Assembly: GCA_039196665.1 (NCBI GenBank)
Contig: JBCCUQ010000008.1
Span: 1,996-65,995 of the forward strand
Direction of reading: 5' to 3'
Origin: Pseudomonadota bacterium
GTDB taxonomy: Bacteria > Pseudomonadota > Alphaproteobacteria > Caulobacterales > Parvularculaceae
DNA length: 64,000 nt
In this document: positions 1 through 64,000 of the stretch, piece by piece
How positions within the stretch are numbered: position 1 is the first letter of the stretch
Layout: every line of letters begins with the position of its first letter
Translations under genes and position numbers: made by a program
Notes under the pieces: model-generated
Databases searched by the model: none
What the model was told of the DNA's origin: nothing
Seen by the model: the letters and a program-made list of their open reading frames with translations, nothing else

Positions 1-1257
1 CCGGTAACCTGGGCCTGCGACGCCGCCAAAGTTGACGTCCGTGCCAGCCGCAACGTCTGCTGCCGAACAGCCAAGACCAGCTTCAGCGAGCGTGCCGCCG
101 CCAGGCACTGCAGCCTGCAGGAACGGGTTGTCGCAATTGATGGAGAAGTTACGGAAGAACGTGCCCGAGAACGCGATCTGCGAATCAGTGGTGTTCTCCG
201 TAAATGTGAGATCCATGTACGCTTCAATGTTGTCGGTTACTTCGTAACGCGCCATCGCCGTGATGTTGAAGCGCTCGTTGTTACGCTGGATGAAGTTGTC
301 CGGCGCAAAGTTGAAGAGCTGATCCGGCGAGCCCGTGAACGGCACCAGCGTGCCGTCTTCGTTCAGGAAGAGACCGGCTGGGAAGTTCGTGTTCGAGTTC
401 GACAGGCCGATCCGGCGGAAAGTCGATGAACCGCCGCAAGTAACACGGCCGATACCGCGTGGATCTGGCGTAGCGCCGCCGTCCGAGTTGTACGAACAAG
501 CACTATAGTCGCGCGCGCCCTGACGGATTTCGTTCTGATCCTGATACTGGAAGAACGCCGTCACGTTACCGCGACCGTCCGCTGTGTTTGCGCCCCATGT
601 AGCGGAGACGTTGACACCGCGACCGTCAAGCTCGCTGCCCGGGCGATCAATGCCGAAATTATCCAGCAGCGCATTCGCGAAGTCGTCATTGTTGCCGTCC
701 TGGAAGAAGCCGACCTGGCCATCCAGTTCGAGACCTTCAAAGTCACGGCGCATGATGAAGTTCACAACACCTGCAACGGCGTCAGAACCATACAGAGCCG
801 AGGCGCCGCCTGACACAACGTCAACACGCTCGACGAGCTGTGCTGGGATCACGTCCAGGTTGGCCGTGGAAGCGTTACTGGAGCTACCGCCGATGACTGT
901 AGAATAAGGCAAGCGCTTGCCGTCCATGAGGACCAGCGTACGCGCTGCGCCGAGACCGCGAAGGTTGACGGTGGAAGTACCGTTTGAACCGTTGGCGAGT
1001 TCAGATGTTTGCGCCGCAAAAGCCTGAGGCAGGATGTTGATCAGGTCTTCAACGCGCGTAACACCGCGTGTGTTGATTTCTTCGGCGTCGACCTGGAAGA
1101 CCGGGCTGGATGAAGCAAGATTGGCCTGGTTCAGTCGAGAGCCAGTAACGATGATCGTGTCATCGTCCTGTGCGAATGCCGGCGCGGCCATTGCGGCGGC
1201 GACACCCGTGAGCATCGTAGAGCGCAAAAATCGCCCGACGAGACGTGAGTTTTTCAT
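1..1257 (-). CDS. TonB-dependent outer membrane receptor, N-terminal part (runs off left edge)
   Basis: Hand translation from ATG 1257 (RBS GAGGG): MKNSRLVGRFLRSTMLTGVAAAMAAPAFAQDDDTIIVTGSRLNQ...VNLRGLGAARTLVLMDGKRLP. Signal peptide, TonB-box-like IIVTGSR and plug-domain motif. Absent from the ORF track because its stop lies outside the window. Confidence 0.93.
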   Translation of the reverse strand, partial: MKNSRLVGRFLRSTMLTGVAAAMAAPAFAQDDDTIIVTGSRLNQANLASSSPVFQVDAEEINTRGVTRVEDLINILPQAFAAQTSELANGSNGTSTVNLRGLGAARTLVLMDGKRLPYSTVIGGSSSNASTANLDVIPAQLVERVDVVSGGASALYGSDAVAGVVNFIMRRDFEGLELDGQVGFFQDGNNDDFANALLDNFGIDRPGSELDGRGVNVSATWGANTADGRGNVTAFFQYQDQNEIRQGARDYSACSYNSDGGATPDPRGIGRVTCGGSSTFRRIGLSNSNTNFPAGLFLNEDGTLVPFTGSPDQLFNFAPDNFIQRNNERFNITAMARYEVTDNIEAYMDLTFTENTTDSQIAFSGTFFRNFSINCDNPFLQAAVPGGGTLAEAGLGCSAADVAAGTDVNFGGVAGPGYR

Positions 1258-1508
1258 TATTGTATCCCTCCGAGTTAAACGTAGTTTCTGCGACCTTGAC
1301 CCGACAGACAGAGCCGCAAAGCGTATTTCGCCCCCCCGTAAAATAAGGGCACGATGGTCGTCGATTGGCAGACCGACGGCTAACGCCCAAGCTATGGTCG
1401 CAAGGTCAAGCGCGTCAACACGCAAGTGAATGCAAGGGGGACTCTCGCCGTGAGTGTGGCAATATCACAACAAATATACCTAATGAATTGTTAAAACGGG
1501 CCTATCGG

Positions 1509-2921
1509 CTAGCCCGCCGCCGGCTCTGCGGGAACGATGTCCGAGGCCACAGACAGGCGCGATGAGCCGGTGTCGAATCGCTCGGTGCCGTGCCACATAT
1601 ATGATGGAAACACCGCCATGACGCCTGGCTGAGGTTCGACATATTTTTCCGGCGGCAGCTCAGGCGCCGTCGGGACGCCAGGCTCGCCGAATTTCAGCCA
1701 TCCCGCCTTTTCGTTGGCCGGATCATGCTCCGCGAGCCTCAAATGGCAGGCGGACGACAGCCAGCCCTGCGGGTGAACGTGATTGACGTGAAAACCCTCG
1801 GGATGGAGGCTGACTGAAAATGTGCTGAACGTTCGAAAGCCGCCAATATTGCGGGACCGCAGAGGGTCATCACCGGGGCTGAGACGTTCAATATAGCGGC
1901 GCACAGGCCCCGCCATCGCCTCGATATAGGCGCGCAAAGCAGGGTTGTCTGATCCGTTGATCGACGAAATCTGGCTGCCGTGACGCACTGACTGGCTGAA
2001 CGGATGCGACTTGAAGCTGTGCGCCTCATCCAGGCCTTCGATCAAATCATCGAGATAGGCCTCCAGGCTGCTCCATCCTTTGGGCGCATCCAGCGGAGAC
2101 GTGAAGACAAAGGCGTCATAGTCAAATAGCTCGTGATATCGCTCATCCTGAAGCATACGGTAAGCGGTCGCTTTCAGAGCAATAAACAGCTGGTTCATGG
2201 GATCGCGTCGGGACAAGTTTTCGGCAACGACCGCAGCGCCTTTCCCGTTTCCAGTCGCCAATAGCGCCTGGCAATAGGCGCTGACGACGCCATTGTCGTT
2301 CGGCATTTGGGCGGCGACACGCTCGCCATAGGCAAGCGCCTCATCGAATTCTTTCGCCGCCAGGGCCGCATTGCAGGCTGAATACTCAAGAAACGGATCG
2401 CCATTGGACAATCGCGCCGCTTCTTTAATAATCGCATATTGAATGTCGTTATCGCCCGTTTCGCCGTAAACTTGAGCGCGGGCAATATGCAAGGGCGCAA
2501 CTTCAGGATACGCCTTAATTGCTGAATTCAGAACAGCAAGCGCCTTGTCGCGATCCCCGGTTTTCATCCAGATGAGCTGCGCCAACTCTCGATGAGGGTC
2601 CGGCTCGGTCGGCTGCATTTGCACCAGTTGCCGCAACGCCGCTTCCGCCTCTTCCAACTCGCGATTTCCAGAGAGCACGCGCCCAAAGACAAGCCAGCTT
2701 TCCGGGGCGTTGAGCCCCATCGAAAACGCCTTGCGCATCACATCAACGGCTTCTTTGTTACGTCCAGCCTCGCCCAGAACGGCTGCGTAATTGTGAAGGA
2801 CGGCGACATTGTCAGGAGCTTGCGCCGCCATCGCCCCGAGCACCTCGAGCGCCTCAACATGGCGGCCTTGCGACTTCAGGGTTCGGGCTTCATCCGTTAG
2901 CTCATTCAAGGTTTTGGACAA
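1509..2921 (-). CDS. TPR-repeat protein with C-terminal putative 2OG-Fe(II) oxygenase domain
   Basis: 470 aa; N-terminal TPR-like helices; C-terminal HVNHVHPQGWLSS...VFPSYMWHGT...RLSVASD (HxH...H...R iron/2OG pattern). TTG start. Confidence 0.8.
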   Translation of the reverse strand: MSKTLNELTDEARTLKSQGRHVEALEVLGAMAAQAPDNVAVLHNYAAVLGEAGRNKEAVDVMRKAFSMGLNAPESWLVFGRVLSGNRELEEAEAALRQLVQMQPTEPDPHRELAQLIWMKTGDRDKALAVLNSAIKAYPEVAPLHIARAQVYGETGDNDIQYAIIKEAARLSNGDPFLEYSACNAALAAKEFDEALAYGERVAAQMPNDNGVVSAYCQALLATGNGKGAAVVAENLSRRDPMNQLFIALKATAYRMLQDERYHELFDYDAFVFTSPLDAPKGWSSLEAYLDDLIEGLDEAHSFKSHPFSQSVRHGSQISSINGSDNPALRAYIEAMAGPVRRYIERLSPGDDPLRSRNIGGFRTFSTFSVSLHPEGFHVNHVHPQGWLSSACHLRLAEHDPANEKAGWLKFGEPGVPTAPELPPEKYVEPQPGVMAVFPSYMWHGTERFDTGSSRLSVASDIVPAEPAAG

Positions 2922-3044
2922 TTTTTCGCGCCTTCAGATGCCTGCTGCATCGGCGTCCCAAATAGATGCAGCGTTGAGCTTGTTAATGGACGCCATTAAT
3001 AGCAGCAATGGCGGTGAATGCAGCAGCGGGAAAAAGGCGGCAAA

Positions 3045-3896
3045 ATGACCTATGAAGACGTTGAGTTCCCGGTGGCGCCGGCAATCACCCTGTGCGGCAG
3101 ACATTATCGAGGCGGCGCGCGGACACCGGTTCTGTGCATTCACGGCCTGACGCGAAACGCCAAGGACTTTGCGGACCTCGCGCCAAAAATCGCCGCAACG
3201 GGGCATGACGTCATTGCGGTCAGCCTGCGCGGACGGGGTGGTTCAAGCTACGATCCCGATTATCTTAATTATCATCCGCAAACCTATCGGGACGATGTCC
3301 TGAAGGTGCTGGATATGATGAATACGCCAGAGGCCATTTTCATCGGTACGTCGCTCGGCGGCATTGTCACCATGCTGGCCAACGAATTTGCGCCGGCGCG
3401 TGTGAAGGCCGCCATCCTGAACGATGTCGGGCCGGACCTGGCGCCGGAGGGCATCGCGCGGATCGCCGGCTATGTCGGCGCCAGCACCGGTCCCGTTGCC
3501 GATCTCAATGAGGCGGCCGCGCGCATCAAAGCAATCAACGGCGTCGCCTTTCCGGATGCGACAGACGAGGAATGGATTGTTTTCGCCGAGCGCACCTTTC
3601 GTCAGGACGAGAATGGAAGCTGGGTCCTCGACTATGACATGAATATCGCCCGCGCGCTCGCTGAGCTCGGCCCTGCGCCCGATTTGTGGCCGGCTTTTGA
3701 GAGCCTGAAAGACACGCCGACGCTTGTGGTGCGGGGCGCGCTCAGCGACCTCTTAACGCCCCCGATCATCGACAGGATGCGTGCGGTTCATCCAGCCTTT
3801 CAGTATACAGAGGTTCCACGCATCGGCCATGCGCCAATGATGACGGAGCCCGCCGCATGGAACGCAGTCTCTACATTTTTGAAAACGCTTGATTGA
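3045..3896 (+). CDS. alpha/beta fold hydrolase
   Basis: HGLTRN oxyanion region, GTSLGG nucleophile elbow, GHAP His; start placed at internal ATG 3045. Confidence 0.88.
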   Translation: MTYEDVEFPVAPAITLCGRHYRGGARTPVLCIHGLTRNAKDFADLAPKIAATGHDVIAVSLRGRGGSSYDPDYLNYHPQTYRDDVLKVLDMMNTPEAIFIGTSLGGIVTMLANEFAPARVKAAILNDVGPDLAPEGIARIAGYVGASTGPVADLNEAAARIKAINGVAFPDATDEEWIVFAERTFRQDENGSWVLDYDMNIARALAELGPAPDLWPAFESLKDTPTLVVRGALSDLLTPPIIDRMRAVHPAFQYTEVPRIGHAPMMTEPAAWNAVSTFLKTLD

Positions 3897-3937
3897 CAAG
3901 CCATGACTACATCGCATCAAAAAAGGGATCCTCAGAC

Positions 3938-4504
3938 ATGAACAAAAGAAAAATTATCTGGCTTTGCGTTTTTTCCATTTTTCTGTCGTTCAACGTTCAA
4001 CATGCGGCCTTTGCGGAGCCAAGCGATGCAACTGTGGAAATTTACGATCCCGAAGCGCGCCTTGAAGAACTGAACATCACCCTGCCCACGCCGCCAACTC
4101 CGGTTGCGAATTATGTAAACGGCGTCAGGACGGGCAATTTGATATTCCTGGCCGGCAAGGGCCCTAAGCGGGTGGACGGCACGGAGATAACGGGCAAGCT
4201 CGGCGCTGACCTGAGCATTGAAGAGGGCTATGAAGGCGCCCGGCTGACCGCAATCAATCAGTTGGCGGTTTTGAAGGACATGCTCGGCGACCTGGACCGG
4301 GTCACACGGGTCGTAAAAGTTTTGGGCATGGTCAATTCAGACCCATCCTTTGTCGATCAGCCTGCAGTCATAAACGGGTTTTCCGATTTGATTGTTGAAG
4401 TCTTTGGCGAGCGTGGGCGGCACGCGCGCGCTGCAGTCGGCATGGCGTCATTACCGAGAGGCCAGGCGGTCGAAATTGAAATGATTGTAGAAGTGCGGGA
4501 TTAA
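3938..4504 (+). CDS. RidA/YjgF family protein with N-terminal signal peptide
   Basis: PTPVANYV...HARAAVGMASLPRGQAVEIE is Rid-family; preceded by MNKRKIIWLCVFSIFLSFNVQHAAFA signal-like sequence. Confidence 0.85.
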   Translation: MNKRKIIWLCVFSIFLSFNVQHAAFAEPSDATVEIYDPEARLEELNITLPTPPTPVANYVNGVRTGNLIFLAGKGPKRVDGTEITGKLGADLSIEEGYEGARLTAINQLAVLKDMLGDLDRVTRVVKVLGMVNSDPSFVDQPAVINGFSDLIVEVFGERGRHARAAVGMASLPRGQAVEIEMIVEVRD

Positions 4505-4520
4505 AGCGGAGAACATAAAA

Positions 4521-5465
4521 ATGCTCAAAGCAATATTGACCCGCGCTATCACAGTAATTCTCGTCATGCTGATGTCGTTACATGCCAGCGCGCAGGAAAA
4601 CACAGCTGAGCCCAGCAGTTTGCAATTTAAATATCTCGGCGCAGCCGGCTGGGAAATCTCCGACGGCAAGATTGTCGTGTTAATCGATCCATATATTTCA
4701 CGCTTAAAATATACCGACCGCGGCCATCCGGACGACGAACGCCGGGCATTCGCGCGTGACGATATCGCCGTCTCCGATGAAGCGCTCATTGATCAAACCA
4801 TATCAAAGGCTGATTTTATATTGGTGCATCACTCACATTTCGATCATTTGGGCGACGTTCCCTATATCGCCCAAAAGACCGGCGCCAAGGTCATCGGCAC
4901 AGAAACCACAATGACCATTCTGCGCGCCTATGGCGTCCCCGATGGCCAACTCTATGCCGTTGGCGGCGGCGAAGACTACCAGTTTGAAAATTTTTCCGTG
5001 CGGGTCGTACCGTCGATCCACTCAGCCTTGAATGAAAAACACTATTTCGACTCAAGGCGCTACGACCGGGACACCAAGTTGAAAGCGCCTCTTCGCATCA
5101 ACCAGTTTATCGAAGGCGGATCGTTGATGTTTCTGGCGCGCTTCGACAATCATAAAGTTCTCACCATGGGTTCAATGAATTTCATTGAACGGGAGATGGA
5201 AGGCCTGGATCCCGATATATTGCTGGCCGGGATCAACGGGTCGAGATTGGGCCTTTATAATTATGACGAGCGCCTTGTGGAGGCTACAGGCCGCCCGCCA
5301 ACGATCATCCCTACTCACTGGGATAGCTTCACCCTGCCATACGACTTTTCCCAGGAAGCGAACGTCCGCGAAAAGCTGCATCCATTTGCCGATACGGTAA
5401 AAGCTTTATCACCGGAATCCCGGGTTATTATACCCGTACATCTGGAGCCTTTTGTCGTTGACTGA
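4521..5465 (+). CDS. exported MBL-fold metallo-hydrolase
   Basis: HSHFDH (HxHxDH) motif, IPTHWD, signal peptide ending ASA; 16 bp after the Rid gene. Confidence 0.88.
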   Translation: MLKAILTRAITVILVMLMSLHASAQENTAEPSSLQFKYLGAAGWEISDGKIVVLIDPYISRLKYTDRGHPDDERRAFARDDIAVSDEALIDQTISKADFILVHHSHFDHLGDVPYIAQKTGAKVIGTETTMTILRAYGVPDGQLYAVGGGEDYQFENFSVRVVPSIHSALNEKHYFDSRRYDRDTKLKAPLRINQFIEGGSLMFLARFDNHKVLTMGSMNFIEREMEGLDPDILLAGINGSRLGLYNYDERLVEATGRPPTIIPTHWDSFTLPYDFSQEANVREKLHPFADTVKALSPESRVIIPVHLEPFVVD

Positions 5466-5519
5466 GCATTGTCGCAAGATGGGATTCCACTACGTCTCAA
5501 TGCTTCAGAAACAGCATTT

Positions 5520-6272
5520 TCAGCTTTTTTCCAAAGCGACGCCATGAATACCGCACTCGGTTTTCGCAGCGCCGCGCCAGCGCCCGGCGCGTACGTCTTC
5601 ACCGCTTGCCACGGGATGCGTGCAAGGCCAGCAGCCAATTGAGGGATAGCCCTGCGCCACCAGCGGGTGTGGCGGCAGATCATGTTCCGTAGCATATGCC
5701 GCCACATCGTCTTTAGACCAACGGATCAGCGGATTGACTTTGATATGCGTGTCGTTTGCTTCAAAGGCCGGCAGGCCCATGCGTCCGCCGCCATGAAACT
5801 GCTTACGGCCCGTAATCCAGGCGTCGAATGGCTCAAGCGCGTCACCAAGGGGTTCAACTTTGCGCAATGTGCAGCACGCATCGGGATCGCTTTTCCATAA
5901 GTCGCCGTCAGCGTCACGCGCCTTCACCGCGACGCTATTAGGTCTCACATCGATGACATTGGTAAGACCGAGCCGCGCCGCCAGCTTCTTTCGATAACTC
6001 AGCGTTTGAGCGAAGTGTTTTTGCGTATCGAGAAAGACGACTGGCGTCGCCGGATCAATTTCCGATACAAGATGCAATAGCGCAGCAGACTCCGCCCCAA
6101 AGGACGACACTAAAGCAATCCGGCTCTTAAACTCCTGCTGAATGGCGTGCGCAAGAACCTCGCGCGCGTCTGCCGAAACGAAACGCGCGGCGAGGCTGCG
6201 CGCCCTGAGGTTGAGTAAACTTTCGCCATTGTCCGCTGGAGCTGACGATAAAGGGATTACCTGCGCGGTCAT
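5520..6272 (-). CDS. cysH: phosphoadenylyl/adenylyl-sulfate reductase
   Basis: SSFGAES, CCTLRKVEPL, GYPSIGCWPCT, KTECGIH. Confidence 0.95.
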   Translation of the reverse strand: MTAQVIPLSSAPADNGESLLNLRARSLAARFVSADAREVLAHAIQQEFKSRIALVSSFGAESAALLHLVSEIDPATPVVFLDTQKHFAQTLSYRKKLAARLGLTNVIDVRPNSVAVKARDADGDLWKSDPDACCTLRKVEPLGDALEPFDAWITGRKQFHGGGRMGLPAFEANDTHIKVNPLIRWSKDDVAAYATEHDLPPHPLVAQGYPSIGCWPCTHPVASGEDVRAGRWRGAAKTECGIHGVALEKS

Positions 6273-6305
6273 GATGAGCTCGCTAACGTCAATGTTTGTG
6301 AAATT

Positions 6306-6770
6306 TTAAGCGGCCTCGGCGCGGCGCCCGCGCTTGCGCCACACCGGGTCTGCGCCATCCGCCGCCGGCTGGTAGGCGAGCGTAAACTCGCGCAACGCGT
6401 CTTGCGCTGCTGACGCTCCAGCGCCATCAAATTCAAACGCATCAATGCCGCATCGGGTCATAAACAAAATCTGATCGCGCAAGATATCGCCCCGTGCGCG
6501 AATCTCGCCTGTGAAACCGTAGCGCTCACGCAACAGCCGGGCCTGACTATAGGCGCGGCCATCCGTAAACGAAGGAAAATCAAGAACGATACTGTCAAAC
6601 CCGTTCAAATCCTTTTGTATACCGCTAAGCGACGCATCGTTGGAAACAACCAGAACGGTCGCATCCGCATGGGCCTGTGGATTATCGCACCAGTCATCAA
6701 GCGTGACTTCCTGTGAGGCCTCATCGAGCGCCGGAAGAAACCGGCCATGGATAAGCTTAAGCAGCGGCAT
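6306..6770 (-). CDS. DUF934 domain protein
   Basis: FPSFTDGRAYSQARLLRERYGFTGEIRARGD; start at MPLLK (6770), overlapping the cysI stop; usual position between cysI and cysH. Confidence 0.9.
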   Translation of the reverse strand: MPLLKLIHGRFLPALDEASQEVTLDDWCDNPQAHADATVLVVSNDASLSGIQKDLNGFDSIVLDFPSFTDGRAYSQARLLRERYGFTGEIRARGDILRDQILFMTRCGIDAFEFDGAGASAAQDALREFTLAYQPAADGADPVWRKRGRRAEAA

Positions 6771-8412
6771 AAAGCGCCTCCTTGAATGGGTCGGCGCCAA
6801 GGCGCCGATAGGTATCGAGAAATCGTTCATCTTGCTGTTTGTTTTGACGATAAAAGCCAACGAGTTTTTCAACAGCGTCGACCACCTCCGTTGAGGAAAG
6901 TCCCCGACCGGCAATCTCGCCGATCGATGCGTCTTCCGCGCCGGAACCGCCGAGCGTGATCTGGTAGAATTCCTCACCTTTTTTATCGACGCCGAGAATG
7001 CCGATGTGGCCCACATGATGATGCCCGCAGGCGTTGATGCATCCGGAAATCTTGATCTTTAGCTCACCCAGTTCTTCCTGAGTCCCAAGATCGGCGAACC
7101 GCTCGGAGATACGCTGGGCGATCGGGATAGAGCGCGTATTGGCGAGCGAACAGTAATCGAGACCGGGACACGCAATGATATCGCTGACGAGACCAATATT
7201 CGCTGTGTCAAGGCAGTCCGCTTTTAGCAGCTTATAGACTGCATAAAGATCATCCTTTTTGACGTGAGGCAGCACAAGGTTCTGTTCATGCGTCGCGCGA
7301 ATCTCATCAAAGGAATAACGTTCGGCGATATCCGCGACCGTTTCCATCTGCTTGTCGGAAATATCCCCGGGGATGGCGCCGATCCCTTTCAACGAAATAT
7401 TGACGATGGCGTAACCGCGCGCTTTATGCGCGACGGTATTGACGCGCACCCATCGATCAAACTCATCATCAATGACGCGCTGTTCCTTAAGCACCGCACT
7501 GTCATCGGCGAGCTTTTCAAACACAGGCGGCGCAAAATAATCCTGAATGCGCGCCATCTCCTCACGAGGAAGATCGATCCCGGTGTTTTTGATATTCGCC
7601 CACTCATCCTCAACCAGACGGGCGAATGCATCGGGGCCTTCCGCATTCAGGAGAATTTTGATGCGGGCTTTGTATTTGTTGTCGCGCCGACCGGAGAGAT
7701 TATAAACCCGCAAAATCGCTTCCAGGTAAGACAGCAATTGCGCTTCCGGCAAAAACTCACGGATCGTATGCCCCACATAAGGGGTGCGGCCGAGCCCGCC
7801 GCCAACGATAACTTCAAATCCGGTTTCGCCAGCGTCGTTTTTGTAAAGCCGCAGGCCGATATCGTGCACCTTCACGGCGGCGCGGTCATGATTGGACGCG
7901 GTGATGGCGATCTTGAACTTGCGCGGCAGGAAAGAAAATTCCGGATGAAAAGTCGACCACTGACGGATCATCTCGCCATAGGGCCGGGGGTCGGCGACTT
8001 CGTCCCGCGCCGCGCCCGCATATTGGTCCGACGTCACATTGCGAATGCAGTTTCCCGACGTCTGGATGGCGTGCATCTCAACTTCGGCGAGATCGTCAAG
8101 GATGGCGGGTACGTCAACGAGCGCCGGCCAGTTGTATTGAATGTTCTGGCGCGTGGTGAAATGGCCGTAGCCCTTGTCATATTTACGCGCCACATAAGCA
8201 AGCTTGCGCATCTGTTTTGACGACAGCGCGCCATAGGGAATCGCAACGCGCAGCATATAAGCGTGAAGCTGCAGATAGAGACCGTTCATCAAGCGGAGCG
8301 GTTTGAACTGATCTTCTGTCAGTTCGCCGGAGAGGCGCCGCGAGACCTGGCCACGAAACTGCTCCACGCGCTCTTTAACGATTGTCGCGTCAAATTCATC
8401 GTAGCGGTACAT
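6757..8412 (-). CDS. cysI: nitrite/sulfite reductase hemoprotein
   Basis: RLMNGLYLQLHAYMLRV, LPRKFKIA, CPGLDYC...SGCINAC siroheme/4Fe-4S motifs. Confidence 0.95.
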   Translation of the reverse strand: MYRYDEFDATIVKERVEQFRGQVSRRLSGELTEDQFKPLRLMNGLYLQLHAYMLRVAIPYGALSSKQMRKLAYVARKYDKGYGHFTTRQNIQYNWPALVDVPAILDDLAEVEMHAIQTSGNCIRNVTSDQYAGAARDEVADPRPYGEMIRQWSTFHPEFSFLPRKFKIAITASNHDRAAVKVHDIGLRLYKNDAGETGFEVIVGGGLGRTPYVGHTIREFLPEAQLLSYLEAILRVYNLSGRRDNKYKARIKILLNAEGPDAFARLVEDEWANIKNTGIDLPREEMARIQDYFAPPVFEKLADDSAVLKEQRVIDDEFDRWVRVNTVAHKARGYAIVNISLKGIGAIPGDISDKQMETVADIAERYSFDEIRATHEQNLVLPHVKKDDLYAVYKLLKADCLDTANIGLVSDIIACPGLDYCSLANTRSIPIAQRISERFADLGTQEELGELKIKISGCINACGHHHVGHIGILGVDKKGEEFYQITLGGSGAEDASIGEIAGRGLSSTEVVDAVEKLVGFYRQNKQQDERFLDTYRRLGADPFKEALYAAA

Positions 8413-9023
8413 CAGGCGGTCTCCACAGCTTCAAGATCAAGGTCGCGCTCGACGCGCGCGATCCAAGAACGCACTTTTGGATAATCCGAGAGATCAAAAC
8501 CGCCGCTCTCAGCGACCCGCGTGTACGCCACAACCGCAATGTCAGCGAGGGTCAATGCATCACCGGCGAGATAATCAGCATCCGTCAGCGTACGCTCCAT
8601 CAGATCCAGCGCCGCATAGCCCCGCGGCAGCCATTCGCTGTCGATCTCATCATCGGAGAGTTTTTTAAACGCTTTACGGAACCGCCGACCGGCGATGTAG
8701 GGTTCATGGGAGTTCTGCTCCCAGAACAGCCACTGAAAGACTTTGGACCGGGCGAGAGGGGCTTCAGGAAGAAGCTTTCCGCCGTGCGCTTCAGCAAGAT
8801 AGACGATAATAGCGTTGGACTGCGTGATGATGCGCCCGTCAGGCAGCAGAACTGTCGGAACCTGCCCAAAAGGATTGACGGCCAGAAACTCTTTCGTACG
8901 GGTTTCGCCATTCATGATGTCGAGCGGCGCCCATTCATAATCGAGCCCCAGATAATCCGCCGTCCATTTGGCTTTCAGGCAATTACCGCTGATCGGATCG
9001 CCATAGAGTTTCAACTTCCCCAT
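8412..9023 (-). CDS. glutathione S-transferase family protein
   Basis: SGNCLK, NPFGQVPT, QSNAI, TLADIA motifs; TGATG overlap with cysI. Confidence 0.92.
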   Translation of the reverse strand: MGKLKLYGDPISGNCLKAKWTADYLGLDYEWAPLDIMNGETRTKEFLAVNPFGQVPTVLLPDGRIITQSNAIIVYLAEAHGGKLLPEAPLARSKVFQWLFWEQNSHEPYIAGRRFRKAFKKLSDDEIDSEWLPRGYAALDLMERTLTDADYLAGDALTLADIAVVAYTRVAESGGFDLSDYPKVRSWIARVERDLDLEAVETA

Positions 9024-9026
9024 GAC

Positions 9027-9308
9027 CTAAGCTCCCGCCTGATAACCGAGATCGAGGCGCACCGTCGGTCCCGACTTTCGAATGGTCTCACGCAACGCTT
9101 CACGTCCCGCAGGCGCACCCTCTTCACTGATCTCAATGAGATACGCATCTGCAATTTCATCCTTGCGTAACTGCGCCGCCGTCAGGACTACACTGGCGTC
9201 GTCACTTTCAAATCTGGCCGCTTGAGCCAGGCGCACCGTCCACTGATCATTATCGTCGAGATAAACGACGGCGCCATCGGCCAATCGATTTCCTGTCACC
9301 GCTTTCAT
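9027..9308 (-). CDS. DUF2849 domain protein
   Basis: MKAVTGNRLADGAVVYL...RETIRKSGPTVR; usual cysG-cysI neighbour. Confidence 0.88.
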   Translation of the reverse strand: MKAVTGNRLADGAVVYLDDNDQWTVRLAQAARFESDDASVVLTAAQLRKDEIADAYLIEISEEGAPAGREALRETIRKSGPTVRLDLGYQAGA

Positions 9309-10708
9309 GCGACAAGCCTTTCTTGTTTGATGAGAGATTGAAGCGTTGCGCCATCGGCAAGCGCCGCCACTTCGCCGATTACCAGAAGCGCGGGACCTTT
9401 TATGCTCCCCGCTTCAATCAGCCTCGGCAAGTCGGCAAGCGTTCCCTTGACGATGACTTCATTCTCGCGCGTGCCGTTCTCAATCACCGCGACTGGTGTT
9501 GCGCCTGCGCGGCCGTTAGAGATGAGGTTATTAGCTATCGCGGCCGCCTTGCCGACGCCCATATAGACAACGAGGGTGTTGTTGAGCGCCGCCAGCGCGG
9601 CCCAGTCCAGGGCGGGGTCGGCATCACCTTTCGCGTGACCAGTCACAAATGTGACGGCCTGGGCGTGATCGCGATGGGTGAGCGCTAGGCCTGCGCTGGC
9701 GGCGCAACCGGTTGCGGCAGTGATGCCGGGCGTCACATAAGCGGGTATGCCCGCAGCGCGCACGGCTTCCAGCTCTTCACCGCCGCGTCCAAAGACAAAA
9801 GGATCACCGCCTTTTAGACGGACAACAATTTTGCCATCGCGGGCAAGCGCAATCATATGCGCTTCAATATTTTTCTGTGACACAGTGTGCTCAGCTTTCG
9901 CCTTTCCCACATAGAGCCGTTCCGCATCACGGCGCGCGAGGTCTAGAACTTCGTCACTAACCAGGCGGTCGTAGAGAATAACGTCCGCTGACTGAATAAG
10001 TCGGAAGGCCTTCAATGTAAGAAGTTCGGGATCGCCCGGCCCGGCGCCGACAATATGAACAACACCGCTGCGTTCCGCGCCCGCCTCACGCTTCAATGCG
10101 GCGAGCATAGCCTCATGAGCGCCGCGTTCGTCGCCGGCCAGCACCTGTGCGGCGATCGGACCGTCAAAGAAAGCTTCCCAGAAAGCGCGGCGATCATCAC
10201 CCGCGACCTTGCCCTTCACCGCATCGCGATAGCTTTGCGCAAACTTCAGCAACGCGCCGGCGCGGCGAGGCAACATGGCTTCGATCTTTGACCGCAAGGC
10301 GCGCCCAAAGACCGGTCCGGCGCCATCGGTTGAGATCGCCACGGTCAGCCGGCCGCGATCAATGATGGACGGGGTCGTAAAATCGCAAAGCGCCGGCTTG
10401 TCGACAACATTGATCAGCGCGCCTGCATTTCGCCCAACTTGCGCCCAGCGTTCCGCCAGTTCCGCATCATCGAGCGCGACGAACACCAGGGCGGCGCCCT
10501 CGAAATCCGCTTCAACCGGCTCTCGACTAACAAAGGCCGCCGCATCTTGAAGCTCTTCCCGGACCGCCTTCTCAATCTCGGGCCAAATCACCTTGACCTT
10601 GGCCCCGGCGGCGAGGGCCAGCCGCGCCTTTCGCAAACCGGCCTCTCCGCCGCCGACAATCACGACGAGCCGGTTTTGAAGGTCTATATAAGCTGGAAAC
10701 CGTTTCAT
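9305..10708 (-). CDS. cysG: siroheme synthase
   Basis: VGGGEAG NAD-binding N-domain plus VGAGPGDPELLT / RLKGGDPFVFGRGGEE methyltransferase domain; start at MKRFP (10708). Confidence 0.95.
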   Translation of the reverse strand: MKRFPAYIDLQNRLVVIVGGGEAGLRKARLALAAGAKVKVIWPEIEKAVREELQDAAAFVSREPVEADFEGAALVFVALDDAELAERWAQVGRNAGALINVVDKPALCDFTTPSIIDRGRLTVAISTDGAGPVFGRALRSKIEAMLPRRAGALLKFAQSYRDAVKGKVAGDDRRAFWEAFFDGPIAAQVLAGDERGAHEAMLAALKREAGAERSGVVHIVGAGPGDPELLTLKAFRLIQSADVILYDRLVSDEVLDLARRDAERLYVGKAKAEHTVSQKNIEAHMIALARDGKIVVRLKGGDPFVFGRGGEELEAVRAAGIPAYVTPGITAATGCAASAGLALTHRDHAQAVTFVTGHAKGDADPALDWAALAALNNTLVVYMGVGKAAAIANNLISNGRAGATPVAVIENGTRENEVIVKGTLADLPRLIEAGSIKGPALLVIGEVAALADGATLQSLIKQERLVA

Positions 10709-10968
10709 GTTAGTTTTTCTATCAATAAATTTGTGTGCACCTTGAGATGAGGCAGTGGATGCGAAGCTATGGGTTATCTGCAAGACGCTCAAACCATTAT
10801 TTTTCGCCACTTTTAGAGATTTTCTGACAAGGGCGTATTTATCCGAGGTTTTTTCTGTAAATAGATTATCTGTCTGTTCTTCACATTGGCGTGACTATAC
10901 GCTAATAGCTTGCTTAAATAGATCAGCTAATGGAATGTGATTAAATCTGACCGGGTAGAGAGAGAAAA

Positions 10969-11904
10969 ATGAAACAGATACCGCCACTAAATGGGCTTCG
11001 CGTCTTTGAAGCCGCGGCCAGACATTTGAGTTTCACTAAAGCTGCGGAAGAGTTGAACGTCACCCCCGGCGCCGTCAGCCAGCAGATCAAGGCGTTGGAG
11101 GATTTCCTGCAAACGCCGGTCTTTCGCCGCCAGAAACGCTCACTGCTGCTCACCGACGAAGCTCAGGCAAGCTTGCCGATCCTGCGTGAGGGGTTCGACA
11201 AGCTGGCTGAGGCGGGAAAAATCCTTTCCGCGAAAGCTGACACAGGCCGGCTTACCGTATCGGTCGCGCCGTCTCTCGCCTCGAAATGGCTGGTGCCGCG
11301 CCTCGACCGGTTTCAGGAAGCCCATCCCGACATCGATGTCTGGGTCTCGGCCGACATGGATGTTGTCGACTTCGCCGTCGATGATGTCGACCTCGCCATT
11401 CGTTATGGGAGCGGGCGCTATCCGGGCCTCATTGCCGAGCATCTGATGGCGGAAACCATCGTTCCTGTTTGCAGCCCGAACCTTTTGACCGGCGATCATC
11501 CGCTGAAGTCACCGGAAGATCTCATTCATCACACGCTTTTGCATGATATCAGTCCAGACAAGGATGAAAGCTGCCCAACATGGCCAATGTGGATGAAAGC
11601 CGCCGGCATCTGCCATAAGGCCGGCGAACGCGGCCTGAAATTCAATCAGTCCAGCCTGGTGATCGAAGCCGCTGTCGCCGGAAAAGGCGTGGCGCTGGCA
11701 AAATCAGCGCTGGCCTTAGCGGATCTCGAAGCGGCGCGGCTTGTCATTCCATTTGACATGACGACGCCAACCAATTTCGCCTATTACATTGTCCACCCGC
11801 CCTCAAAATCCTCCGCACCCGCAGTAAAGGCCTTTTCGGCGTGGCTGAAGGAAGAGGCCGCGACGACAATCGATGCAACCCAGTCTCAGGAAGCGGCGGC
11901 TTGA
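10969..11904 (+). CDS. LysR family transcriptional regulator, GcvA-like
   Basis: PPLNGLRVFEAAARHLSFTKAAEELNVTPGAVSQQIK HTH; WLVPRL...HPDI; divergent from cysG. Confidence 0.92.
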   Translation: MKQIPPLNGLRVFEAAARHLSFTKAAEELNVTPGAVSQQIKALEDFLQTPVFRRQKRSLLLTDEAQASLPILREGFDKLAEAGKILSAKADTGRLTVSVAPSLASKWLVPRLDRFQEAHPDIDVWVSADMDVVDFAVDDVDLAIRYGSGRYPGLIAEHLMAETIVPVCSPNLLTGDHPLKSPEDLIHHTLLHDISPDKDESCPTWPMWMKAAGICHKAGERGLKFNQSSLVIEAAVAGKGVALAKSALALADLEAARLVIPFDMTTPTNFAYYIVHPPSKSSAPAVKAFSAWLKEEAATTIDATQSQEAAA

Positions 11905-11920
11905 TAGGGTGAAAAATTTT

Positions 11921-12066
11921 GCGCCCGCGCTCATTATGGGGGAGACTGAGCACGGGCGCTAAGAAACAACCCTTTGGGGGAGACATAAGGGCCGCATCAG
12001 TCGGTTGGAGATAAAGCCCGCAGCATTTATTGCAAGGTTACCCAGCTTACAAAAACGTAAGCTGGG
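11921..12066. ncRNA. candidate sRNA: tandem hairpins with identical TGGGGGAGAC loops
   Basis: Stem 11921-11933/11947-11959 (12 of 13 paired) and stem 11970-11974/11987-11991 both carry TGGGGGAGAC in the loop; a third GGAGA at 12007-12011; ends in a perfect 10-bp hairpin. Confidence 0.5.
12041..12066. terminator. probable intrinsic terminator hairpin between convergent genes
   Basis: CCCAGCTTAC-aaaaac-GTAAGCTGGG perfect 10-bp stem. Confidence 0.65.
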
Positions 12067-12075
12067 ACTTAGGTT

Positions 12076-12510
12076 TTACGAATCCGCCGCAAGCTGATCA
12101 AGACAATCGCATACCGCCTCAAAAACCAACAGGGTTGAGGCGTGACGCTGCGGATAATCGCGGATTGATTCCAGTAAGGCGAGGTCTTTCCAGCGCTCGC
12201 CCGTTGGCGGGGAGCCATTTTCTTTCAGCATAGCGCACATCTGATCCCGCAGCCGATAAAGCTCATCCGGCGTTGCGCCGATAATATTGCGCGCGACGAT
12301 TGACGCCGCCGCCTGCCCCAGGGCGCAGGCGCGCGCGGACATGCCGAACTCAGAGACAGCGCCATCTTTAAGCGACAGATCGACTTCGATTTCCGACCCA
12401 CAGACACGACTGATTTTCACAGCGCTCGCCTGCGGATGCTCGAGACGCCGCGCCGGCGGGATCGCCGCCGCCGCGTCCAGAATGCCGCCGGAATAAAGGT
12501 CGCTAATCAT
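12076..12510 (-). CDS. NifU/IscU-like Fe-S scaffold domain protein
   Basis: SRVCGSEI, ACALGQAAAS, RHAST; start at MISDLY (12510). Confidence 0.85.
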   Translation of the reverse strand: MISDLYSGGILDAAAAIPPARRLEHPQASAVKISRVCGSEIEVDLSLKDGAVSEFGMSARACALGQAAASIVARNIIGATPDELYRLRDQMCAMLKENGSPPTGERWKDLALLESIRDYPQRHASTLLVFEAVCDCLDQLAADS

Positions 12511-12658
12511 GCAGCTTATGTGGCGTCTTTCTGACGACAAATCAAAGGGGGCGTATTCCAAAATTCGCAATTTCTGCCGGACCAAACCATTAGGGTGCCC
12601 GGTTTAAACGGCCACGCTCGCCACGGGCGCGACATATTGGGATAGAAAGGCAACCAGA

Positions 12659-13120
12659 ATGCGTTCTTTTTTCCTCGCTGCGATTTTAACGCCGCTGGCG
12701 CTGGCAGCTTTAACTGCCCCGGCTAACGCACAAAGCGCGCGCACCGTCATGGAAACCTATGACGAAGGCCCTGTCTGGCACATGATTTACATGCGCACAG
12801 GCCCCGGTCAGCAGGCTCAATATATTGAAAGCCTAAGCGGTGTCTGGAAGCAACAGATTGAGCTCGCCGAAGAAATGGGCTTTGTCCTGGACCATCACGT
12901 TCTCGCAAAGTGGCCGGCGAACCCTGATGACTGGGATGTTCTCATCATCGAAGTCTTCCCGAACATGGCCGCCTATGACGAGTTCTGGGAGAACTGGGCC
13001 AGGGTCGACGCCGAAATCCTCCGCACACGCCAGCAGGAACAGGAAGCGGGTGAGAGAGTGCGCGCCGAAAGAACAATGCTTGGGGTTCAGATCGCGCGGG
13101 AGGTGTTGTTTCGCAATTAA
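12659..13120 (+). CDS. exported hypothetical protein (possible dimeric alpha+beta barrel fold)
   Basis: 153 aa, signal peptide ending ANA, RBS GAAAGG; fold is inference. Confidence 0.7.
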   Translation: MRSFFLAAILTPLALAALTAPANAQSARTVMETYDEGPVWHMIYMRTGPGQQAQYIESLSGVWKQQIELAEEMGFVLDHHVLAKWPANPDDWDVLIIEVFPNMAAYDEFWENWARVDAEILRTRQQEQEAGERVRAERTMLGVQIAREVLFRN

Positions 13121-13125
13121 AAAAG

Positions 13126-13166
13126 GGCGCGAGCTTTTCCGTCGACTTATTAGAGAAGCTCGCGCC
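13126..13166. terminator. terminator hairpin between convergent genes
   Basis: GGCGCGAGCTTTTC / GAGAAGCTCGCGCC 14-bp stem. Confidence 0.6.
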
Positions 13167-13188
13167 GCGTTGTTACGAGAACGCTCGC

Positions 13189-13887
13189 TTACGACAAATC
13201 AAACAGTAAGATTTCGCTGTCGTCGAGCGCCTTGAACGAGAGGCGGTCGAGGTCCTCGATCTTCGCACCATCGCCAGCCTGCATCACAGACCCTTCAGGC
13301 AGTTCAACGCCGCCTTTGGCGATCTGCAGCCAGCCATAACGCCCTGGCGCAAAATCATGCGACAGGCCGTCACCATTCTTCATGACCGCGCCGTAAAGAT
13401 CAGCGTCTTGATTAATCCGGATGGACCCGTCCCGGCCGTCGCCGGACGCCATCAGCGCAAGCGCCCCATCGCGCGCATCGCCTATTCTACGTTCCTCATA
13501 GCCGGGTTTCGCGCCTTTCATATTCGGCAGCAGCCATATTTGATAAAGATGCAGCGGATCCTCATCCGACGCATTGAACTCGCTATGGGTCACGCCTGAT
13601 CCGGCGCACATATATTGCACCATGCCCGGCGTGATGGTCCCGCCACCGCCCGTTGAATCCTTGTGCTGTAAAGCGCCATCGAGAACATAGGTGATGATCT
13701 CCATGTCCTGATGCGGATGCGGCGGAAAACCGGCGCCCGGATTGATGCGGTCCTCATTCATAACACGCAGTGACCGGAATCCCATATGGTCGGGATGGTA
13801 GTAATTCGCGAACGAAAATGTATGGCGCGCGTCGAGCCAGCCATGGGTGGCGTGACCGCGATCAATACCCTTGCGGATCGAAATCAT
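13189..13887 (-). CDS. pirin family protein
   Basis: GFPPHPHQDMEIITYV, HSEFN, LYQIW motifs. Confidence 0.95.
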   Translation of the reverse strand: MISIRKGIDRGHATHGWLDARHTFSFANYYHPDHMGFRSLRVMNEDRINPGAGFPPHPHQDMEIITYVLDGALQHKDSTGGGGTITPGMVQYMCAGSGVTHSEFNASDEDPLHLYQIWLLPNMKGAKPGYEERRIGDARDGALALMASGDGRDGSIRINQDADLYGAVMKNGDGLSHDFAPGRYGWLQIAKGGVELPEGSVMQAGDGAKIEDLDRLSFKALDDSEILLFDLS

Positions 13888-14048
13888 AACTCCTCCTTGC
13901 CGGATGCGCCATTCGAAAAGAGCAGTCCGGACATGTTAAGCTGCGCGTCAGGCGCAGCGTAAGTTGTCGATGAATTGCTTGATATTTAGGGGCCGCAGAC
14001 TGGATTTAAAGGCCGGTCACAAGGCTGTGAAAACAGCTTTCAGAAAGG

Positions 14049-15479
14049 CTATTTGATGAGTTCATGGCGCAACAAGCGCCCGACCGTTTCGTAAACGCTC
14101 ATATTGCGACGGGCGCGGCGTTTCATTTGAGCGAGCGCCGCTTGGTCATACACGGCGCCGCCCTTGATGACGAAAACGGGCTCGCGCAATGTGGCCAGGT
14201 CGGACAACGGGTCCCCCTCGACAATCAACAAATCAGCTTTCGCGCCGACGCTGATCATGCCGAGATCATTGTTTCGCCCAAGCGCTTGCGCCGCGCGCGC
14301 CGTGCCCGAATAAAGAATGTCGTAGGGCGAAAGGCCAAATTCCGACAGGCGCAATATTTCGTCATGGGTGGCGGCGCCGGACACCGTCAGGGAAGGCCCT
14401 GTATCCGAGCCAAGCAGCAGCGGCATTCCCGCCTCATAAAGCGCCCTTGTGACCCGTCCCATATTTTCTGCCGCGCGAATGTACCTGATGGGATCTTCGC
14501 GCGATAGCGGATCGGCCATCATCCTATCGCCAAAAAAAGCAATGACCGGGTTGATGTAATCTCTTGGAATAGTCGCCATGAACGCGTCTTTGTCTTTGGC
14601 CGCCTTTGAAAGGTTATGAAAAGCCGTCAATGTCGGCGTCACATAAACGCCGGACGCCTTGACGTTGCTGGCGATAGCTTCAATCGAGGGGTGGCCTTCG
14701 CGCAAACGATTGAGGGGGTAAGCGTAAATCTCTTCGGCATGCTCAATCGAATGCATGCCGGACGCAAGAATGTCATCAAACTCGACCGCCTGTGGCAGGT
14801 GTCCGGTGACAGGGATGTTCAAAGCCGCAGCTTCATCCATGATTGCATGAAATATATGCGCCTCGAGCCCGTTATAGATTTTTATAAAATCATAACCGGC
14901 GCCGGCGTAACGCCGCACAAGCGCACGGGCCTCTTCTTCTGACGTTACATATTTATGGAATGGCGCTGAATCATTCTGATTTAACGTAGGGCTTGCCGTA
15001 TACAATGTCGGCCCCGGATATCGTCCGGCTTCTAGTTCCGCGCGCCACTCAAGGTGTATGCCCTCAAGGCCCATCATATTGCGCACCGTCGTTACGCCAT
15101 GTGAGAGGTAGAGCAGCAGGTCCGTTCGGTCGAAAACATGGACGTGCATGTCAATCAGGCCGGGCGTCAGCGTTCGACCGGCGCCGTCAATACGGAGTTC
15201 GTCGGCCACAGGCGCCGGGTTCTCGTTTAAAATCCCGGAAACGACGCCATTTTCGATAACCACCCAGCGGTCTTCCAATATTTCCGGTGTTTCATCGGTC
15301 ATGGGCAAAACGTCGATCCGTTCAATCACAACGCGCTTAAGAAGCGGCGCATCGATTCCAGGATCGAAGCGTTGCATTGCGGCGAATGGAATAGACAGCC
15401 CGACAAGCCCAGCCGACGCGACACATAATACAACTAGCGCAACCAGGCCGCGCGCAGCCAATTTTATCAACAGCTTCAT
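14049..15479 (-). CDS. amidohydrolase family protein, N-terminally anchored/exported
   Basis: PGLIDMHVH, FIKIY, GH, EH, GSD metal ligands; GAKADLL C-terminal motif. Confidence 0.9.
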   Translation of the reverse strand: MKLLIKLAARGLVALVVLCVASAGLVGLSIPFAAMQRFDPGIDAPLLKRVVIERIDVLPMTDETPEILEDRWVVIENGVVSGILNENPAPVADELRIDGAGRTLTPGLIDMHVHVFDRTDLLLYLSHGVTTVRNMMGLEGIHLEWRAELEAGRYPGPTLYTASPTLNQNDSAPFHKYVTSEEEARALVRRYAGAGYDFIKIYNGLEAHIFHAIMDEAAALNIPVTGHLPQAVEFDDILASGMHSIEHAEEIYAYPLNRLREGHPSIEAIASNVKASGVYVTPTLTAFHNLSKAAKDKDAFMATIPRDYINPVIAFFGDRMMADPLSREDPIRYIRAAENMGRVTRALYEAGMPLLLGSDTGPSLTVSGAATHDEILRLSEFGLSPYDILYSGTARAAQALGRNNDLGMISVGAKADLLIVEGDPLSDLATLREPVFVIKGGAVYDQAALAQMKRRARRNMSVYETVGRLLRHELIK

Positions 15480-15600
15480 GTCGACTGCCTCTTCAGAACA
15501 GAAATTTCCGCTCTGGAAATAGAGGCCTGACCTACCCTGCGTCGTCCTGTTTCACGATCCGGGACGAATTAAATGCTACATTGCAAACATTGAGTGCGCA

Positions 15601-16671
15601 TTATTTCGTTTCATGGGGGGCGCCATCGGCAAGAGCGTGACGAAACTGGGTTGGCGTCATCCCGGTCTCTTTCTTGAAACTATGGTTGAACGCCGACTTT
15701 GAATTAAACCCGACGTCATAAGCCAAATTTAGCAACGGCTTTTGCCGGTTCTGTTCATCGGCCAGCAATCGCTTGAACTCTTCCACCCGGATCTGATTGA
15801 TAAAATCGGAGAAATTCCGTTGCGCCACAATGTTAATCACGCGCGACAAGGCTCTCGGATCGGTATCAAGACGAGCCGCCAGGTCATTCAGCGTCAGTCT
15901 GGGCTCCTTGAAGGCGCCGTCATTTTTAATTTTCGCCGTCAGCGTTTCAAAGGCGCTTTTATCCTGCGCGCTGGCGATGACTCCAACGGGCGCGTGGGCG
16001 GTTTCATCGCTCGCCTGTAGATCCTCTACAGAAAACCCTTTAAAAATAGCCGCCTGGCGCATTCCCCTCAGAATGACAATGTTGATAAGAATAAAGACTG
16101 CCGCCAGAACGCCAAAATAAGCGACGTCCTGAAGAAGAAGCGGCGCTCGCCCGGACAGCGAGATTCGCAGTACATCGACAAGGGTTAAAACAACAAAGGC
16201 CGCAATCACCGCTGCAAGCCAGCGCAGGCTTATGGTATTCTCGTCAGTGCGCAGGTTGCGCGACGCGCTTTGAAAGCGCACCAGATCCCGACCGATCAGC
16301 AAAAAATAGAGCAAGATGCTCGCACCAGCCGCAAGCCTTAGCAGTGATATGCTCATAGGCGCCAACATCACGATTGCAGCGGGAACTGCGTGAAGCGTAT
16401 CAACAGGGCGCAAGGCAAAATCCGACCGACTAAGCTCACGGACAAACAAAAACAGCAAAGGGCCGTAAAGGAATCCAAAAGCGAAGGTCGCGTGCGACGC
16501 CCATGAAAATCCCATCGCCTCGGCCAGAAAGTTCAACAGCATATGCGTTGAAAACACCGCTAGCAGCAACACCAATACCGGCCTTTTCATGTGTGAAAAA
16601 ATAAAAGCCGCAAAAAATGCTGCATGAAACGCAAAGATCAGTTGGACTATATTGGCGGCGTCTATAGTCAT
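15601..16671 (-). CDS. membrane-anchored AraC family regulator
   Basis: About seven hydrophobic segments followed by FSDFINQIRV...VGFNSKSAFNHSFKKETGMTP AraC HTH. Confidence 0.9.
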   Translation of the reverse strand: MTIDAANIVQLIFAFHAAFFAAFIFSHMKRPVLVLLLAVFSTHMLLNFLAEAMGFSWASHATFAFGFLYGPLLFLFVRELSRSDFALRPVDTLHAVPAAIVMLAPMSISLLRLAAGASILLYFLLIGRDLVRFQSASRNLRTDENTISLRWLAAVIAAFVVLTLVDVLRISLSGRAPLLLQDVAYFGVLAAVFILINIVILRGMRQAAIFKGFSVEDLQASDETAHAPVGVIASAQDKSAFETLTAKIKNDGAFKEPRLTLNDLAARLDTDPRALSRVINIVAQRNFSDFINQIRVEEFKRLLADEQNRQKPLLNLAYDVGFNSKSAFNHSFKKETGMTPTQFRHALADGAPHETK

Positions 16672-16695
16672 TGTCGCGTCGCCGCCTCCCCTAAG

Positions 16696-17682
16696 CTAAT
16701 GGCCGCTTTGAAAAAGCAGAATAGCGATTGTCAGTGCTAAGAGTAAAAACACTAGCACACCTGCGTTCACTCGTGTCGCCCTTGCTGCGGATATTTTCTC
16801 AATCCAAGTGCGCGGCCGAACGCCTTTATAGGCAAAGATAACAAGCGCTGCGAGATTGACGCAGACAACATTCACCGTAAGCAGCAAAGCCGCGCGAACG
16901 GCGTTGTCGATATCGCCGGCGCCAAGAAACATGCCCGCCGCTGCGGAAGGCGGCAAAAGCGCTACGGCGACCATCACGCCCACAAGCGCCGCCGGCAGCC
17001 CAGCCGCAATAGATAACGCCGCCGCGCCGCCGGAAGCCAAAGCAAGCGCGATTGAATCCAACCCCAACGCTGTTCTTGCGTTCAACTCCGGGCTTGCAAA
17101 ATCGACGGGAAAAATTGCGCCAATGGCGCCGGCGACCAACGCACCCAACCCCAGACCGGCCAGCGCCGTACGGGAAGCACGCAACAGAAGCGCGAGATCG
17201 CCGATCGCCGCTGCGAATGCAAAAGCGACAACAGGGCCCAATAAAGGCGCGATGACCATGGCGCCGATGACGACCGCGACATTGCTGGTGGAAAGCCCGA
17301 TGGCCGCGACGATTGTGGACAGGACAGTCAGCACCAGAAAATCACTGGTCAATGCCGCGCCCCCGGCGGTATCGTGATAAATCTCTTCGCGCGAAGCGGA
17401 GGTCTTTCGTCGCTTTTCCCTGTCTACGTGTTTTGCTTCCAGCTTTGGCGCCGTCGCCTCAACCGGCAGCACGATGATGCGCCAATCTTTTTCGCTCTCA
17501 AACAGACTTTGCAAAGCATCCATGATCTCCTGCGTCGCGCCGCTTTCAAACACGGCGCGAAGAACGCAATGCCCGGAAGAGTCGGGATCACTGATGCGCC
17601 AGTGTATTGCTTCAGCCAGTTCCACGTATTTTTGGACGCGCTCGCGATAGTCTTCGGGGAATTCGACTTCAATCAGGCGCAT
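16696..17682 (-). CDS. TIGR00341/DUF389 family membrane protein
   Basis: VVIGAMVIAPLLGP, GVMVAVALLPP motifs. Confidence 0.88.
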   Translation of the reverse strand: MRLIEVEFPEDYRERVQKYVELAEAIHWRISDPDSSGHCVLRAVFESGATQEIMDALQSLFESEKDWRIIVLPVEATAPKLEAKHVDREKRRKTSASREEIYHDTAGGAALTSDFLVLTVLSTIVAAIGLSTSNVAVVIGAMVIAPLLGPVVAFAFAAAIGDLALLLRASRTALAGLGLGALVAGAIGAIFPVDFASPELNARTALGLDSIALALASGGAAALSIAAGLPAALVGVMVAVALLPPSAAAGMFLGAGDIDNAVRAALLLTVNVVCVNLAALVIFAYKGVRPRTWIEKISAARATRVNAGVLVFLLLALTIAILLFQSGH

Positions 17683-17684
17683 TT

Positions 17685-19058
17685 CTAAGCCCGGCGCCAG
17701 GTTGCGCCGTCGGCTCCGTCTTCAATAATGACGCCTTTCGCTGCAAGGTCGTCACGTATCTGATCGGACTTCGCAAAATCCTTCGCCTTGCGCGCATTGG
17801 CGCGCTCGATAAGAAGGGCGTCGATTTCTTCATCAGACGGACCGTCGCCGGCGTCACCCTTGAACCACACAGCAGGGTCGATATTGAAAAAGCCCATCAG
17901 GCGCCCGGCATTGCGCAGCCGCGCGATCGCATTGGCGCGCGCGTCCCCATCCATCTGCCCGGCGATATCGCGCAATTCATGAAGACCGGCGAATGCCTCC
18001 GGCGTATTCAGATCGTCGCCAAGGGCAAGCGCCACACTCTGCGGCGCGTCCCCGATCTCTTCGGAAAACGGTATCTCTTCCAGCAGCCGATAGAAACGGT
18101 CGAGCTGTTTTTTCGATTGCGTGAGCAGACCTTCAGTCCACTCCAAAGGCTGGCGGTAATGCGCCGACAACAACGCCCAGCGAATGACCTCCCCATGCCA
18201 GTCTTTCAACAGATCATGGGCAAGCACAATATTGCCAAGCGATTTCGACATCTTATCACTTCCCATACGGAGGAAACCATTATGCATCCAGTAACGCGCC
18301 AATGGTGCACCGTCATGAGCGCAAGCGGACTGAGCGATTTCGTTTTCATGATGGGGAAAGCGTAAATCCTGACCGCCGCCATGAATATCAATAGTACCGC
18401 CCATCTCAGATTCGATCATCACGGAGCATTCAAGATGCCAACCCGGACGCCCGCGGCCCCAGGGGCTGTCCCAACCGGGCTCATCATCGCGCGACGGTTT
18501 CCATAGAACAAAATCCGCCGGGTTCTTTTTGTAAGGCGCGACTTCAACGCGCGCGCCGGCGATCATCTCATCGCGGTCAACGCCGGAAAGCTTTCCATAG
18601 GCGTCATAACTATCGACATTGAACAAGACATGCCCCTCACCTTCATAGGCCGCGCCTTTGCCGATCAGCTTTTCAATCATGGCGATCATCGGCGTGATAT
18701 GACCGGTTGCAGCCGGTTCTGATGTCGGCGCCAGAACGCCAAGCGCCGCCATGTCATCACGATAGATTTTTGCGAATTTCGCTGTGATCGCGCTGATCGG
18801 GGCGCCGGTCTCGCGCGACGCCTTGATGATCTTGTCATCGATGTCCGTGATATTGCGCGCATAGACGACATGGTCGGCGCCGTAGTGCTGGCGCAACACA
18901 CGATAGAGAAGATCGAAAACAACTGCCGCTCGAGCGTTGCCGATATGGGCGTAGCTGTAAACCGTCGGCCCGCAGACATAGAGGGTGACGCGCTTCGGAT
19001 CGGCGGGTTCAAAGTCGCGCTTTTCGCGCGCCATCGAGTCATAAATCGTCAGCGACAT
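17685..19058 (-). CDS. cysS: cysteine--tRNA ligase
   Basis: CGPTVY..HIGN, PGWHLEC, HHENE, KMSKS. Confidence 0.97.
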
Positions 19059-19172
19059 GAGATCGACCTTCCATTTCACCGGTTAGCTAACCGCGCCGCG
19101 CCGGTAAGGCAACAAGCGTGCAGCTTCCAAGGGGGCTGTGCCCGTGGCCTGCGCGCTGCTAGACTCATGCCT

Positions 19173-19571
19173 ATGACCAACACAGCATTCACCGCCCCCG
19201 ACGCCATTGGCGAGACAATAGAGGAAACGCCCGTTTTCGCCCCAAAATTCGGCGGCGACGGCCTGATCCCGGCTGTCGCGACCGATGCACAGACCGGGCG
19301 ATTGTTGATGCTCGCTTACATGAATGAAGAGGCGCTCGCCAAGACGATTGAGACCGGCGACGCCTGGTACTGGTCGCGATCGCAAAGAGCCCTTTGGCGT
19401 AAAGGCGCGACGTCCGGAAACATTCAAAAGGTGGTTGAGATTAGAACCGACTGTGATCAGGACGCAATCGAGCTTGTGGTCGAACAGACCGGACCCGCCT
19501 GTCATACGAATCGGAAATCCTGCTTTTATCGCATCGTGAAATCCACAAACGCGCTTGCGTTCAACGACTAG
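19173..19571 (+). CDS. hisI: phosphoribosyl-AMP cyclohydrolase
   Basis: [32 protein letters not shown]; start 19173 or 19167. Confidence 0.95.
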
Positions 19572-20131
19572 ATGAGCGCCTGATCAATCAAGGTTTTGGC
19601 TGCGGCGCGAGCGTTCGTCACCGCCGTTTCCGGGTCGTGCAAATGCGCCAGAACAATCGCGCCTTCTGTCAGGATCAAGAGCTGGTGCGCCAACGCTTCA
19701 GCATCTTCAACGCCAGCCGCGTGAGCCAATTTGCTGAGGTACTGCAACAGAAGGCGTTTGTGTTCCGCCGCCGTCGCATGGATCGGGTGAGCCCGGTCCT
19801 GATATTCCGAAGACGCCTTGATAAACATGCAGCTTTGAAAATCAGGCTCGCGAAACCACTCCGCCAGCGCGTCAAACGCCGCCAGCAATTGGCCCTTTGG
19901 TTCTGACGCCAACGCCTCGACCCGGCGGACCATCCAGTTGCGAAACTGCTCATCGCGCAAACGCAGCGTCGCGACGATTAAATCCTCTTTGGTCCGGAAA
20001 TGCTTGTAGATCGCAGTCTTTGAAACGCCGGTCTCAGTGGCCAGCTTGTCCATACCGATCGCGTGATAACCGCCCCGATTAAAGGCTTTCAAAGCGTTTT
20101 GAACGAGATCGTCGCGTTTTGAGGCGCTCAT
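19568..20131 (-). CDS. TetR family regulator (NemR/ComR-like)
   Basis: [21 protein letters not shown]; C-terminal [11 protein letters not shown]. Confidence 0.92.
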
Positions 20132-20150
20132 TTGCACATCCATTTAACAA

Positions 20151-20330
20151 TAACTGATCTGTTACATAAAATATTCTGCCTTCGCAATCAAGATGATCTA
20201 TATTTTATCTATTAAATCAGTGCATTATGAGTTTCTCAAATAGCTCAGCTATGTGATTTTCCATAATTTACTTAATTTAACATTGACAGATCGGTTTATC
20301 TTGATTATTTCAAGATTAACCGATCGGTAA
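20151..20330. promoter_or_regulatory. three palindromic operators (ACnGATCnGT core) in the tetR/hydrolase divergent region, with a TTGACA -35 box
   Basis: TAACTGATCTGTTA 20151-20164, TGACAGATCGGTTT 20284-20297, TAACCGATCGGTAA 20317-20330; TTGACA 20283-20288 overlaps site 2. Confidence 0.75.
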
Positions 20331-20405
20331 ATGTGGTGTTTGACGATCAAAAAAACCGGTCAGCCGGAGCAACCCAAGCGTTGCCATTTAAAACTGGAGA
20401 GAGAC

Positions 20406-21419
20406 ATGACCGAGAAATTACCAACAACATTTTATTTGCGCCGCACCGATCTGACGGCGCTGCTCATAAGCGCCATCATCACTGTGGTCGTGCTGGCGGG
20501 CGCAATCGTTCCCTTAATGACCATTGCCTCGCCGGCCCGCGCCAAGCAAATGGCGGTTACAACCGTCCTGCACAGAACCGTTAATGTCGATGGCGTCGAG
20601 ATCGCCTATCGCGAGGCGGGCGATCCAGCAAAACCGGCGATCTTGTTGCTGCACGGTTTTCCTACATCCTCGCAAATGTTCCGAAACCTGATCCCGGTCC
20701 TCGCAAAAGACTATTATGTTTTGGCGCCGGATTATCCTGGCTACGGCGCGAGCGAGATGCCGTCCCGTGATGAATTCGAATACAGCTTTTCGAACTTTGC
20801 CGACATGGTGGAAGGCTTTGTGAATGCAAAGGGCGTTTCTTCTTACGCGCTTTATCTGATGGATTACGGCGCGCCGGTTGGGTACCGCCTTTTCGCCAAA
20901 CATCCCGAGCAAGTCACCGCTTTCATTATCCAGAACGGCAATGCCTACGAAGAGGGGCTTCTTGAATTCTGGGATCCGATCAAAGCCTATTGGAGCGAAC
21001 CATCAGACCAAAATCGCAACGCCCTGCGCCAGTTTTTAACAATTGACGCTACAAAATGGCAGTACACCCATGGCGTCACAAACGTTGAAGCGGTCAGCCC
21101 AGACACATGGCATACGGATCAATATCTGCTTGACCGGCCCGGCAACGATGAAATTCAGCTGGATATGTTTCTCAGCTACGCCAGCAATGTGGAATTATAC
21201 CCGACATGGCAGGCTCTGTTCCGCGAGCACCAGCCGCCGGCGCTGGTTGTCTGGGGCAAAAACGATCACATATTTCCGGCTGAGGGCGCACACCCCTACA
21301 AACGTGATCTGAAGAATGTGGAGTTTCATCTTCTGGACACCGGTCACTTCGCGCTGGAAGATCATGGCGATGTCATCGGGTCTGAAATTCTGGAGTTTCT
21401 GAAAGACCAAGACATTTGA
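20406..21419 (+). CDS. alpha/beta hydrolase, epoxide hydrolase/haloalkane dehalogenase-like
   Basis: HGFPTSS, MDYGAP (Asp nucleophile), GHFALE; N-terminal hydrophobic leader. Confidence 0.9.
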
Positions 21420-21508
21420 AACTTAAAAAGAGAGGCGCTGCCTTAAAACGTGGCGCTTCTTTGCAAACAACAGCCTCCATCTTCGATTAATACAGAAAGG
21501 AAAATGTT

Positions 21509-22132
21509 ATGGCGCGCGCATTTGCTGAAATCGCCTTTACTGACGCTGTTCGCAAAAAACAGAAGCAATATGGCTCCGCTGACGCCTATGCCAAGTTCCT
21601 GACGGCGGATGCAGATCGAAAGGGCGCGCTTACAGCTGCGGAAGCCGAGTTTATCTCCGCCCGCGACGGGTTTTATCAAGCAACCGTTTCAGAGACAGGT
21701 TGGCCCTACGTGCAGTTTCGCGGTGGCCCGGTAGGTTTTGTGAAAATCATTGACGCCAAAACCATCGCTTATGCGGATTTTCGCGGCAATCGTCAGTATT
21801 TAAGCATTGGCAATCTGACGGCAAATGACCGCGTCTCGCTTTTCTTCATGGATTACCCAAACCAGCGGCGCCTTAAAGTTTGGGGGCGGACAAAGATTGT
21901 CGACCATGAAACCGATCCATCGCTGATCGCCAGTCTTCACGACAAAACTTACCACGCAAAACCAGAACGCGCCGTCATCATCACTGTCGAAGCGTTTGAC
22001 TGGAACTGCCCGCAACATATTCCGCAGCGTTTTACGACAGATGAAATTGAGGGCGCCATTGCACCCATACGGACGGAGCTGGAAGCGCTCAAGGTTGAGA
22101 ACGCCAAACTGAAAGAGATGATTAAATCGTAA
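21509..22132 (+). CDS. pyridoxamine 5'-phosphate oxidase family FMN-binding protein
   Basis: GWPYVQFRGG, ADFRGNRQYLS, WNCPQHIP. Confidence 0.9.
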   Translation: MARAFAEIAFTDAVRKKQKQYGSADAYAKFLTADADRKGALTAAEAEFISARDGFYQATVSETGWPYVQFRGGPVGFVKIIDAKTIAYADFRGNRQYLSIGNLTANDRVSLFFMDYPNQRRLKVWGRTKIVDHETDPSLIASLHDKTYHAKPERAVIITVEAFDWNCPQHIPQRFTTDEIEGAIAPIRTELEALKVENAKLKEMIKS

Positions 22133-22157
22133 TGATCGCTGCGGGCTGGCCCTAAGT

Positions 22158-22865
22158 TCAATCCGATGCGCCGCCCTGGGCCAGGTCACAGTCTTCCATC
22201 GCACGGTAAAAGTCCGCCAGCATCTTTCCGCGTTCATGCCGAAACGCATCTCCGGTCACGCGCATATCGGCAATGCGATCAAGGCGAAACATCCGAAAGT
22301 CATCCCGCAACTCGCACCAGGCGATCAGCGTCCACACCTTACCCCAGAACCAAAGCCCCAGCGGCCGAACTACCCGCTCGGTCGGCTGCTGTCCGGCGTC
22401 GCGATAGGAAAGCTCAAGGCGTATGCGTTTTTCAATCGCGCGATCCATCACGTCGATCCGCTCGCGCACATCCTCTGTCATTTCCGGCGCCATGGCGTGG
22501 ATTTCGACCTGAGCGGCGCGGCTGCGTTCGGCATCCGGCAGAACCGTCTCTATCTTTACAAGCGCCTCAACTGCGGCTCTGGCCATCGCCGCGCCGCCCC
22601 ATGCGCGAAGGAGCCGCGCCCCGGCGACAAGCGCGACAATTTCATCACGCGTAAACATCAGTGGCGGCAAGTCATAGCCGTCGCGCATCAAATAGCCGAC
22701 GCCAGCCTCACCGTCGATTGGAACACCGGAAGACTGCAGGTCGGCGATGTCCCGGTAAATTGTCCGCTCAGAAACTTCCAGTTTTTCGGAAAGCTGCATC
22801 GCAGTGATAAGCCGACCGCCCCGAAGGTGCTGGACGATCTGAAAAAGGCGGTCGGCGCGTCGCAT
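22158..22865 (-). CDS. YafY family HTH-WYL transcriptional regulator
   Basis: MRRADRLFQI...VSERTIYRDI HTH; WTLIAWCELRDDFRMFRLDRI WYL domain. Confidence 0.93.
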   Translation of the reverse strand: MRRADRLFQIVQHLRGGRLITAMQLSEKLEVSERTIYRDIADLQSSGVPIDGEAGVGYLMRDGYDLPPLMFTRDEIVALVAGARLLRAWGGAAMARAAVEALVKIETVLPDAERSRAAQVEIHAMAPEMTEDVRERIDVMDRAIEKRIRLELSYRDAGQQPTERVVRPLGLWFWGKVWTLIAWCELRDDFRMFRLDRIADMRVTGDAFRHERGKMLADFYRAMEDCDLAQGGASD

Positions 22866-22873
22866 GAAACCCT

Positions 22874-23245
22874 CTAGCGGGAAAAGACGCCGATGGAATT
22901 ACCCTCGGTATCCAGGCAATAAGCGAAGCGCCCGGCGGGAATTGCGATCGCGTCAGAGACAACTTTGCCCCCGGCTTCGCCAACGCGCTCCAGCGCCGTC
23001 TCAAGCTTATCGGGGCAGGCGAAATGCACCGTCGGGCCGGCGCCATCAGACGCCGGCTTGCCGGGATAAATATGGCCGGCCACCCCTGAGGGGTTTGATG
23101 TCGGGAACATCGCCATCGGGTTGGGGCCGGTTTCGTCTTTCTTCAAATCAAGATCAAAGACATCATTATAAAACTTGATCGCGCGATCGATGTCAGTGAC
23201 GGGAATCTCGGCCCAAACAGTGAAATTTTCGGGGGTGAAGCTCAT
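22874..23245 (-). CDS. VOC/glyoxalase family protein
   Basis: WAEIPVTDIDRAIKFY...DTEGNSIG. Confidence 0.92.
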   Translation of the reverse strand: MSFTPENFTVWAEIPVTDIDRAIKFYNDVFDLDLKKDETGPNPMAMFPTSNPSGVAGHIYPGKPASDGAGPTVHFACPDKLETALERVGEAGGKVVSDAIAIPAGRFAYCLDTEGNSIGVFSR

Positions 23246-23292
23246 GGGTCTCTCTCCTTGGCGTTTCAGAACGCCGCAACCATTGCATACCC

Positions 23293-23316
23293 CTCCTGAC
23301 AGCGTTTTGTCAGGAG
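23293..23316. promoter_or_regulatory. palindromic operator upstream of the VOC-yafY operon
   Basis: CTCCTGACA-gcgttt-TGTCAGGAG, perfect 9-bp arms, ~50 bp upstream of the VOC start. Confidence 0.72.
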
Positions 23317-23359
23317 CCTCGCAAGGATCTCATATTTTTTCAGGAGGCGGCGCCACGCT

Positions 23360-24085
23360 CTAACCCATCCCGCCGACCCCCTCAGTGCGCCCATGCTTGC
23401 GCTTGTCCAGAATGTTGGTCCAAAGCGCGAGGGCGATCCATGAAAGATGAAACACGGCGCCGACGGCAAAAATAAGAACGCCATCGAACGGACCCACGGT
23501 CATACGGGCGAAAAATTCTTCCATGGTTGAGAGCGGTTCAGGGTGAATGATAATTTTTCCGTAATAGGCGACCGCCTGAAAACTGAAAATCCACATATAG
23601 TTGCGCCTGAGGCGGCGCCCCATCGCTCGCCAGAAACCAATATGATATTGCGGCAGCAAATAATCATTAGCCAGAACATCCTGCCATTCACCAGGTTCCG
23701 GACATGCTGAACGAAACAGCATCGGTGCATAGAAATTCGTTTCGATCCAGCGGCAACGCGCGCGCCAGACATTGAAAAACCGATAACGGCGCGACTCTAA
23801 AATCAGGAACATGCAGATCAGAATGCCTACAAGCAAGAGCGGCAAGGGCGATGCCGATGGCGACGCGTAGGTGACGGACAAGGCGAGCCCCAGCGTCACC
23901 ACCGACCAGTTGGTGGTGTTATCCAGACGCGTGCGCCAGATCGTCGAACGGTAAACCTCGCCGCGATACAAATGCGCAAGGGCGCCGATCTCGGCGTTGT
24001 CAAATTCGTTGCCGGTGCCCCCTTCCGGCGTCTTCCATTCTTTCCAATCACCGCTCATGGGAAGGATTGTCGTCGCATTTGCCAT
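23360..24085 (-). CDS. DUF2270 family membrane protein
   Basis: AHLYRGEVYRSTIWRTRLDNTTNW signature. Confidence 0.9.
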   Translation of the reverse strand: MANATTILPMSGDWKEWKTPEGGTGNEFDNAEIGALAHLYRGEVYRSTIWRTRLDNTTNWSVVTLGLALSVTYASPSASPLPLLLVGILICMFLILESRRYRFFNVWRARCRWIETNFYAPMLFRSACPEPGEWQDVLANDYLLPQYHIGFWRAMGRRLRRNYMWIFSFQAVAYYGKIIIHPEPLSTMEEFFARMTVGPFDGVLIFAVGAVFHLSWIALALWTNILDKRKHGRTEGVGGMG

Positions 24086-24152
24086 ACCGTGACAAGGTGG
24101 TCGACAGGATTGGCTGACGCCGCTATCCGCAAAGAGGCGAAGAGGAGCCGCG

Positions 24153-25553
24153 ATGACCGCCCCCCGACAGTCTCATTCTGATGTTTCTTTTCAGGAAATC
24201 ATCCGCCTCGCCTGGCCGGCCTCGGTCGCGGCGTCTGTGACCCCGCTTCTTGGCGCTATTGATGTCTGGGCGCTGGCCCAATCCACAAGACCGCTCGATA
24301 TCGCCGCCGTCGGTCTTGGCTCCGTCATCTTTTCCCTCGCCTATTGGAGCTTCGGCTTTTTGCGCATGAGCGTCGCCGGCCTGACCGCGCAGGCCGCTGG
24401 CGGCGAAGACGAAACCGAGGCGCGCGCAGCGCTCGTGCGCGGCGCCGTAATCGGCGGCGCCATTGGCCTTGCGCTTGTTCTGTTACAGGCGCCGATTGGC
24501 GACCTTTCTTTCCGGCTGCTCGCCATCGATTCCGAAGCCAGCGCGGCAACCCTCGGCGCAGGGCAGAACTATTTTTCTATTCGGATATGGGGCGCGCCTT
24601 TTGTGCTCGCTTCCTACGCGGCCTTTGGCTGGTTCAGTGCGCGAGGACGCACTGATTACTTAATGATCGTAAGCCTGTTGATCACGGGACTGAACATTAT
24701 TCTGGATTACTGGTTTGTTGTCGGCTTTGGATGGGGCGCCGCTGGTGTCGCAGCCGGTACGTTGATCGCCGAAATCGCAGGCTTTTTCGCATGCCTAGTT
24801 TTCGTCGTGCTCGTCCTTAATCAGCATGGCGGCATCGCCAGCCATTGGCGCAGCCACGAATTCTGGGCGCCGGAGCGTTTACGGCGAACCATATCCGTTA
24901 ATCGGGATATCTTCATCCGCACCGTTCTGCTGGCTTTCTGTTTTTCCTGGTTTGTCCAGCGCAGCGGCGCTTTCGGCGATGTCACCCTCGCCGCCAATCA
25001 GACGCTTTTACAACTGTTTTTGTTCACTGGCCTTGCGCTTGACGGAACCGCGATTGCGGCGGAAACGCTTGTTGGCCGGGCGCTCGGCATGCGTGACCGC
25101 GATCGTGGCCGGGGACGCTATCAAACAGCCGTGCGGCGCACATTCATTCTTGCAGCGGGCGCGGCAGTTTTCTTTTCCCTGCTTTACTGGCTTGGGGGCG
25201 ACTGGCTGATCGCATTGCTGACGCCGGAAGGGCAAATCAGGGCCGCATCGGAACGCTACATGCCGTGGATTATCATCAGTCCCCTGATCGTTGTTCTTGG
25301 TTTTCAGCTCGACGGGATTTTTGTCGGCGCCACACGCGCTGTGGAAATGCGCAACTCAATGATTGTTTCAACCGTCATATTTTTACCAGCGTCTCTTTTC
25401 CTGCTGGAACGGTTTGGAAATCATGGGCTTTGGGGGGCGTTTTCGATCTATTTTCTCTTACGCGCCGCGAGCCTTGCAGTTTATCTGCCGCGCATCAAGG
25501 CCAGCTTTGGAAAACGCGACATATATAAAGAACCGCCCACTGGAGGCCAGTGA
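24153..25553 (+). CDS. MATE family efflux transporter (DinF-like)
   Basis: About 12 TM; FGFLRMSVAGLTAQA, LDGTAIAAE. Confidence 0.92.
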   Translation: MTAPRQSHSDVSFQEIIRLAWPASVAASVTPLLGAIDVWALAQSTRPLDIAAVGLGSVIFSLAYWSFGFLRMSVAGLTAQAAGGEDETEARAALVRGAVIGGAIGLALVLLQAPIGDLSFRLLAIDSEASAATLGAGQNYFSIRIWGAPFVLASYAAFGWFSARGRTDYLMIVSLLITGLNIILDYWFVVGFGWGAAGVAAGTLIAEIAGFFACLVFVVLVLNQHGGIASHWRSHEFWAPERLRRTISVNRDIFIRTVLLAFCFSWFVQRSGAFGDVTLAANQTLLQLFLFTGLALDGTAIAAETLVGRALGMRDRDRGRGRYQTAVRRTFILAAGAAVFFSLLYWLGGDWLIALLTPEGQIRAASERYMPWIIISPLIVVLGFQLDGIFVGATRAVEMRNSMIVSTVIFLPASLFLLERFGNHGLWGAFSIYFLLRAASLAVYLPRIKASFGKRDIYKEPPTGGQ

Positions 25554-25579
25554 GCGGTTTTATTCGCAGTGTAGTTTTA

Positions 25580-26209
25580 TCAACCTTTGACCGAACGCCG
25601 TTTAGCGAAACCAAGGGCGCCGGCGCCAGCGGCAAAAAGCCAAACAGCAGCAGGAAGCGGCACCTCAGAAGGAGCGGTTGCGGCAAAACCGAACTGCACA
25701 TCCGTCAGCGCATTCTCATCGCCGAGCCCAAAGACATCGTTGAGCAACCCGGATGCGGCGGCGGTGAACAATAATTCGATCGACGGATCCATAAGATCAA
25801 ACGGGTCAGCGACTGACGTCAGATCAAATGAAAAAATTGCAGCATCCATGACGGAGGCGCCTGCACTTGTCGTAACATCAGCCAAAATGAAGGCGTTTGC
25901 CGCATCTGAAATGTCGATAAGAAAGTTCTCAAGGTCGACAAAGACCATTCCTGCGGTCAAGCGGACGCCTGAATTTTCGTGCTCAATAAGGCCAGCGCCA
26001 AGATCGCCGCCAGTGATCGGGAAGGCGAGAAAACCTTGCGAGGTAACGCCGGTATCGCCAAGCAAGGATGGCGTCAGACCGGCGCCGTCAAAATCAAAAG
26101 TAGTCTCAACGACGGTCGTTCCTGTCAATGTCACCGCGAATGCGGAACTCATAGACAACCCAACGAGCGTCAATGTCGCAACAAAAATCTTCAATGTTTT
26201 GAAGGGCAT
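25580..26209 (-). CDS. VPLPA-CTERM (PEP-CTERM class) sorting-domain protein
   Basis: Signal peptide; C-terminal EVPLPAAVWLFAAGAGALGFAKRR (motif, TM, basic cluster). Confidence 0.88.
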   Translation of the reverse strand: MPFKTLKIFVATLTLVGLSMSSAFAVTLTGTTVVETTFDFDGAGLTPSLLGDTGVTSQGFLAFPITGGDLGAGLIEHENSGVRLTAGMVFVDLENFLIDISDAANAFILADVTTSAGASVMDAAIFSFDLTSVADPFDLMDPSIELLFTAAASGLLNDVFGLGDENALTDVQFGFAATAPSEVPLPAAVWLFAAGAGALGFAKRRSVKG

Positions 26210-26355
26210 GCACGTACTCCTAACAATGTTAAACGCACGATTGCGTGCAATTGCAATTGGTTAACAAAAAATGTACGTGCGCGTTCCTAAAACGGTTCAA
26301 GAAGGTTTTATGAAGGTTCGTTTGCGCCGTCGCATTTGTGAGCGTCAGCAGCCAG

Positions 26356-27414
26356 TTATCTCTGACCAGCGCCAACTGCATCCTCAACACTTGCGAACCC
26401 ATCGGCGTCGAGAAACTCAGGCAAGTCTTTCAAAATGCGTGACGGCAGGCCGGGGCCTTCATAAATAAGCGCCGTATAGAGCTGCACGAGTGATGCGCCG
26501 CCGAGAATTTTTTCGTAAGCATCTCTCGCCGATGAAACACCGCCAACGCCGATCAGCGGAACATCGCCCTTAAGCGCCGCGTAAAATTCCCGCAGCACTC
26601 TCGTCGACGATGCAAAGAGCGGCCGTCCGGAAAGCCCGCCTTTTTCAGGGGCGTGCGCGCCACGCAACGTTGAAGGACGTTCAATTGTGGTGTTGGAGAT
26701 AATCAACCCATCAAGCGACATGGTCCGTGCGACATCAGCGATATCCGCTTTATCTTCTTCCGTCAGATCGGGAGCAATCTTTAAAAAAACCGGAACGCCC
26801 GGCGCAGCCTGATCGCGCTCGGCGAGAACGCGCGCCATCAGATCATGAAGCGCCGCCTTTCCCTGAAGCGCACGCAGGCCCGGCGTGTTTGGAGAGGAAA
26901 TATTGACTGTATAGAAATCAACCAGGCCGCTAAGCCCATAGACGCCTTTTACATAGTCTTCTGTGCGGTCTTCACTGTCTTTATTGGCGCCAAGATTAGC
27001 CCCGACAATACCGCGCCGGTCGCGAGATTTCAGCCGCGCTGCAACCTGCTCAAGCCCATCATTGTTAAAGCCATAGCGATTGATTACAGCCGCATCGTCA
27101 CGCAGACGGAAAACACGCGGACGCGGATTTCCGGGCTGGGGCCGTGGCGTCACGGCGCCGATTTCAACAAAACCGAAGCCAAGATCCAAAGCGGCGTTCG
27201 GCGCTTCCGCGTTCTTGTCAAAACCCGCCGCCAGGCCAAGCGGATTGGAAAATGCTAGCCCGGCGACCTTTGAACTCAGGCGCGGGTTATTAACCTGTAT
27301 GCGCGGGCCAAGACCCGCCTTCAGCATACGCACCGTTAGGTGATGCGCGGTTTCAGGATCCAGCGCTCCAAGCGCCTTTGAACCAATGTTCGCAAGAAAA
27401 ACAGGCGGCCTCAA
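26356..27414 (-). CDS. pyrD: quinone-dependent dihydroorotate dehydrogenase
   Basis: GLAAGFDKNAE, NISSPNTPGLR, KIAPD, GGLSG; TTG start overlapping the DUF952 stop. Confidence 0.95.
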   Translation of the reverse strand: MRPPVFLANIGSKALGALDPETAHHLTVRMLKAGLGPRIQVNNPRLSSKVAGLAFSNPLGLAAGFDKNAEAPNAALDLGFGFVEIGAVTPRPQPGNPRPRVFRLRDDAAVINRYGFNNDGLEQVAARLKSRDRRGIVGANLGANKDSEDRTEDYVKGVYGLSGLVDFYTVNISSPNTPGLRALQGKAALHDLMARVLAERDQAAPGVPVFLKIAPDLTEEDKADIADVARTMSLDGLIISNTTIERPSTLRGAHAPEKGGLSGRPLFASSTRVLREFYAALKGDVPLIGVGGVSSARDAYEKILGGASLVQLYTALIYEGPGLPSRILKDLPEFLDADGFASVEDAVGAGQR

Positions 27415-27773
27415 ATCGCATCCCCGATTGCGAAGCCGTCATCGACACGAACAAGCGCCAGCGCCCTTTTGACGGACGTTGTCTCCAACGGCGCATAAAG
27501 ATGCGGAAATTCTTCCCCGCGTTTTGGCGCCAATTCGAATCTCACCTGCGACTCAATCCCCGCCAACGGAATTTCCAGCGCCAGCAGGTCACGCGCGCCA
27601 GCGAAGTGAAGCTTAGCAGTTTCCAGAAGCTGGTTGCGTGTTGACAGATGAACATATCCGTCTTCCTGATCGATTTCTCGCAAAGGGACACGGCCTGTTT
27701 TCTGCGCCTCCGCCCATTCCGCGCGCGCCGCGAGGCGATAGACGAATTCCGGTTTTGGTTGATCCGCAGCCAT
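27411..27773 (-). CDS. DUF952 family protein
   Basis: DGYVHLST, FPHLYAPL; usual partner upstream of pyrD. Confidence 0.9.
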   Translation of the reverse strand: MAADQPKPEFVYRLAARAEWAEAQKTGRVPLREIDQEDGYVHLSTRNQLLETAKLHFAGARDLLALEIPLAGIESQVRFELAPKRGEEFPHLYAPLETTSVKRALALVRVDDGFAIGDAI

Positions 27774-27819
27774 GGGTGAGGCTTAGCCCGTTGTACCGGA
27801 ATGGTCTACATGATAGCGC

Positions 27820-28584
27820 CTAGGGCTGGCTTTTGATGAAAGCGCGTTCGGCCTCGCGCCCCTCCCGCATCGCCTGGCGCAATGCAACCGCCCGCGTTTG
27901 AACCGCGGCTTCAAATTCCGTACGCGGCGGCTGGTCGATGGCGGTTTGCAAAGCTTCCGTTGCATCGGCGCGCCATTCTTCGCGGTCATAGGCGATCAGA
28001 CGGAGCGCGCATTCATAGGCTATCAGAACATTTTTGGGATCGGCGGCGCGGGCGGCGAGAAACTGTCGATGCCCGAACTCAGGGTCGGAACCGAAACGTC
28101 CTTCGCCGCCGCGGCGCGAAACCTCCAGATGCCAAGCGGCGGAACTCGACAGGGCCCAGGCGTTTTCCGGCTCAAGCGCCAGCGCCAGATCAAGAGCGTC
28201 GCGCGCACGGTCGGCAAGGTTCAAAAAGAACGCCCGCCAGGGCGCCATACGCGCGCCGCGTTGCGCCAGCGCAATGGCCGCCTGCAACCGCCCTTCTACA
28301 AATTCCGGATCGGCGCCAATCGCTGCCTCGGCATATTCGAGCGCCCGGTCGGCGACCTTTCGCGCATCGCTATCATCCATTTCGAGATAGGCGCGCGCAT
28401 TCAGCGAGCGCGCCGCCAAGGCGTAGTTTTCGGCGCCGCCAAGGCGGTCGGCGACCGAAAGGACTCTGTCGTAATCGCCGGCCTCAAAGAACTGAATCGC
28501 CTCGGGGGCCGGCGCGGCGTGAACGCCGCACAAAACTCCGGCCCAGAAGGCAATGACCAATAAAAACCGCAACGCGCACACCAT
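27820..28584 (-). CDS. exported TPR-like hypothetical protein
   Basis: Signal-like N-terminus and Ala-rich helical repeats. Confidence 0.7.
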   Translation of the reverse strand: MVCALRFLLVIAFWAGVLCGVHAAPAPEAIQFFEAGDYDRVLSVADRLGGAENYALAARSLNARAYLEMDDSDARKVADRALEYAEAAIGADPEFVEGRLQAAIALAQRGARMAPWRAFFLNLADRARDALDLALALEPENAWALSSSAAWHLEVSRRGGEGRFGSDPEFGHRQFLAARAADPKNVLIAYECALRLIAYDREEWRADATEALQTAIDQPPRTEFEAAVQTRAVALRQAMREGREAERAFIKSQP

Positions 28585-28661
28585 ATCAACTCATGCCACA
28601 GTAGACCGGAATTTAAAGCCCGATCATCACAATCTAGACATTCGCCGCCGATTCCGCCCAG

Positions 28662-30035
28662 ATGTGCGTCATGAAACCGGCGCGCATTCTACTGGGCCTT
28701 TTCCTTGCCGCCTGCGCCGGCCTGACGGCGCAGTATTTCGCCCTGCCAGAAAAAGTCGTCTGGACAATCGCAATCACCGTTTTGACCGCAAGCTGGTGGG
28801 TGACGGAAGCCTTGCCCATACCGGCGACTTCAATGGTTCCTTTCGCCCTCTTCCCGCTCGCAGGCGTTCTGGACCAGCGCCAGGCGGCTGCGGCGCTCGG
28901 GTCTTATGTCATTATATTGCTGATGGCGTCATTGATGCTGTCAAAGGCGCTGGAAAAATCCGGCGCTCACGAACGCCTGGCGCTTTATATGATCAATCTT
29001 GTCGGCGCGTCCGGGCGGCGCCTCGTGCTTGGCTTTATGCTCGCAGCAGCGATCCTTTCCATGTGGATTTCGAACACTGCGACAACGATCATGCTGGCGA
29101 CCATGGCGCTGGCGATCCTGTCGCGAACGGGCAACACTAAGCTCGGCGTTCCATTACTGCTCGGCATCGCATTCGCTGCTTCCCTTGGGGGCACGGCGAC
29201 GCTGGTCGGTACGCCGCCCAATCTGATTTTCGCCGACGCCTATCAAAAAGCGACGGGTGAGGAATATTCCTTCGCTCGCTGGATGGTCGTCGGCGTTCCT
29301 ATTGTCGCGATTGGCGTTCCGCTGATGTGGTTATGGCTAACACGATCGCTTGGCGGGGTCACCGCGCCGACGCTCAAAGACCCTGGGCCCTGGCGCAAGG
29401 ACGAACGCCGGACCATGATGGTGTTTGCACTCGCAATTTTCTTATGGGTGACGCGGGCGGAACCATTTGGCGGCTGGTCGGGCGCCCTGGGCATAACTGA
29501 GGCCGGAGACTCAACGGTCGCGGTTTTCGCCGCCGTTTTGATGTTCCTCGTTCCCGACGGCAAAGGCGGCGCGCTTCTCGACTGGAAGTCGGCAAGCAAT
29601 ATCCCGTGGGGGATGCTGCTTTTGTTCGCTGGCGGCATTTGCATTGCAAGCGCGTTTCGGGCGAGCGGCCTTGATGTTTTGATCGGCGACAGCCTCAGCC
29701 AGCTCGCAGGCATGCCGGTATTTTACATGATGCTGGGTCTTTGCCTCTCCGTCACCTTCATGACCGAGATGACATCGAATACGGCGACGGCGAACTTGCT
29801 GATGCCATTGCTCGCCGCCGTCGCCGCCGGGACTGGCGTTAGGCCGGAACTCTTGATGATCCCCGCCGTCATCTCATCTTCCTGCGCCTTCATGTTGCCG
29901 GTGGCGACGGCGCCGAACGCCATCATCTATGGCACAGGCAAGGTTTCAATCGCCCAAATGGCGCGCGAAGGCGCTGTCCTCAATGTGATGATCGCGTTTA
30001 TTGTGGCCGGCGTTTGCTGGGTGCTGTTGCGCTAG
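28662..30035 (+). CDS. SLC13/DASS family sodium:sulfate/dicarboxylate symporter
   Basis: SMWISNTAT, GTPPN, TEMTSNTA, AFMLPVATAPN; start may be 28671. Confidence 0.92.
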   Translation: MCVMKPARILLGLFLAACAGLTAQYFALPEKVVWTIAITVLTASWWVTEALPIPATSMVPFALFPLAGVLDQRQAAAALGSYVIILLMASLMLSKALEKSGAHERLALYMINLVGASGRRLVLGFMLAAAILSMWISNTATTIMLATMALAILSRTGNTKLGVPLLLGIAFAASLGGTATLVGTPPNLIFADAYQKATGEEYSFARWMVVGVPIVAIGVPLMWLWLTRSLGGVTAPTLKDPGPWRKDERRTMMVFALAIFLWVTRAEPFGGWSGALGITEAGDSTVAVFAAVLMFLVPDGKGGALLDWKSASNIPWGMLLLFAGGICIASAFRASGLDVLIGDSLSQLAGMPVFYMMLGLCLSVTFMTEMTSNTATANLLMPLLAAVAAGTGVRPELLMIPAVISSSCAFMLPVATAPNAIIYGTGKVSIAQMAREGAVLNVMIAFIVAGVCWVLLR

Positions 30036-30065
30036 CTACAACGAATGTTCTGTTCGGGAGGCGAG

Positions 30066-30473
30066 ATGAGCAATTCATTGCGCGCGGGCGCCGCATATTT
30101 TGCGCTGATTTTCGCATTGGGTTTTGTTCTCGGAACCATCCGTGTGCTGGTTTTATTACCGCGCGTTGGCGAGACAAACGCGGTATTGCTGGAGGGACCG
30201 TTGATCCTGACGGCGTCCTGGTTCACGTGCAGTTTTCTCATTACGAGATATCGCGTAGCCCCTGTATTCTCCAAACGACTGCTGATGGGCGCATCCGCAC
30301 TCATCCTTCTGCTTCTCGCTGAATTCGTCCTCGGTGTTTATGGCTTCAGCCGAAGCGTTGGTGAACATTTCGCACATTATGCGACAATGCCGGGCGCTCT
30401 TGGCCTTGCTGGACAGATCGTGTTTGGACTCTTTCCGATTATGCAGCTGCTGGTCGGGCGTCGAAATGGCTAG
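30066..30473 (+). CDS. small integral membrane protein
   Basis: Four hydrophobic segments; GGCGAG before ATG 30066. Confidence 0.7.
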   Translation: MSNSLRAGAAYFALIFALGFVLGTIRVLVLLPRVGETNAVLLEGPLILTASWFTCSFLITRYRVAPVFSKRLLMGASALILLLLAEFVLGVYGFSRSVGEHFAHYATMPGALGLAGQIVFGLFPIMQLLVGRRNG

Positions 30474-30904
30474 TTAACGCCGTCCACGGTCATATGCCGC
30501 GCCCGCGCCGCGTGTTCGATCGCCTGTGCGCCATCATCGGGCACGCGCAGCGCGTTGCGGATCAACTCCAGCACCCGAATTTCCGTCATGTCGAGATTTT
30601 CATCCGCCGTGACGACATCCACCACGGCGGCATAGGCCGTCTCGACCAGATGCGTGGGCAGGGCGGCGGCGGCGGCTTCAAGCACCTTGTGCAGACCGCC
30701 ATCGGAGGACATCAGCTTCCCGCAATTTTCCGATGTGGAGACAAGGTCATTTTCATCACTTTCAGAAAACAGCGGGAAAGACCGGACCACGCGGCCAATG
30801 GTGCGCAGCTCCGCATCCTCGATCCGGCCATCGGAGGCCGAGGTCATAACCATCAGATAGATAACCGCTTCCTGCGGTGTGAGATTTTCGATACCTTCAG
30901 CCAT
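30470..30904 (-). CDS. TerB family tellurite-resistance-like protein
   Basis: SASDGRIEDAEL, ETAYA, ADE motifs. Confidence 0.82.
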   Translation of the reverse strand: MAEGIENLTPQEAVIYLMVMTSASDGRIEDAELRTIGRVVRSFPLFSESDENDLVSTSENCGKLMSSDGGLHKVLEAAAAALPTHLVETAYAAVVDVVTADENLDMTEIRVLELIRNALRVPDDGAQAIEHAARARHMTVDGVN

Positions 30905-31079
30905 GGAACGCCTGTTCTCCTTTCGAGAGTCGCCGCGAAGCTAGCGGGCCGCGCGGGCTGCGGCAACCGGTGTTTGGCTCTTCGATGTCGCAGCTCAGCC
31001 GCATCGGCACGAGCAGTGATTGACCGGATGGCAACGGAAGTCCTAAACCTCGGCGCTCTTAACCGACCGGGAAACGCCG

Positions 31080-32669
31080 ATGTCCGCTGTCCAGATGAAA
31101 CCTTTCTCCGCCGACGACGCGGCAAACGCCAAGTCATGGCCGTTTCAGGAGGCTCGCCGCCTGATCAAACGCATGGAGCGGGTTAAAAAAGACGGCCCGG
31201 TGATTTTTGAGACCGGCTACGGCCCGTCGGGCCTGCCTCATATCGGCACCTTCCAGGAAGTGGCGCGCACGACCATGGTGCGCCGCGCGTATGAGCTTCT
31301 GACTGGACGCGAGACCAAACTCATCTCCTTTTCCGATGACATGGATGGGCTGCGCAAAGTCCCGGACAACGTCCCCAATAAGGGGATGCTCGAACAATAT
31401 CTCCAGATGCCGCTGACGAAAGTGCCTGACCCGTTCAGCGATGAATATGAAAGTTTCGCACATCACAACAATGCGCGTTTGCGCACTTTTCTGGATCAGT
31501 TCGGGTTTGACTACGAATTCCGTTCGGCGACGGAGGAATATGCGTCCGGCAATTTCGACGCGATGCTGATGCGCATGCTCGAAAAATATGATGACGTCAT
31601 GAACGTCATCCTGCCGACAATCGGCGATGAACGTAAGCAGACCTACTCCCCCTTCCTGCCGATATCGCCGAGCACGGGCCGCGTGCTTTACGTGCCAATG
31701 CTCGAACGCGACCCCAAGGAAGGAACGGTCGTCTTTGAAGACGAGAATGGCGAGAAGGTCAAAACCACGGTCACTGGCGGCGCTGTCAAACTGCAATGGA
31801 AGGCCGACTGGGCCGGCCGCTGGTTTGCGCTTGGCGTCGATTATGAAATGGCGGGGGAAGACCTGACTGAATCCACAAAACTATCGTCACGCATCGTACG
31901 CGCGCTCGGCGGCGAGCCGCCGGAAGGGTTTAACTATCAGCTTTTTCTGGATGAACACGGCAAGAAGATTTCAAAGTCGAAAGGCAATGGCATTTCCATT
32001 GATGAGTGGCTGACCTACGCCTCACCGGAGAGCTTAGCGCTTTATGTTTTCCAGGCGCCAAAGAAAGCAAAGAAGCTCTATTTCGACGTGATCCCCAAAA
32101 CCGTCGATGAATACTGGACCTTTGTCGAAAAGTACCGTGACCAGGACGGCGCCAAGGCGCTCGACAACCCTGCCTGGCATATCCACGAGGGCAACCCCCC
32201 CGCGGACACGCCGCCGGTCAGCTTTGCGATTATCCTGAACCTCGTCAGCGCGTCCGGCTCTGCGGATGCGGAGGTCTTGCGCGGCTTCATCCGAAAGTAC
32301 CGTCCTGATGCAAGCGAGGCGGAAATCAATGCGGCCGACGCCATGATCAGTTTCGCCGGGCGGTATTTCGATGACTTCATCAAACCGAGCAAAAAATTCC
32401 GGGCGCCAACGGACCGCGAGCGCGCTGCGCTTGAAATGCTGGCTGCGCAGTTGCGCAACCTTGGCGATGACAAAACGGAAGATGACTACCAGACGGCGGT
32501 TTTCGATGCGGGCAAGGCGCAAGACTACGAAAACATTCGCGAATGGTTCACTGGCCTTTACGAGGTTGTCTTCGGCCAGTCCGAAGGTCCGCGCATGGGC
32601 GCCTTCACCAAGATATTCGGCGCTGACGCGATGGCGAAACTGATCGACGCTGGGCTGGCGCGCAGTTAG
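31080..32669 (+). CDS. lysS: lysine--tRNA ligase, class I
   Basis: ETGYGPSGLPHIGT, KLQWKADW, KISKSKGN. Confidence 0.96.
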   Translation: MSAVQMKPFSADDAANAKSWPFQEARRLIKRMERVKKDGPVIFETGYGPSGLPHIGTFQEVARTTMVRRAYELLTGRETKLISFSDDMDGLRKVPDNVPNKGMLEQYLQMPLTKVPDPFSDEYESFAHHNNARLRTFLDQFGFDYEFRSATEEYASGNFDAMLMRMLEKYDDVMNVILPTIGDERKQTYSPFLPISPSTGRVLYVPMLERDPKEGTVVFEDENGEKVKTTVTGGAVKLQWKADWAGRWFALGVDYEMAGEDLTESTKLSSRIVRALGGEPPEGFNYQLFLDEHGKKISKSKGNGISIDEWLTYASPESLALYVFQAPKKAKKLYFDVIPKTVDEYWTFVEKYRDQDGAKALDNPAWHIHEGNPPADTPPVSFAIILNLVSASGSADAEVLRGFIRKYRPDASEAEINAADAMISFAGRYFDDFIKPSKKFRAPTDRERAALEMLAAQLRNLGDDKTEDDYQTAVFDAGKAQDYENIREWFTGLYEVVFGQSEGPRMGAFTKIFGADAMAKLIDAGLARS

Positions 32670-32678
32670 GCTGCGGCC

Positions 32679-33314
32679 ATGTGCTTTTCAGCATCGGCAA
32701 GCTTTGGGGCCGCCGCCTTGCTCGGCGCCGTCGGCGTTGCGACCCTTGCACAAAAGCCCGAGCGCAAACGTCTCGCATTTGCATTGATACCGCTAATATT
32801 CGCAATCCACCAGCTGATTGAAGGATTTGTGTGGCTTTCGATTATGGGCGGCGCGCCGCCCAATTCTCTTGTCGTCGCTTATCTCCTGTTAGCGCAGGTC
32901 TTTTGGCCAACCTATACGCCGCTAAGCATTCTGCTACTGGAAGATGACACGCGGCGGCGGCTCGCGCTTTGGCTGTTGTTGGCGGCTGGTCTTGTTGTAT
33001 CAGCGGCGCTCGCGACCATTCTCTTCACGAATGAATATACGGTGCACATCGTGCGAAACAGCTTACGATATGCCACCGATCACCAATTCGAGGACAGGCT
33101 GGTCGGGTTGTACCTTGTCGCCGTGGCTACGCCGCTTTTGATCTCCCGCTATCGCTACATCATGGCTTTTGGCGGGGTCATTCTTGCAGGTTCGGTCATA
33201 ACACAGCTCGTGTTCCACTACGCGGCGGCGTCGGTCTGGTGTTTCTTCGCCGCACTCGCGAGCCTTTTCGTTTTCCTTCATGTGCGGCGGCGAAAACGAT
33301 TGCGCGAAGCTTAA
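32679..33314 (+). CDS. DUF6629-like membrane protein
   Basis: MCFSASAS start, HQLIEG, SVWCFFAA. Confidence 0.75.
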   Translation: MCFSASASFGAAALLGAVGVATLAQKPERKRLAFALIPLIFAIHQLIEGFVWLSIMGGAPPNSLVVAYLLLAQVFWPTYTPLSILLLEDDTRRRLALWLLLAAGLVVSAALATILFTNEYTVHIVRNSLRYATDHQFEDRLVGLYLVAVATPLLISRYRYIMAFGGVILAGSVITQLVFHYAAASVWCFFAALASLFVFLHVRRRKRLREA

Positions 33315-33868
33315 TCTATCCCGATGGCCTTTCCAAAGTCCGAGTAACGTCGCGTCTTTCGCGCCTCAAACTCTTCCTCACTCAAGGGGTTGAGCGCATA
33401 ATCGAACGTCACGCCCGTTCCTTCGATGATCCGGTTCATATAGTTGAAGAGCGCGGCAACCTGAATGGCGTCGAATAATGCGCGTTCTGACCACCCGGCG
33501 TCATAGACGGCTTGCGCGTCAGCGGAGGTCAGTTTCGGCGGCAGGTCTTTTAGTTTTGCGACATATTTCAACAACGGCTTCAGCTTTTTATCGACAGACG
33601 CCTTATCCACATCAGCAACCAGCGCATCAATTACAGCCTCATCGACCCCGAAAGCGCGCGCATAAATCTTGTGGGCGCCAAAGCAAAAGTTGCAGGCGTT
33701 CAAGCCGGACACAAAGGCTGCGATCAATTCACGTTCAGCAACGCTCAACGGGCTTTCACCCCGCAACAGTGCGTCATGATAATCAAGTAGCGGCTTCACG
33801 CATTCAGGGAACGCCTTGTAAACCTCGGCGAGATGGGGGTTTTCTGGCAGGCTCGGAAAGAGGGACAT
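33311..33868 (-). CDS. AhpD/carboxymuconolactone decarboxylase-like peroxidase-related protein
   Basis: ERELIAAFVSGLNACNFCFGAH (CxxCxxxH). Confidence 0.9.
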   Translation of the reverse strand: MSLFPSLPENPHLAEVYKAFPECVKPLLDYHDALLRGESPLSVAERELIAAFVSGLNACNFCFGAHKIYARAFGVDEAVIDALVADVDKASVDKKLKPLLKYVAKLKDLPPKLTSADAQAVYDAGWSERALFDAIQVAALFNYMNRIIEGTGVTFDYALNPLSEEEFEARKTRRYSDFGKAIGID

Positions 33869-33905
33869 AAGCCGGAATCATCCAAACTGTTGAAGGAAAG
33901 CGCGG

Positions 33906-34259
33906 CTAGAGCCGCTCATCGCTGAGATAGCGCGCAACATCGATATAGTCGATGATCAGCGAGGTTAAATCTGTCACGAAAACAACGGCCAGCCACTTCC
34001 CGGAAAGGCCGGAGATATTCCATGCGCTGCGTCGGCTCCACAGATAAACCAGCAGCGGCGTCCAGAACACGACGTGAGCCAAGCCAAGAATCCGCTGATA
34101 GCCGAACTGGCCATAAAGAAACTCCATGAAGAGCCCCGCCGATATAATCGCGCCCAGGATCCACCTCGCTTCCGTCCGCCTGATAAAAACGAGGCCGCCG
34201 ACGAAATTGACCAGCACCATCCAGCCAACCCAGGCTTGCAGCCATAAGGGTTGCGCCAT
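33906..34259 (-). CDS. small membrane protein
   Basis: Four hydrophobic segments; start uncertain. Confidence 0.7.
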   Translation of the reverse strand: MAQPLWLQAWVGWMVLVNFVGGLVFIRRTEARWILGAIISAGLFMEFLYGQFGYQRILGLAHVVFWTPLLVYLWSRRSAWNISGLSGKWLAVVFVTDLTSLIIDYIDVARYLSDERL

Positions 34260-34955
34260 GATCGCCGCAGCAAGCGTTTCAGGACCAGTGTTTATTGCAG
34301 CGGCAGGTTCCAGATTTCTTGCTCTTTAGTCGTTGGCGTTATCGTTCAATAAACAAAGCTTGTTTTTTCGTGAACAGGTTTAGCAGTCGACTTGCGTGAC
34401 CGCCAGAAGTGATTCTCTACGCAACGCGCCGCATTCGCAAAAATCTGTAGCATAAAATTTCAATCACAAGCTTGCGACAATAAAGTGTAACGCAGTGCAG
34501 ATTCCAAATTGCGCATGATTGTCAGCGCGTTAATGAATTGTGGCGCGAATTGGGCCGGGTTCTGATTAATTTCTTAGGTCGCATCGGCGCCGCAATTATG
34601 ATACAAAATATCATCAACGATAAAAGACGAAACGAAATATTAGGGGCCCAGGATTAACCTTGATTTCGCGCGCTGCGTTTGGGCGCGGGGGCGGGTTTAT
34701 GCGGTGCGAGGCCGCAAAAGTGACTGGGTGTTATGGCGGGTGGCGAATGGGTGACGAGGACCGACAGGTCTGAACAACATTGCGAGCAGCGACATGACGC
34801 AGCGACCGAACACAACAGCAAACCTGGCCAGCGACGCCTGGCCTTGCTTCGGCGCGCATCACGCCTACATCAAGGATACAATTGAAATTAGTAGACCAAG
34901 AGTTGCGGCAATGACTGAATTCGCCAAGCGCGGCGACATCTATATCATTAAACCG

Positions 34956-34990
34956 AAAGGCGCTGGGTCTGCACGATCGGCGCTTTTTTT
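34956..34990 (+). terminator. intrinsic terminator-like hairpin in the prkA leader
   Basis: AAAGGCGCTGGGTC-tgcac-GATCGGCGCTTTTTTT: 13-bp stem (one bulge, G-U pairs) plus T7, 57 nt before the prkA ATG. Confidence 0.55.
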
Positions 34991-35047
34991 GTCTTCAATC
35001 GGCGGCGGCAAGACCATTTCTGGCAGCGTAAAAGGTGAGCGTGGATC

Positions 35048-36997
35048 ATGACTGAACAACAACTCGATGTATTTGACGCATTCTCGGAAAGTTACACCCG
35101 GGTGAAGCAGGAATCGATGAGCCTGCGCGATTATCTGCTCGCAGCGCGCGATGATCCGATGCTCTACGCCTCCCCCGCTGAACGGATGGTGCAGGCGATC
35201 GGCGAACCGGAAATGATCGACACATCGAAAGATCCGCGCCTATCGCGTATCTTCTTCAACCGTACGATCCGCCGCTATAAAGCTTTTGACGGCTTTTTCG
35301 GGATGGAAGACACGATCGAACGGATCGTCTCATTCTTCCGTCATGCGGGCCAGGGCCTCGAGGAAAAACGCCAGATCCTTTATCTCCTCGGTCCTGTCGG
35401 CGGCGGCAAATCCTCGCTTGCCGAACGCTTGAAAGATTTGATGGAAACCTATCCCATCTATGTCCTGAAAGCCGGCAATGAAATTTCACCTGTGTTTGAA
35501 AGCCCTCTCGGCCTTTTCCAGGCGCCGCAACTGAAAGCGCTGCTCAACGAAAAATACAATATCGAAGAGCGCCGCCTCAACGGCTTGATGAGCCCTTGGG
35601 CGGTCAAGCGGCTCGACGAGTTCGGCGGCGACATTTCGAAATTCGAAGTGGTGCGCATGTTCCCGTCGAAATTGCGCCAGATCGCCGTTTCAAAAACCGA
35701 GCCCGGAGATGAGAATAATCAGGATATCTCCGCGCTGGTCGGTAAGGTCGACATTCGCAAGCTGGAGCATTTCAGCCAGGATGATACCGACGCCTATTCC
35801 TATTCCGGCGGGCTGTGCAGGGCCAATCAAGGCCTTCTGGAATTTGTCGAAATGTTCAAGGCGCCGATCAAGGTGCTGCACCCGCTGCTGACAGCGACGC
35901 AGGAAAGCAACTATGTCGGCACGGAAGCCCTCGGACCGATCCCGTTTCAGGGCATTATCCTTGCGCACTCCAATGAAAGCGAATGGCAGCAGTTCCGTCA
36001 CAACAAGAACAATGAAGCGTTCCTCGACCGCATCAATGTGATCAAGGTCCCTTACTCCTTGCGCGTGACCGAAGAGCGCCAGATCTACGAAAAGCTGCTC
36101 GCCGGATCTGAACTCTCCGATGCGCCATGCGCGCCGGAAACCCTCGACCTGCTGGCGCGCTTTTCGGTGCTGACGCGCCTGAAAGAGCACGAAAACTCCA
36201 ACATCTATTCCAAGCTGCGCGTCTATGACGGCGATAAGCTGAAAGACACCGATCCGAAAGCAAAATCTCATCAAGAATATCGCGATGCGGCTGGGATGGA
36301 TGAGGGCATGGACGGCATTTCCACGCGCTTCGCCTACAAGGTTTTGTCGGAGACATTCAACTTTGACACCGACGAAGTCGCGGCCGATCCGGTGCACCTG
36401 ATGTATGTGCTCGAGAACGCTATCAAGCGCGAGCAACATGCAGATGAGACCGAGAAGCAGTATCTCGATTATATCAAGTCCGAGCTTTCTCAGCGCTACG
36501 CCGACTTTATCGGCAAGGAAATTCAAAAAGCCTATCTCGAAAGCTATTCTGAGTACGGTCAAAATCTCTTTGATCGCTACATCTCCTATGCGGACGCATG
36601 GATCGAAGATCAGGACTTCAAAGACCCTGACACGGGTCAGCTGCTGGACCGCGCAACGCTTGATGCTGAGCTTTCGAAAATCGAAAAGCCTGCGGGCATC
36701 GCTAACCCGAAAGACTTCCGCAATGAGGTCGTGAAGTTCGCATTACGCGCACGCGCCAATAATGACGGAAATAATCCACGCTGGACCTCTTATGAGAAAC
36801 TTCGCAATGTCATCGAAAAGCGCATGTTCTCTCAAGTTGAGGACCTGCTGCCAGTGATTTCATTCGATTCCAAGAAAGACTCGGAGACAGAAGCCAAGCA
36901 CGACAACTTCGTCGCCCGGATGACCGAGCGCGGATACACGCCGCGTCAGGTCCGTCGTCTGGTCGAATGGTATATGCGCGTTAACAAGGCGGGGTGA
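35048..36997 (+). CDS. prkA: PrkA/YeaG family serine kinase/AAA+ ATPase
   Basis: GPVGGGKSS Walker A, EFVEMFKAP, AFLDRI. Confidence 0.96.
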   Translation: MTEQQLDVFDAFSESYTRVKQESMSLRDYLLAARDDPMLYASPAERMVQAIGEPEMIDTSKDPRLSRIFFNRTIRRYKAFDGFFGMEDTIERIVSFFRHAGQGLEEKRQILYLLGPVGGGKSSLAERLKDLMETYPIYVLKAGNEISPVFESPLGLFQAPQLKALLNEKYNIEERRLNGLMSPWAVKRLDEFGGDISKFEVVRMFPSKLRQIAVSKTEPGDENNQDISALVGKVDIRKLEHFSQDDTDAYSYSGGLCRANQGLLEFVEMFKAPIKVLHPLLTATQESNYVGTEALGPIPFQGIILAHSNESEWQQFRHNKNNEAFLDRINVIKVPYSLRVTEERQIYEKLLAGSELSDAPCAPETLDLLARFSVLTRLKEHENSNIYSKLRVYDGDKLKDTDPKAKSHQEYRDAAGMDEGMDGISTRFAYKVLSETFNFDTDEVAADPVHLMYVLENAIKREQHADETEKQYLDYIKSELSQRYADFIGKEIQKAYLESYSEYGQNLFDRYISYADAWIEDQDFKDPDTGQLLDRATLDAELSKIEKPAGIANPKDFRNEVVKFALRARANNDGNNPRWTSYEKLRNVIEKRMFSQVEDLLPVISFDSKKDSETEAKHDNFVARMTERGYTPRQVRRLVEWYMRVNKAG

Positions 36998-37079
36998 TGG
37001 GTGCATCAGCCTGCATCCTGAAGTGGCGCGCAGAAGGCGCGTCACTTTCACGGGTTACCAATTGGCTTAGAAAGCAAAC

Positions 37080-38402
37080 ATGACCTCTTTTCACTTCATC
37101 GACCGGCGCAAGAATCCCAAAGGCAAATCTCTTGGCAATCGTCAGCGTTTCCTGAAACGCGCCAAGGCGCAGATCAAGGACGCCGTGAATAAATCCCTGC
37201 GCGATCGCTCCCTGAAGGAAATCGACAAGGGCGAAAAGATCACGATCCCGTCGAAGTCCACGGCCGAGCCGAAGTTCCATCTCGATCCCGATAGCGGCGA
37301 GCGAGAAGTCGTGCACCCCGGCAACAAGGAATTTGCGCGCGGTGACAAAGTCAAAAAACCGCCCAAGGGCGGCGGCAAAGGCAAGGGTAAAGAGGCGAGC
37401 GATAGCGGCGACGGAGAAGACAGTTTTCAGTTCACCCTGACCCAGGAAGAATTCCTCGACATCTTCTTTGAAGATCTGGAGCTGCCCAACCTGGTCAAAC
37501 GCTCCCTGAAAGAAATCAAAGCGACCGCTTATAAGCGCGCCGGTATTACCGTCGCCGGCTCGCCCACCAATCTCAATCTCGTTCGCACCATGCGTAACGC
37601 ACATGGCCGGCGCCTCGCTTTGCGCCGTCCATCGACGAAAGAGATGAATGAGTTGAAGGAGCGCCTGTTCCAACTGGAGCGCATTGCGCAACCGAACGAA
37701 AACGAGATTGCCGAAAAGAAAGCCACGATCGTCAAGCTGGAAGAGATGGAGGCGCGCCGACGCTGGGCGCCGTTCATAGACCCGCTCGATGTGCGCTATA
37801 ACGCCTTTGAACCAACGCCGGTGGAAACAACCGCCGCGGTGATGTTCTGCCTGATGGATGTTTCGGGCTCCATGGGCGAGCGCGAGAAAGACCTCGCCAA
37901 GCGTTTTTACATGCTGCTCTACCTGTTCCTGAAACGCCGCTATGAGCGCGTTGAAGTTGTCTTCATTCGTCACACCCATCATGCAGAAGAAGTCGACGAG
38001 GAAACGTTTTTTTATTCGCGCCAGTCCGGCGGCACGGTCGTCTCCACGGCGCTGGAAAAAATGCTGGAAGTGCAGAAAGACCGCTTCCCGGCGGGCGAAT
38101 GGAATATTTATGTGGCGCAGGCCTCCGACGGTTTTACCCAGTCCGGCGATGCAAAGCGTTGCGTTGAGATGCTGAATGACGATGTGATGCCGATTTCTCA
38201 GTATTACGCCTATATTGAAATTCTTGACGAACGCGAGTTGGAAGTTTTTTCCGATGCGGATAGCGGCGCCGAGCTGTGGCGCGCTTACCGTACCTTCGCG
38301 CCCGCCTGGGCGAATTTCGCGCAAACCCGCATAGCCAGGCCCCAGGATATCTTCCCGGTTTTCCGCGAACTCTTCGCTAAAGACAAGCGGGAGGCGGCGT
38401 GA
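37080..38402 (+). CDS. yeaH: YeaH/YhbH (DUF444) vWA protein
   Basis: FIDRRKNPKGKSLGNRQRF, MDVSGSM, QASDG. Confidence 0.93.
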   Translation: MTSFHFIDRRKNPKGKSLGNRQRFLKRAKAQIKDAVNKSLRDRSLKEIDKGEKITIPSKSTAEPKFHLDPDSGEREVVHPGNKEFARGDKVKKPPKGGGKGKGKEASDSGDGEDSFQFTLTQEEFLDIFFEDLELPNLVKRSLKEIKATAYKRAGITVAGSPTNLNLVRTMRNAHGRRLALRRPSTKEMNELKERLFQLERIAQPNENEIAEKKATIVKLEEMEARRRWAPFIDPLDVRYNAFEPTPVETTAAVMFCLMDVSGSMGEREKDLAKRFYMLLYLFLKRRYERVEVVFIRHTHHAEEVDEETFFYSRQSGGTVVSTALEKMLEVQKDRFPAGEWNIYVAQASDGFTQSGDAKRCVEMLNDDVMPISQYYAYIEILDERELEVFSDADSGAELWRAYRTFAPAWANFAQTRIARPQDIFPVFRELFAKDKREAA

Positions 38403-39895
38403 TGACTAGAGTATTGGAAAAACCTTCCCTCCTCTTCGATGGCGCCGACTGGGATTTTGAAACCCTGAATAATACCCTCAATGCGATTGAAGACATCGCG
38501 CTGAACGATCTCGGCCTCAACATCTACCCTAACCAGATTGAGATCATCTCATCGGAACAGATGCTCGACGCCTATTCCAGTCACGGTATGCCGCTGATGT
38601 ACAAGCACTGGTCATTCGGCAAGCATTTCGCCCGCGATCAAATGATGTACCAGAAAGGCTATTCCGGCCTTGCCTATGAGATCGTCATCAACGCCGATCC
38701 GTGCATCGCGTATCTTATGGAAGAAAATTCCATGACCATGCAGACGCTGGTGATGGCGCACGCCTGTTTCGGGCATAATCACTTCTTCAAAAACAATTAT
38801 CTCTTTCGTCAGTGGACGGACGCCGAAGGCATCCTCCCCTATCTCGATTTTGCAAAAAAATATATCGCCAAGTGCGAAGACGAGTTTGGCTTTGAAGAAG
38901 TGGAATCGATTCTCGACGCCGCGCATGCGGTGATGGATCAAGGCGTTTTTCGCTATAATCGCCCGCCGCGCCTCTCAGACGCCGACCGCCTCGCCAAGCT
39001 TGCGGCGCGCGCGAAGCATGCAGAGACGACCTTCAACGATATCTGGCGCACGCTGCCCAACACCGAAGAAGACGAAGAAGAAAAAGAAGAGCGCCAGGCT
39101 GAAGTCCGTCACATCAAACTGCCTGAAGAAAACCTTCTCTATTTCATCGAAAAAGCAAGCCCCGTCCTGCGCCCGTGGCAGCGTGAAATCGTGCGGATCG
39201 TGCGCAATGTCGCTCAATATTTCTACCCGCAGAAGCAAACGCAGGTCATGAATGAAGGCTGCGCCACCTTCGTCCACCATTACATCATGAACGAGCTTTT
39301 CAATCGCGGTCAGATCAGCGAAGGCGCGATCATGGAGTTCCTGCATTCGCATTCATCCGTGGTTTTCCAGCCGGATTTCAATGACCAGCGCTATTCGGGA
39401 TTCAATCCTTACGCGCTTGGTTTTGCGATGATGGAAGACATCAAACGCATCTGCGAAAATCCGAAGGACGAAGACCGCGAATGGTTCCCTGAAATCGCCG
39501 GCAATAATGAATGGCGTGACGCCCTGAAAGACGCCTGGGCGAATTTCCGCGATGAGAGTTTCATTCTGCAGTATCTTTCACCCACGGTGATCCGTAATTT
39601 CCGCATGTTTGCGATTTCCGATGTCGCAAAAGAATCCCATGTGGAGATTTCAGACATTCACGACAGTCGCGGTTTCAGACAGGTGCGCGAACGCCTCGCG
39701 AGATCATACGATCTTGGCATGCGCGAGCCTAATCTTCAGGTCGTTGCGGCCGACCTTGAGGGTGATCGGACATTGCATCTTCGTCACGAAATGCATAATA
39801 GCCGCAAGCTTGCTGACAAGACCAGGGAAGCGGTCCTTACCCATGTTGAAACCTTATGGGGCTATGAGGTCGCCCTGGACGAGGCAGATGCTTGA
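38402..39895 (+). CDS. spoVR: SpoVR family protein
   Basis: HACFGHNHFFKNN, QVMNEGCATF; TGATG overlap with yeaH. Confidence 0.94.
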   Translation: MTRVLEKPSLLFDGADWDFETLNNTLNAIEDIALNDLGLNIYPNQIEIISSEQMLDAYSSHGMPLMYKHWSFGKHFARDQMMYQKGYSGLAYEIVINADPCIAYLMEENSMTMQTLVMAHACFGHNHFFKNNYLFRQWTDAEGILPYLDFAKKYIAKCEDEFGFEEVESILDAAHAVMDQGVFRYNRPPRLSDADRLAKLAARAKHAETTFNDIWRTLPNTEEDEEEKEERQAEVRHIKLPEENLLYFIEKASPVLRPWQREIVRIVRNVAQYFYPQKQTQVMNEGCATFVHHYIMNELFNRGQISEGAIMEFLHSHSSVVFQPDFNDQRYSGFNPYALGFAMMEDIKRICENPKDEDREWFPEIAGNNEWRDALKDAWANFRDESFILQYLSPTVIRNFRMFAISDVAKESHVEISDIHDSRGFRQVRERLARSYDLGMREPNLQVVAADLEGDRTLHLRHEMHNSRKLADKTREAVLTHVETLWGYEVALDEADA

Positions 39896-40130
39896 ACGCT
39901 GATCCGGCTTCAATAGCCCGCTTGATGCTGCACCGCACGATTTACTCTTCAATGTTATTATGAAACATATGCTCCGTAGGGCGATGGTTTGTGCGGAAGA
40001 GGATAAAGCACCCGCGCATTTATAAACTTTCAAATAAGGATCGTCATGCCCAAACGGCGCAGCCTCGCTGCAACCGTCCTATTGTTGCGTATTCCATTAT
40101 CATTACCGGACCAGAGGGAGAACGAATAAA

Positions 40131-40892
40131 ATGCATTTATTCAAGAGACTGATATCGATCGGCGCAGCCGCGGCGTTCACGGTAACAACAGGCTTTGCGC
40201 AGGATGGGCCAAGCATGAGCATGGTCACTTTGCTGGAAGTGACGCCCGCAAAAGAGCAGCAATTCGACAGCGCCTGGATGACGATCAAGGAGATTGCTAC
40301 GGAAAACGATTATCCCTACACAGAATTTGTCGGCGGCATGCGCAATGAACGCTGGATTGCGACACCTATCAACAGCTACGCCGATGTCGATGCTGTTTTC
40401 GCAGCCAGAGAGGCGGTGACCGAAGCCGGCGGCAAGAAATATAAAAAGGCGATCGCGAGTTTTCAGGACGCATTGATGACGTCCCATACATTTTTTACCC
40501 AGCGTGACGCCGACCTTTCCTATTCGCCTGAAGGCTCAGAACCAGGCCCGTTCATGGAGATTGATAGTTTTCAATATCAATATGGCGCCGACGAGGAAAT
40601 GGAATCTATTCTCGCGGACTACAAAGCGTTGATGGAATCAAAACAAAGCCCTTACGCCTACGAGGTCAACTGGGACGGTCTTGGCGTTGAAGGAAACTCA
40701 ATCACCATTATCTCCTTCGCCGAAAACGCGGTCGCCATGGCGCAAGCCAACGCAGCAATCAATGAAATGCTCGAAGGCGATGAAGCCGCCGAAGCGTTGT
40801 TTGCAAGGTTTCTCGCCATCTCGGGAGGATCGGAGACGATGCATAGCGTTTTCAATCCTGAGGCGACAATAAACATGCCAAGCCCTGAATAA
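40131..40892 (+). CDS. exported acidic hypothetical protein, two similar domains
   Basis: Signal peptide ending GFA; RBS GAGGGAG; two halves of similar size and pattern. Confidence 0.7.
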   Translation: MHLFKRLISIGAAAAFTVTTGFAQDGPSMSMVTLLEVTPAKEQQFDSAWMTIKEIATENDYPYTEFVGGMRNERWIATPINSYADVDAVFAAREAVTEAGGKKYKKAIASFQDALMTSHTFFTQRDADLSYSPEGSEPGPFMEIDSFQYQYGADEEMESILADYKALMESKQSPYAYEVNWDGLGVEGNSITIISFAENAVAMAQANAAINEMLEGDEAAEALFARFLAISGGSETMHSVFNPEATINMPSPE

Positions 40893-40923
40893 CGGCCCGC
40901 ATCAAAACAAGACGGAGGACTGG

Positions 40924-41874
40924 TTACGACTGGTCTTCCGTCGATGTCTCGTCCCTGCCGAAGTTCGGCGCCGCTGTTTCCTGACCGGCCTCTACAATCG
41001 CACGACGCAAAGCGCGCCCGCGCGTGAACGCATCATAAAGCGCATCGCCATCACCCCACCGAATCGCGCGCTGCAGAACAGCCAGCTCTTCGGAAAACCG
41101 ACCCAGCACCTCCAGTACAGCGTCCTTGTTATTGACAAAGACATCGCGCCACATAACAGGGTCCGAGGCGGCGATACGCGTAAAGTCCCGGAAACCGCCC
41201 GCTGAATATTTAATCGTTTCCGCCTCAGTGACGGATTCAATGTCGTCAGCGGCGCCGACCAGCGTAAACGCAATCAGGTGCGGCAAGTGACTGGTCACCG
41301 CCAACGCCAAATCATGATGGGCGGCATCCATAATCTCAACATGGGCGCCGACCGCTTCCCAAAGCGCGCTCGCACGCGCAATTGCGGCTTTGTAAATATC
41401 GGTATTGCGCTGAAGCGGCGTGATGATGCACCAGCGATCTTCAAACAATGAGGCGAACCCCGCTTCCGGGCCCGACTGCTCTGTGCCCGCCACCGGATGA
41501 CAAGGCACAAACGCAATGTCATCGCGCAGTGTTTCAGCGGCGCTTGCGACCGCGCCCTTCACTGAGCCAACATCTATCACCAGAGCACCCGCAGGCGCAT
41601 GAGCATTGAGCGAAGCGCACAGCGCTTTAATTGCGCCCACAGGCGTTGCAAGAACGACAAGATCAGCCCCGGCGACCGCGCCGGCAAAATCAGGAGTCGC
41701 CTCATCGACAATGCCCAGCGCCTTTGCGCGGGTGGCGACGTCATCGTTTTGATCGTAACCGATGATCGCGTCGGCCATGTTCGACGAGCGCATTGCGCGC
41801 GCCAGCGACGATCCGATCAGCCCCGGCCCGATAAGCGCAACCTTTTTAAAGGCTGATGGATTGTCAGTCGGCAT
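40924..41874 (-). CDS. tyrA: prephenate/arogenate (cyclohexadienyl) dehydrogenase
   Basis: GPGLIGSS, HPVAGTE, SHLPH, GFRDFTRIAASDP. Confidence 0.93.
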   Translation of the reverse strand: MPTDNPSAFKKVALIGPGLIGSSLARAMRSSNMADAIIGYDQNDDVATRAKALGIVDEATPDFAGAVAGADLVVLATPVGAIKALCASLNAHAPAGALVIDVGSVKGAVASAAETLRDDIAFVPCHPVAGTEQSGPEAGFASLFEDRWCIITPLQRNTDIYKAAIARASALWEAVGAHVEIMDAAHHDLALAVTSHLPHLIAFTLVGAADDIESVTEAETIKYSAGGFRDFTRIAASDPVMWRDVFVNNKDAVLEVLGRFSEELAVLQRAIRWGDGDALYDAFTRGRALRRAIVEAGQETAAPNFGRDETSTEDQS

Positions 41875-42961
41875 GAGTGAAACGTTCTTTCAGCAATTCG
41901 ATACAACGCCGATTGCCATCCTTTTCGCCGATTGAAATACGCAGCCATTCGCCAAGCTTGTAAGGGCCCATTTCACGGACATAAACGCCGTTTGATTTCA
42001 GAAAGCCGAGAATGTCGTCAGCGTTCCGACCGGCTTCAGTAGGGAACTTCACCAAGATGAAATTTCCGAACCCTGGCACGAAATCGAGCCCCATGCCGCC
42101 AAGCTGTTGCGCCATCCAGTCGCGTTCTTCCCGATTGAACTTGCGGTTCTTTTCGACAAATGCCTGGTCTTCAAGCGCCGCAACACCCGCGGCAAGGGCG
42201 CCGGAATTGACATTAAAAGGCCCGCGCACCCGGTTCAGAACATCTGCAATCGCAGTTGAACAGTACCCCCATCCAAGACGCAACCCGCCAAGTCCGTAAA
42301 TTTTAGAAAATGTCCGTGTCATGATGACATTGTCAAAATCATCGACAAGCTGTTCGCCGCCAGCATAATCAGGCTCTTCCATATATTCCGCATAGGCTGC
42401 GTCGATGACGAGAATGATATCCTCGCGCAGATTTTCGCGCAGGCGTCGCACTTCACTATCGGGCAGATAAGTGCCGGTCGGGTTATTCGGGTTCGCCAGA
42501 AAAACGATCCGCGTGCGGTCATCAACCTCTTTAAGGATCGCATCGACGTCGGCGGTCAGATTTTTTTCCGCCGCAAAACGCGGCTCGGCGCCACAGGACT
42601 TCGCCGCCAGCGCATAAACCAGAAACCCGTGTTCCGACTGCACGATATTATCGCCGACACCCACATAGGCCTTGGTCAGAAGCTGCAGGATCTCATCGGA
42701 ACCGGACCCGCAAACCACCCGCGCTGGATCAATATTGTAAATCTCGCCAATTTTATTGCGCAAAGCGTGGGCGCCGCCGTCCGGGTACAAAAAGACGTCG
42801 CCGCCAGCGGCCTTATAGGCTTCCACCGCCAGCGGGCTCGCCCCCAGCGCCGACTCGTTCGACGAGAGTTTATATGTCTTTTGCGCGCCCTCTTCGGGCA
42901 TCGCGCCCTGCACGTAAGGTTTTATGTCCAGAATGCCTGGCTGCGGGGTCGGCTTGGTCAT
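41864..42961 (-). CDS. hisC: histidinol-phosphate aminotransferase
   Basis: KLSSNE, NPNNPTG, DAAYAEY, RTFSKIYGLGGLRLG; start at MTKP (42961). Confidence 0.95.
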   Translation of the reverse strand: MTKPTPQPGILDIKPYVQGAMPEEGAQKTYKLSSNESALGASPLAVEAYKAAGGDVFLYPDGGAHALRNKIGEIYNIDPARVVCGSGSDEILQLLTKAYVGVGDNIVQSEHGFLVYALAAKSCGAEPRFAAEKNLTADVDAILKEVDDRTRIVFLANPNNPTGTYLPDSEVRRLRENLREDIILVIDAAYAEYMEEPDYAGGEQLVDDFDNVIMTRTFSKIYGLGGLRLGWGYCSTAIADVLNRVRGPFNVNSGALAAGVAALEDQAFVEKNRKFNREERDWMAQQLGGMGLDFVPGFGNFILVKFPTEAGRNADDILGFLKSNGVYVREMGPYKLGEWLRISIGEKDGNRRCIELLKERFTHAD

Positions 42962-43025
42962 GACGGTTCTCTCAAAGCTTTCCGGCATATAGCGCTGCCG
43001 GGCGCTTCGCTTCAACCCGGCCGCC

Positions 43026-43775
43026 TTACCCCTTTGGCGGCTTTGCGTCCCGGCGCGAAGGCTGCGGCGCGGCGATCGCCGGACGAAGGGCGCGTCCCCG
43101 CGCGCTGCGCACCAGCCCCACCGGCGCCATCAAGTCCTTGGCGGCCTCGACCATGATTACACCGCCGAGCGCCGGCCAGACGCGTGCGCCCGCCCGCTCC
43201 CACGCCCTTGCGGCGCGCAATAGAACTTTCCCTGAGAAAGGCGGAAAATAGAGCGCCGAATTCCACTGAACCGCTCGAAACATCGCGCCTTCAAGAAGGC
43301 CATTCAACTGGCGCTTCAGATAGGGCCGGCCCGCCGCAAACGGCGTTGAGTCGATCATCGACCAGAGCCCGCGCCGATGAGCCGCGATAATAATCATTCG
43401 CCCATCATCAGCGAGCACACGCCACGCCTCGCGCATCAGCCGATGCGGATCAGGCGATTCTTCAAGTCCATGGATGATGAGCACCCGATCAAGACAGGCG
43501 TCTGGCAGCGGCCATTTGGTCTCACCCACAAGGCTCGCCAGATTGGGGCCGCGTCCCGGCCAGCGAATCACCCCTTGCGCCCCCGGCGAAAACGCGAGCC
43601 GCCGCACGGCGCAGGTGAACGCTTCGAGATAAGGGTTGGCGTAACCAAAACCGGCGAACGCCATCTGCGCGCCATCGCCCCATGCATCAGCCAGCCGCGC
43701 GGAAATAAAATCGCGCACCATCGCGCCCAGGGGCGAGCGGTAGAACTGGTGATATTCCAGAATGTCCGTGCGCAT
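43026..43775 (-). CDS. class I SAM-dependent methyltransferase (YafS-like)
   Basis: GFGYANPY, HGLE, REAWRVL; divergent from gloB as in many proteobacteria. Confidence 0.85.
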   Translation of the reverse strand: MRTDILEYHQFYRSPLGAMVRDFISARLADAWGDGAQMAFAGFGYANPYLEAFTCAVRRLAFSPGAQGVIRWPGRGPNLASLVGETKWPLPDACLDRVLIIHGLEESPDPHRLMREAWRVLADDGRMIIIAAHRRGLWSMIDSTPFAAGRPYLKRQLNGLLEGAMFRAVQWNSALYFPPFSGKVLLRAARAWERAGARVWPALGGVIMVEAAKDLMAPVGLVRSARGRALRPAIAAPQPSRRDAKPPKG

Positions 43776-43879
43776 ATCGCAATGTTCCTGAACGCGCGCG
43801 TTGCCGCGCGCTGCGGAGCCGTTATGCTTAGGTTATGCGGCAAGCGTCAATCGCCGCTTAACGCCGGAAAGGCCATCAC

Positions 43880-44647
43880 ATGCCGATCGAGATCCGCCAG
43901 TTTCCCTGCCTCAACGACAATTACGGGTTTTTGATCCGTGACCGCGAGAGCGGCGTAGTGGCGACGATCGATACGCCGGACGCAAACGCCATCAACGAGG
44001 AGTTGGAGAAGGCTGAATGGACGCTGACCCATATTCTGAACACCCATCACCACTGGGATCATGCTGGCGGCAATCTGGCGCTGAAAGACAAATGGCGTTG
44101 CGAGATTATCGGCCCGCAAGGCGAAGCCGACCGAATTCCCGGTCTTGATCGCGCCGTTGGAGAAGGTGATATCGTCGCGTTTGGCCAAAGCCGCGCAATC
44201 GTTCACGACACGCCGGGCCATACGTCCGGCCACATCATTTATCACTTCACGGATGATCAGGCCGCGTTTGTCGGCGACACGATCTTCGCATTGGGGTGCG
44301 GGCGATTGTTTGAAGGCACGCCGGATCAGATGTGGGCGTCGTTATCCAAAATCGCCGCCATGCCGACTGAGACAAAACTCTATTGCGCACACGAATATAC
44401 ACAAGCAAACGCCGCTTTCGCCTTGACCGTAGATCCACTCAACGAAGCGTTGAAACAACGTGCGAATGAGATCAATCGCCTGCGTGCGGAGGGAACGCCC
44501 ACCGTGCCGACCAATGTTGAAATCGAGCTGGCGACAAACCCGTTCCTTCGCGCGGAAGATGAACATCTGCAGGCCGCGCTCGGCATGAGCGGCGCGGGCG
44601 CAGTAGAGGTTTTTGCGGAGACAAGGCGGCGCAAGGATAATTTCTAG
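43880..44647 (+). CDS. gloB: hydroxyacylglutathione hydrolase
   Basis: THHHWDHAGG, TPGHT, GCGRLFEG, CAHEYT. Confidence 0.96.
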   Translation: MPIEIRQFPCLNDNYGFLIRDRESGVVATIDTPDANAINEELEKAEWTLTHILNTHHHWDHAGGNLALKDKWRCEIIGPQGEADRIPGLDRAVGEGDIVAFGQSRAIVHDTPGHTSGHIIYHFTDDQAAFVGDTIFALGCGRLFEGTPDQMWASLSKIAAMPTETKLYCAHEYTQANAAFALTVDPLNEALKQRANEINRLRAEGTPTVPTNVEIELATNPFLRAEDEHLQAALGMSGAGAVEVFAETRRRKDNF

Positions 44648-44717
44648 CAAGCGCTGAAGTTTCCCTCGCAATGACGACTGTCAGAATGCTCAAAGTATCC
44701 AATGCAGCCTGAAATCC

Positions 44718-44791
44718 TGGAGCGGGTGAAGAGAATCGAACTCTCGTCTTAAGCTTGGGAAGCTCCTGCTCTACCATTGAGCTACACCCGC
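44718..44791 (-). tRNA. tRNA-Gly(CCC)
   Basis: Minus strand GCGGGTGTAGCTCAATGGTAGAGCAGGAGCTTCCCAAGCTTAAGACGAGAGTTCGATTCTCTTCACCCGCTCCA: 74-nt cloverleaf, anticodon CCC, encoded CCA. Confidence 0.97.
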
Positions 44792-45020
44792 CCGATGACC
44801 GGAAGATTTGGGCCGCCAGATGTGGCGCGTTGGGCGAAAAACGTCAAGCTGGCGACATAAAGCCCCGTTCGGAGCCGAAAAGGTCTCGACCTGCGGGCCA
44901 AATCTCACCAAGAATTCATCTCTGCGCCGGGGCGGCGCCATATTCCGGCCCGAGCGAACGGCATTATGTTGGAAACAGCCGGTGTGTTTTGTTTTCGCCG
45001 GCATGGAAAGGAGGCCGTCA

Positions 45021-45833
45021 ATGTTGATGCGGCTTGTTGGAATTCTGGGCGCGCTCTGCGTCGCCATCGGGGTCGCGCTCGCCCCTGCACAAGCGAAAAC
45101 GAAGCGCGAAAAAGCGGAAATCCTGGTCGCCAAGTCAGCGGATACGGTAGCGTATTTCGCCAATGATCCCGCTTATGAGCCGCTGTGGGACCTTGCTGAT
45201 GACGCGAAAGCCATGGTCGTTATTCCACGGTCCCTGCGCGGCGGTTTTGTCTTCGGCGCCTCCGGCGGCAACGCGCTGATGATTGCGCGCAATGAGGATG
45301 GCAGCTGGTCGGAGCCGACCTTCTTCACTATCGGATCGATCTCGTTTGGTTTGCAGATCGGCGGTGAAGCGTCGGAATCCGTGCTGCTCGTCATGACCAA
45401 TCGCGGCATGGAGGGACTTTTGTCGTCGACCGTTAAACTCGGCGCCGATGTTTCTCTCGCCGCGGGCCCGATCGGCGGCGGCGCTAAGGCGCAGACGGCC
45501 GATATTTTGGCGTTTTCACGCTCGCGCGGACTTTATGGAGGCTTGAGCCTTGAAGGCGCTTTGCTGAAATCACGAAACAGCTGGAACCGCGAATATTACG
45601 GCGCGGACGTAACGCCGGCGGATATCATCTTCCGCGAAAAGGTCGCCCGCCCGCAATCGGCGACACTGCAAAACGCGGTCTGGGCGCTGGCCAATCGAGA
45701 TGCGCCGACAATGATGGCGCCAGTGCAGCCGACGCAGCTTGATCCGGTTACCGGCGAGCCACTGCCCGAAGAGCCGGTCTATGAGGATGACGCCGTTTAC
45801 GGCGCGCCGCTGGAGCCGATTGAAGACGAATAA
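45021..45833 (+). CDS. lipid-binding SYLF/YSC84-related protein
   Basis: RBS GGAGG, signal peptide, GFVFGASGG, SFGLQIGG, SRGLYGGLSLEG. Confidence 0.9.
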   Translation: MLMRLVGILGALCVAIGVALAPAQAKTKREKAEILVAKSADTVAYFANDPAYEPLWDLADDAKAMVVIPRSLRGGFVFGASGGNALMIARNEDGSWSEPTFFTIGSISFGLQIGGEASESVLLVMTNRGMEGLLSSTVKLGADVSLAAGPIGGGAKAQTADILAFSRSRGLYGGLSLEGALLKSRNSWNREYYGADVTPADIIFREKVARPQSATLQNAVWALANRDAPTMMAPVQPTQLDPVTGEPLPEEPVYEDDAVYGAPLEPIEDE

Positions 45834-45868
45834 GGCGTAAGACCTCACAGCAACGCGATCCTGAAGTG

Positions 45869-45900
45869 AACGCCCGCCGGTTGCCGCCGGCGGGCGTTTT
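45869..45900 (+). terminator. intrinsic terminator
   Basis: AACGCCCGCCGG-ttgccg-CCGGCGGGCGTTTT, perfect 12-bp stem. Confidence 0.75.
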
Positions 45901-45937
45901 GTCATAGCCATGGGTCGTGACGGCGGACGGGGAAAAT

Positions 45938-46891
45938 ATGGCTGACGGCCAAGCTAACAACTGCGCAGCTGCGTTCGGAAAATTTCAGCACCCGAACATA
46001 ACTGCTGACGGCGCCACGCGCGCCAGCGTAAGCCTGACACATCTGGATACGCTATGGGTCAACACCGGCACGCTCTGCAATGTGGAATGCGCCCACTGCT
46101 ATATCGAATCTTCGCCCACAAATGACCGCCTAGCCTATCTAACATGCGACGAGCTTGCGCCGTTTCTGGACGAGGCGAAAGCCATGGGCGCACGCGAAAT
46201 CGGCTTTACCGGCGGCGAGCCATTCATGAATCCGGGAATGATCGCGATGATCGAAGCATCGCTGGATCGTGGTTTTTCCGTTCTGGTATTGACCAACGCC
46301 ATGCGCCCGATGATGCGCCCCAGAATGCAGGAGCAGTTATTATCGCTGCACAAGCGTTTCGGCAAAACGCTCGCCTTGCGCGTCAGTCTCGATCATTACA
46401 GCGCCGACCGCCACGATGAAGAACGCGGGCCCGGAACCTTTGCCGTGGGCATGGAGGGCTTGATCTGGCTGGCGCGGCACGGTTTTACTTTCAGCGTCGC
46501 GGGCCGCACACTCTGGAATGAAGATGAGGCCGAAATGCGCCATGGCTTTGCCGCGCTTTTCGAAAAAACTGGCATCTCTCTTGATGCCCATGCGCCGGAG
46601 GATTTGATCCTGTTTCCGGAAATGGACGAAACAGCGCCGGTCCCCGAAATCACCGCCGAATGCTGGTCACTGCTCGATAAATCGCCCGCCGACATGATGT
46701 GCGCCAGTTCTCGCATGCTCGTTAAGCGCAAAGGCGCCGACGCGCCCGCCGTTCTTTCCTGCACGCTGCTGCCCTATGATCCGCAATTCGAAATGGGGAA
46801 AACGCTCAAAGAAGCGTCAGCACCGGTGAAGTTGAACCATCCCCATTGCGCGAAATTCTGTGTCCTTGGCGGCGCCAGCTGTTCCGGCTAA
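45938..46891 (+). CDS. radical SAM protein with Cys-rich C-terminus
   Basis: CNVECAHC (CxxxCxxC), FTGGEPF, C-terminal HCAKFCVLGGASCSG. Confidence 0.9.
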   Translation: MADGQANNCAAAFGKFQHPNITADGATRASVSLTHLDTLWVNTGTLCNVECAHCYIESSPTNDRLAYLTCDELAPFLDEAKAMGAREIGFTGGEPFMNPGMIAMIEASLDRGFSVLVLTNAMRPMMRPRMQEQLLSLHKRFGKTLALRVSLDHYSADRHDEERGPGTFAVGMEGLIWLARHGFTFSVAGRTLWNEDEAEMRHGFAALFEKTGISLDAHAPEDLILFPEMDETAPVPEITAECWSLLDKSPADMMCASSRMLVKRKGADAPAVLSCTLLPYDPQFEMGKTLKEASAPVKLNHPHCAKFCVLGGASCSG

Positions 46892-46900
46892 ACCAACCTT

Positions 46901-47569
46901 ATGCCAGCAGACGAAAACAAATCTCCGCGCGAAATTGCGCTGGAGAACCGCGAAATTGAAGGCGAAAAGCTTTATTCGCCATCGGCGGCGCGTAATCGCG
47001 ACGCCATCCGAGACGTGATCGTCGCGCATATGCCCGCCAGCGGGACCATTCTGGAAGTTGGCGGCGGCACCGGCGAACACGCTGTCCACATGGCGCGCGC
47101 GCTCCCCCACATTCAATGGCGAACGGGCGACCCGGATGCGACGTCCCGCGCCTCCATTGCCGCCTGGATCGGGGATAGCGGGCTTTCGAACCTCTATGGA
47201 CCGCATGCCATCGATGTCAGCGCTGACGACTGGGGCGTTGAGGATGCGGCGCCGTTTGCAGGGCTGGCCTCCATCAACATGATCCACATTGCGCCATTTA
47301 GTGCAGCGACAGGCCTGTTCGCTGGCGCAGGCCGGCTGCTCGTCCCTGGCGGCAAGCTATTTCTCTACGGCCCGTTTTCACGCAATGGCGCTCACACCGC
47401 GCCGTCCAACGAAGCCTTTGACGCCAGTCTGAAATCGCGAAACTCGGAGTGGGGCGTGCGAGACATTGAGCACGATCTTGCGCCATTGGCGCAGAAAAAT
47501 GCACTGACGCTCGACACAGTTGTGGAAATGCCGGCGAACAATCTTTCCCTTGTCTTCAACAAACACTGA
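46901..47569 (+). CDS. DUF938 family SAM-dependent methyltransferase
   Basis: SPSAARNRDAI, EVGGGTGEH, YGPF, MPANN. Confidence 0.92.
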   Translation: MPADENKSPREIALENREIEGEKLYSPSAARNRDAIRDVIVAHMPASGTILEVGGGTGEHAVHMARALPHIQWRTGDPDATSRASIAAWIGDSGLSNLYGPHAIDVSADDWGVEDAAPFAGLASINMIHIAPFSAATGLFAGAGRLLVPGGKLFLYGPFSRNGAHTAPSNEAFDASLKSRNSEWGVRDIEHDLAPLAQKNALTLDTVVEMPANNLSLVFNKH

Positions 47570-47636
47570 CAAGTTGCTGAAATCATTCTCTTGAATCTTC
47601 CCCAAATCTTTTTCGAAAGATTGTGGAAAAGTATGA

Positions 47637-47665
47637 TTCGACCAAGCCCGAAAAGTTGGTATCCT
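47637..47665 (+). promoter_or_regulatory. sigma70-like promoter of the candidate ncRNA
   Basis: TTCGAC-17 nt-TATCCT with TG extended -10. Confidence 0.55.
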
Positions 47666-47671
47666 GATCAT

Positions 47672-48166
47672 GTTTCGCGGTTCTATCAGGTAATTCGAAG
47701 CGTTTGCCTAGCGACGGGTTACACGAGCTAACGAAATGATGAGCAAACCAGCAGCAACGCTCAGGCGCTGACTGGAAAATTGGTCAAAGGTAGGCCAACG
47801 CGCATCTGACGAACCTGAGCGGTTCGGCTTCCAGACGAATGCGCGAAAGCGTGTTCGCAAGGAGGTCCCGGGATCGCCGTGAGCAACGGGCAAGTTGCAA
47901 ATCGGCGCGCGGCGTTAAAAGTCGAGGAAGGTGCAAGCCGGATACGGCAAGAGATGACGCGGATCTGAAAGACGCAGCGGTCGTGGCGGCTAACGAGCCT
48001 CGGGATGATGCGCCGGAAAGGTCTAGTGGCGGAAAAGCGGAGCAGTAATGTTTCGATTTAACTGTCGCGTCGGAGAACATTCGGATTCTCACTGGATTGG
48101 GGTGTCCTTCGATATTCCGCGAGAGCGGACGAAAGGGAGTTGCTTCGGCAGCTCCCTTTTTGTTTT
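47672..48166 (+). ncRNA. candidate large (~500 nt) structured non-coding RNA
   Basis: No credible ORF; run of short hairpins with GNRA/UUCG loops; upstream promoter-like box and downstream terminator. 5' end is estimated. Confidence 0.7.
48132..48166 (+). terminator. intrinsic terminator
   Basis: AAAGGGAGTTGC-TTCG-GCAGCTCCCTTTTTGTTTT. Confidence 0.88.
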
Positions 48167-48216
48167 ATTATTAGGCTTTCTCGGGTTGCTTCGACCGGCA
48201 GCACATTAGCGCGCCG

Positions 48217-49317
48217 TCACCGAAAATGCTTCGACAGCTTCAACCCCTGCCCCTGATAGTTTGACTTCACATCCGCGCCGTAAAGCTGCTCAGGACGCTT
48301 GGCCATACGCTCATAGACGAGGCGCGCCACCAATTGCCCATCCTCGAGCACGAAGGGCGCATCATGGCTTCTAACTTCAAGAACTGCGCGCGATCCGTTA
48401 GCACCGCCCCCTGCCCTTTCTGCCGACCATCCGAAGCCAGGGTCGAAAAAGCCTGCATAATGCACGCGAAACTCGCCGAGGCCGGGATTGATCGGTGTCA
48501 TTTCCGCTGCATAGTCCGGCGGAATGACCAGCGCCTCTTTGGAGGCCAGAATATAAAACTCATCCGGATCAAGAATGATAAAGCCGGATTTTTGCGAACC
48601 CAGCGGTTCAAAAAAATCATTGGCGTCGAGCGCGCCCGGTTGGTCAACATCGATTAGCCCTGAATGGCGTCGGGCGCGCCAGCCGATGATTGCATCGTCA
48701 GTTTTCAGCGAAACACTTAAGCCCAGCCCACCGTCGATATCGCTGTCGCCATCAACCAGCGGGCTTTCTTTGTCCAGTGCGCGCAGCGCGTCATCATCAA
48801 GGCGAAAATCGCCGCGTTTCAAACGCAATTGGTTCAGGCTCGACCCGGTGCGCGCAAAAATTGAAAACGTCCGGGGGCTGATCTCTGCGTATAATGGCCC
48901 GTCATAGCCCGCAGGGACTTCGTCAAACGCCGCGCCGTGATCCGTAACCAGACGCACAAAGACATCGATACGGCCTGTGGAACTTTTGGGGTTGGCGGCG
49001 CCGGAAACATCCGCCGGCAGGCGTAGCCGTTCGTTCAACTCGACGAGATAAACACAACCGCGTTCAAAAACGACGCCGCCTTTCAGGCTGAAGGCGTTCA
49101 TGACGAGGCCATCATCAAGGCGGGCGGCGACCGTGCGCGCACGCGATGGCAGGAATGACGCGCGCACCCGCCATGCGCGTGTCCCAAGGGTCAGATCAAG
49201 ACTCGCCGGTTGCAGCCGCGAAGGCGAAGCCCCCGTGATCTCACCGCGCCGCATAAGCTCTGCGATCATCCCTGCGGCGAAGACGCCGTCTTTTCTATCC
49301 AATTTCACATCATCCAT
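48217..49317 (-). CDS. dcd: 2'-deoxycytidine 5'-triphosphate deaminase (alphaproteobacterial duplicated-domain type)
   Basis: QPASLDL, ANPKSSTGRIDVF, HYAGFFDPGFG, YQGQGLKLSKHF; start placed at 49317. Confidence 0.9.
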   Translation of the reverse strand: MDDVKLDRKDGVFAAGMIAELMRRGEITGASPSRLQPASLDLTLGTRAWRVRASFLPSRARTVAARLDDGLVMNAFSLKGGVVFERGCVYLVELNERLRLPADVSGAANPKSSTGRIDVFVRLVTDHGAAFDEVPAGYDGPLYAEISPRTFSIFARTGSSLNQLRLKRGDFRLDDDALRALDKESPLVDGDSDIDGGLGLSVSLKTDDAIIGWRARRHSGLIDVDQPGALDANDFFEPLGSQKSGFIILDPDEFYILASKEALVIPPDYAAEMTPINPGLGEFRVHYAGFFDPGFGWSAERAGGGANGSRAVLEVRSHDAPFVLEDGQLVARLVYERMAKRPEQLYGADVKSNYQGQGLKLSKHFR

Positions 49318-49545
49318 AAGACCGGTTTGCCCGTCGCGAGCCCGGCGCGCAAGATCGTCATGCGCGAGCCTCGCCCTCCATTTTCCCCGTCCCGTTGAAA
49401 TGCATGTCCTGTCTGGCGCTTTGCCCCGGCGCGGACTAAACTGCACCCTTTGGTCGGCGTCATGCGTTAAAGCTATGGGCGCGACTGATTGGGCAAGGAC
49501 GTTCAGCAATTGGGACGGCGAAGAGAAAATCGACGGCACTCAGCC

Positions 49546-49938
49546 ATGTATGAGCGCATTACGCGCGGCATTCGCGTGAGCGTCAGCCCGCATTATCTTG
49601 AGGATCAATCTGATCCTGAAGAGCCGCGCTATGTCTGGGCCTATACCGTTCGCATTGATAACGAGTCCGCGGAAAGCGTACAGCTGCGCGGGCGGTACTG
49701 GCGCATCACGGACGCCAAAGGTTTTACCGACGAGGTCGCCGGCGACGGCGTTGTCGGCGAGCAGCCGGTCATTCGCCCGGGCGAAGGTTTCGAATATACG
49801 TCGGGGGCGCCGCTGACGACGCCATCGGGCCTGATGGTCGGGCGATACAGCATGGAAACGCCGGAGGGCGAGGCGTTCGAAGTCGACATCCCGGCGTTCT
49901 CCCTCGACAGCCCTCACGAATTACGCCAGATCCACTAG
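49546..49938 (+). CDS. apaG: ApaG protein
   Basis: [28 protein letters not shown]. Confidence 0.96.
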
Positions 49939-49992
49939 GCGAATAAGGACCGCCGCAGGACATGTGTAATCCTGTGCGCCGGCATTGATCAG

Positions 49993-51465
49993 ATGTTTGC
50001 TTTCCGACCGGTAGTTCTGGTGACGGGTGCGCTTGTCACAGCCCTCGGCCTCACCATGCTGATACCGATGATTGCCGATCTCCTGTCGGCTGACGAGGTG
50101 CATCGCGCCGATTGGGGCGCGTTCGCCATCGGCGCCATTATCAGCGTACTCGCCGGCGGCGGCGCCGCAGCCGCAAGCTGGGGACCGATTGACCAGATCA
50201 CGACGCGGCAGGGGTTTTTACTCACAGCGGCAAGCTGGTTTGCGCTCGTCGTCTTCGCCGCCATCCCTCTCACCCTCGGCGGTCTCCAACTTTCCTATGT
50301 GGACGCATTTTTCGAGGCGATGTCGGGCCTCACCACCACTGGTTCAACGGTCGTGACCGGCCTTGATGACGCGCCCCCGGGGGCGCTCTTGTGGCGTTCC
50401 ATGCTGCAATGGTTTGGCGGCGTCGGGATCATCATCATGGCCTTCGCGGTCCTGCCGGCATTGCGCGTCGGCGGCATGCAGATTTTCAAGAGCGAAGCCT
50501 GGGACACGTCTGAAAAATTCATCGCCAACGCCGCGCAATATTCGCTGTCGCTCTCAATGATCTATGCGTTTTTCACTATATTGTGCTTTCTACTGTTGTG
50601 GGCGTTCGGCATGCCTGCATGGGACGCGGTCAATCACGCCATGACGACCGTCGCGACGGGCGGGTTTTCAACAAAAGACGCATCCATCGGCGCATTTCTG
50701 ACGGTCGGTCGCGCGCCGCTCGATATGGTCGTGACCGTCTTTATGATCATTGGCAGCCTTCCCTTTGGCATTTTTCTCGCAGCGCTTTTGCGCGGCGCAT
50801 GGCGGCGCTTGTTTACGGACAGTCAGATACAATTCTTTCTCGTGATCGTTGCATTCCTGACCATCGCCATGATGTTGCATGTTCAAACGGTGTTGGAGGT
50901 GGATCCGTTTACAGCGTTTCGACTCTCAGCATTCAACATTGTCTCCATCATTACCGGCACTGGATACGCGACAACCGATTATTATGCTTGGGGACCGTTT
51001 GCGCATGGCGTCTTCTTTTGCATTATGTTCATCGGCGGCTGCGCGGGATCGACTTCATGCGGCATGAAAGTCTTTCGATTCCAGGTTGCGCTCGCAGCGC
51101 TGATTGTCTACGCGCGACGTTTGGCGCATCCGAATGGCGTCTTTGTGGCGCACTATAATCACCGTCCGCTGACGGACGATGTATTCGTATCGGTGCTAAG
51201 CTTTTTCTTTGTGTATTTTGCATCTTTTGCGACCCTGGCGGTCCTGTTATCCGGGCTGGGGCTCGACACGTTAACCGCACTGTCGGCGGCTGGCACCGCA
51301 ATCGCTAATGTCGGCCCAGGTCTTGGCGAAGTGGTTGGTCCCGCGGGCAATTTTGCGCCTTTGCCTGACGCAGCTAAACTTCTTCTCGCCGCAGGCATGC
51401 TGCTTGGCCGGCTGGAGCTATTCACTATTCTTGTGCTGTTCTCGCCTACATTCTGGCGGGACTAA
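49993..51465 (+). CDS. trkH: TrkH family potassium uptake protein
   Basis: FEAMSGLTTTGST, TGGFS, TGTGY, NVGPG pore-loop motifs; GRLE. Confidence 0.95.
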   Translation: MFAFRPVVLVTGALVTALGLTMLIPMIADLLSADEVHRADWGAFAIGAIISVLAGGGAAAASWGPIDQITTRQGFLLTAASWFALVVFAAIPLTLGGLQLSYVDAFFEAMSGLTTTGSTVVTGLDDAPPGALLWRSMLQWFGGVGIIIMAFAVLPALRVGGMQIFKSEAWDTSEKFIANAAQYSLSLSMIYAFFTILCFLLLWAFGMPAWDAVNHAMTTVATGGFSTKDASIGAFLTVGRAPLDMVVTVFMIIGSLPFGIFLAALLRGAWRRLFTDSQIQFFLVIVAFLTIAMMLHVQTVLEVDPFTAFRLSAFNIVSIITGTGYATTDYYAWGPFAHGVFFCIMFIGGCAGSTSCGMKVFRFQVALAALIVYARRLAHPNGVFVAHYNHRPLTDDVFVSVLSFFFVYFASFATLAVLLSGLGLDTLTALSAAGTAIANVGPGLGEVVGPAGNFAPLPDAAKLLLAAGMLLGRLELFTILVLFSPTFWRD

Positions 51466-52343
51466 AGAGCTGACGCGCTGAACGTGTCGCAAACATCGAC
51501 ATCACCTGAGCGATATCCGTTGATGAACCAGCGCTGACGTTGGGCAGAAGTCCCATGAGTAAAACTCTCCGGCGTCACCCGACGTCCCGCATTACGCTGC
51601 AATGTGTCATCGCCAATCGCCTCAGCAGCACGCAAACCTTCCTCAATGTCGCCCTCATCGAGAAGCCCGCTGGTGCGGTCCGCATGATGCGCCCACACGC
51701 CGGAATAACAGTCGGCCTGCAACTCCATGCGCACCTGCAACGCATTCGCTTCACCATCGCCGCGCGCGCGTTGCTGTGCTGTTCGCACCTGGTTCGAAAT
51801 CCCGGTCACTGTCTGAATATGATGGCCGACCTCATGCGCGATCACATAGGCTGCAGCGAAGTCACCGGGGGCGCCAAAGCGCTGAGCCAGTTCCTCAAAG
51901 AAACTGGCGTCGAGATAAAGTTTCCGATCCGCAGGACAATAAAACGGACCCGATGCGGCCGACGCATATCCGCATGCTGACGATACGCTGCCGCTGAACA
52001 TTACCAGCGTGGGTTCAGGGTAATCGGATCCCGCAGCCTGAAATTCTCGCGACCAGACGTCTTCGGTTTCAGCCAAAACCACCCGGACAAATTGCGACGT
52101 CTCGTCATCAATCGGCGCCGCCGCCTGCTGCTGCGCCGGCTGACCCTGTAACAGGGCGATGGGATTTGCCCCCGCCAGGTAAAGTCCAACGCCAACCACG
52201 CCAAGCATGAATAGCCCGCGGATGCCGAACCGCCCAATGATGAAGCGCACCAGCATTATGAGGATGCCGCCGCCGGCGGCGGCGGCCGCTCCACGGCGAT
52301 CCTCAACGTTCCGGCTTTCCCGCCGCCCTCGCCATTTCACCAT
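51462..52343 (-). CDS. neutral zinc metallopeptidase (YpfJ-like)
   Basis: GPFYCPAD, HEVGHHIQ, ELQADC, HGTSAQR. Confidence 0.92.
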   Translation of the reverse strand: MVKWRGRRESRNVEDRRGAAAAAGGGILIMLVRFIIGRFGIRGLFMLGVVGVGLYLAGANPIALLQGQPAQQQAAAPIDDETSQFVRVVLAETEDVWSREFQAAGSDYPEPTLVMFSGSVSSACGYASAASGPFYCPADRKLYLDASFFEELAQRFGAPGDFAAAYVIAHEVGHHIQTVTGISNQVRTAQQRARGDGEANALQVRMELQADCYSGVWAHHADRTSGLLDEGDIEEGLRAAEAIGDDTLQRNAGRRVTPESFTHGTSAQRQRWFINGYRSGDVDVCDTFSASAL

Positions 52344-52524
52344 GTCACTGTCCCCTTATCTTGCACAGTTAACCAAGCGGCGTAGCTAAACCGAAAACAA
52401 TCCATAATGTCGAGGGTTCCAGCGCCGCCGCGGCTTCCCGCACGCCCGCCGGGCCGGTTTGCGGCGCGCCTTGACTTGGGGCCGCTCAGCGGGGATTCTA
52501 GCTCGGGGATTGATGGGGAGCTCC

Positions 52525-53853
52525 ATGTCGGGTTCAGGCCACTATACGAGGCTAGCCGCCGCGCTGTTTACCGCAGCGTTGCTCGCCTTTGTCATTATGA
52601 AGCCAAACGCCGGCAAGGACGCAGTCGCGCGCGTCGCCAGCATTGCCGGCTCTGTGGAAAAAACACCGCTTTCCGCGCGGGCCTGCGCCATCGGCGACCC
52701 GGCGCTCTCCGGTCCGTTTGCGCCGGTCGAGGATGTGCTCAGCATTTCACCGCTTGGCGGCGTCACTGCGCCAGGCGAAGTGCTGCCTGCGCCCTATCTG
52801 CGAATTAATATGAAAAAAGGCGACAGCGCTTTTGAGCGTCGGACCACAACCGCATTGGCGCCGGCGCGCGCGGACATCGTAGCGCTCGAGCGCAAGATCG
52901 AACGTGACCCGTATGGACGCGCCACATCGCAGTCATGGACGGTGCATTTCCGGTCCTGTGAAAATATTTCATTTTACTATGACGACATTGACTGGATAAG
53001 CGACGCCATCCTTGAGCGCGCTGGCGGTCTGAACGCGTTCACGGAACTCGGCGGGCCGGACCACATTGCGCTGGAAACAAAAATTCGCGTTCCCGAAAGC
53101 GAGGTCATTGGCGAGACCAATGGTTTTAACGTGGGCTTGCATGACCTGGCCGCTGCGCCAAAAGCACTGGAGCGCCCTGATCGTTACCGCACAAACCCTT
53201 ATGCGCGCGCCGCAGCGCTCGACGCGCCACCATCGCTGATCGAAGCAATTACACCGAATACCGCGCAAGCCCGTTGCGCTCTCGATTATCTGCCGAAAGA
53301 TCTGCAGGCGGAATGGTCCGCAAAACTCGGGGACAGCTGGGGCATCCGCAAGGCGAAAGGCGAAGACGCCTGCCGCACCGCTCTACCAGACGAACCGGGC
53401 GCGGCGGAAGGCGTCTGGCACACCGACTCTGCGCATAATGGCGCAACGACAAAAATCAGCGCGATTGCCCTAGCGAGCGATTCCATCGATCCGGACCGGT
53501 TGATTTTTGCCCTCCATGGTCGCCTTCCGTCGTTAAGCCCGGCGTTGGTCGCCATGGCGCCGAACATGGATGAGGAACGCGCCGAAGCGGCAAAGGATTT
53601 TCTATCCGTCCCGAAAGGCGACGGTCGGATCAACACTCCGTTCAGCACCGTAAAGGACGGTGAGGTCTATTGTTATGAACGGCTTCGGACGAACTTCGTC
53701 GGGCCACAGATTAATGGTGTCATTCTAGTGCAGCGCAATGGTGGAGATGGCCCCGGCGCCTTGAAGATTGAAGCGCGAGGCGATGCGCTTGCTTGCATTG
53801 ACCTGGCGGAACCGTGGGCCTTTACCGGAAATGAAACGGTGTTTTACCGGTAA
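52525..53853 (+). CDS. membrane-anchored hypothetical protein
   Basis: Long ORF, GGGGAG before ATG 52525, one N-terminal TM; no confidently recognised domain. Confidence 0.7.
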   Translation: MSGSGHYTRLAAALFTAALLAFVIMKPNAGKDAVARVASIAGSVEKTPLSARACAIGDPALSGPFAPVEDVLSISPLGGVTAPGEVLPAPYLRINMKKGDSAFERRTTTALAPARADIVALERKIERDPYGRATSQSWTVHFRSCENISFYYDDIDWISDAILERAGGLNAFTELGGPDHIALETKIRVPESEVIGETNGFNVGLHDLAAAPKALERPDRYRTNPYARAAALDAPPSLIEAITPNTAQARCALDYLPKDLQAEWSAKLGDSWGIRKAKGEDACRTALPDEPGAAEGVWHTDSAHNGATTKISAIALASDSIDPDRLIFALHGRLPSLSPALVAMAPNMDEERAEAAKDFLSVPKGDGRINTPFSTVKDGEVYCYERLRTNFVGPQINGVILVQRNGGDGPGALKIEARGDALACIDLAEPWAFTGNETVFYR

Positions 53854-53918
53854 CAAAGCCGCTCTGCCTGATCGCACTCGGCGACATCGCCCTTAGAATC
53901 AAGATTATAGCAGCAGCC

Positions 53919-55550
53919 CTATTCGTCGAGAAACGAGCGAACCGCCTCGTAGAATCGCGGCCAGGCAGGATCACCCTCCGGCATCAGGTGATTATTCGTC
54001 TCAAGCGCTACAAATCGCGCATCCGGGATACAGGCGGCAAGCTCGCGCCCGAAATCGAACGGTACGCGCAAATCGCCGCGAGCATGCGCGACCAGCGTTG
54101 GCGCCTTTATTAGGCTCAAGCGATCATAGACGTTTACAAGCCCCAACGCCTCCAACAGCTGCGCAGCGTTTTCAGGCGAGGTCGTCATGCGTTGTAGTTC
54201 ATTGAACCACTGATGATTTTCAGGCGGCGCGTCCGGCATAAAAAGGGACGCGAACAATTGCCGGAATGCGGGGTCGTCTTTTCCCCAGCCGCTTTTGATC
54301 AGGGTGATCATCGCTTCGGTGTCGGCGATTACCTTCTCCCCGCGCCCGACGCGCCACCCGCGCGCGTAACCGCCGAAGAGTACGAGTTTGGAGACCTTCT
54401 CCGGGTAACGCGCGGCATATTCTACAGCAACAGCGCAACCTTGCGAAATGCCGAGAAGCGGGAACTGGTCGATGCCGGTTGCCTCCACAACTGCTTCCAG
54501 ATCGGTGACCAAAGAATCGAAGGAAAAGTCTTTTACGCGCCAGTCCGAAAGGCCGTTGCCTCGCTCATCATAACGGATGAGCGTGCGATCCGCAGAGAAA
54601 GCACGAAAGAAATGGCGCCAGACCGGACTTTCCCAGTCGAACTCAAGATGGTTGAGCCAATTTGCTGTCTTCACTAGTGGTGGGCCCGAACCGACAGTCG
54701 CATACGCTATTTGAACGCCGTCAGCCGTCTTGCAGAAACGAATATCTTGGCGGCCGAGCGGCGCCTCGGATGCACCCCCGTCAGTACGGTTTATGATTGC
54801 CGCTTGGCCACTCGATACCCTCGTAGCGGAGGGCTTCGCCATTAATGCGGCGTCCAGCAGACCAAGATCGATACCGTCGACACCGTTAAGCGCTTCTTTG
54901 CTCAACCTGACCTGCCGGCTGGCTTCCTTGTTGCGCCCAACCTGCGCCAATGCAGTGATGAGGGCGCCGTGAAGGTCGATATCGTATGGCTCAATCTCAA
55001 TAAGTTCATAAAGACGGTCAGCCCTTGCAGAGTGATCTTCCCCGAGCCGCGCTACAATTGCGCGCAACAGCGCGGCGCGCATGGCCCTCGCTTTCTCACG
55101 ATGCACCAGGAGAAAAGTTTCAAACTCCGGCTGATTCGGTAAATCCAGACCGGCCATCAACTCGCCGGAATATCGATCCGCAAGCTTGATCAGATCAGCT
55201 GTATCGAGATCATCTAGTCGGTCCACGGTCGACTGAAAGTCCAGATAGTCGACATGCACGCCGGATGTATCAAATGCAGCCCGCTCCCGATCAGCTTTGA
55301 TGCGGGCGGCGCTTTCGTCATTGACAATGCCGCGCAGCTTGCTGAGCGACCAGCGCAGGGAGCCACGCGGATCGTCCGGCACTTGCCAGAAAATTTCGCA
55401 AAGGCGCTCGCGTCTTTCCGGCGCACCCTTAAGCGCGAGATAGGCAAGAAGCGCCCGGGTCTTCTTAGATTGTGGCAGGGCAAGACGTTCGCCGTTTCTT
55501 ATTACGACGATGTCGCCAAAAAGCCGGAGTTCAAGATCGCCGGCGCTCAT
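53919..55550 (-). CDS. SARP-like (wHTH-BTAD) transcriptional regulator fused to a C-terminal alpha/beta hydrolase domain
   Basis: KTRALLAYLA...LRWSLSKLR N-domain; WLNHLEFDW, GISQG, NH hydrolase motifs; RBS GAGGAG. Confidence 0.88.
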   Translation of the reverse strand: MSAGDLELRLFGDIVVIRNGERLALPQSKKTRALLAYLALKGAPERRERLCEIFWQVPDDPRGSLRWSLSKLRGIVNDESAARIKADRERAAFDTSGVHVDYLDFQSTVDRLDDLDTADLIKLADRYSGELMAGLDLPNQPEFETFLLVHREKARAMRAALLRAIVARLGEDHSARADRLYELIEIEPYDIDLHGALITALAQVGRNKEASRQVRLSKEALNGVDGIDLGLLDAALMAKPSATRVSSGQAAIINRTDGGASEAPLGRQDIRFCKTADGVQIAYATVGSGPPLVKTANWLNHLEFDWESPVWRHFFRAFSADRTLIRYDERGNGLSDWRVKDFSFDSLVTDLEAVVEATGIDQFPLLGISQGCAVAVEYAARYPEKVSKLVLFGGYARGWRVGRGEKVIADTEAMITLIKSGWGKDDPAFRQLFASLFMPDAPPENHQWFNELQRMTTSPENAAQLLEALGLVNVYDRLSLIKAPTLVAHARGDLRVPFDFGRELAACIPDARFVALETNNHLMPEGDPAWPRFYEAVRSFLDE

Positions 55551-55700
55551 TGCCGCCACTCTCCTCAAGAAAACAGGAACTTACCACGCTTGATCGTCAA
55601 ATTCGACGGGCGTTTCAACGCCAGCCCCAACGCGGCTGTGCAAATCTGGGAAGCGTCGCAGCCATGCGACGGCATTAACAGAAAACCACAGGAGAGCAAG

Positions 55701-55790
55701 ATGCCTAACTCAGTCGAATCAATGCTGGGCGCTGTTGTCACCGCCATTGTCGTCATTGGCGTATTCGTTGCGCTGGCGCCGCTCGTTTAG
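55701..55790 (+). CDS. 29-aa single-TM small protein
   Basis: AGGAGAG RBS 5 nt before ATG; MPNSVESMLGAVVTAIVVIGVFVALAPLV. Confidence 0.6.
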   Translation: MPNSVESMLGAVVTAIVVIGVFVALAPLV

Positions 55791-55980
55791 CGTGTCTTAC
55801 GCATTCCGCAGCATCCTGTCTGCTTTCAAAAGCCGCCTTTCATACTTCGGAAGACGGCTTTTTTCACTGAAGAACAACAATTTCAACGGCGGCTCGCATT
55901 TTTTAAACGCTCGCTACAACGCTCAACAAAACGCCCTCCTGCAATCGTTTCTCTGAAGACAACTCATTGTGGAGACGATC

Positions 55981-56895
55981 ATGACTGCTCATTTCAACTA
56001 CAAAGACGCCCTCGCCCGATCCGAACAGATAACCTGGCGGGTTGAGGATCTCATCGGCGGTGACAAATCTCTCGACTTTTCGAAGCCCTTCCTGCCGGAA
56101 TCGCTAGCGCGCGTAGCAAGCCTTTCCTTTCTATCGGAGGATGAGAAGCGCGTCGTCAACCAAATTCGCGGCCACGGCTATCTCTACACATTCGGCCTGG
56201 TCGAGGAATTCATCCTGCCGTTCGTTATGGAGCACGTAGAAAAGCAGCTCGCCGACGGCGATGACTATCGCGTCCGTGCGCTTCTTCAGTTCGCGACTGA
56301 AGAAGCCAAGCACATTCATCTTTTCAAGCGGTTTCGCGAAGAGTTCATTGACGGTTTCGGAACTGATTGCGCTGTCATCGGACCACCCCAGGCGATCGCC
56401 GCGGAAGTGATGAAACATGACCCGCTCGCGGTTGCCTTCGCTATCCTCGGCATCGAATGGATGACACAGATTCACTATACAGAAAGTATACGCGACGATG
56501 CCAGCCTCGACCCACAGTTCAAGAGTCTGCTGAAACATCACTGGATGGAAGAGATGCAGCATGCGCAGCTCGACACGTTGATGATCGAAGCGCTCGCTGA
56601 GAGCCGGGATGCTGGTGAATGTCTTTCGGCCGCTGAAGAATACATACAAATCGGCGCCTTTCTGGATGGCGGACTCGCGCAACAAGCCGAATTTGACGCC
56701 GATGCTTTTGAAAACACGACTAGCCGTGTGCTGACGGACTCAGAACGTAAAGAATATGTTCGCGAACAACATCAGGCGCTGCGCTGGACGTTTCTTGGCT
56801 CCGGCCTCACGCATCCGCAAGTTGAAGCGACCCTGAAACGCATCACGCCCGAAGGCGCGGCGAAAATTGCTGACATCGCCCCGGCGTTCTGCTGA
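55981..56895 (+). CDS. ferritin-like diiron protein, AurF-like ligand set
   Basis: E...EAKH...E...H-x3-E-x2-H pattern (VEEF, EEAKH, IEW, HWMEEMQH); RBS GGAG before ATG 55981. Confidence 0.8.
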   Translation: MTAHFNYKDALARSEQITWRVEDLIGGDKSLDFSKPFLPESLARVASLSFLSEDEKRVVNQIRGHGYLYTFGLVEEFILPFVMEHVEKQLADGDDYRVRALLQFATEEAKHIHLFKRFREEFIDGFGTDCAVIGPPQAIAAEVMKHDPLAVAFAILGIEWMTQIHYTESIRDDASLDPQFKSLLKHHWMEEMQHAQLDTLMIEALAESRDAGECLSAAEEYIQIGAFLDGGLAQQAEFDADAFENTTSRVLTDSERKEYVREQHQALRWTFLGSGLTHPQVEATLKRITPEGAAKIADIAPAFC

Positions 56896-56940
56896 TCACC
56901 AGAAACTGAATCACACGCAATAAACTTAAAGGAGAGAACT

Positions 56941-57633
56941 ATGTTGGTAAGACCAAGAGCAAAAGTAGCAAGGGTGCTGGCCCAGATCGGCGCAATCATC
57001 GCGACGACTGTGACCAGTTTGTTCGCAGCGGCGAGCACAGTGCATGCAGACGTAGATCGCGAAATCGCGGCGCGCTATGTGCGCGGCGGCGCGACACAAG
57101 TCACGATCAGCGACATTAACGCGCTGGTCGGCGACACCGATGCGCAGATCAGCGGCGCATCGTCGCTGACCTGGACCAAAGACGGCGTCGGCTTTGACTA
57201 CAACACCGCCGATCTCGAACCGGACGCGCCTTACACCATGTGGTGGGTGACGTTTAACCGCCCGCGCAAATGCCTTTCGGCGTGCGAGTGCGGACTTGTA
57301 GACCTCGCCGATCCGGCGGTTGACGCAGGCGTTTTCTTCGCTGGCGGACGCATGACCGACCAGCATGGCCAGGCCGACTTCGCCGGCGAAATCGATTACG
57401 GCGCGTTACCGACCGGTAACGACCAAATTCCGTTTCCCGGAATCGAAGCCGCAATCAAGCGTCGTTCGGAGATTCATCTCGTCGTGCGCGAACACGGCGA
57501 AGCCCTTGCTGATCCTGCGGATCTGAAAGCTCAGCTGACGCAATTCAACGGCGGCTGCGGACCAAACAGCTGCAACGACGTGCAGGTATCCATTCATCGC
57601 AGCCAATTCTGCCGCAAAAAATCACGTCACTAA
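56941..57633 (+). CDS. exported Cys-rich hypothetical protein
   Basis: RBS AAAGGAGAG; signal peptide ending VHA; six Cys (CLSACEC, GCGPNSC, FC). Confidence 0.75.
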   Translation: MLVRPRAKVARVLAQIGAIIATTVTSLFAAASTVHADVDREIAARYVRGGATQVTISDINALVGDTDAQISGASSLTWTKDGVGFDYNTADLEPDAPYTMWWVTFNRPRKCLSACECGLVDLADPAVDAGVFFAGGRMTDQHGQADFAGEIDYGALPTGNDQIPFPGIEAAIKRRSEIHLVVREHGEALADPADLKAQLTQFNGGCGPNSCNDVQVSIHRSQFCRKKSRH

Positions 57634-57665
57634 CGACCCCATACAAAAATCAACGGAGAGAAAAC

Positions 57666-58229
57666 ATGTTGGATAAAACACAACCACAAGCAATCAATGG
57701 AATGAATGTCGATGACGTCAACGCGCTGATTGAAAGCGTCAAGGCTGACGCAGCAAATGGCGAAACGAAATGGCGCGTGACCAGCGCATGGCAGGGGCGC
57801 ACACATAATCGCGCCACGGTGTCTTCATTTCATATCGGGGGGGAAGAGGTGAAGCGCCAATTCACGATCGATATGGACGAGCCGCCACAGCTCGGCGGCG
57901 CCGATCAATTCGCCAACCCGCAGGAGCACCTGCTCGCGGCGCTGAACTCCTGCATGATGGTCGGTTATGTGGCGCTGTGCTCGCTTGCCGGCATCCGTAT
58001 TGAAAGTCTTGAGATTGAAACCAACGGCGCCATCGACCTGCGTGGCTTTCTAGATCTCGATGACACAGTCGCAGAGGGGTACGAAAATCTCGATTACGTT
58101 GTGCGCATCAAGGGCGACGCCACGCCGGAGCAGTTTGAAGAGATTCATCAGGCGGTGATGAAAACCTCGCCGAATTTCTACAATCTATCCCGTGCTGTCG
58201 CACTGAACGCAACACTGCAAGTCGAATAG
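57666..58229 (+). CDS. OsmC family protein
   Basis: DEPPQLGGADQFANPQEHLLAALNSC; RBS GGAGAG. Confidence 0.9.
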   Translation: MLDKTQPQAINGMNVDDVNALIESVKADAANGETKWRVTSAWQGRTHNRATVSSFHIGGEEVKRQFTIDMDEPPQLGGADQFANPQEHLLAALNSCMMVGYVALCSLAGIRIESLEIETNGAIDLRGFLDLDDTVAEGYENLDYVVRIKGDATPEQFEEIHQAVMKTSPNFYNLSRAVALNATLQVE

Positions 58230-58246
58230 GCTGTACAGGTTTACGA

Positions 58247-58275
58247 AAAAGGGCCGTCGGTCAGGCGGCCCTTTT
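58247..58275. terminator. bidirectional intrinsic terminator
   Basis: AAAAGGGCCG...CGGCCCTTTT. Confidence 0.8.
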
Positions 58276-58349
58276 AGACGGTTTGTCTTTGCTGTGTCGG
58301 ACTTCGCATCCAGCTTTCGCCCCGACGGGGCTGGATGACTCAAAGAAAA

Positions 58350-58904
58350 TCAGTCCACTCGGCGCAAGTCCACTTCAAAGTTTTTAGCCCAATATCCATC
58401 AGGGTCCGTCGGCAAATGATGGAATTCCGAGACTCGCCATTTGCGGCCATCTTCGGAAAGTCGCCACTCGATTCGCTCGTCCGCAACTACGCCTTCCGGG
58501 GTCGTATAGTCCATGAAAGCGACATAAGTGTTCGCTTCCTCACCACGACGGATATGATAGGTCACATGTCCCGCCCAGTTGTCGTAGATATACAGCGCCT
58601 GGTAGGCGGTCTCTTCAGGGTCATAATTGAAGTGACTACGCAGCGAGCGAGTGCGTCCGTCCGAACGGGTCATCGTGCTGTCGCACTGGATGTAATTGTT
58701 CGCCAGAATATACTGACAAATACGGCCAGCCACTTCATGGGATGGTTCTCTATCGTTATCGCGCGGAAAGAAAAACGTGGTTTGGCCCTCCCAGGTCCCA
58801 ATCAGAAAGTCGAGATCCGCGATAGAAGGCCCGTTTTCCTCGACTTGTGCAAAGGCAGATGGAACCGCCAGCATGCATGCCGTTGATACTGCAAGAATTC
58901 TCAT
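58350..58904 (-). CDS. exported DUF1579-like beta-barrel protein (paralog B)
   Basis: Signal peptide; DLDFLIGTWEG; paralog of the adjacent gene. Confidence 0.7.
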   Translation of the reverse strand: MRILAVSTACMLAVPSAFAQVEENGPSIADLDFLIGTWEGQTTFFFPRDNDREPSHEVAGRICQYILANNYIQCDSTMTRSDGRTRSLRSHFNYDPEETAYQALYIYDNWAGHVTYHIRRGEEANTYVAFMDYTTPEGVVADERIEWRLSEDGRKWRVSEFHHLPTDPDGYWAKNFEVDLRRVD

Positions 58905-58929
58905 AGGTTTTCCTTATACAGCCTGACTG

Positions 58930-59478
58930 TCATTGTTTTATCCATGTCATTTCAAATGTCTGGGGCCAGTAATCAGATGGCTCGCCTTCAATATGAGTGT
59001 ACTCTTTGGCCCAGTGCTCGCGGCCATCTGCGCTGAAACCAAACTCCACGCGAACCCGCACCGGCAATCCGTCACGTGTTTCATCATTATGAAAACCAAT
59101 GAACATAGTTTTGTCTTCGTTCCATTGGAACGGATAGGTAATTTTCGCAGGCCATCCCCGGAAGATAAAAAGATTTTCGAAGGCTCCTGTTTCCAGGTTG
59201 TAGTTCACATAGGAATTATGCGCGCGCTTGCGCCCATCGGAACGCACCCATTGCGTAGCGCATTCTATGTAATAGCCGTCAAGAATTGGCCGGCACGTTC
59301 CATCGACCGTTTCCGTGAGCTGTTCCGCCTTCGCATCCCTCGGATGATAGTGACTCGCTTCGCCGCGCCACTTGCCAATGAGTGGCTCCAGGTCGGACAT
59401 TGATGCTGCAGGCGGCGTTTGCGCATAAACCGAGCCGGCCAAAACAACGGCGGACGCCATAAAACAGATTCTTTTCAT
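58930..59478 (-). CDS. exported DUF1579-like beta-barrel protein (paralog A)
   Basis: Signal peptide; DLEPLIGKWRG; shares RSDGR and two Cys with the adjacent gene. Confidence 0.7.
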   Translation of the reverse strand: MKRICFMASAVVLAGSVYAQTPPAASMSDLEPLIGKWRGEASHYHPRDAKAEQLTETVDGTCRPILDGYYIECATQWVRSDGRKRAHNSYVNYNLETGAFENLFIFRGWPAKITYPFQWNEDKTMFIGFHNDETRDGLPVRVRVEFGFSADGREHWAKEYTHIEGEPSDYWPQTFEMTWIKQ

Positions 59479-59504
59479 GCGGTCTTCCTAGTCTTGAGGG
59501 CTAA

Positions 59505-60647
59505 CTACTGAACCGGTTCCAGACGCAAAATCACGCCCGGTTCAGCATCCGTCATCACATAAAGATACCCATCCGGCCCCATGCGCACCGTGCGAATGCG
59601 CTCGTCCAGTTCCCCAAGCAACGGTTCCTGAAAGAGGACGCGATCGCCATCAAGCTCCATGCGGATGAGCCGCCGGTCACCGAGGCTGCCCATGAACAGG
59701 TCGCCTTGCCAATCGGGAAAATCATCGCCGGTATAAAACGTGAGGCCAGACGGCGCGGTAGAAGGGCGCCAGTATACAACAGGGCCTTCAACGCCGGGCA
59801 ACTGCTCGTCTTCCGTGATCACAGCACCATCATAGTCGATGCCGTAAGTTGCGATTGGCCAGCCATAGTTGCCGCCACGCCGTGCGATATTAACTTCATC
59901 GCCGCCCAATGGTCCGTGTTCTGAGAACCAGAGCGCGCCTGTTTCCGGATGCCATGCGGCGCCTTGCACATTGCGGACGCCATAGGCCCAGATTTCCGGA
60001 CGCGCACTTCCATCACGTGCAAACGGATTGTCCGCCGGAATTGATCCGTCGTCATTGAGACGAAGAATTGAGCCCGTCAGATTGGCGAGGTTTTGCGATT
60101 CATTGGGCAAGTGACGTCGGTCACCGGTCGTGACAATCAGGCGCCCTTCTTCATCCCAGACAAGCCGACACCCTGCATGGGCTGTTTCATTGGAACGATT
60201 ATCCCCGTCAAGAATGACCTCCAGGCCATGCAGTTCGCCACCGTCCAGACGGGCGCGGGCGACGCGACTGACATTGGAGTCGTAAGTCCCGTGATGATAG
60301 CAAAGATAAACCAGCTGGTTGTCAGCGTAGTCCGGATGGAGGGCGACATCGAGCATGCCCAGGCGTCGACCGTTCGGATGATTAAACAACGCCGGCCCGC
60401 CCGTCAGTGGCGCCGAGACCTCTCCATCGCGAACGATGCGCACAGCGCCAGTCCATTCCGTAACGATCAGCCCGCCATCGGGAAGAAAGTCGAGTCCCCA
60501 AGGAAAAGACAATCCTTCCGCCACCATTACCGCCTTAAACGCAGCTTGATGCGACGTTTCCTCAAACATCACATTCCCTGGCGCCGCTTGCGCGGTCGGA
60601 AGCGTTGCGGCGGCGAGGGCGAGAAACAAAACCGGTAATTGGCGCAT
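59505..60647 (-). CDS. PQQ-dependent sugar dehydrogenase (glucose/sorbosone, YliI-like)
   Basis: FPWGLDFLPDG, HAGCRL, IWAYGVRNVQG, EHGPLGGDEVN, RIRTVRMGPDG. Confidence 0.92.
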   Translation of the reverse strand: MRQLPVLFLALAAATLPTAQAAPGNVMFEETSHQAAFKAVMVAEGLSFPWGLDFLPDGGLIVTEWTGAVRIVRDGEVSAPLTGGPALFNHPNGRRLGMLDVALHPDYADNQLVYLCYHHGTYDSNVSRVARARLDGGELHGLEVILDGDNRSNETAHAGCRLVWDEEGRLIVTTGDRRHLPNESQNLANLTGSILRLNDDGSIPADNPFARDGSARPEIWAYGVRNVQGAAWHPETGALWFSEHGPLGGDEVNIARRGGNYGWPIATYGIDYDGAVITEDEQLPGVEGPVVYWRPSTAPSGLTFYTGDDFPDWQGDLFMGSLGDRRLIRMELDGDRVLFQEPLLGELDERIRTVRMGPDGYLYVMTDAEPGVILRLEPVQ

Positions 60648-60697
60648 TGAGCGATATCCTGCTGATGACGATGACGGCAGAATTACCGGCGATCCGC

Positions 60698-60746
60698 TTC
60701 AAGGGTCCCCAAGAGCGCTTCAAGAAAAGTCCAAGATTTCCTCAGG
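60698..60746. repeat. helically phased YYCAAG direct repeats
   Basis: TTCAAG 60698, CCCAAG 60708, TTCAAG 60719, TCCAAG 60730, CTCAGG 60741 (spacing 10, 11, 11, 11). Confidence 0.7.
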
Positions 60747-60819
60747 GCTCAAAAATCAATGTGATTTCCACGACTTAACGGCGCGGGCGCATTTGGGATT
60801 TTCGCTGTTTTCCGGCACT

Positions 60820-62649
60820 ATGAGTGCTCTGGCCAACACTAAAAACGATGCCCTCATGAAACTTCAACTCGGCGACTGGACTATCCAGGAGCACGCCAAT
60901 CTGCTGACACGCGAGGAAAAGGTCGTGCGGCTGGAAAGGCGCGTCATGGCCGTGCTCATGCAACTTATCGAGGCGAACGGGAGCGTCGTCGCCAAGGAAG
61001 AATTGATCGAAAAAGTCTGGAATGGCGCAGCCGTCAGCGATCATTCTGTAGCCAACGCAATCAGTGATTTGCGCCGGGCGCTTGGCGACGATCGAAAAAA
61101 ACCGGACTATATCGAGACCATTCCAAAGCGCGGTTATCGTCTGATCCAGACCGCGCAAACGATAGACACGGACGGGAATAATAAAACGACGGGCGTGTCG
61201 CCATCGCAGCATTCAATGCCGCAAGTCTGGATGTTTGTCGCGTCGGCTCTATTGGTCGGGGTCGTCATCGCCATTGTCTTTTTGCGGCCAACCCCGCCGG
61301 CGAGATTATTCCTTACTGACATTGAAAATGCGACGGGGCAAACTCGCCATGACCTTGCGGCCAACGCTGCGACGGAAATGCTGACGGTATCTCTTTCCGG
61401 CGGCGCTCTTAGACTGGTTCGCTGGCGCGCGCCCTTCGCCGCTGCAAACGACATTCAGACAATGGATCATGACAGAATTGTCTCCGGCCGCATCATCACT
61501 GATGGCGGAACGCCCATTCTTACCCTGGACGTTATCGATCCGGCAGACGGCGCATCAATTTGGGCGAGCGCCTATCCAATGACTGACGCCAACTTCGCCA
61601 CCCTCGCCAATGTTATCGCAGCTGATCTTCGCGAGCCTCTAAGAATTGCGCAGCCCCCGGCGGCATACGCCGCCGCTGAGCCGGACATCGCGGAGGCCTA
61701 TTGGCGCGCGCGTTACCTGTGGAGTTTGCGGGAGCACCAAGCGATACGCCAGGCGCTGCGCATCCTGGAAGGCGTCGTAATCAAAGCGCCCAGCTATGCG
61801 CCGGCGCATGCCGCCATCGCGGATATCTATGCGCACAAGACGGCGGAAGAACTGGGTCTGGAGCGATCCGAAACCTATCCGTTTGCAGAACATCATCTTG
61901 CACGAGCCTTCGCCTTAAACCCTGATCTTGCAGAAGCGTTCATCACCCGCGCCTATCTTGCTTTTTTCCGCGACCGCGACGCCCCACGCGCCATAGCGGA
62001 GATCGATAAAGCTATTGAGGCGCAACCAGCCAACGCCGTCGCATGGCAGACCAAAGGCATGATCGCCAGCGCCGCCGGCGAAGCCCGCATAAGCCTGCAG
62101 GCGATAGAGCGGGCGCATGATCTCGACCCTCTTTCCGCGGGCATCGCCTGGGACAAAGTCTGGTTTCTCTATGTCGCCGACCGCCCGGATGAAGCGCTCG
62201 CGGCAGCGCAGAATGCGCGCCGCATTGCACCACCGGTGCATGTCTATGAAGCGCTCATCCATCTCGCACGTAACGACGAATTAGCGGCTTTTGAAAGCTG
62301 GCTCAATCATGCTTTGGCGCGGGGGCTGCCAAATGAGCGCGGGGCGGAAATTCGTGCTATCGCCAATAAGCAAGGGGCGCGCCGAGGTCTGTCCGCGATT
62401 GCATCAGCAGCCGCGACAAACAGCAACGCCAATCCGCAAAGCTACCGGCAAATCACGCTCCCTCACGCAACGCTGCTTGCAGCATTGGATCAGAACGACG
62501 CTGCAATAGAGCTGCTCCTGAATAATCCGCCTAATGAAAAAAGCTGGTGGTGGAGCTGGTACGATGTGATGCCGGGAATTGATCCACTCAGAGACGACCC
62601 GCGATTACAGTCTCTAACCCTTACGCCTGCCGTCACTGCAGACGGATAG
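60820..62649 (+). CDS. CadC/ToxR-like wHTH-TM-TPR membrane-anchored regulator
   Basis: KEELIEKVW...LRRALGDD...YIETIPKRGYRL OmpR-type wHTH, one TM, TPR repeats; start may be 60856. Confidence 0.88.
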   Translation: MSALANTKNDALMKLQLGDWTIQEHANLLTREEKVVRLERRVMAVLMQLIEANGSVVAKEELIEKVWNGAAVSDHSVANAISDLRRALGDDRKKPDYIETIPKRGYRLIQTAQTIDTDGNNKTTGVSPSQHSMPQVWMFVASALLVGVVIAIVFLRPTPPARLFLTDIENATGQTRHDLAANAATEMLTVSLSGGALRLVRWRAPFAAANDIQTMDHDRIVSGRIITDGGTPILTLDVIDPADGASIWASAYPMTDANFATLANVIAADLREPLRIAQPPAAYAAAEPDIAEAYWRARYLWSLREHQAIRQALRILEGVVIKAPSYAPAHAAIADIYAHKTAEELGLERSETYPFAEHHLARAFALNPDLAEAFITRAYLAFFRDRDAPRAIAEIDKAIEAQPANAVAWQTKGMIASAAGEARISLQAIERAHDLDPLSAGIAWDKVWFLYVADRPDEALAAAQNARRIAPPVHVYEALIHLARNDELAAFESWLNHALARGLPNERGAEIRAIANKQGARRGLSAIASAAATNSNANPQSYRQITLPHATLLAALDQNDAAIELLLNNPPNEKSWWWSWYDVMPGIDPLRDDPRLQSLTLTPAVTADG

Positions 62650-62666
62650 ATTAGAACTCGCCACGT

Positions 62667-63095
62667 TCATTGGCACCAAACGCCTTTGTCGCTGCGAACC
62701 GCCAGGCCTTCCTCAACCAAGGCTGTCGACAGATCGCCGTCTTGTGTCTCAATGCGCGCAACGACACGTCCACCATATTTATCGCGTCCGATATCGTGCA
62801 GCGTCGCGTCGCTACCTTTAAGAAAATCCTCGACAAACCGTTTGGCGAGCTCGGCCTTATCACGTTCGTCAGTACATTGGGGCCGGAACAGCTCCGGCGC
62901 ATCCACCCCGGCTAAGCGAATGGAGACGACAAGCTCCTGATCGATCCAGATGGCGACACGCATCCGCACCGTATCCCCGTCGATAACCCGCTCAACAACC
63001 GCAGGGGCCGGTCCAATGGCGTTCCCGGCGGCGTGCGCATCGGCTGCAGCCATTGCAAACAGCAATATATAAGTGTATAATCTTAACATGCACAC
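62667..63095 (-). CDS. thermonuclease (SNase-like) family protein, exported
   Basis: VIDGDT, IRLAGVDAPE, DKYGGRVVA, LVEEGLA. Confidence 0.92.
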   Translation of the reverse strand: MCMLRLYTYILLFAMAAADAHAAGNAIGPAPAVVERVIDGDTVRMRVAIWIDQELVVSIRLAGVDAPELFRPQCTDERDKAELAKRFVEDFLKGSDATLHDIGRDKYGGRVVARIETQDGDLSTALVEEGLAVRSDKGVWCQ

Positions 63096-63108
63096 TCATA
63101 AGTAGCAT

Positions 63109-63123
63109 GTTCTTTTTATGTTC
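63109..63123. promoter_or_regulatory. alphaproteobacterial LexA (SOS) box GTTC-N7-GTTC
   Basis: GTTC-TTTTTAT-GTTC, exact consensus, ~14 bp upstream of the thermonuclease start. Confidence 0.8.
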
Positions 63124-63135
63124 TCAATATACTTG

Positions 63136-63450
63136 CGACTGAATTAATTAAGCGTAGTCAGCCCGGCGACCGGGATTATGGGGAATATTGACGGGTCAGC
63201 CTTACAGCCGTCAAAAATCGACTGCCCGGTCGCCGCGCCTTGAGACACTTGCCCGATTGTCTCCTGCACCATACCCTGACTTCCGGCGCAGAGGAGAGAC
63301 TGCGCCTCGACTGAATGCAGATATTAACGACAGCCGCGCAATGACGCGGTTATTCGCCGTGGCGCACCCTGGATGGACGCCGCCTACCGACTGGCATTCA
63401 ATTTAATCTGTTGAGTCGCACTCTCCCCCCGAAACACACGGGAAAGGAGC
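63136..63450 (+). ncRNA. candidate structured leader / ncRNA
   Basis: At least five stems of 6-11 bp plus long-range complementarity; no credible ORF. Confidence 0.5.
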
Positions 63451-63456
63451 CCTGTC

Positions 63457-64000
63457 ATGAAACACAACACCCTCCGTGTAATATTGCACGCTATTGTCGC
63501 GGCATTCGCGATGCAGTCCGCACAAGCCGTCGACTTCGTTATCGTCTACGACCCCAACGATCCTCAAGGCATTGATCCGTGCACACCGAATATGGATTTT
63601 AAAGTTTGCCCGAACGGCGCGCCCGACACAGAAAAAATGGTGGACATTATTGAAGCCGCCGCCGCCCACTGGTCTGACATCATTGAAGACGACCACTCTA
63701 TTTTGATCAAGGCGGCCTGGTTTAACCCCGCCTTTGGCAGCAAACCGGAAGCGTCGATTGAAGACACCGATGCGGATGGGCGCACCACAGTCGCGCGCAT
63801 TAGGATCGGACCAACGCTGAAATATTTCTACGACCCGACGCCGAATGACGACACCGAATTCAATATGCGCCCGGCGCTGTTCAGAACACTGAACCCCAAT
63901 GAACGATTTGAAGCTTTTTCCGTTCAGCCGATTATGTCGCAATGGGACGCGGTCGAGCTTGCTGATATCGGTGTTTCCGAGGACAGCACACCAGATTATG
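63457..64000 (+). CDS. exported protein, possibly matrixin-like metalloprotease (partial, runs off right edge)
   Basis: RBS AAGGAG; MKHNTLRVILHAIVAAFAMQSAQA signal; EAAAAHWSDII and YFYDPTPNDDTEF resemble N-terminal parts of bacterial matrixin-type proteins; open to the window end; HExxH not visible. Confidence 0.7.
   Translation, partial: MKHNTLRVILHAIVAAFAMQSAQAVDFVIVYDPNDPQGIDPCTPNMDFKVCPNGAPDTEKMVDIIEAAAAHWSDIIEDDHSILIKAAWFNPAFGSKPEASIEDTDADGRTTVARIRIGPTLKYFYDPTPNDDTEFNMRPALFRTLNPNERFEAFSVQPIMSQWDAVELADIGVSEDSTPDY

Follow-up and report, generated by a model that had tools for sequence, protein, structure and literature searches.

A large structured noncoding RNA with its own promoter and terminator in the Parvularculaceae

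Few bacterial noncoding RNAs (ncRNAs) longer than ~400 nt have a well-supported complex fold. Such large RNAs have proved to be ribozymes, RNP cores (RNase P, tmRNA, SRP, OLE) or, most recently, self-assembling cages (ROOL, GOLLD). Here, we describe a single-copy gene of the Parvularculaceae that encodes an abundant, discrete ncRNA of ~495 nt and carries its own promoter and terminator (Table 1). All positions refer to the window, i.e. the whole stretch of 64,000 nt that was analysed.

Several described systems invite comparison. OLE RNA of the Bacillota (~500–600 nt) resembles the Parvularculaceae RNA in that covarying helices stand amid invariant nucleotides, expression is high and comes from a separate transcription unit, the distribution is confined to one lineage and the function cannot be read from the sequence. 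However, no sequence or structure match to OLE is found in Rfam, the phyla differ and no oapA/B/C-like partner genes adjoin the locus; OLE itself associates with the membrane and forms an RNP. ROOL and GOLLD are large RNAs that self-assemble into cages (PMC12286853) and share with our RNA a large ornate fold, several GNRA loops and tertiary contacts; by analogy, an RNA-only quaternary structure is conceivable here as well. Unlike ROOL and GOLLD, which are patchily distributed and usually found in prophages or near tRNA genes, the Parvularculaceae RNA occupies a fixed chromosomal locus and has neither a phage or viral match nor Rfam similarity. The smtA motif (‘Soda Lake RNA’, PMC11109978) differs, as described, in host and genomic setting: it occurs only in Thioalkalivibrio (Gammaproteobacteria) upstream of smtA, whereas the RNA studied here is alphaproteobacterial and lies downstream of a DUF938 gene. 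Finally, 6S RNA, RNase P RNA and tmRNA are likewise abundant, stable, independently transcribed and present in RNA-seq assemblies where mRNAs are not, but they are not homologous to it and are universal rather than restricted to one family; two related lineages lack the RNA at the corresponding locus.

Table 1. Features of the RNA gene and its surroundings (window coordinates).
Feature	Position	Strand	Remarks
DUF938 methyltransferase gene	46901–47569	+	upstream neighbour of the RNA gene
DnaA-box-like element 1	47596–47604	+	reads TCTTCCCCA; TTTTCC[C/A]CA in most homologues
DnaA-box-like element 2	47622–47630	−	reads TTTTCCACA on −, TGTGGAAAA on +
TGATTCG	47634–47640	+	GANTC (CcrM) site in extended GcrA-preferred context; overlaps −35
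Promoter core	47637–47665	+	−35 TTCGAC (or TCGACC), 16–17 nt spacer, −10 TATCCT
RNA gene, ~495 nt	~47671–48166	+	homologues, 21-helix covariation model, contigs from RNA runs, no conserved ORF
5′ domain	47673–47736	+	H1 47673–77/47732–36, H2 47680–83/47725–28, H3 47691–701/47711–21
H4 around H5 and H6	47741–47803	+	H4 47741–44/47800–03, H5 47748–55/47767–74, H6 47780–83/47795–98
H5 loop GCUCA	47759–47763	+	5′ half of the loop–loop (kissing) pseudoknot
H7 hairpin	47810–47826	+	CGAACC-UGAGC-GGUUCG; loop UGAGC (47816–47820) is the 3′ half of the pseudoknot
H8	47828–47865	+	CUUCC/GGAGG with inner GNRA hairpin, GAAA 47845–47848
Most conserved core	47875–47961	+	H9, H10, H11–H13; GCAA 47933–47936
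H14 and H15	47962–48023	+	GAUCU/AGGUC and CGCA/UGCG around a lineage-variable insert
H16–H17 long hairpin	48026–48068	+	GNRA cap GUAA 48045–48048
H18–H19 long hairpin	48070–48112	+	nearly invariant sequence (GAAUUCUCACUGGAUUGGGGUG)
H20 GNRA hairpin	48117–48128	+	CCGC-GAGA-GCGG
Intrinsic terminator	48131–48166	+	13-bp stem, UUCG loop, U-tract
dcd	48217–49539	−	downstream neighbour, convergent

A discrete transcript behind the DUF938 gene

The intergenic gap (47570–48216) measures 647 bp, in line with the ORF-poor interval of ~640 bp between convergent genes that a preliminary description, made from the sequence alone, had pointed out. Its ORFs—69 aa on the plus and 102 aa on the minus strand—have no match in Pfam and keep neither position nor frame among homologues, across which a period-3 signal is also absent, and a coding or small-protein gene is thereby ruled out. 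Public annotations place spurious ORFs over the RNA gene; describing the RNA would also mend these records.

At least 22 full-length homologues, 59–95% identical, were recovered with nhmmer from Parvularculaceae genomes and metagenomes. The metagenome scan used a search pattern taken from the most conserved core, and 115 of 120 loci among the pattern matches listed were chance matches. Carriers span the genera Hyphococcus, Marinicaulis and Amphiplicatus and include the cultured isolates Hyphococcus luteus, H. flavus and H. aureus, meaning that genetics and biochemistry can begin directly. Beyond this family, the RNA was sought through exact DNA patterns and synteny only; the narrow taxonomic range curbs its general impact. 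Literature searches returned no mention of the RNA.

At every homologous locus, the DUF938 gene is co-directional with the RNA gene and ends ~100 nt before it, while the downstream gene (dcd, MFS, TerB, acetyltransferase or SMR) varies in identity and strand; past the terminator, the homologues can no longer be aligned. The constant place behind DUF938, together with the occasional co-oriented next gene (TerB, MFS), might suggest a cis element, be it a leader or riboswitch of the downstream gene or a processed 3′ UTR of the DUF938 mRNA. Yet, the RNA has its own conserved promoter, its contigs never extend over the DUF938 gene or the promoter and, in the window, the next gene is convergent. Since the downstream gene differs from locus to locus and a strong terminator closes each copy, the RNA does not appear to be cis-regulatory; this reading is largely refuted and retains a very small probability. 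A mobile or phage origin is also ruled out: the RNA is chromosomal and single-copy with fixed synteny behind DUF938, searches of phage, plasmid and viral collections found no match, and no transposase or reverse-transcriptase gene lies near the locus. In two related lineages (L144 and L149), the Ysc84–rSAM–DUF938 genes are present and the RNA is missing there, which indicates that it is either dispensable or mobile between sites.

Expression is evident from contigs of seven RNA-derived runs, all confined to 47683–48139 and covering the RNA alone, although these are unstranded assemblies from related organisms (~80–97% identical) with inexact ends. In one run, the entire contig has 452 nt and spans 47685–48136; in three runs compared against 20 kb of neighbouring genes, just tRNA-Gly and traces were covered besides the RNA. 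These discrete contigs correspond to the ~500-nt species that the preliminary description had proposed to look for by RNA-seq. The 5′ end probably lies at ~47671, where we placed it ~6–7 nt past the −10 box, and the gene closes at 48166 with the terminator's T-run. Every contig lacks the first ~12 nt as well as the 3′ arm of the terminator, and one runs into sequencing adapter at 48135.

A covarying fold with a pseudoknot

Folding is strand-specific. The plus strand folds far better than its shuffles (z = −4.39), compared with z = −0.41 for the minus strand; canonical cells amount to 95.6% on the plus and 82.5% on the minus strand, and the G·U cells, which make up 13.9% on the plus strand, would read C·A on the opposite one. 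The plus polarity first read from the GNRA loops is thus upheld. For an alignment of 20 of the homologous loci, RNAalifold proposed 126 pairs, and compensatory changes occur in 64. The counted model of 21 helices holds 124 pairs, of which 64 are compensated, and 95.6% of its cells are paired versus 37–42% in slid controls; on all five measures, none of 500 shuffles matched the observed values (0/500). The dense series of helices that had been noticed by eye hence has its counterpart in a covarying model, according to which the RNA is predicted to fold into ~20 conserved helices plus the terminator and to carry four GNRA tetraloops as well as a loop–loop pseudoknot. With ~495 nt, 21 helices, 64 compensated pairs and ~108 invariant alignment columns, unpaired joining regions included, the RNA has the structural traits, and with its discrete, abundant contigs also the expression, of a large ornate bacterial ncRNA, which is a descriptive class (>400 nt, covarying helices, invariant blocks) and not a homology group. 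A reading without RNA function, i.e. a decayed gene remnant, a DNA-only element or chance helices, can draw on the unconserved ORFs and on nothing further; it is refuted by the compensated pairs, the strand-specific folding and the discrete RNA in seven runs, leaving it a negligible probability.

In the 5′ domain, 11 of 18 pairs are compensated; H1, which begins at 47673, covaries, and H3 is capped by the invariant loop UUGCCUAG. The pseudoknot between the loops of H5 and H7 is paired in 99% of cells (slid controls, 2.5–61%), and three of its five pairs are compensated, in two lineages. All five pairs of H8 are compensated, and its inner loop reads GAAA or GCAA in all homologues. The adjoining core includes the sequence AUCGCCGUGAGCARCGGGCAAGYUG...CGGCGCGC. 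H14 shows one-sided changes only, and the insert between H14 and H15 is short in the window copy and ~45 nt longer in other lineages; a pairing of the 5′-end GAUC with GGUC at 48020, suggested by a fold of nine sequences, gave way to the internal GAUCU/AGGUC helix H14 once 20 sequences were used. The hairpin H16–H17 has 12 of 15 pairs compensated under a loop that reads GUAA, GCAA, GAAA or GCGA, in keeping with the other conserved GNRA loops, which persist while their N and R positions vary. By comparison, H18–H19 is 98–99% paired with one-sided variation in H19 (G·U/G–C or G·U/A–U exchanges), and H19 bears the invariant exposed loop UCUCACUG. The terminator hairpin was called at 48131–48160, followed by the T-run, and four of its pairs are compensated, which substantiates the UUCG terminator previously placed at 48132–48166.

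Ten internal helices had been listed in the preliminary description, six of which are conserved among the homologues. TTGG/CCAA (H6), GAACC/GGTTC (H7), GGT-GCAA-GCC (H13), the tip GAGCA-GTAA-TGTTT (H17) and CCGC-GAGA-GCGG (H20) are conserved and/or covarying, and CGC-GAAA-GCG, poorly aligned by MAFFT, forms a GNRA-capped stem in every homologue. The remaining four did not survive: GCGCAT/ATGCGC is paired in 57% of cells and clashes with the covarying H4 and H8, the GGAGG of TTC-GCAA-GGA pairs with CUUCC in H8 instead, GCCG-GATA-CGGC is supplanted by H12 (GUCG/CGGC) and GGCT-AACG-AGCC falls inside the lineage-variable insert. The accompanying caution that some listed helices are mutually exclusive was warranted, and certain helix details were wrong.

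Known families and possible modes of action

In the whole window, tRNA-Gly alone reaches the gathering threshold of any Rfam 15 family; OLE, GOLLD, ROOL, HEARO, raiA, RNase P, 6S, SRP and alphaproteobacterial sRNAs are without a match. Permissive scans (E ≤ 10) of the window copy and two divergent homologues returned chance-level matches of ≤24 bits against thresholds of 34–270, all of them on the terminator end. Similarly, ARAGORN found tRNA-Gly and no tmRNA in the window, and Rfam alpha_tmRNA was also unmatched. The absence of RNase P, tmRNA, 6S and SRP signatures, as judged earlier by eye, is thus confirmed, and the label ‘possibly unnamed’ stands: in these scans, the RNA matches no catalogued family, and it is conserved across Parvularculaceae genera. 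A diverged housekeeping RNA (RNase P, two-piece tmRNA, 6S, SRP) would agree with the abundance and with a size typical of RNase P RNA or tmRNA, and an RNA borne by a mobile element (group II intron, HEARO/omega RNA, retron) could be considered alongside it. However, Rfam yields nothing credible in three copies even at the permissive cut-off, ARAGORN recognizes no tmRNA and, for the mobile variants, the fixed single-copy locus, the empty phage, plasmid and viral searches and the lack of a nearby transposase or reverse transcriptase speak to the contrary, making either kind exceedingly improbable.

The invariant exposed loops of H3 and H19 could serve a regulatory RNA that acts in trans through single-stranded segments, either by pairing with mRNAs or as a sponge of sRNAs or proteins (Csr/Rsm-like, 6S-like). 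In two homologues, weak sub-threshold matches to CsrC and to RsmY (the latter with 24 bits, E = 8e-4) point the same way, but they cover the terminator end only, are far below the thresholds and are not seen for the window copy. GGA motifs are not enriched (15 versus 13.1 ± 3.1 expected) and four of the five conserved ones lie mainly in stems, which, together with the inconsistent matches, rules out a Csr/Rsm-type sponge. Furthermore, 6S is unmatched, and 495 nt with ~250 paired bases far exceed what a base-pairing sRNA needs, so that a regulatory RNA of this kind seems rather improbable. The compact multi-helix fold with its GNRA loops, its pseudoknot and the ~108 invariant columns that extend into unpaired joints would also suit a large ribozyme, self-processing or trans-acting, with the invariant core as its active site. 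The contigs without the terminator 3′ arm, one of them ending in adapter, could then reflect 3′ processing; yet, random priming and assembly from k-mers would be expected to trim contigs in just this way, neither a substrate nor a cleavage product came to light, and there is no similarity to any Rfam ribozyme family. We regard a ribozyme as distinctly improbable.

Promoter, terminator, strand, covariation, contigs and the empty Rfam search together uphold the original proposal of an independently transcribed large structured RNA, and the evidence—covariation, pseudoknot, GNRA loops and expression—is unusually clean for a candidate found by eye. Our overall reading, which we consider somewhat probable, is that of a new class of large, abundant, trans-acting structured RNA that probably forms the core of an RNP or a self-assembled particle and is probably timed by the cell cycle. 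As to its mode of action, we propose tentatively, by analogy with large and abundant RNAs elsewhere and with slightly less than even confidence, that the RNA works in trans in the form of a folded particle, either as an RNP core or through a self-assembled architecture like those of OLE, ROOL or GOLLD. The invariant blocks (H9–H11, H14–H15, H19 and the H3 loop) might then constitute contact or active surfaces.

Promoter architecture and a possible link to the cell cycle

The promoter-like sequence TTCGAC-N17-TATCCT proposed earlier is present as described, with its boxes at 47637–47642 and 47660–47665; across 20 loci, both stay almost unchanged and the intervening spacer is variable. A generic sigma-70 scan left it uncalled, scoring TCGACC-N16-TATCCT at 8/12, i.e. 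below threshold. Conservation comes in blocks, in the order of an inverted pair of DnaA-box-like elements, TGA[T/G]TCG over the −35 box and GTATCCTGA.

Among the 20 loci, the GANTC context reads TGATTCG in 17 and TGAGTCG in three, in agreement with the published GcrA consensus TGATTCG or, more broadly, YGAKTCK (PMC4647560). By its motif, the site would qualify as a Caulobacter-type GcrA/CcrM promoter, i.e. a GANTC in YGAKTCK context within ~40 bp of the start. Sigma-70 promoters of this type in Caulobacter, e.g. PmipZ (PMC4647560), likewise place TGATTCG/TGAGTCG no more than 40 bp from the start; they drive protein-coding cell-cycle genes, whereas the Parvularculaceae site appears to front a large ncRNA.

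The two DnaA-box-like 9-mers lie at about −50 and −75 relative to the start site. Element 1 holds a TTCC-CA block that is invariant in 20 loci, and its core TCCCCA equals the W-box consensus among the Caulobacter DnaA boxes (PMC4285127). Element 2, inverted relative to element 1 and located at about −50 to −42, fits TTWTNCACA, differs from the perfect box TTATCCACA (PMC4285127) at a single position and would thus count as a DnaA box, for which one to two mismatches are allowed; its block AATGTGGAAAA is nearly invariant in the same loci.

Based on the GcrA-type site at −35 and the two DnaA-box-like 9-mers, transcription of the RNA may be timed by the alphaproteobacterial cell cycle, a proposal that we judge evenly balanced; the promoter layout would predict expression from the onset of S-phase. 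These motifs are short and, taken one at a time, their matches in the window are not significant; the weight of the GcrA- and DnaA-like motifs comes solely from their conservation inside one bacterial family. If the promoter reading is true, such control of a large structured RNA by the DnaA/GcrA/CcrM programme would be rare and would offer a testable tie between RNA architecture and cell-cycle control. More ambitiously, the RNA might found a class of its own and be the first large ornate RNA in the alphaproteobacterial cell-cycle circuit—a new RNP core, or a self-assembling or catalytic RNA, of S-phase in dimorphic marine bacteria—which we think unlikely.

Three further candidates raised by this upstream region were rejected. 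The DnaA boxes brought up a replication origin, but GC skew shows no switch across the window. A regulon sharing the promoter was considered for a second TGATTCGAC in the window (55713–55721), which lacks the other elements and represents a chance match. Finally, the upstream inverted repeat does not qualify as an RNA hairpin or terminator of the DUF938 gene, as a U-tract is lacking and an uncompensated C·U mismatch occurs in most homologues; despite this mismatch, both of its arms are invariant in sequence.

A discrete transcript downstream of the DUF938 gene

The 647-bp intergenic gap at 47570-48216 almost certainly contains a genuine + strand gene (about 47671-48166; see the table of features) for a non-coding RNA that is structured and expressed. 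The preliminary description, which had read this region as an independently transcribed large structured RNA, was right in its overall reading, and the finding is real. Its promoter-like TTCGAC-N17-TATCCT box lies at 47637-47642 / 47660-47665, and its UUCG-loop terminator is present as well as supported in the homologue alignment. Likewise, no credible ORF was found: the two longest ORFs of the gap (69 aa on the + strand and 102 aa on the - strand) have no Pfam match, no ORF is conserved by position or frame among the homologues, and column conservation lacks a period-3 signal. The + strand of the RNA region is purine-rich.

Features of the RNA gene and its surroundings (window coordinates)
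Feature	Position	Strand	Remark
tRNA-Gly(CCC)	44718-44791	-	Sole Rfam (gathering thresholds) or ARAGORN match in the 64-kb window
Three-gene array: Ysc84/SYLF-domain, radical-SAM, DUF938	44808-47569	+	5′ of the RNA gene; kept in all anchored loci
DUF938 SAM-methyltransferase-fold gene	46901-47569	+	5′ flank of the gap
Block TTTTCC[C/A]CA (TCTTCCCCA in the window)	47596-47604	+	20-copy alignment; followed by a variable stretch of about 16 nt
Block AATGTGGAAAA	47620-47630	+	20-copy alignment
Block TGA[T/G]TCGAC	47634-47642	+	20-copy alignment; followed by a variable spacer of 16-17 nt
Block GTATCCTGA	47659-47667	+	20-copy alignment
GNRA loop, H8 tip			GAAA or GCAA
GNRA loop, H13			GCAA
GNRA loop, H17			GUAA, GCAA, GAAA or GCGA
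GNRA loop, H20			GAGA, GAAA or GUAA
Intrinsic terminator, UUCG loop	48131-48160, T-run to 48166	+	
dCTP deaminase gene (dcd)	48217-49539	-	Convergent; other flank of the gap

Part of the RNA sequence occurs in 24 or more RNA or RNA-like entries of a public-run index, including metatranscriptomes from marine, biofilm, salt-marsh and plastic-surface samples and a few transcriptomes labelled as eukaryotic. Contigs of seven such runs were compared with the window; these are assemblies from related strains that carry neither strand information nor exact ends. Within 47300-48500, the contigs over the gap and its upstream flank are confined to 47683-48139, both the promoter and the 3′ end of the DUF938 gene having zero depth; beyond these, coverage is limited to short pieces matching the conserved coding part of dcd. 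In run X17, the entire contig comprises 452 nt (47685-48136), and run X4 yields a 420-nt contig (47683-48102). Across 20 kb with about 18 genes (38500-58400), X4 and X17 cover the RNA gene alone and X18 covers the RNA gene, tRNA-Gly and traces, whereas the DNA run X1 covers everything evenly. On this coverage, the RNA forms a discrete species whose abundance far exceeds that of neighbouring mRNAs.

Neither the initial ~12 nt nor the terminator's 3′ arm appears in any RNA-run contig. Since helix H1 (47673-47677 / 47732-47736) covaries, the functional RNA starts no later than 47673. At the other end (48102-48139), all RNA-run contigs stop at or before 48139, a position inside the terminator stem's 5′ arm, and in one metatranscriptome contig an Illumina adapter directly follows 48135; this stop could mean that the mature RNA is trimmed at its 3′ end, or merely that cDNA covers the hairpin poorly. 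In the minus-strand reading, UUUCG follows the hairpin of the terminator (48131-48166), which could also act as a weak bidirectional terminator for dcd in this genome. Some individual metatranscriptome contigs link remote positions in the RNA (47741-47845, 47826-47891 and 47890-48070, skipping 103, 64 and 179 nt), which may represent divergent relatives with unalignable middles or natural variants lacking whole sub-domains such as the kissing-loop domain described below.

Homologues and covariation of the fold

Using the dcd protein as a query, a genome scan returned 19 loci, the close ones all from Parvularculaceae (Hyphococcus, Marinicaulis, Amphiplicatus), and nhmmer found the whole gap sequence in eight close loci, whose identity to the window is about 63-95%. 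A pattern built on the stretch of highest conservation, ATCGCCGT...CGGG...CGGCGCG, retrieved at least five true homologues among the 120 matches listed from metagenomes and nothing from viral contigs. With the DUF938 protein as an anchor, eleven contigs were fetched, nine of which carry the RNA about 100 nt past the DUF938 stop codon. The other two (L144 and L149) keep Ysc84, radical SAM and DUF938 and have unrelated sequence in its place (L144:3667-5813, L149:3673-4042), so either the RNA gene is missing from some lineages even at close range or these two genomes have it at another place. In total, the homologue search suggested by the preliminary description gave at least 22 full-length copies and one partial copy, with 20 aligned copies showing a minimum pairwise identity of 59% (mean 70%).

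While the 5′ neighbour is constant across loci, the 3′ neighbour varies and may lie on either strand (dcd, MFS transporter, TerB, acetyltransferase, SMR pump or a hypothetical gene); Marinicaulis has dcd >16 kb away from the DUF938-RNA pair, and the DNA past the terminator is unalignable between loci. The gene is single-copy within the window, and plasmid and phage collections gave no match to it. Public annotations place hypothetical ORFs of 81 aa and 331 aa, without Pfam match, antisense across the RNA gene (L142:3737-3982 (-), L150:2111-3106 (-) and L144), which are probably mis-annotations arising from the unrecognised RNA. A G+C dip at 20001-22000 of the window (0.496 versus about 0.57) holds ordinary genes, namely a TetR regulator, an alpha/beta hydrolase, a PNPOx-like protein and a WYL-HTH regulator with cysS adjoining, and no sign of a mobile element.

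The + strand (47670-48170) folds at -204 kcal/mol with z = -4.39 against dinucleotide shuffles, compared with z = -0.41 for the - strand. RNAalifold predicted 135 pairs, 44 with compensatory changes, from nine sequences and 126 pairs, 64 with such changes, from twenty. For explicit counting, a model of 124 pairs in 21 helices (H1-H20 plus the terminator) was compared with controls in which the 3′ partners were slid by 1-3 columns. Standard pairs occupy 95.6% of 2458 cells versus 36.7-41.6% in the slid controls, double-sided changes affect 64 pairs versus 16-29, and the covariation score is 0.390 versus 0.058-0.122; on each of five measures, 0/500 column shuffles reach the observed value. The covariation that the preliminary description had called for is present, with at least two compensatory pairs in 17 of the 21 helices, one each in H15 and H20, and one-sided variation only in H14 and H19. 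G.U pairs make up 13.9% of paired cells and the opposite-strand reading pairs just 82.5%, an asymmetry that establishes + polarity, with which the fold, promoter and terminator agree, as had been claimed.

A scan of the alignment for further antiparallel complementarity detected a kissing loop between GCUCA in H5 (47759-47763) and UGAGC in H7 (47816-47820), paired in 99% of cells versus 2.5-61% when slid. Three of its five pairs show compensatory changes, which arose independently in two lineages (CGUUCAA/UUGAACG in L010 and L112, CGCUUGG/CCAAGCG in L146). Moreover, four hairpins keep GNRA tetraloops despite varying N and R positions.

The helix list of the preliminary description survives in part. 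TTGG/CCAA (H6), GAACC/GGTTC (H7), the GAAA-capped hairpin at 47842-47851, GGT-GCAA-GCC (H13), GAGCA-GTAA-TGTTT (the tip of H17) and CCGC-GAGA-GCGG (H20) are supported, whereas four others are not conserved: GCGCAT/ATGCGC is 57% paired and clashes with the covarying H4 and H8, the 3′ strand of TTC-GCAA-GGA belongs to H8, H12 replaces GCCG-GATA-CGGC, and GGCT-AACG-AGCC falls inside a lineage-variable insert enclosed by H15 (47977-48008; columns 330-381 of alignment A3). In several lineages this insert has about 45 extra nt with a conserved sequence of its own, GGACAUGGCGAAACGCAAAUGCCGGCAGCCACGA; in others, including the window, it is a short, different segment.

Promoter architecture and putative cell-cycle elements

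When the 130 nt 5′ of 20 copies were aligned, invariant blocks separated by variable sequence emerged. The first two blocks form an inverted repeat, each arm being DnaA-box-like: the reverse complement of the second arm, TTTTCCACA, fits TTWTNCACA with one mismatch to the 'perfect' box TTATCCACA, and the first-arm core TCCCCA equals the W-box consensus of Caulobacter (PMC4285127). An RNA hairpin was rejected as an explanation of the repeat, most copies having an uncompensated mismatch with both arms fixed. The predicted -35 element is overlapped by a GANTC in the context TGATTCG (17/20 loci) or TGAGTCG (3/20). This putative site corresponds to the Caulobacter GcrA-binding consensus at methylated GANTC, 'TGATTCG or, more broadly, YGAKTCK', which within 40 bp of a start site marks GcrA-activated sigma-70 promoters; of the 32 contexts, TGAGTCG ranks third (PMC4647560). 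The sole varying position is the free N, which is always K.

Single occurrences of GANTC or DnaA-like motifs are not significant in 64 kb, and a second TGATTCGAC at 55713 lacks any other promoter element; the argument therefore rests on conservation. The DnaA-box-like pair and GcrA-context GANTC (47596-47667) went unmentioned in the preliminary description. A replication origin was dismissed because there is no GC-skew switch. We give even chances to a cell-cycle coupling of transcription by way of CcrM methylation and GcrA, possibly also DnaA, in which case RNA levels would climb at the G1-S transition or during S phase.

Family status and possible roles

At Rfam 15 gathering thresholds, the RNA gene was unmatched, tRNA-Gly(CCC) at 44721-44791 being the one family recognised anywhere in the window, and a permissive scan (E <= 10) of 47500-48300 gave three chance-level matches only (HCV stem-loop, tsr1, TMV pseudoknot). 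For two divergent homologues, sub-threshold matches to RsmY (24 bits), BjrC68 (24 bits) and CsrC (14-16 bits) cluster at the terminator end, none recurring for the window's own copy. ARAGORN found no tmRNA. Full-text literature searches returned nothing on such an RNA from these organisms, and we think it quite likely to be undescribed. It resembles OLE, ROOL, GOLLD, raiA and the smtA 'Soda Lake' RNA in its ornate architecture, large size, abundance, restriction to a lineage and lack of an assigned function (PMC9723947, PMC12286853, PMC11109978). As it belongs to none of the families compared in Rfam, we class it provisionally as a new family without detectable relative among them; the smtA 'Soda Lake' RNA differs in taxon and gene position.

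The RNA is independent, abundant, stable and non-coding, with a complex conserved fold bearing tertiary-structure hallmarks and a fixed single-copy chromosomal locus. A length of ~500 nt, base pairing of roughly half of the sequence, the kissing loop, the several GNRA loops and long runs of invariant positions in both helices and junctions lead us to favour tentatively, at slightly under even odds, a structured particle that would act in trans, probably as an RNP core. By analogy, such a combination of size and fold appears to be a signature of RNP cores, RNA-only assemblies or ribozymes, and antisense regulators look unlike it; a ribozyme seems improbable to us, and so, equally, does a loop-mediated regulator or sponge. 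A sponge of the Csr type is excluded or unlikely, with 15 GGA motifs against 13.1 +/- 3.1 expected and the conserved ones mostly in stems. The same applies to a cis-regulator, given the RNA's own putative promoter, own terminator and variable 3′ genes, to a mobile-element RNA and to a diverged housekeeping RNA.

The constant DUF938 and radical-SAM neighbours offer a lead only, as conceivable partners of the RNA such as modification enzymes; yet DUF938 is very widespread (7994 matches at E <= 1e-20) and two lineages keep the genes without the RNA. Among characterised subfamilies, none matches the radical-SAM protein above threshold; its best hit is Rv1681-like (98 bits, cut-off 380). DUF938 belongs to the Pfam family that also includes human METTL26.

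What the first reader, a model, noticed from the sequence alone, without database searches (positions are those of the whole stretch)
63136..63456. ~300-nt structured leader with switch-like SD/anti-SD pairing and a recurring CGACTG
Seen: CGGCGACCGGG/CCCGGTCGCCG (63164-63174/63225-63235, perfect 11 bp) enclosing TTGACGG/CCGTCAA; GAGACA/TGTCTC (63242-63263); GGCGCAG/CTGCGCC (63285-63306) with loop AGGAGAGA; AGCCGCG/CGCGGTT (63332-63351); long-range TGAATGC/GCATTCA (63312/63394). CTCTCCCCCC at 63421 can pair either with the gene's SD region or with the AGGAGAG loop. CGACTG recurs at 63136, 63219, 63308 and 63388 (80-89 nt apart; noticed post hoc). Inference: a riboswitch-like translational control element or separate ncRNA upstream of a secreted protein.
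Basis: partly seen in the sequence, partly recalled or inferred. Interest (0 to 1): 0.6.

Follow-up and report, generated by a model that had tools for sequence, protein, structure and literature searches.

The report
Patchwork spacer, not one riboswitch
The supposed 300-base structured leader is two unrelated pieces of DNA joined when a protease gene was inserted, so it is not one RNA switch, though the piece next to the gene may fold to mask its ribosome-binding site.

Summary
They do not form one element.

- **Window 63096-63237 is old local DNA.** It is shared at 90-93% with two relatives. There the 11-bp hairpin overlaps the stop codon of a small DUF1674 gene on the minus strand.
- **From 63238 on is an insertion.** G000 carries 2401 nt (219 nt upstream region, a 724-aa secreted HExxH/dockerin protein gene, 7 nt) flanked by a 26-nt direct repeat, 22 of 26 identical.
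- **CGACTG is not a signal.** Two of the four copies lie in each piece, and the recurrence is not beyond chance in real sequence.
- **No known RNA family.** No Rfam family reaches its threshold.
- **Little conservation.** The only ortholog with DNA (G036, another locus) shares just a 41-nt patch (63285-63325) and a pyrimidine tract with the Shine-Dalgarno (SD) site.
- **Folding is above average only.** z = -2.9, against a background where 18% of spacers reach -2.5.

SD masking by the tract is plausible in both orthologs, weakly supported and untested. No RNA data exist. Ordinary, low interest.

The parts
62667..63095 (-). SNase-like nuclease gene (142 aa), the divergent left neighbour.
   Evidence: ORF. 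Pfam SNase E = 2.4e-9. Conserved in G014 and G030.
63109..63123 (-). GTTC-N7-GTTC direct repeat (GAAC-N7-GAAC on the minus strand), 13 nt upstream of the nuclease start. Probably a LexA (SOS) operator of the nuclease, not part of any leader.
   Evidence: Repeat D8. The same box form precedes lexA, a Y-family polymerase, MmcB-like and HhH-GPD genes in G000. GTTCN7GTTC is given as the Caulobacter SOS box in Table 1 of PMC9578287 (passage seen).
63164..63235 (.). Ancestral two-tier hairpin: 11-bp outer stem and 7-bp inner stem. In relatives its right arm is the last codons (GGRAVDF*) of the DUF1674 gene on the minus strand.
   Evidence: (z = -2.74). All 54 of 54 cells pair on the + strand across 3 genomes, with 1 pair changed on both sides (G-C to A-U in G000).
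63212..63237 (-). Left copy of the 26-nt direct repeat. It is an orphaned remnant of the DUF1674 3' end and would read ..RGDRAVDF*. The intact gene end is the right copy at C8:67634-67659, beyond the window end.
   Evidence: 22 of 26 identical. The intact gene ends WERGGRAVDF*; Pfam DUF1674 E = 1.5e-15.
63238..64000 (+). Left part of a 2401-nt insertion (C8:65233-67633). It holds a 219-nt upstream region, the 2175-nt protease-like gene and 7 nt. It is absent from the same site in G014 and G030.
   Evidence: Both junctions are bridged by contigs of a second run from the same study (X2, records 11 and 15).
63242..63263 (+). Hairpin GAGACA/TGTCTC (6 bp, 10-nt loop). Not conserved in G036.
63285..63325 (+). 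The only conserved patch of the upstream region. It holds the hairpin GGCGCAG/CTGCGCC, the purine loop AGGAGAGA and GAATGC. It is a candidate promoter/operator, or an SD-mimic (anti-anti-SD).
   Evidence: 78% identity to G036 over 41 nt, with 14 nt (GGAGAGACTGCGCC) identical. It lies 172 versus 181 nt before the ATG. Local score is 37 against a null maximum of 26 in 300 shuffles. The 14-mer is unique in G000: the only 14-mer hits allowed 2 mismatches and none showed a shared context.
63332..63351 (+). Hairpin AGCCGCG/CGCGGTT (7 bp, one G-U on the + strand). Not conserved in G036.
63421..63430 (+). Pyrimidine tract CTCTCCCCCC, the candidate anti-SD.
   Evidence: Best predicted partner of both the SD and the GGAGAGA block. 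The G036 counterpart is TTTCTTTCT at about -47. Background for such tracts is 46 of 1114.
63441..63450 (+). Shine-Dalgarno region GGGAAAGGAG, 7 nt before the ATG.
   Evidence: Same GGAG-N7-ATG spacing in G036.
63457..64000 (+). Start of the 724-aa protein gene. The protein has a signal-peptide-like N-terminus, an HEVGHVIG zinc-protease motif and a C-terminal dockerin. The gene ends at C8:67626.
   Evidence: Pfam Dockerin_1 E = 1.5e-5 (above cut-off); Peptidase_M10 E = 0.003 (below cut-off).

Best explanation
The 361-nt spacer is a patchwork made by one insertion. It is not a single structured leader.

**1. Window 63096-63237 is ancestral.**
- It carries a probable LexA box for the divergent SNase-like nuclease.
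- It also carries a two-tier hairpin. In the closest relatives this hairpin overlaps the stop codon of a minus-strand DUF1674 gene. It most likely served as that gene's 3' stem-loop, or as an insulator in front of the SOS-controlled nuclease (inferred).
- In G000 the hairpin is orphaned, because a 2401-nt segment was inserted 2 nt beyond its base.
- The insertion duplicated 26 nt, so the DUF1674 gene keeps an intact end 2.4 kb away.

**2. Window 63238-63456 is the imported upstream region of a rare, horizontally moving secreted HExxH/dockerin protein gene.**
- I infer that it holds the gene's own promoter or operator, in or near the one conserved 41-nt patch (63285-63325).
- I also infer a 5' UTR in which the pyrimidine tract 63421-63430 folds back on the SD and damps translation. 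Odds are about one in three.
- If transcription starts upstream of 63285, the conserved GGAGAGA block can compete for the tract and free the SD.

**3. The CGACTG recurrence and the long-range inverted repeat 63134-63151/63403-63420 each straddle the junction, so they are coincidences.**

Shown: the mosaic origin, the junctions, the lack of any Rfam match, and which parts are conserved. Inferred: every statement about function.
For: **Mosaic origin**
- Only query positions 1-142 (window 63096-63237) match G014 (93%) and G030 (90%). This was among 60 other genomes searched, of which 4 matched at all.
- In those two genomes the order is nuclease(-), hairpin, DUF1674(-), htpX(+).
- In G000 the two flanks lie 2.4 kb apart and share a 23-nt overlap in the relative's coordinates.
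- The junction sequences and the 26-nt repeat (22 of 26 identical) are read.
- Two independent contigs of run X2 bridge both junctions.

**Hairpin**
- 54 of 54 cells pair, and one pair changed on both sides.
- The G000 change turns the remnant codon GGC into GAC (Gly to Asp), while the real gene end keeps GG. This fits a non-coding remnant that keeps its pairing.

**A rare, mobile gene**
- Found in 1 of 49 other genomes of the genus.
- Found in 1 of 400 other genomes of the order.
- Found in 0 of 400 other genomes of the class.
- In G036 it sits next to a tRNA-Met gene, at a different locus.

**No known RNA family:**

**Conservation is limited to the patch:** coding DNA is 73.7% identical over 2092 nt, but upstream only 41 nt align.

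**SD masking**
- Without the patch in the RNA, summed tract-SD pair probability is 6.18 of 10 in G000 and 9.45 of 11 in G036.
- With the patch in the RNA, tract-GGAGAGA pairing is 5.7-6.0 of 9 in G000 and 4.7-8.1 of 9 in G036.
- In G000, 1 of 300 shuffles gives one tract that serves both partners equally well near the SD.
- A run of 9 or more pyrimidines at -70..-15 occurs at 46 of 1114 candidate starts.
Against: - No transcript data exist. No RNA run is listed, so the transcription start site, and therefore whether any of this is RNA, is unknown.
- The comparative basis for the right part is a single ortholog.
- In G036 the duplex energies are weak (-7.6 and -7.5 kcal/mol). They are matched by 239 and 104 of 300 shuffles, and the joint criterion by 18 of 300.
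- The G000 tract-SD duplex alone is matched in 38 of 300 shuffles.
- The tests on the tract were designed after seeing it.
- The hairpin has no U-run: 0 terminator-like sites were found in 62600-63600. A terminator role is therefore not supported by the consensus scan.
- With 3 sequences, the covariation count is reached by 165 of 500 shuffles.
- Neither upstream region has a sigma-70-like match. The only match in G000 lies inside the nuclease gene at 63053-63081, with 1 found against 0.7 expected. G036 has 0.
- Direction of the event (gain in G000 rather than loss in G014 and G030) rests on other genus members that have DUF1674 followed by nuclease-type upstream sequence without the protease gene. 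It does not rest on a rooted tree.
Confidence: 0.7

Rival explanations
1. A genuine three-part translational switch lies within the imported region, about 63285-63456. Transcription starts upstream of 63285. The conserved purine block GGAGAGA (an SD mimic) and the SD compete for the pyrimidine tract. Some signal shifts the balance and sets translation of the secreted protease: temperature, a small RNA or a protein.
For: - The three pieces are the only parts that survive between G000 and G036.
- The same tract is the best partner of both the block and the SD in both genomes, at -45/-41 and -47/-47.
- In both genomes the ensemble shows the two pairings as alternatives.
- By eye, the tracts differ almost only by C/T transitions, which keeps pairing to purines.
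- In the G036 fold, the minimum-energy structure and the centroid pick the two alternative pairings.
Against: - There are only two sequences, and the tests are post hoc.
- The G036 energies are not beyond shuffles.
- The domain enclosed between block and tract is not conserved, so there is no aptamer.
- No Rfam thermometer or riboswitch family matches.
- CsrA, which could read GGA loops, was not found in G000 although the control genomes ring.
- The patch could equally be a DNA site. In G036 it is followed by ATGATG and a 12-codon uORF that G000 lacks.
Confidence: 0.2
2. There is no RNA-level control at all. The patch is a promoter or operator, the small hairpins are incidental GC-rich palindromes, and the pyrimidine tract is neutral or a ribosomal-protein-S1-type translation enhancer rather than a mask.
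For: - The z-score of the 219-nt region (-2.88) lies inside the spread of ordinary ORF-free gaps, of which 18% are at or below -2.5.
- Both strands fold about equally well: z = -2.66 on + and z = -3.14 on -.
- The hairpins at 63242-63263 and 63332-63351 are not conserved.
- The 5' arm of the patch hairpin is less conserved than its loop and 3' arm. GGCGCAG versus GGCGTTG breaks one pair. This looks like sequence constraint rather than structure constraint.
Against: - Retention of a run of 9 or more pyrimidines at the same place in both orthologs, against a 4.1% background.
- Its predicted pairing with the SD.
- No recognisable sigma-70 hexamers in the patch.
Confidence: 0.35
3. One reading: the whole stretch of about 300 nt (63136-63456) is one riboswitch-like leader or a separate ncRNA.
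For: - The complete spacer folds better than all 100 shuffles on the + strand (z = -2.59).
- All listed helices exist.
- All three variable stem positions of the big hairpin stay paired on the + strand, via G-U or a double change.
Against: - The stretch is of mosaic origin, with a junction at 63237/63238.
- No Rfam family matches.
- The ortholog G036 has the gene without the left part.
- The minus strand folds about as well.
- It is single-copy in the genome. Of 18 matches, the other 17 are 27 nt or shorter with E of 0.65 or more.
- No terminator-like site.
Confidence: 0.03
4. The region is a miniature inverted-repeat mobile element, bounded by the 18-nt inverted repeat 63134-63151/63403-63420.
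For: the repeat finder I1: 18-nt arms, 78% complementary, 251 nt apart.
Against: - There is only one copy in the 3.87-Mb genome.
- The left arm is ancestral and present in G014 and G030 without the right arm. The right arm lies inside the inserted segment.
Confidence: 0.01

Closest known systems
Expression platforms of translational riboswitches with anti-anti-SD / anti-SD / SD segments (for example the E. coli thiM TPP riboswitch; PMC2018614, seen only in the search listing; the architecture is recalled)
   Same: Three segments whose pairings exclude each other: an upstream purine block, a pyrimidine tract and the SD. The ensemble predicts them as alternatives.
   Different: There is no aptamer. 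The enclosed domain is not conserved in the ortholog, and no riboswitch family of Rfam 15 matches.
RNA thermometers that mask the SD with a pyrimidine/U tract (fourU, ROSE; recalled)
   Same: A short, imperfect tract-SD helix. G036 has UUUCUUUCU against AGAAGGGAG with G-U pairs. G000 has an internal loop.
   Different: No Rfam match. The gene is a secreted protease-like protein, not a heat-shock or virulence regulator. Temperature dependence was not tested.
3' stem-loops and intrinsic terminators that overlap a stop codon
   Same: The hairpin 63164-63235 is GC-rich and, in relatives, begins within the last codons of the DUF1674 gene and spans its stop.
   Different: There is no U-run after the stem on either strand, and the scan found 0 terminator-like sites. 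The 50-nt interior carries a second stem.
Alphaproteobacterial LexA operator GTTC-N7-GTTC (Caulobacter crescentus; Table 1 of PMC9578287, passage seen)
   Same: The exact box form lies 13 nt upstream of the nuclease gene. The same form precedes lexA and repair genes of G000.
   Different: Binding is not tested. There are 82 exact sites genome-wide, many inside genes.
Site-specific integration that duplicates the 3' end of the target gene (tRNA-type genomic islands; recalled)
   Same: The insert is flanked by direct repeats, and the interrupted gene keeps an intact end. The ortholog in G036 lies beside a tRNA-Met gene.
   Different: The segment is only 2.4 kb and holds one gene, with no integrase or transposase inside it. 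The repeats are 22 of 26 identical. The target is a protein-gene end at the base of a hairpin.

Membership tests
Riboswitch (any Rfam 15 family) | Match to a curated covariance model at or above its gathering score | tested here: not met
   Best hits fall far below cut-off: ssnA 15.3 bits against 37.3, Leu_leader 14.3 against 50. The G036 leader shows only the neighbouring tRNA.
Riboswitch (any Rfam 15 family) | Aptamer core conserved in sequence and structure among orthologous leaders | tested here: not met
   Only 41 nt align between G000 and G036. The rest scores at null level. This rests on one ortholog only.
Riboswitch (any Rfam 15 family) | Ligand-dependent structural change | not testable with these tools
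   Needs in-line probing or reporter assays.
SD-masking translational leader (thermometer-like or anti-SD hairpin) | A segment complementary to the SD within the 5' UTR, predicted to pair with it | tested here: met
   Summed tract-SD pair probability is 6.18 of 10 (G000) and 9.45 of 11 (G036) when the RNA starts after the patch. Energies are not beyond shuffles in G036.
SD-masking translational leader (thermometer-like or anti-SD hairpin) | The masking segment is transcribed (transcription start upstream of it) | not testable with these tools
   No RNA run is listed. No promoter is recognisable.
SD-masking translational leader (thermometer-like or anti-SD hairpin) | Pairing kept through sequence change in relatives | tested here: inconclusive
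   Both orthologs keep a run of 9 or more pyrimidines (background 46 of 1114). There are only two sequences.
Intrinsic terminator (hairpin 63164-63235) | GC-rich stem directly followed by a U-run | tested here: not met
   0 terminator-like sites in 62600-63600, against 1.2 expected in shuffles.
Conserved structured hairpin (63164-63235) | Base pairs kept through compensatory change | tested here: inconclusive
   54 of 54 cells pair, and 1 of 18 pairs changed on both sides. With 3 sequences, 165 of 500 shuffles do as well.
MITE / repeat element | Multiple copies with the same terminal inverted repeats | tested here: not met
   A single full-length copy in G000. The two arms have different origins.
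CsrA/RsmA-controlled leader | CsrA encoded by the organism | tested here: not met
   PF02599 was not found in G000 (100% complete). It was found in 3 of the 14 control genomes searched.
LexA operator (box at 63109-63123) | GTTC-N7-GTTC close to the start of the regulated gene, and the same motif at lexA and repair genes of the genome | tested here: met
   Motif source: PMC9578287, Table 1. Binding itself is not testable here.

The most novel reading that the evidence does not exclude
A compact three-part translational switch travels with a rare, horizontally mobile secreted metalloprotease gene. Its parts are a conserved SD-mimic block GGAGAGACUGCGCC, a pyrimidine anti-SD tract and the SD. It would be an undescribed RNA motif whose trigger (temperature, a small RNA or a protein) is unknown. 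A second, separate possibility is that the DUF1674-end hairpin acts as a landing site for recombinase-free gene insertion at its base.
Probability: 0.15. Interest if true: 0.45.

Novelty: new member of a known kind. Interest (0 to 1): 0.22.

Why it matters
Mainly as a caution. A spacer that looks like a long, helix-rich leader can be a junction between DNA of two origins, and only comparison with relatives reveals this.

Three things are left that can each be tested:
- a possible SD-masking leader in front of a rare secreted protease-like gene of a marine alphaproteobacterium;
- a hairpin that kept its pairing after losing its gene;
- a probable SOS-controlled secreted nuclease.

None of these would change current views if confirmed.

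Tried and rejected
- **Rfam.** Three scans at permissive E-values gave nothing near a gathering score.
- **Repeat or MITE.** The element is single-copy in G000.
- **More orthologous leaders.**
  - Genus DNA search: 1 of 49.
  - Order protein search: 1 of 400.
  - Class profile search: 0 of 400.
  - Genome contigs returned only the G036 record.
  - Two metagenome-contig scans found nothing.
  - The protein database holds closer relatives, P0003-P0006 at 57-80% identity.
- **RNA evidence.** No RNA holder is listed. The laid contigs are DNA only. No contig of run X3, which holds a roughly 90% relative of the gene, covers the leader.
- **Empty site for the G036 copy.** Its downstream flank is a multi-copy gene family and gave no synteny, so this was dropped.
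- **CsrA model.** Rejected.
- **Conserved 14-mer as a recurring genomic motif.** Allowing 2 mismatches gave 51 hits, and the 30 of them that were printed showed no shared context. The extended 26-nt pattern is unique apart from one 4-mismatch hit.
- **Leader peptide.** G036 has a 12-codon uORF right after the patch (MMECRHSEWLHC*). G000 has no start codon there.
- **Promoter.** No sigma-70-like site lies in either upstream region. ECF-type and sigma-54-type motifs were looked for by eye only, and none was shared.
- **Base composition.** It does not mark the insert.

Full report
**Setting.** The window is G000:C8:1996-65995. The finding lies in a 361-nt spacer (63096-63456).
- On its left is a minus-strand SNase-like nuclease gene (62667..63095; Pfam SNase E = 2.4e-9).
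- On its right is a plus-strand gene starting at 63457. It runs beyond the window and encodes 724 aa.
- That protein has a signal-peptide-like N-terminus (my reading) and an HEVGHVIG motif.
- Its Peptidase_M10 hit is below cut-off (E = 0.003). Its C-terminal dockerin hit is above cut-off (E = 1.5e-5).

**Observation.**
- The whole spacer folds somewhat better than shuffles on both strands: z = -2.59 on + and z = -2.42 on -.
- No Rfam 15 family comes near its gathering score, in two scans of the window or in a scan of the ortholog's leader.
- The consensus scan found no terminator-like site. It found one promoter-like site, inside the nuclease gene, against 0.7 expected.

**The spacer is a mosaic.**
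- A DNA search of 60 other genomes found 4 with any match. In the two good ones, G014 (93%) and G030 (90%), the match covers only query positions 1-142, which is window 63096-63237.
- In both relatives the nuclease gene is followed by the same hairpin, then a small minus-strand gene, then htpX.
- The small gene in G000 ends WERGGRAVDF* and is DUF1674 (E = 1.5e-15).
- In G000 the two flanks are 2.4 kb apart and overlap by 23 nt in the relative's coordinates.
- The inserted segment is C8:65233-67633, 2401 nt. It holds a 219-nt upstream region, the 2175-nt gene and 7 nt.
- It is flanked by a 26-nt direct repeat: left copy at window 63212-63237, right copy at C8:67634-67659, 22 of 26 identical.
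- The right copy gives the DUF1674 gene its intact end. Its differences from the relatives are synonymous (GGT, GCC, TTT, TAG).
- The left copy is an orphan that would read RGDRAVDF*.
- Contigs of a second run from the same study bridge both junctions (X2 records 11 and 15). A misassembly is therefore unlikely.
- Among the 29 loci examined for the DUF1674 gene end, four (L042, L043, L049, L053) show the stop followed by nuclease-type upstream sequence, with no protease gene found there. I therefore read the event as a gain in G000. No rooted tree was built.

**What this does to the finding.**
- The perfect 11-bp stem with its inner 7-bp stem (63164-63235) is ancestral. Half of it is the former coding end of DUF1674.
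- CGACTG at 63136 and 63219 is ancestral; the second copy is the codons for A-V-D read on the other strand. CGACTG at 63308 and 63388 is in the insert.
- The right copy of the direct repeat reads CGACGG instead.
- A hexamer recurring 4 or more times is seen in 79 of 5000 shuffles, but in 47 of 398 real tiles of this window.
- The 18-nt inverted repeat 63134-63151/63403-63420 also straddles the junction. The region is single-copy, so it is not a MITE.

**The hairpin.**
- Across G000, G014 and G030, all 54 cells of the 18 pairs are standard pairs on the + strand.
- One pair changed on both sides (G-C to A-U in G000), and two changed on one side to G-U.
- With three sequences this is not significant: 165 of 500 shuffles do as well.
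- The one-sided changes would be A-C mismatches on the minus strand. With two events, this is only a weak hint about strand.
- Other members of the genus conserve the gene end (WE[RK]xGRA[VI]DF*) but not the downstream arm. The hairpin is therefore specific to this small clade.
- It has no U-run. I infer a 3' stem-loop or insulator role ahead of the nuclease promoter; this is not shown.

**The imported 219 nt.**
- The gene is rare: 1 of 49 other genomes of the genus, 1 of 400 of the order and 0 of 400 of the class.
- The large protein database holds 17 relatives.
- The one ortholog with DNA, G036 (76-78% protein identity), lies next to a tRNA-Met gene.
- Coding DNA is 73.7% identical over 2092 nt. 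Upstream, only 41 nt align (window 63285-63325, 78%, 14 nt identical), at a similar distance from the ATG: 172 versus 181 nt. The local score is 37, against a null maximum of 26 in 300 shuffles.
- The hairpins at 63242-63263 and 63332-63351 and the enclosed domain are not conserved. There is no aptamer-like core.
- The region's z-score (-2.88) is above average but ordinary for this genome. In 45 other ORF-free gaps the mean is -1.21 and 18% are at or below -2.5.

**SD masking.**
- Both orthologs carry a run of 9 or more pyrimidines 27-47 nt before the ATG (G000 CTCTCCCCCC, G036 TTTCTTTCT), followed by a GGAG-N7-ATG site.
- Such runs occur at 46 of 1114 SD-bearing candidate starts in G000.
- In the partition function the tract pairs mainly with the upstream GGAGAGA block when that block is in the RNA: 5.7-6.0 of 9 in G000 and 4.7-8.1 of 9 in G036.
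- When the RNA starts after the patch, the tract pairs with the SD: 6.18 of 10 in G000 and 9.45 of 11 in G036.
- In both genomes the same tract is the best duplex partner of the block and of the SD.
- In G000 a tract serving both equally well near the SD arises in 1 of 300 shuffles. In G036 it arises in 18 of 300, and the single energies are matched by 239 and 104 of 300 shuffles.
- These tests were framed after seeing the tract. I give SD masking about one chance in three, and the full three-part switch about one in five.
- CsrA was not found in the genome.
- No RNA run exists to place the transcription start.

**Comparison with known systems.**
- The logic resembles the anti-anti-SD / anti-SD / SD platform of translational riboswitches, and SD-masking thermometers.
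- Membership in any riboswitch family fails both on the model match and on core conservation.
- The hairpin fails the terminator test, because it has no U-run.

**Verdict.**
- The sequence features are real.
- The single-leader and riboswitch interpretation is not supported.
- A simple, still untested SD-masking leader in the imported part remains possible.
- Overall the finding is ordinary and of low interest.

Noticed in passing
window 63109-63123: GTTC-N7-GTTC box 13 nt upstream of the SNase-like nuclease gene. The same box form precedes lexA, a Y-family polymerase, MmcB-like and HhH-GPD genes in G000, so the secreted-looking nuclease is probably SOS-regulated. The box is intact in G014 and G030.
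   Followed up: partly
window 63212-63237 and C8:67634-67659 (beyond the window end): A 2401-nt single-gene insertion is flanked by a 26-nt imperfect direct repeat (22 of 26). It lies 2 nt beyond the base of the hairpin, and the repeat equals the hairpin's right arm plus its internal loop. No recombinase gene lies inside. The mechanism is unknown; it could be att-like integration or a hairpin-linked event.
   Followed up: partly
L027 2420-2928 (G036): The ortholog lies beside a tRNA-Met gene. Its conserved patch is followed directly by ATGATG and a 12-codon uORF (MMECRHSEWLHC*) that G000 lacks. The patch also weakly resembles the gene's own ribosome-binding region (score 15, below the null mean of 18).
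   Followed up: partly
window 60793-62649 (+): A 618-aa protein with an N-terminal OmpR/PhoB-type winged-helix domain (Trans_reg_C, E = 5e-17) and TPR-like repeats. It is ancestral and also present in G014. Any link to the neighbouring genes was not examined.
   Followed up: no
L027 5113-6100 (G036): The DNA downstream of the G036 ortholog belongs to a family with 5 matches in G036 and scattered matches in 15 other genomes of the genus.
   Followed up: no
L025 1860-2399, 2997-3414 (G000 C8 coordinates 65811-67365): Run X3, from another study, holds contigs roughly 90% identical to parts of the protease gene and of the flanks. A closer relative than G036 therefore exists, but no contig covers the leader.
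   Followed up: no
C8:67627-67659 (beyond the window end): The 7-nt spacer GCGGCGC after the protease stop codon can pair with CGCCGC in the right repeat copy. On the minus strand this would give a 6-bp stem around the new DUF1674 stop codon. This was read by eye and not folded.
   Followed up: no
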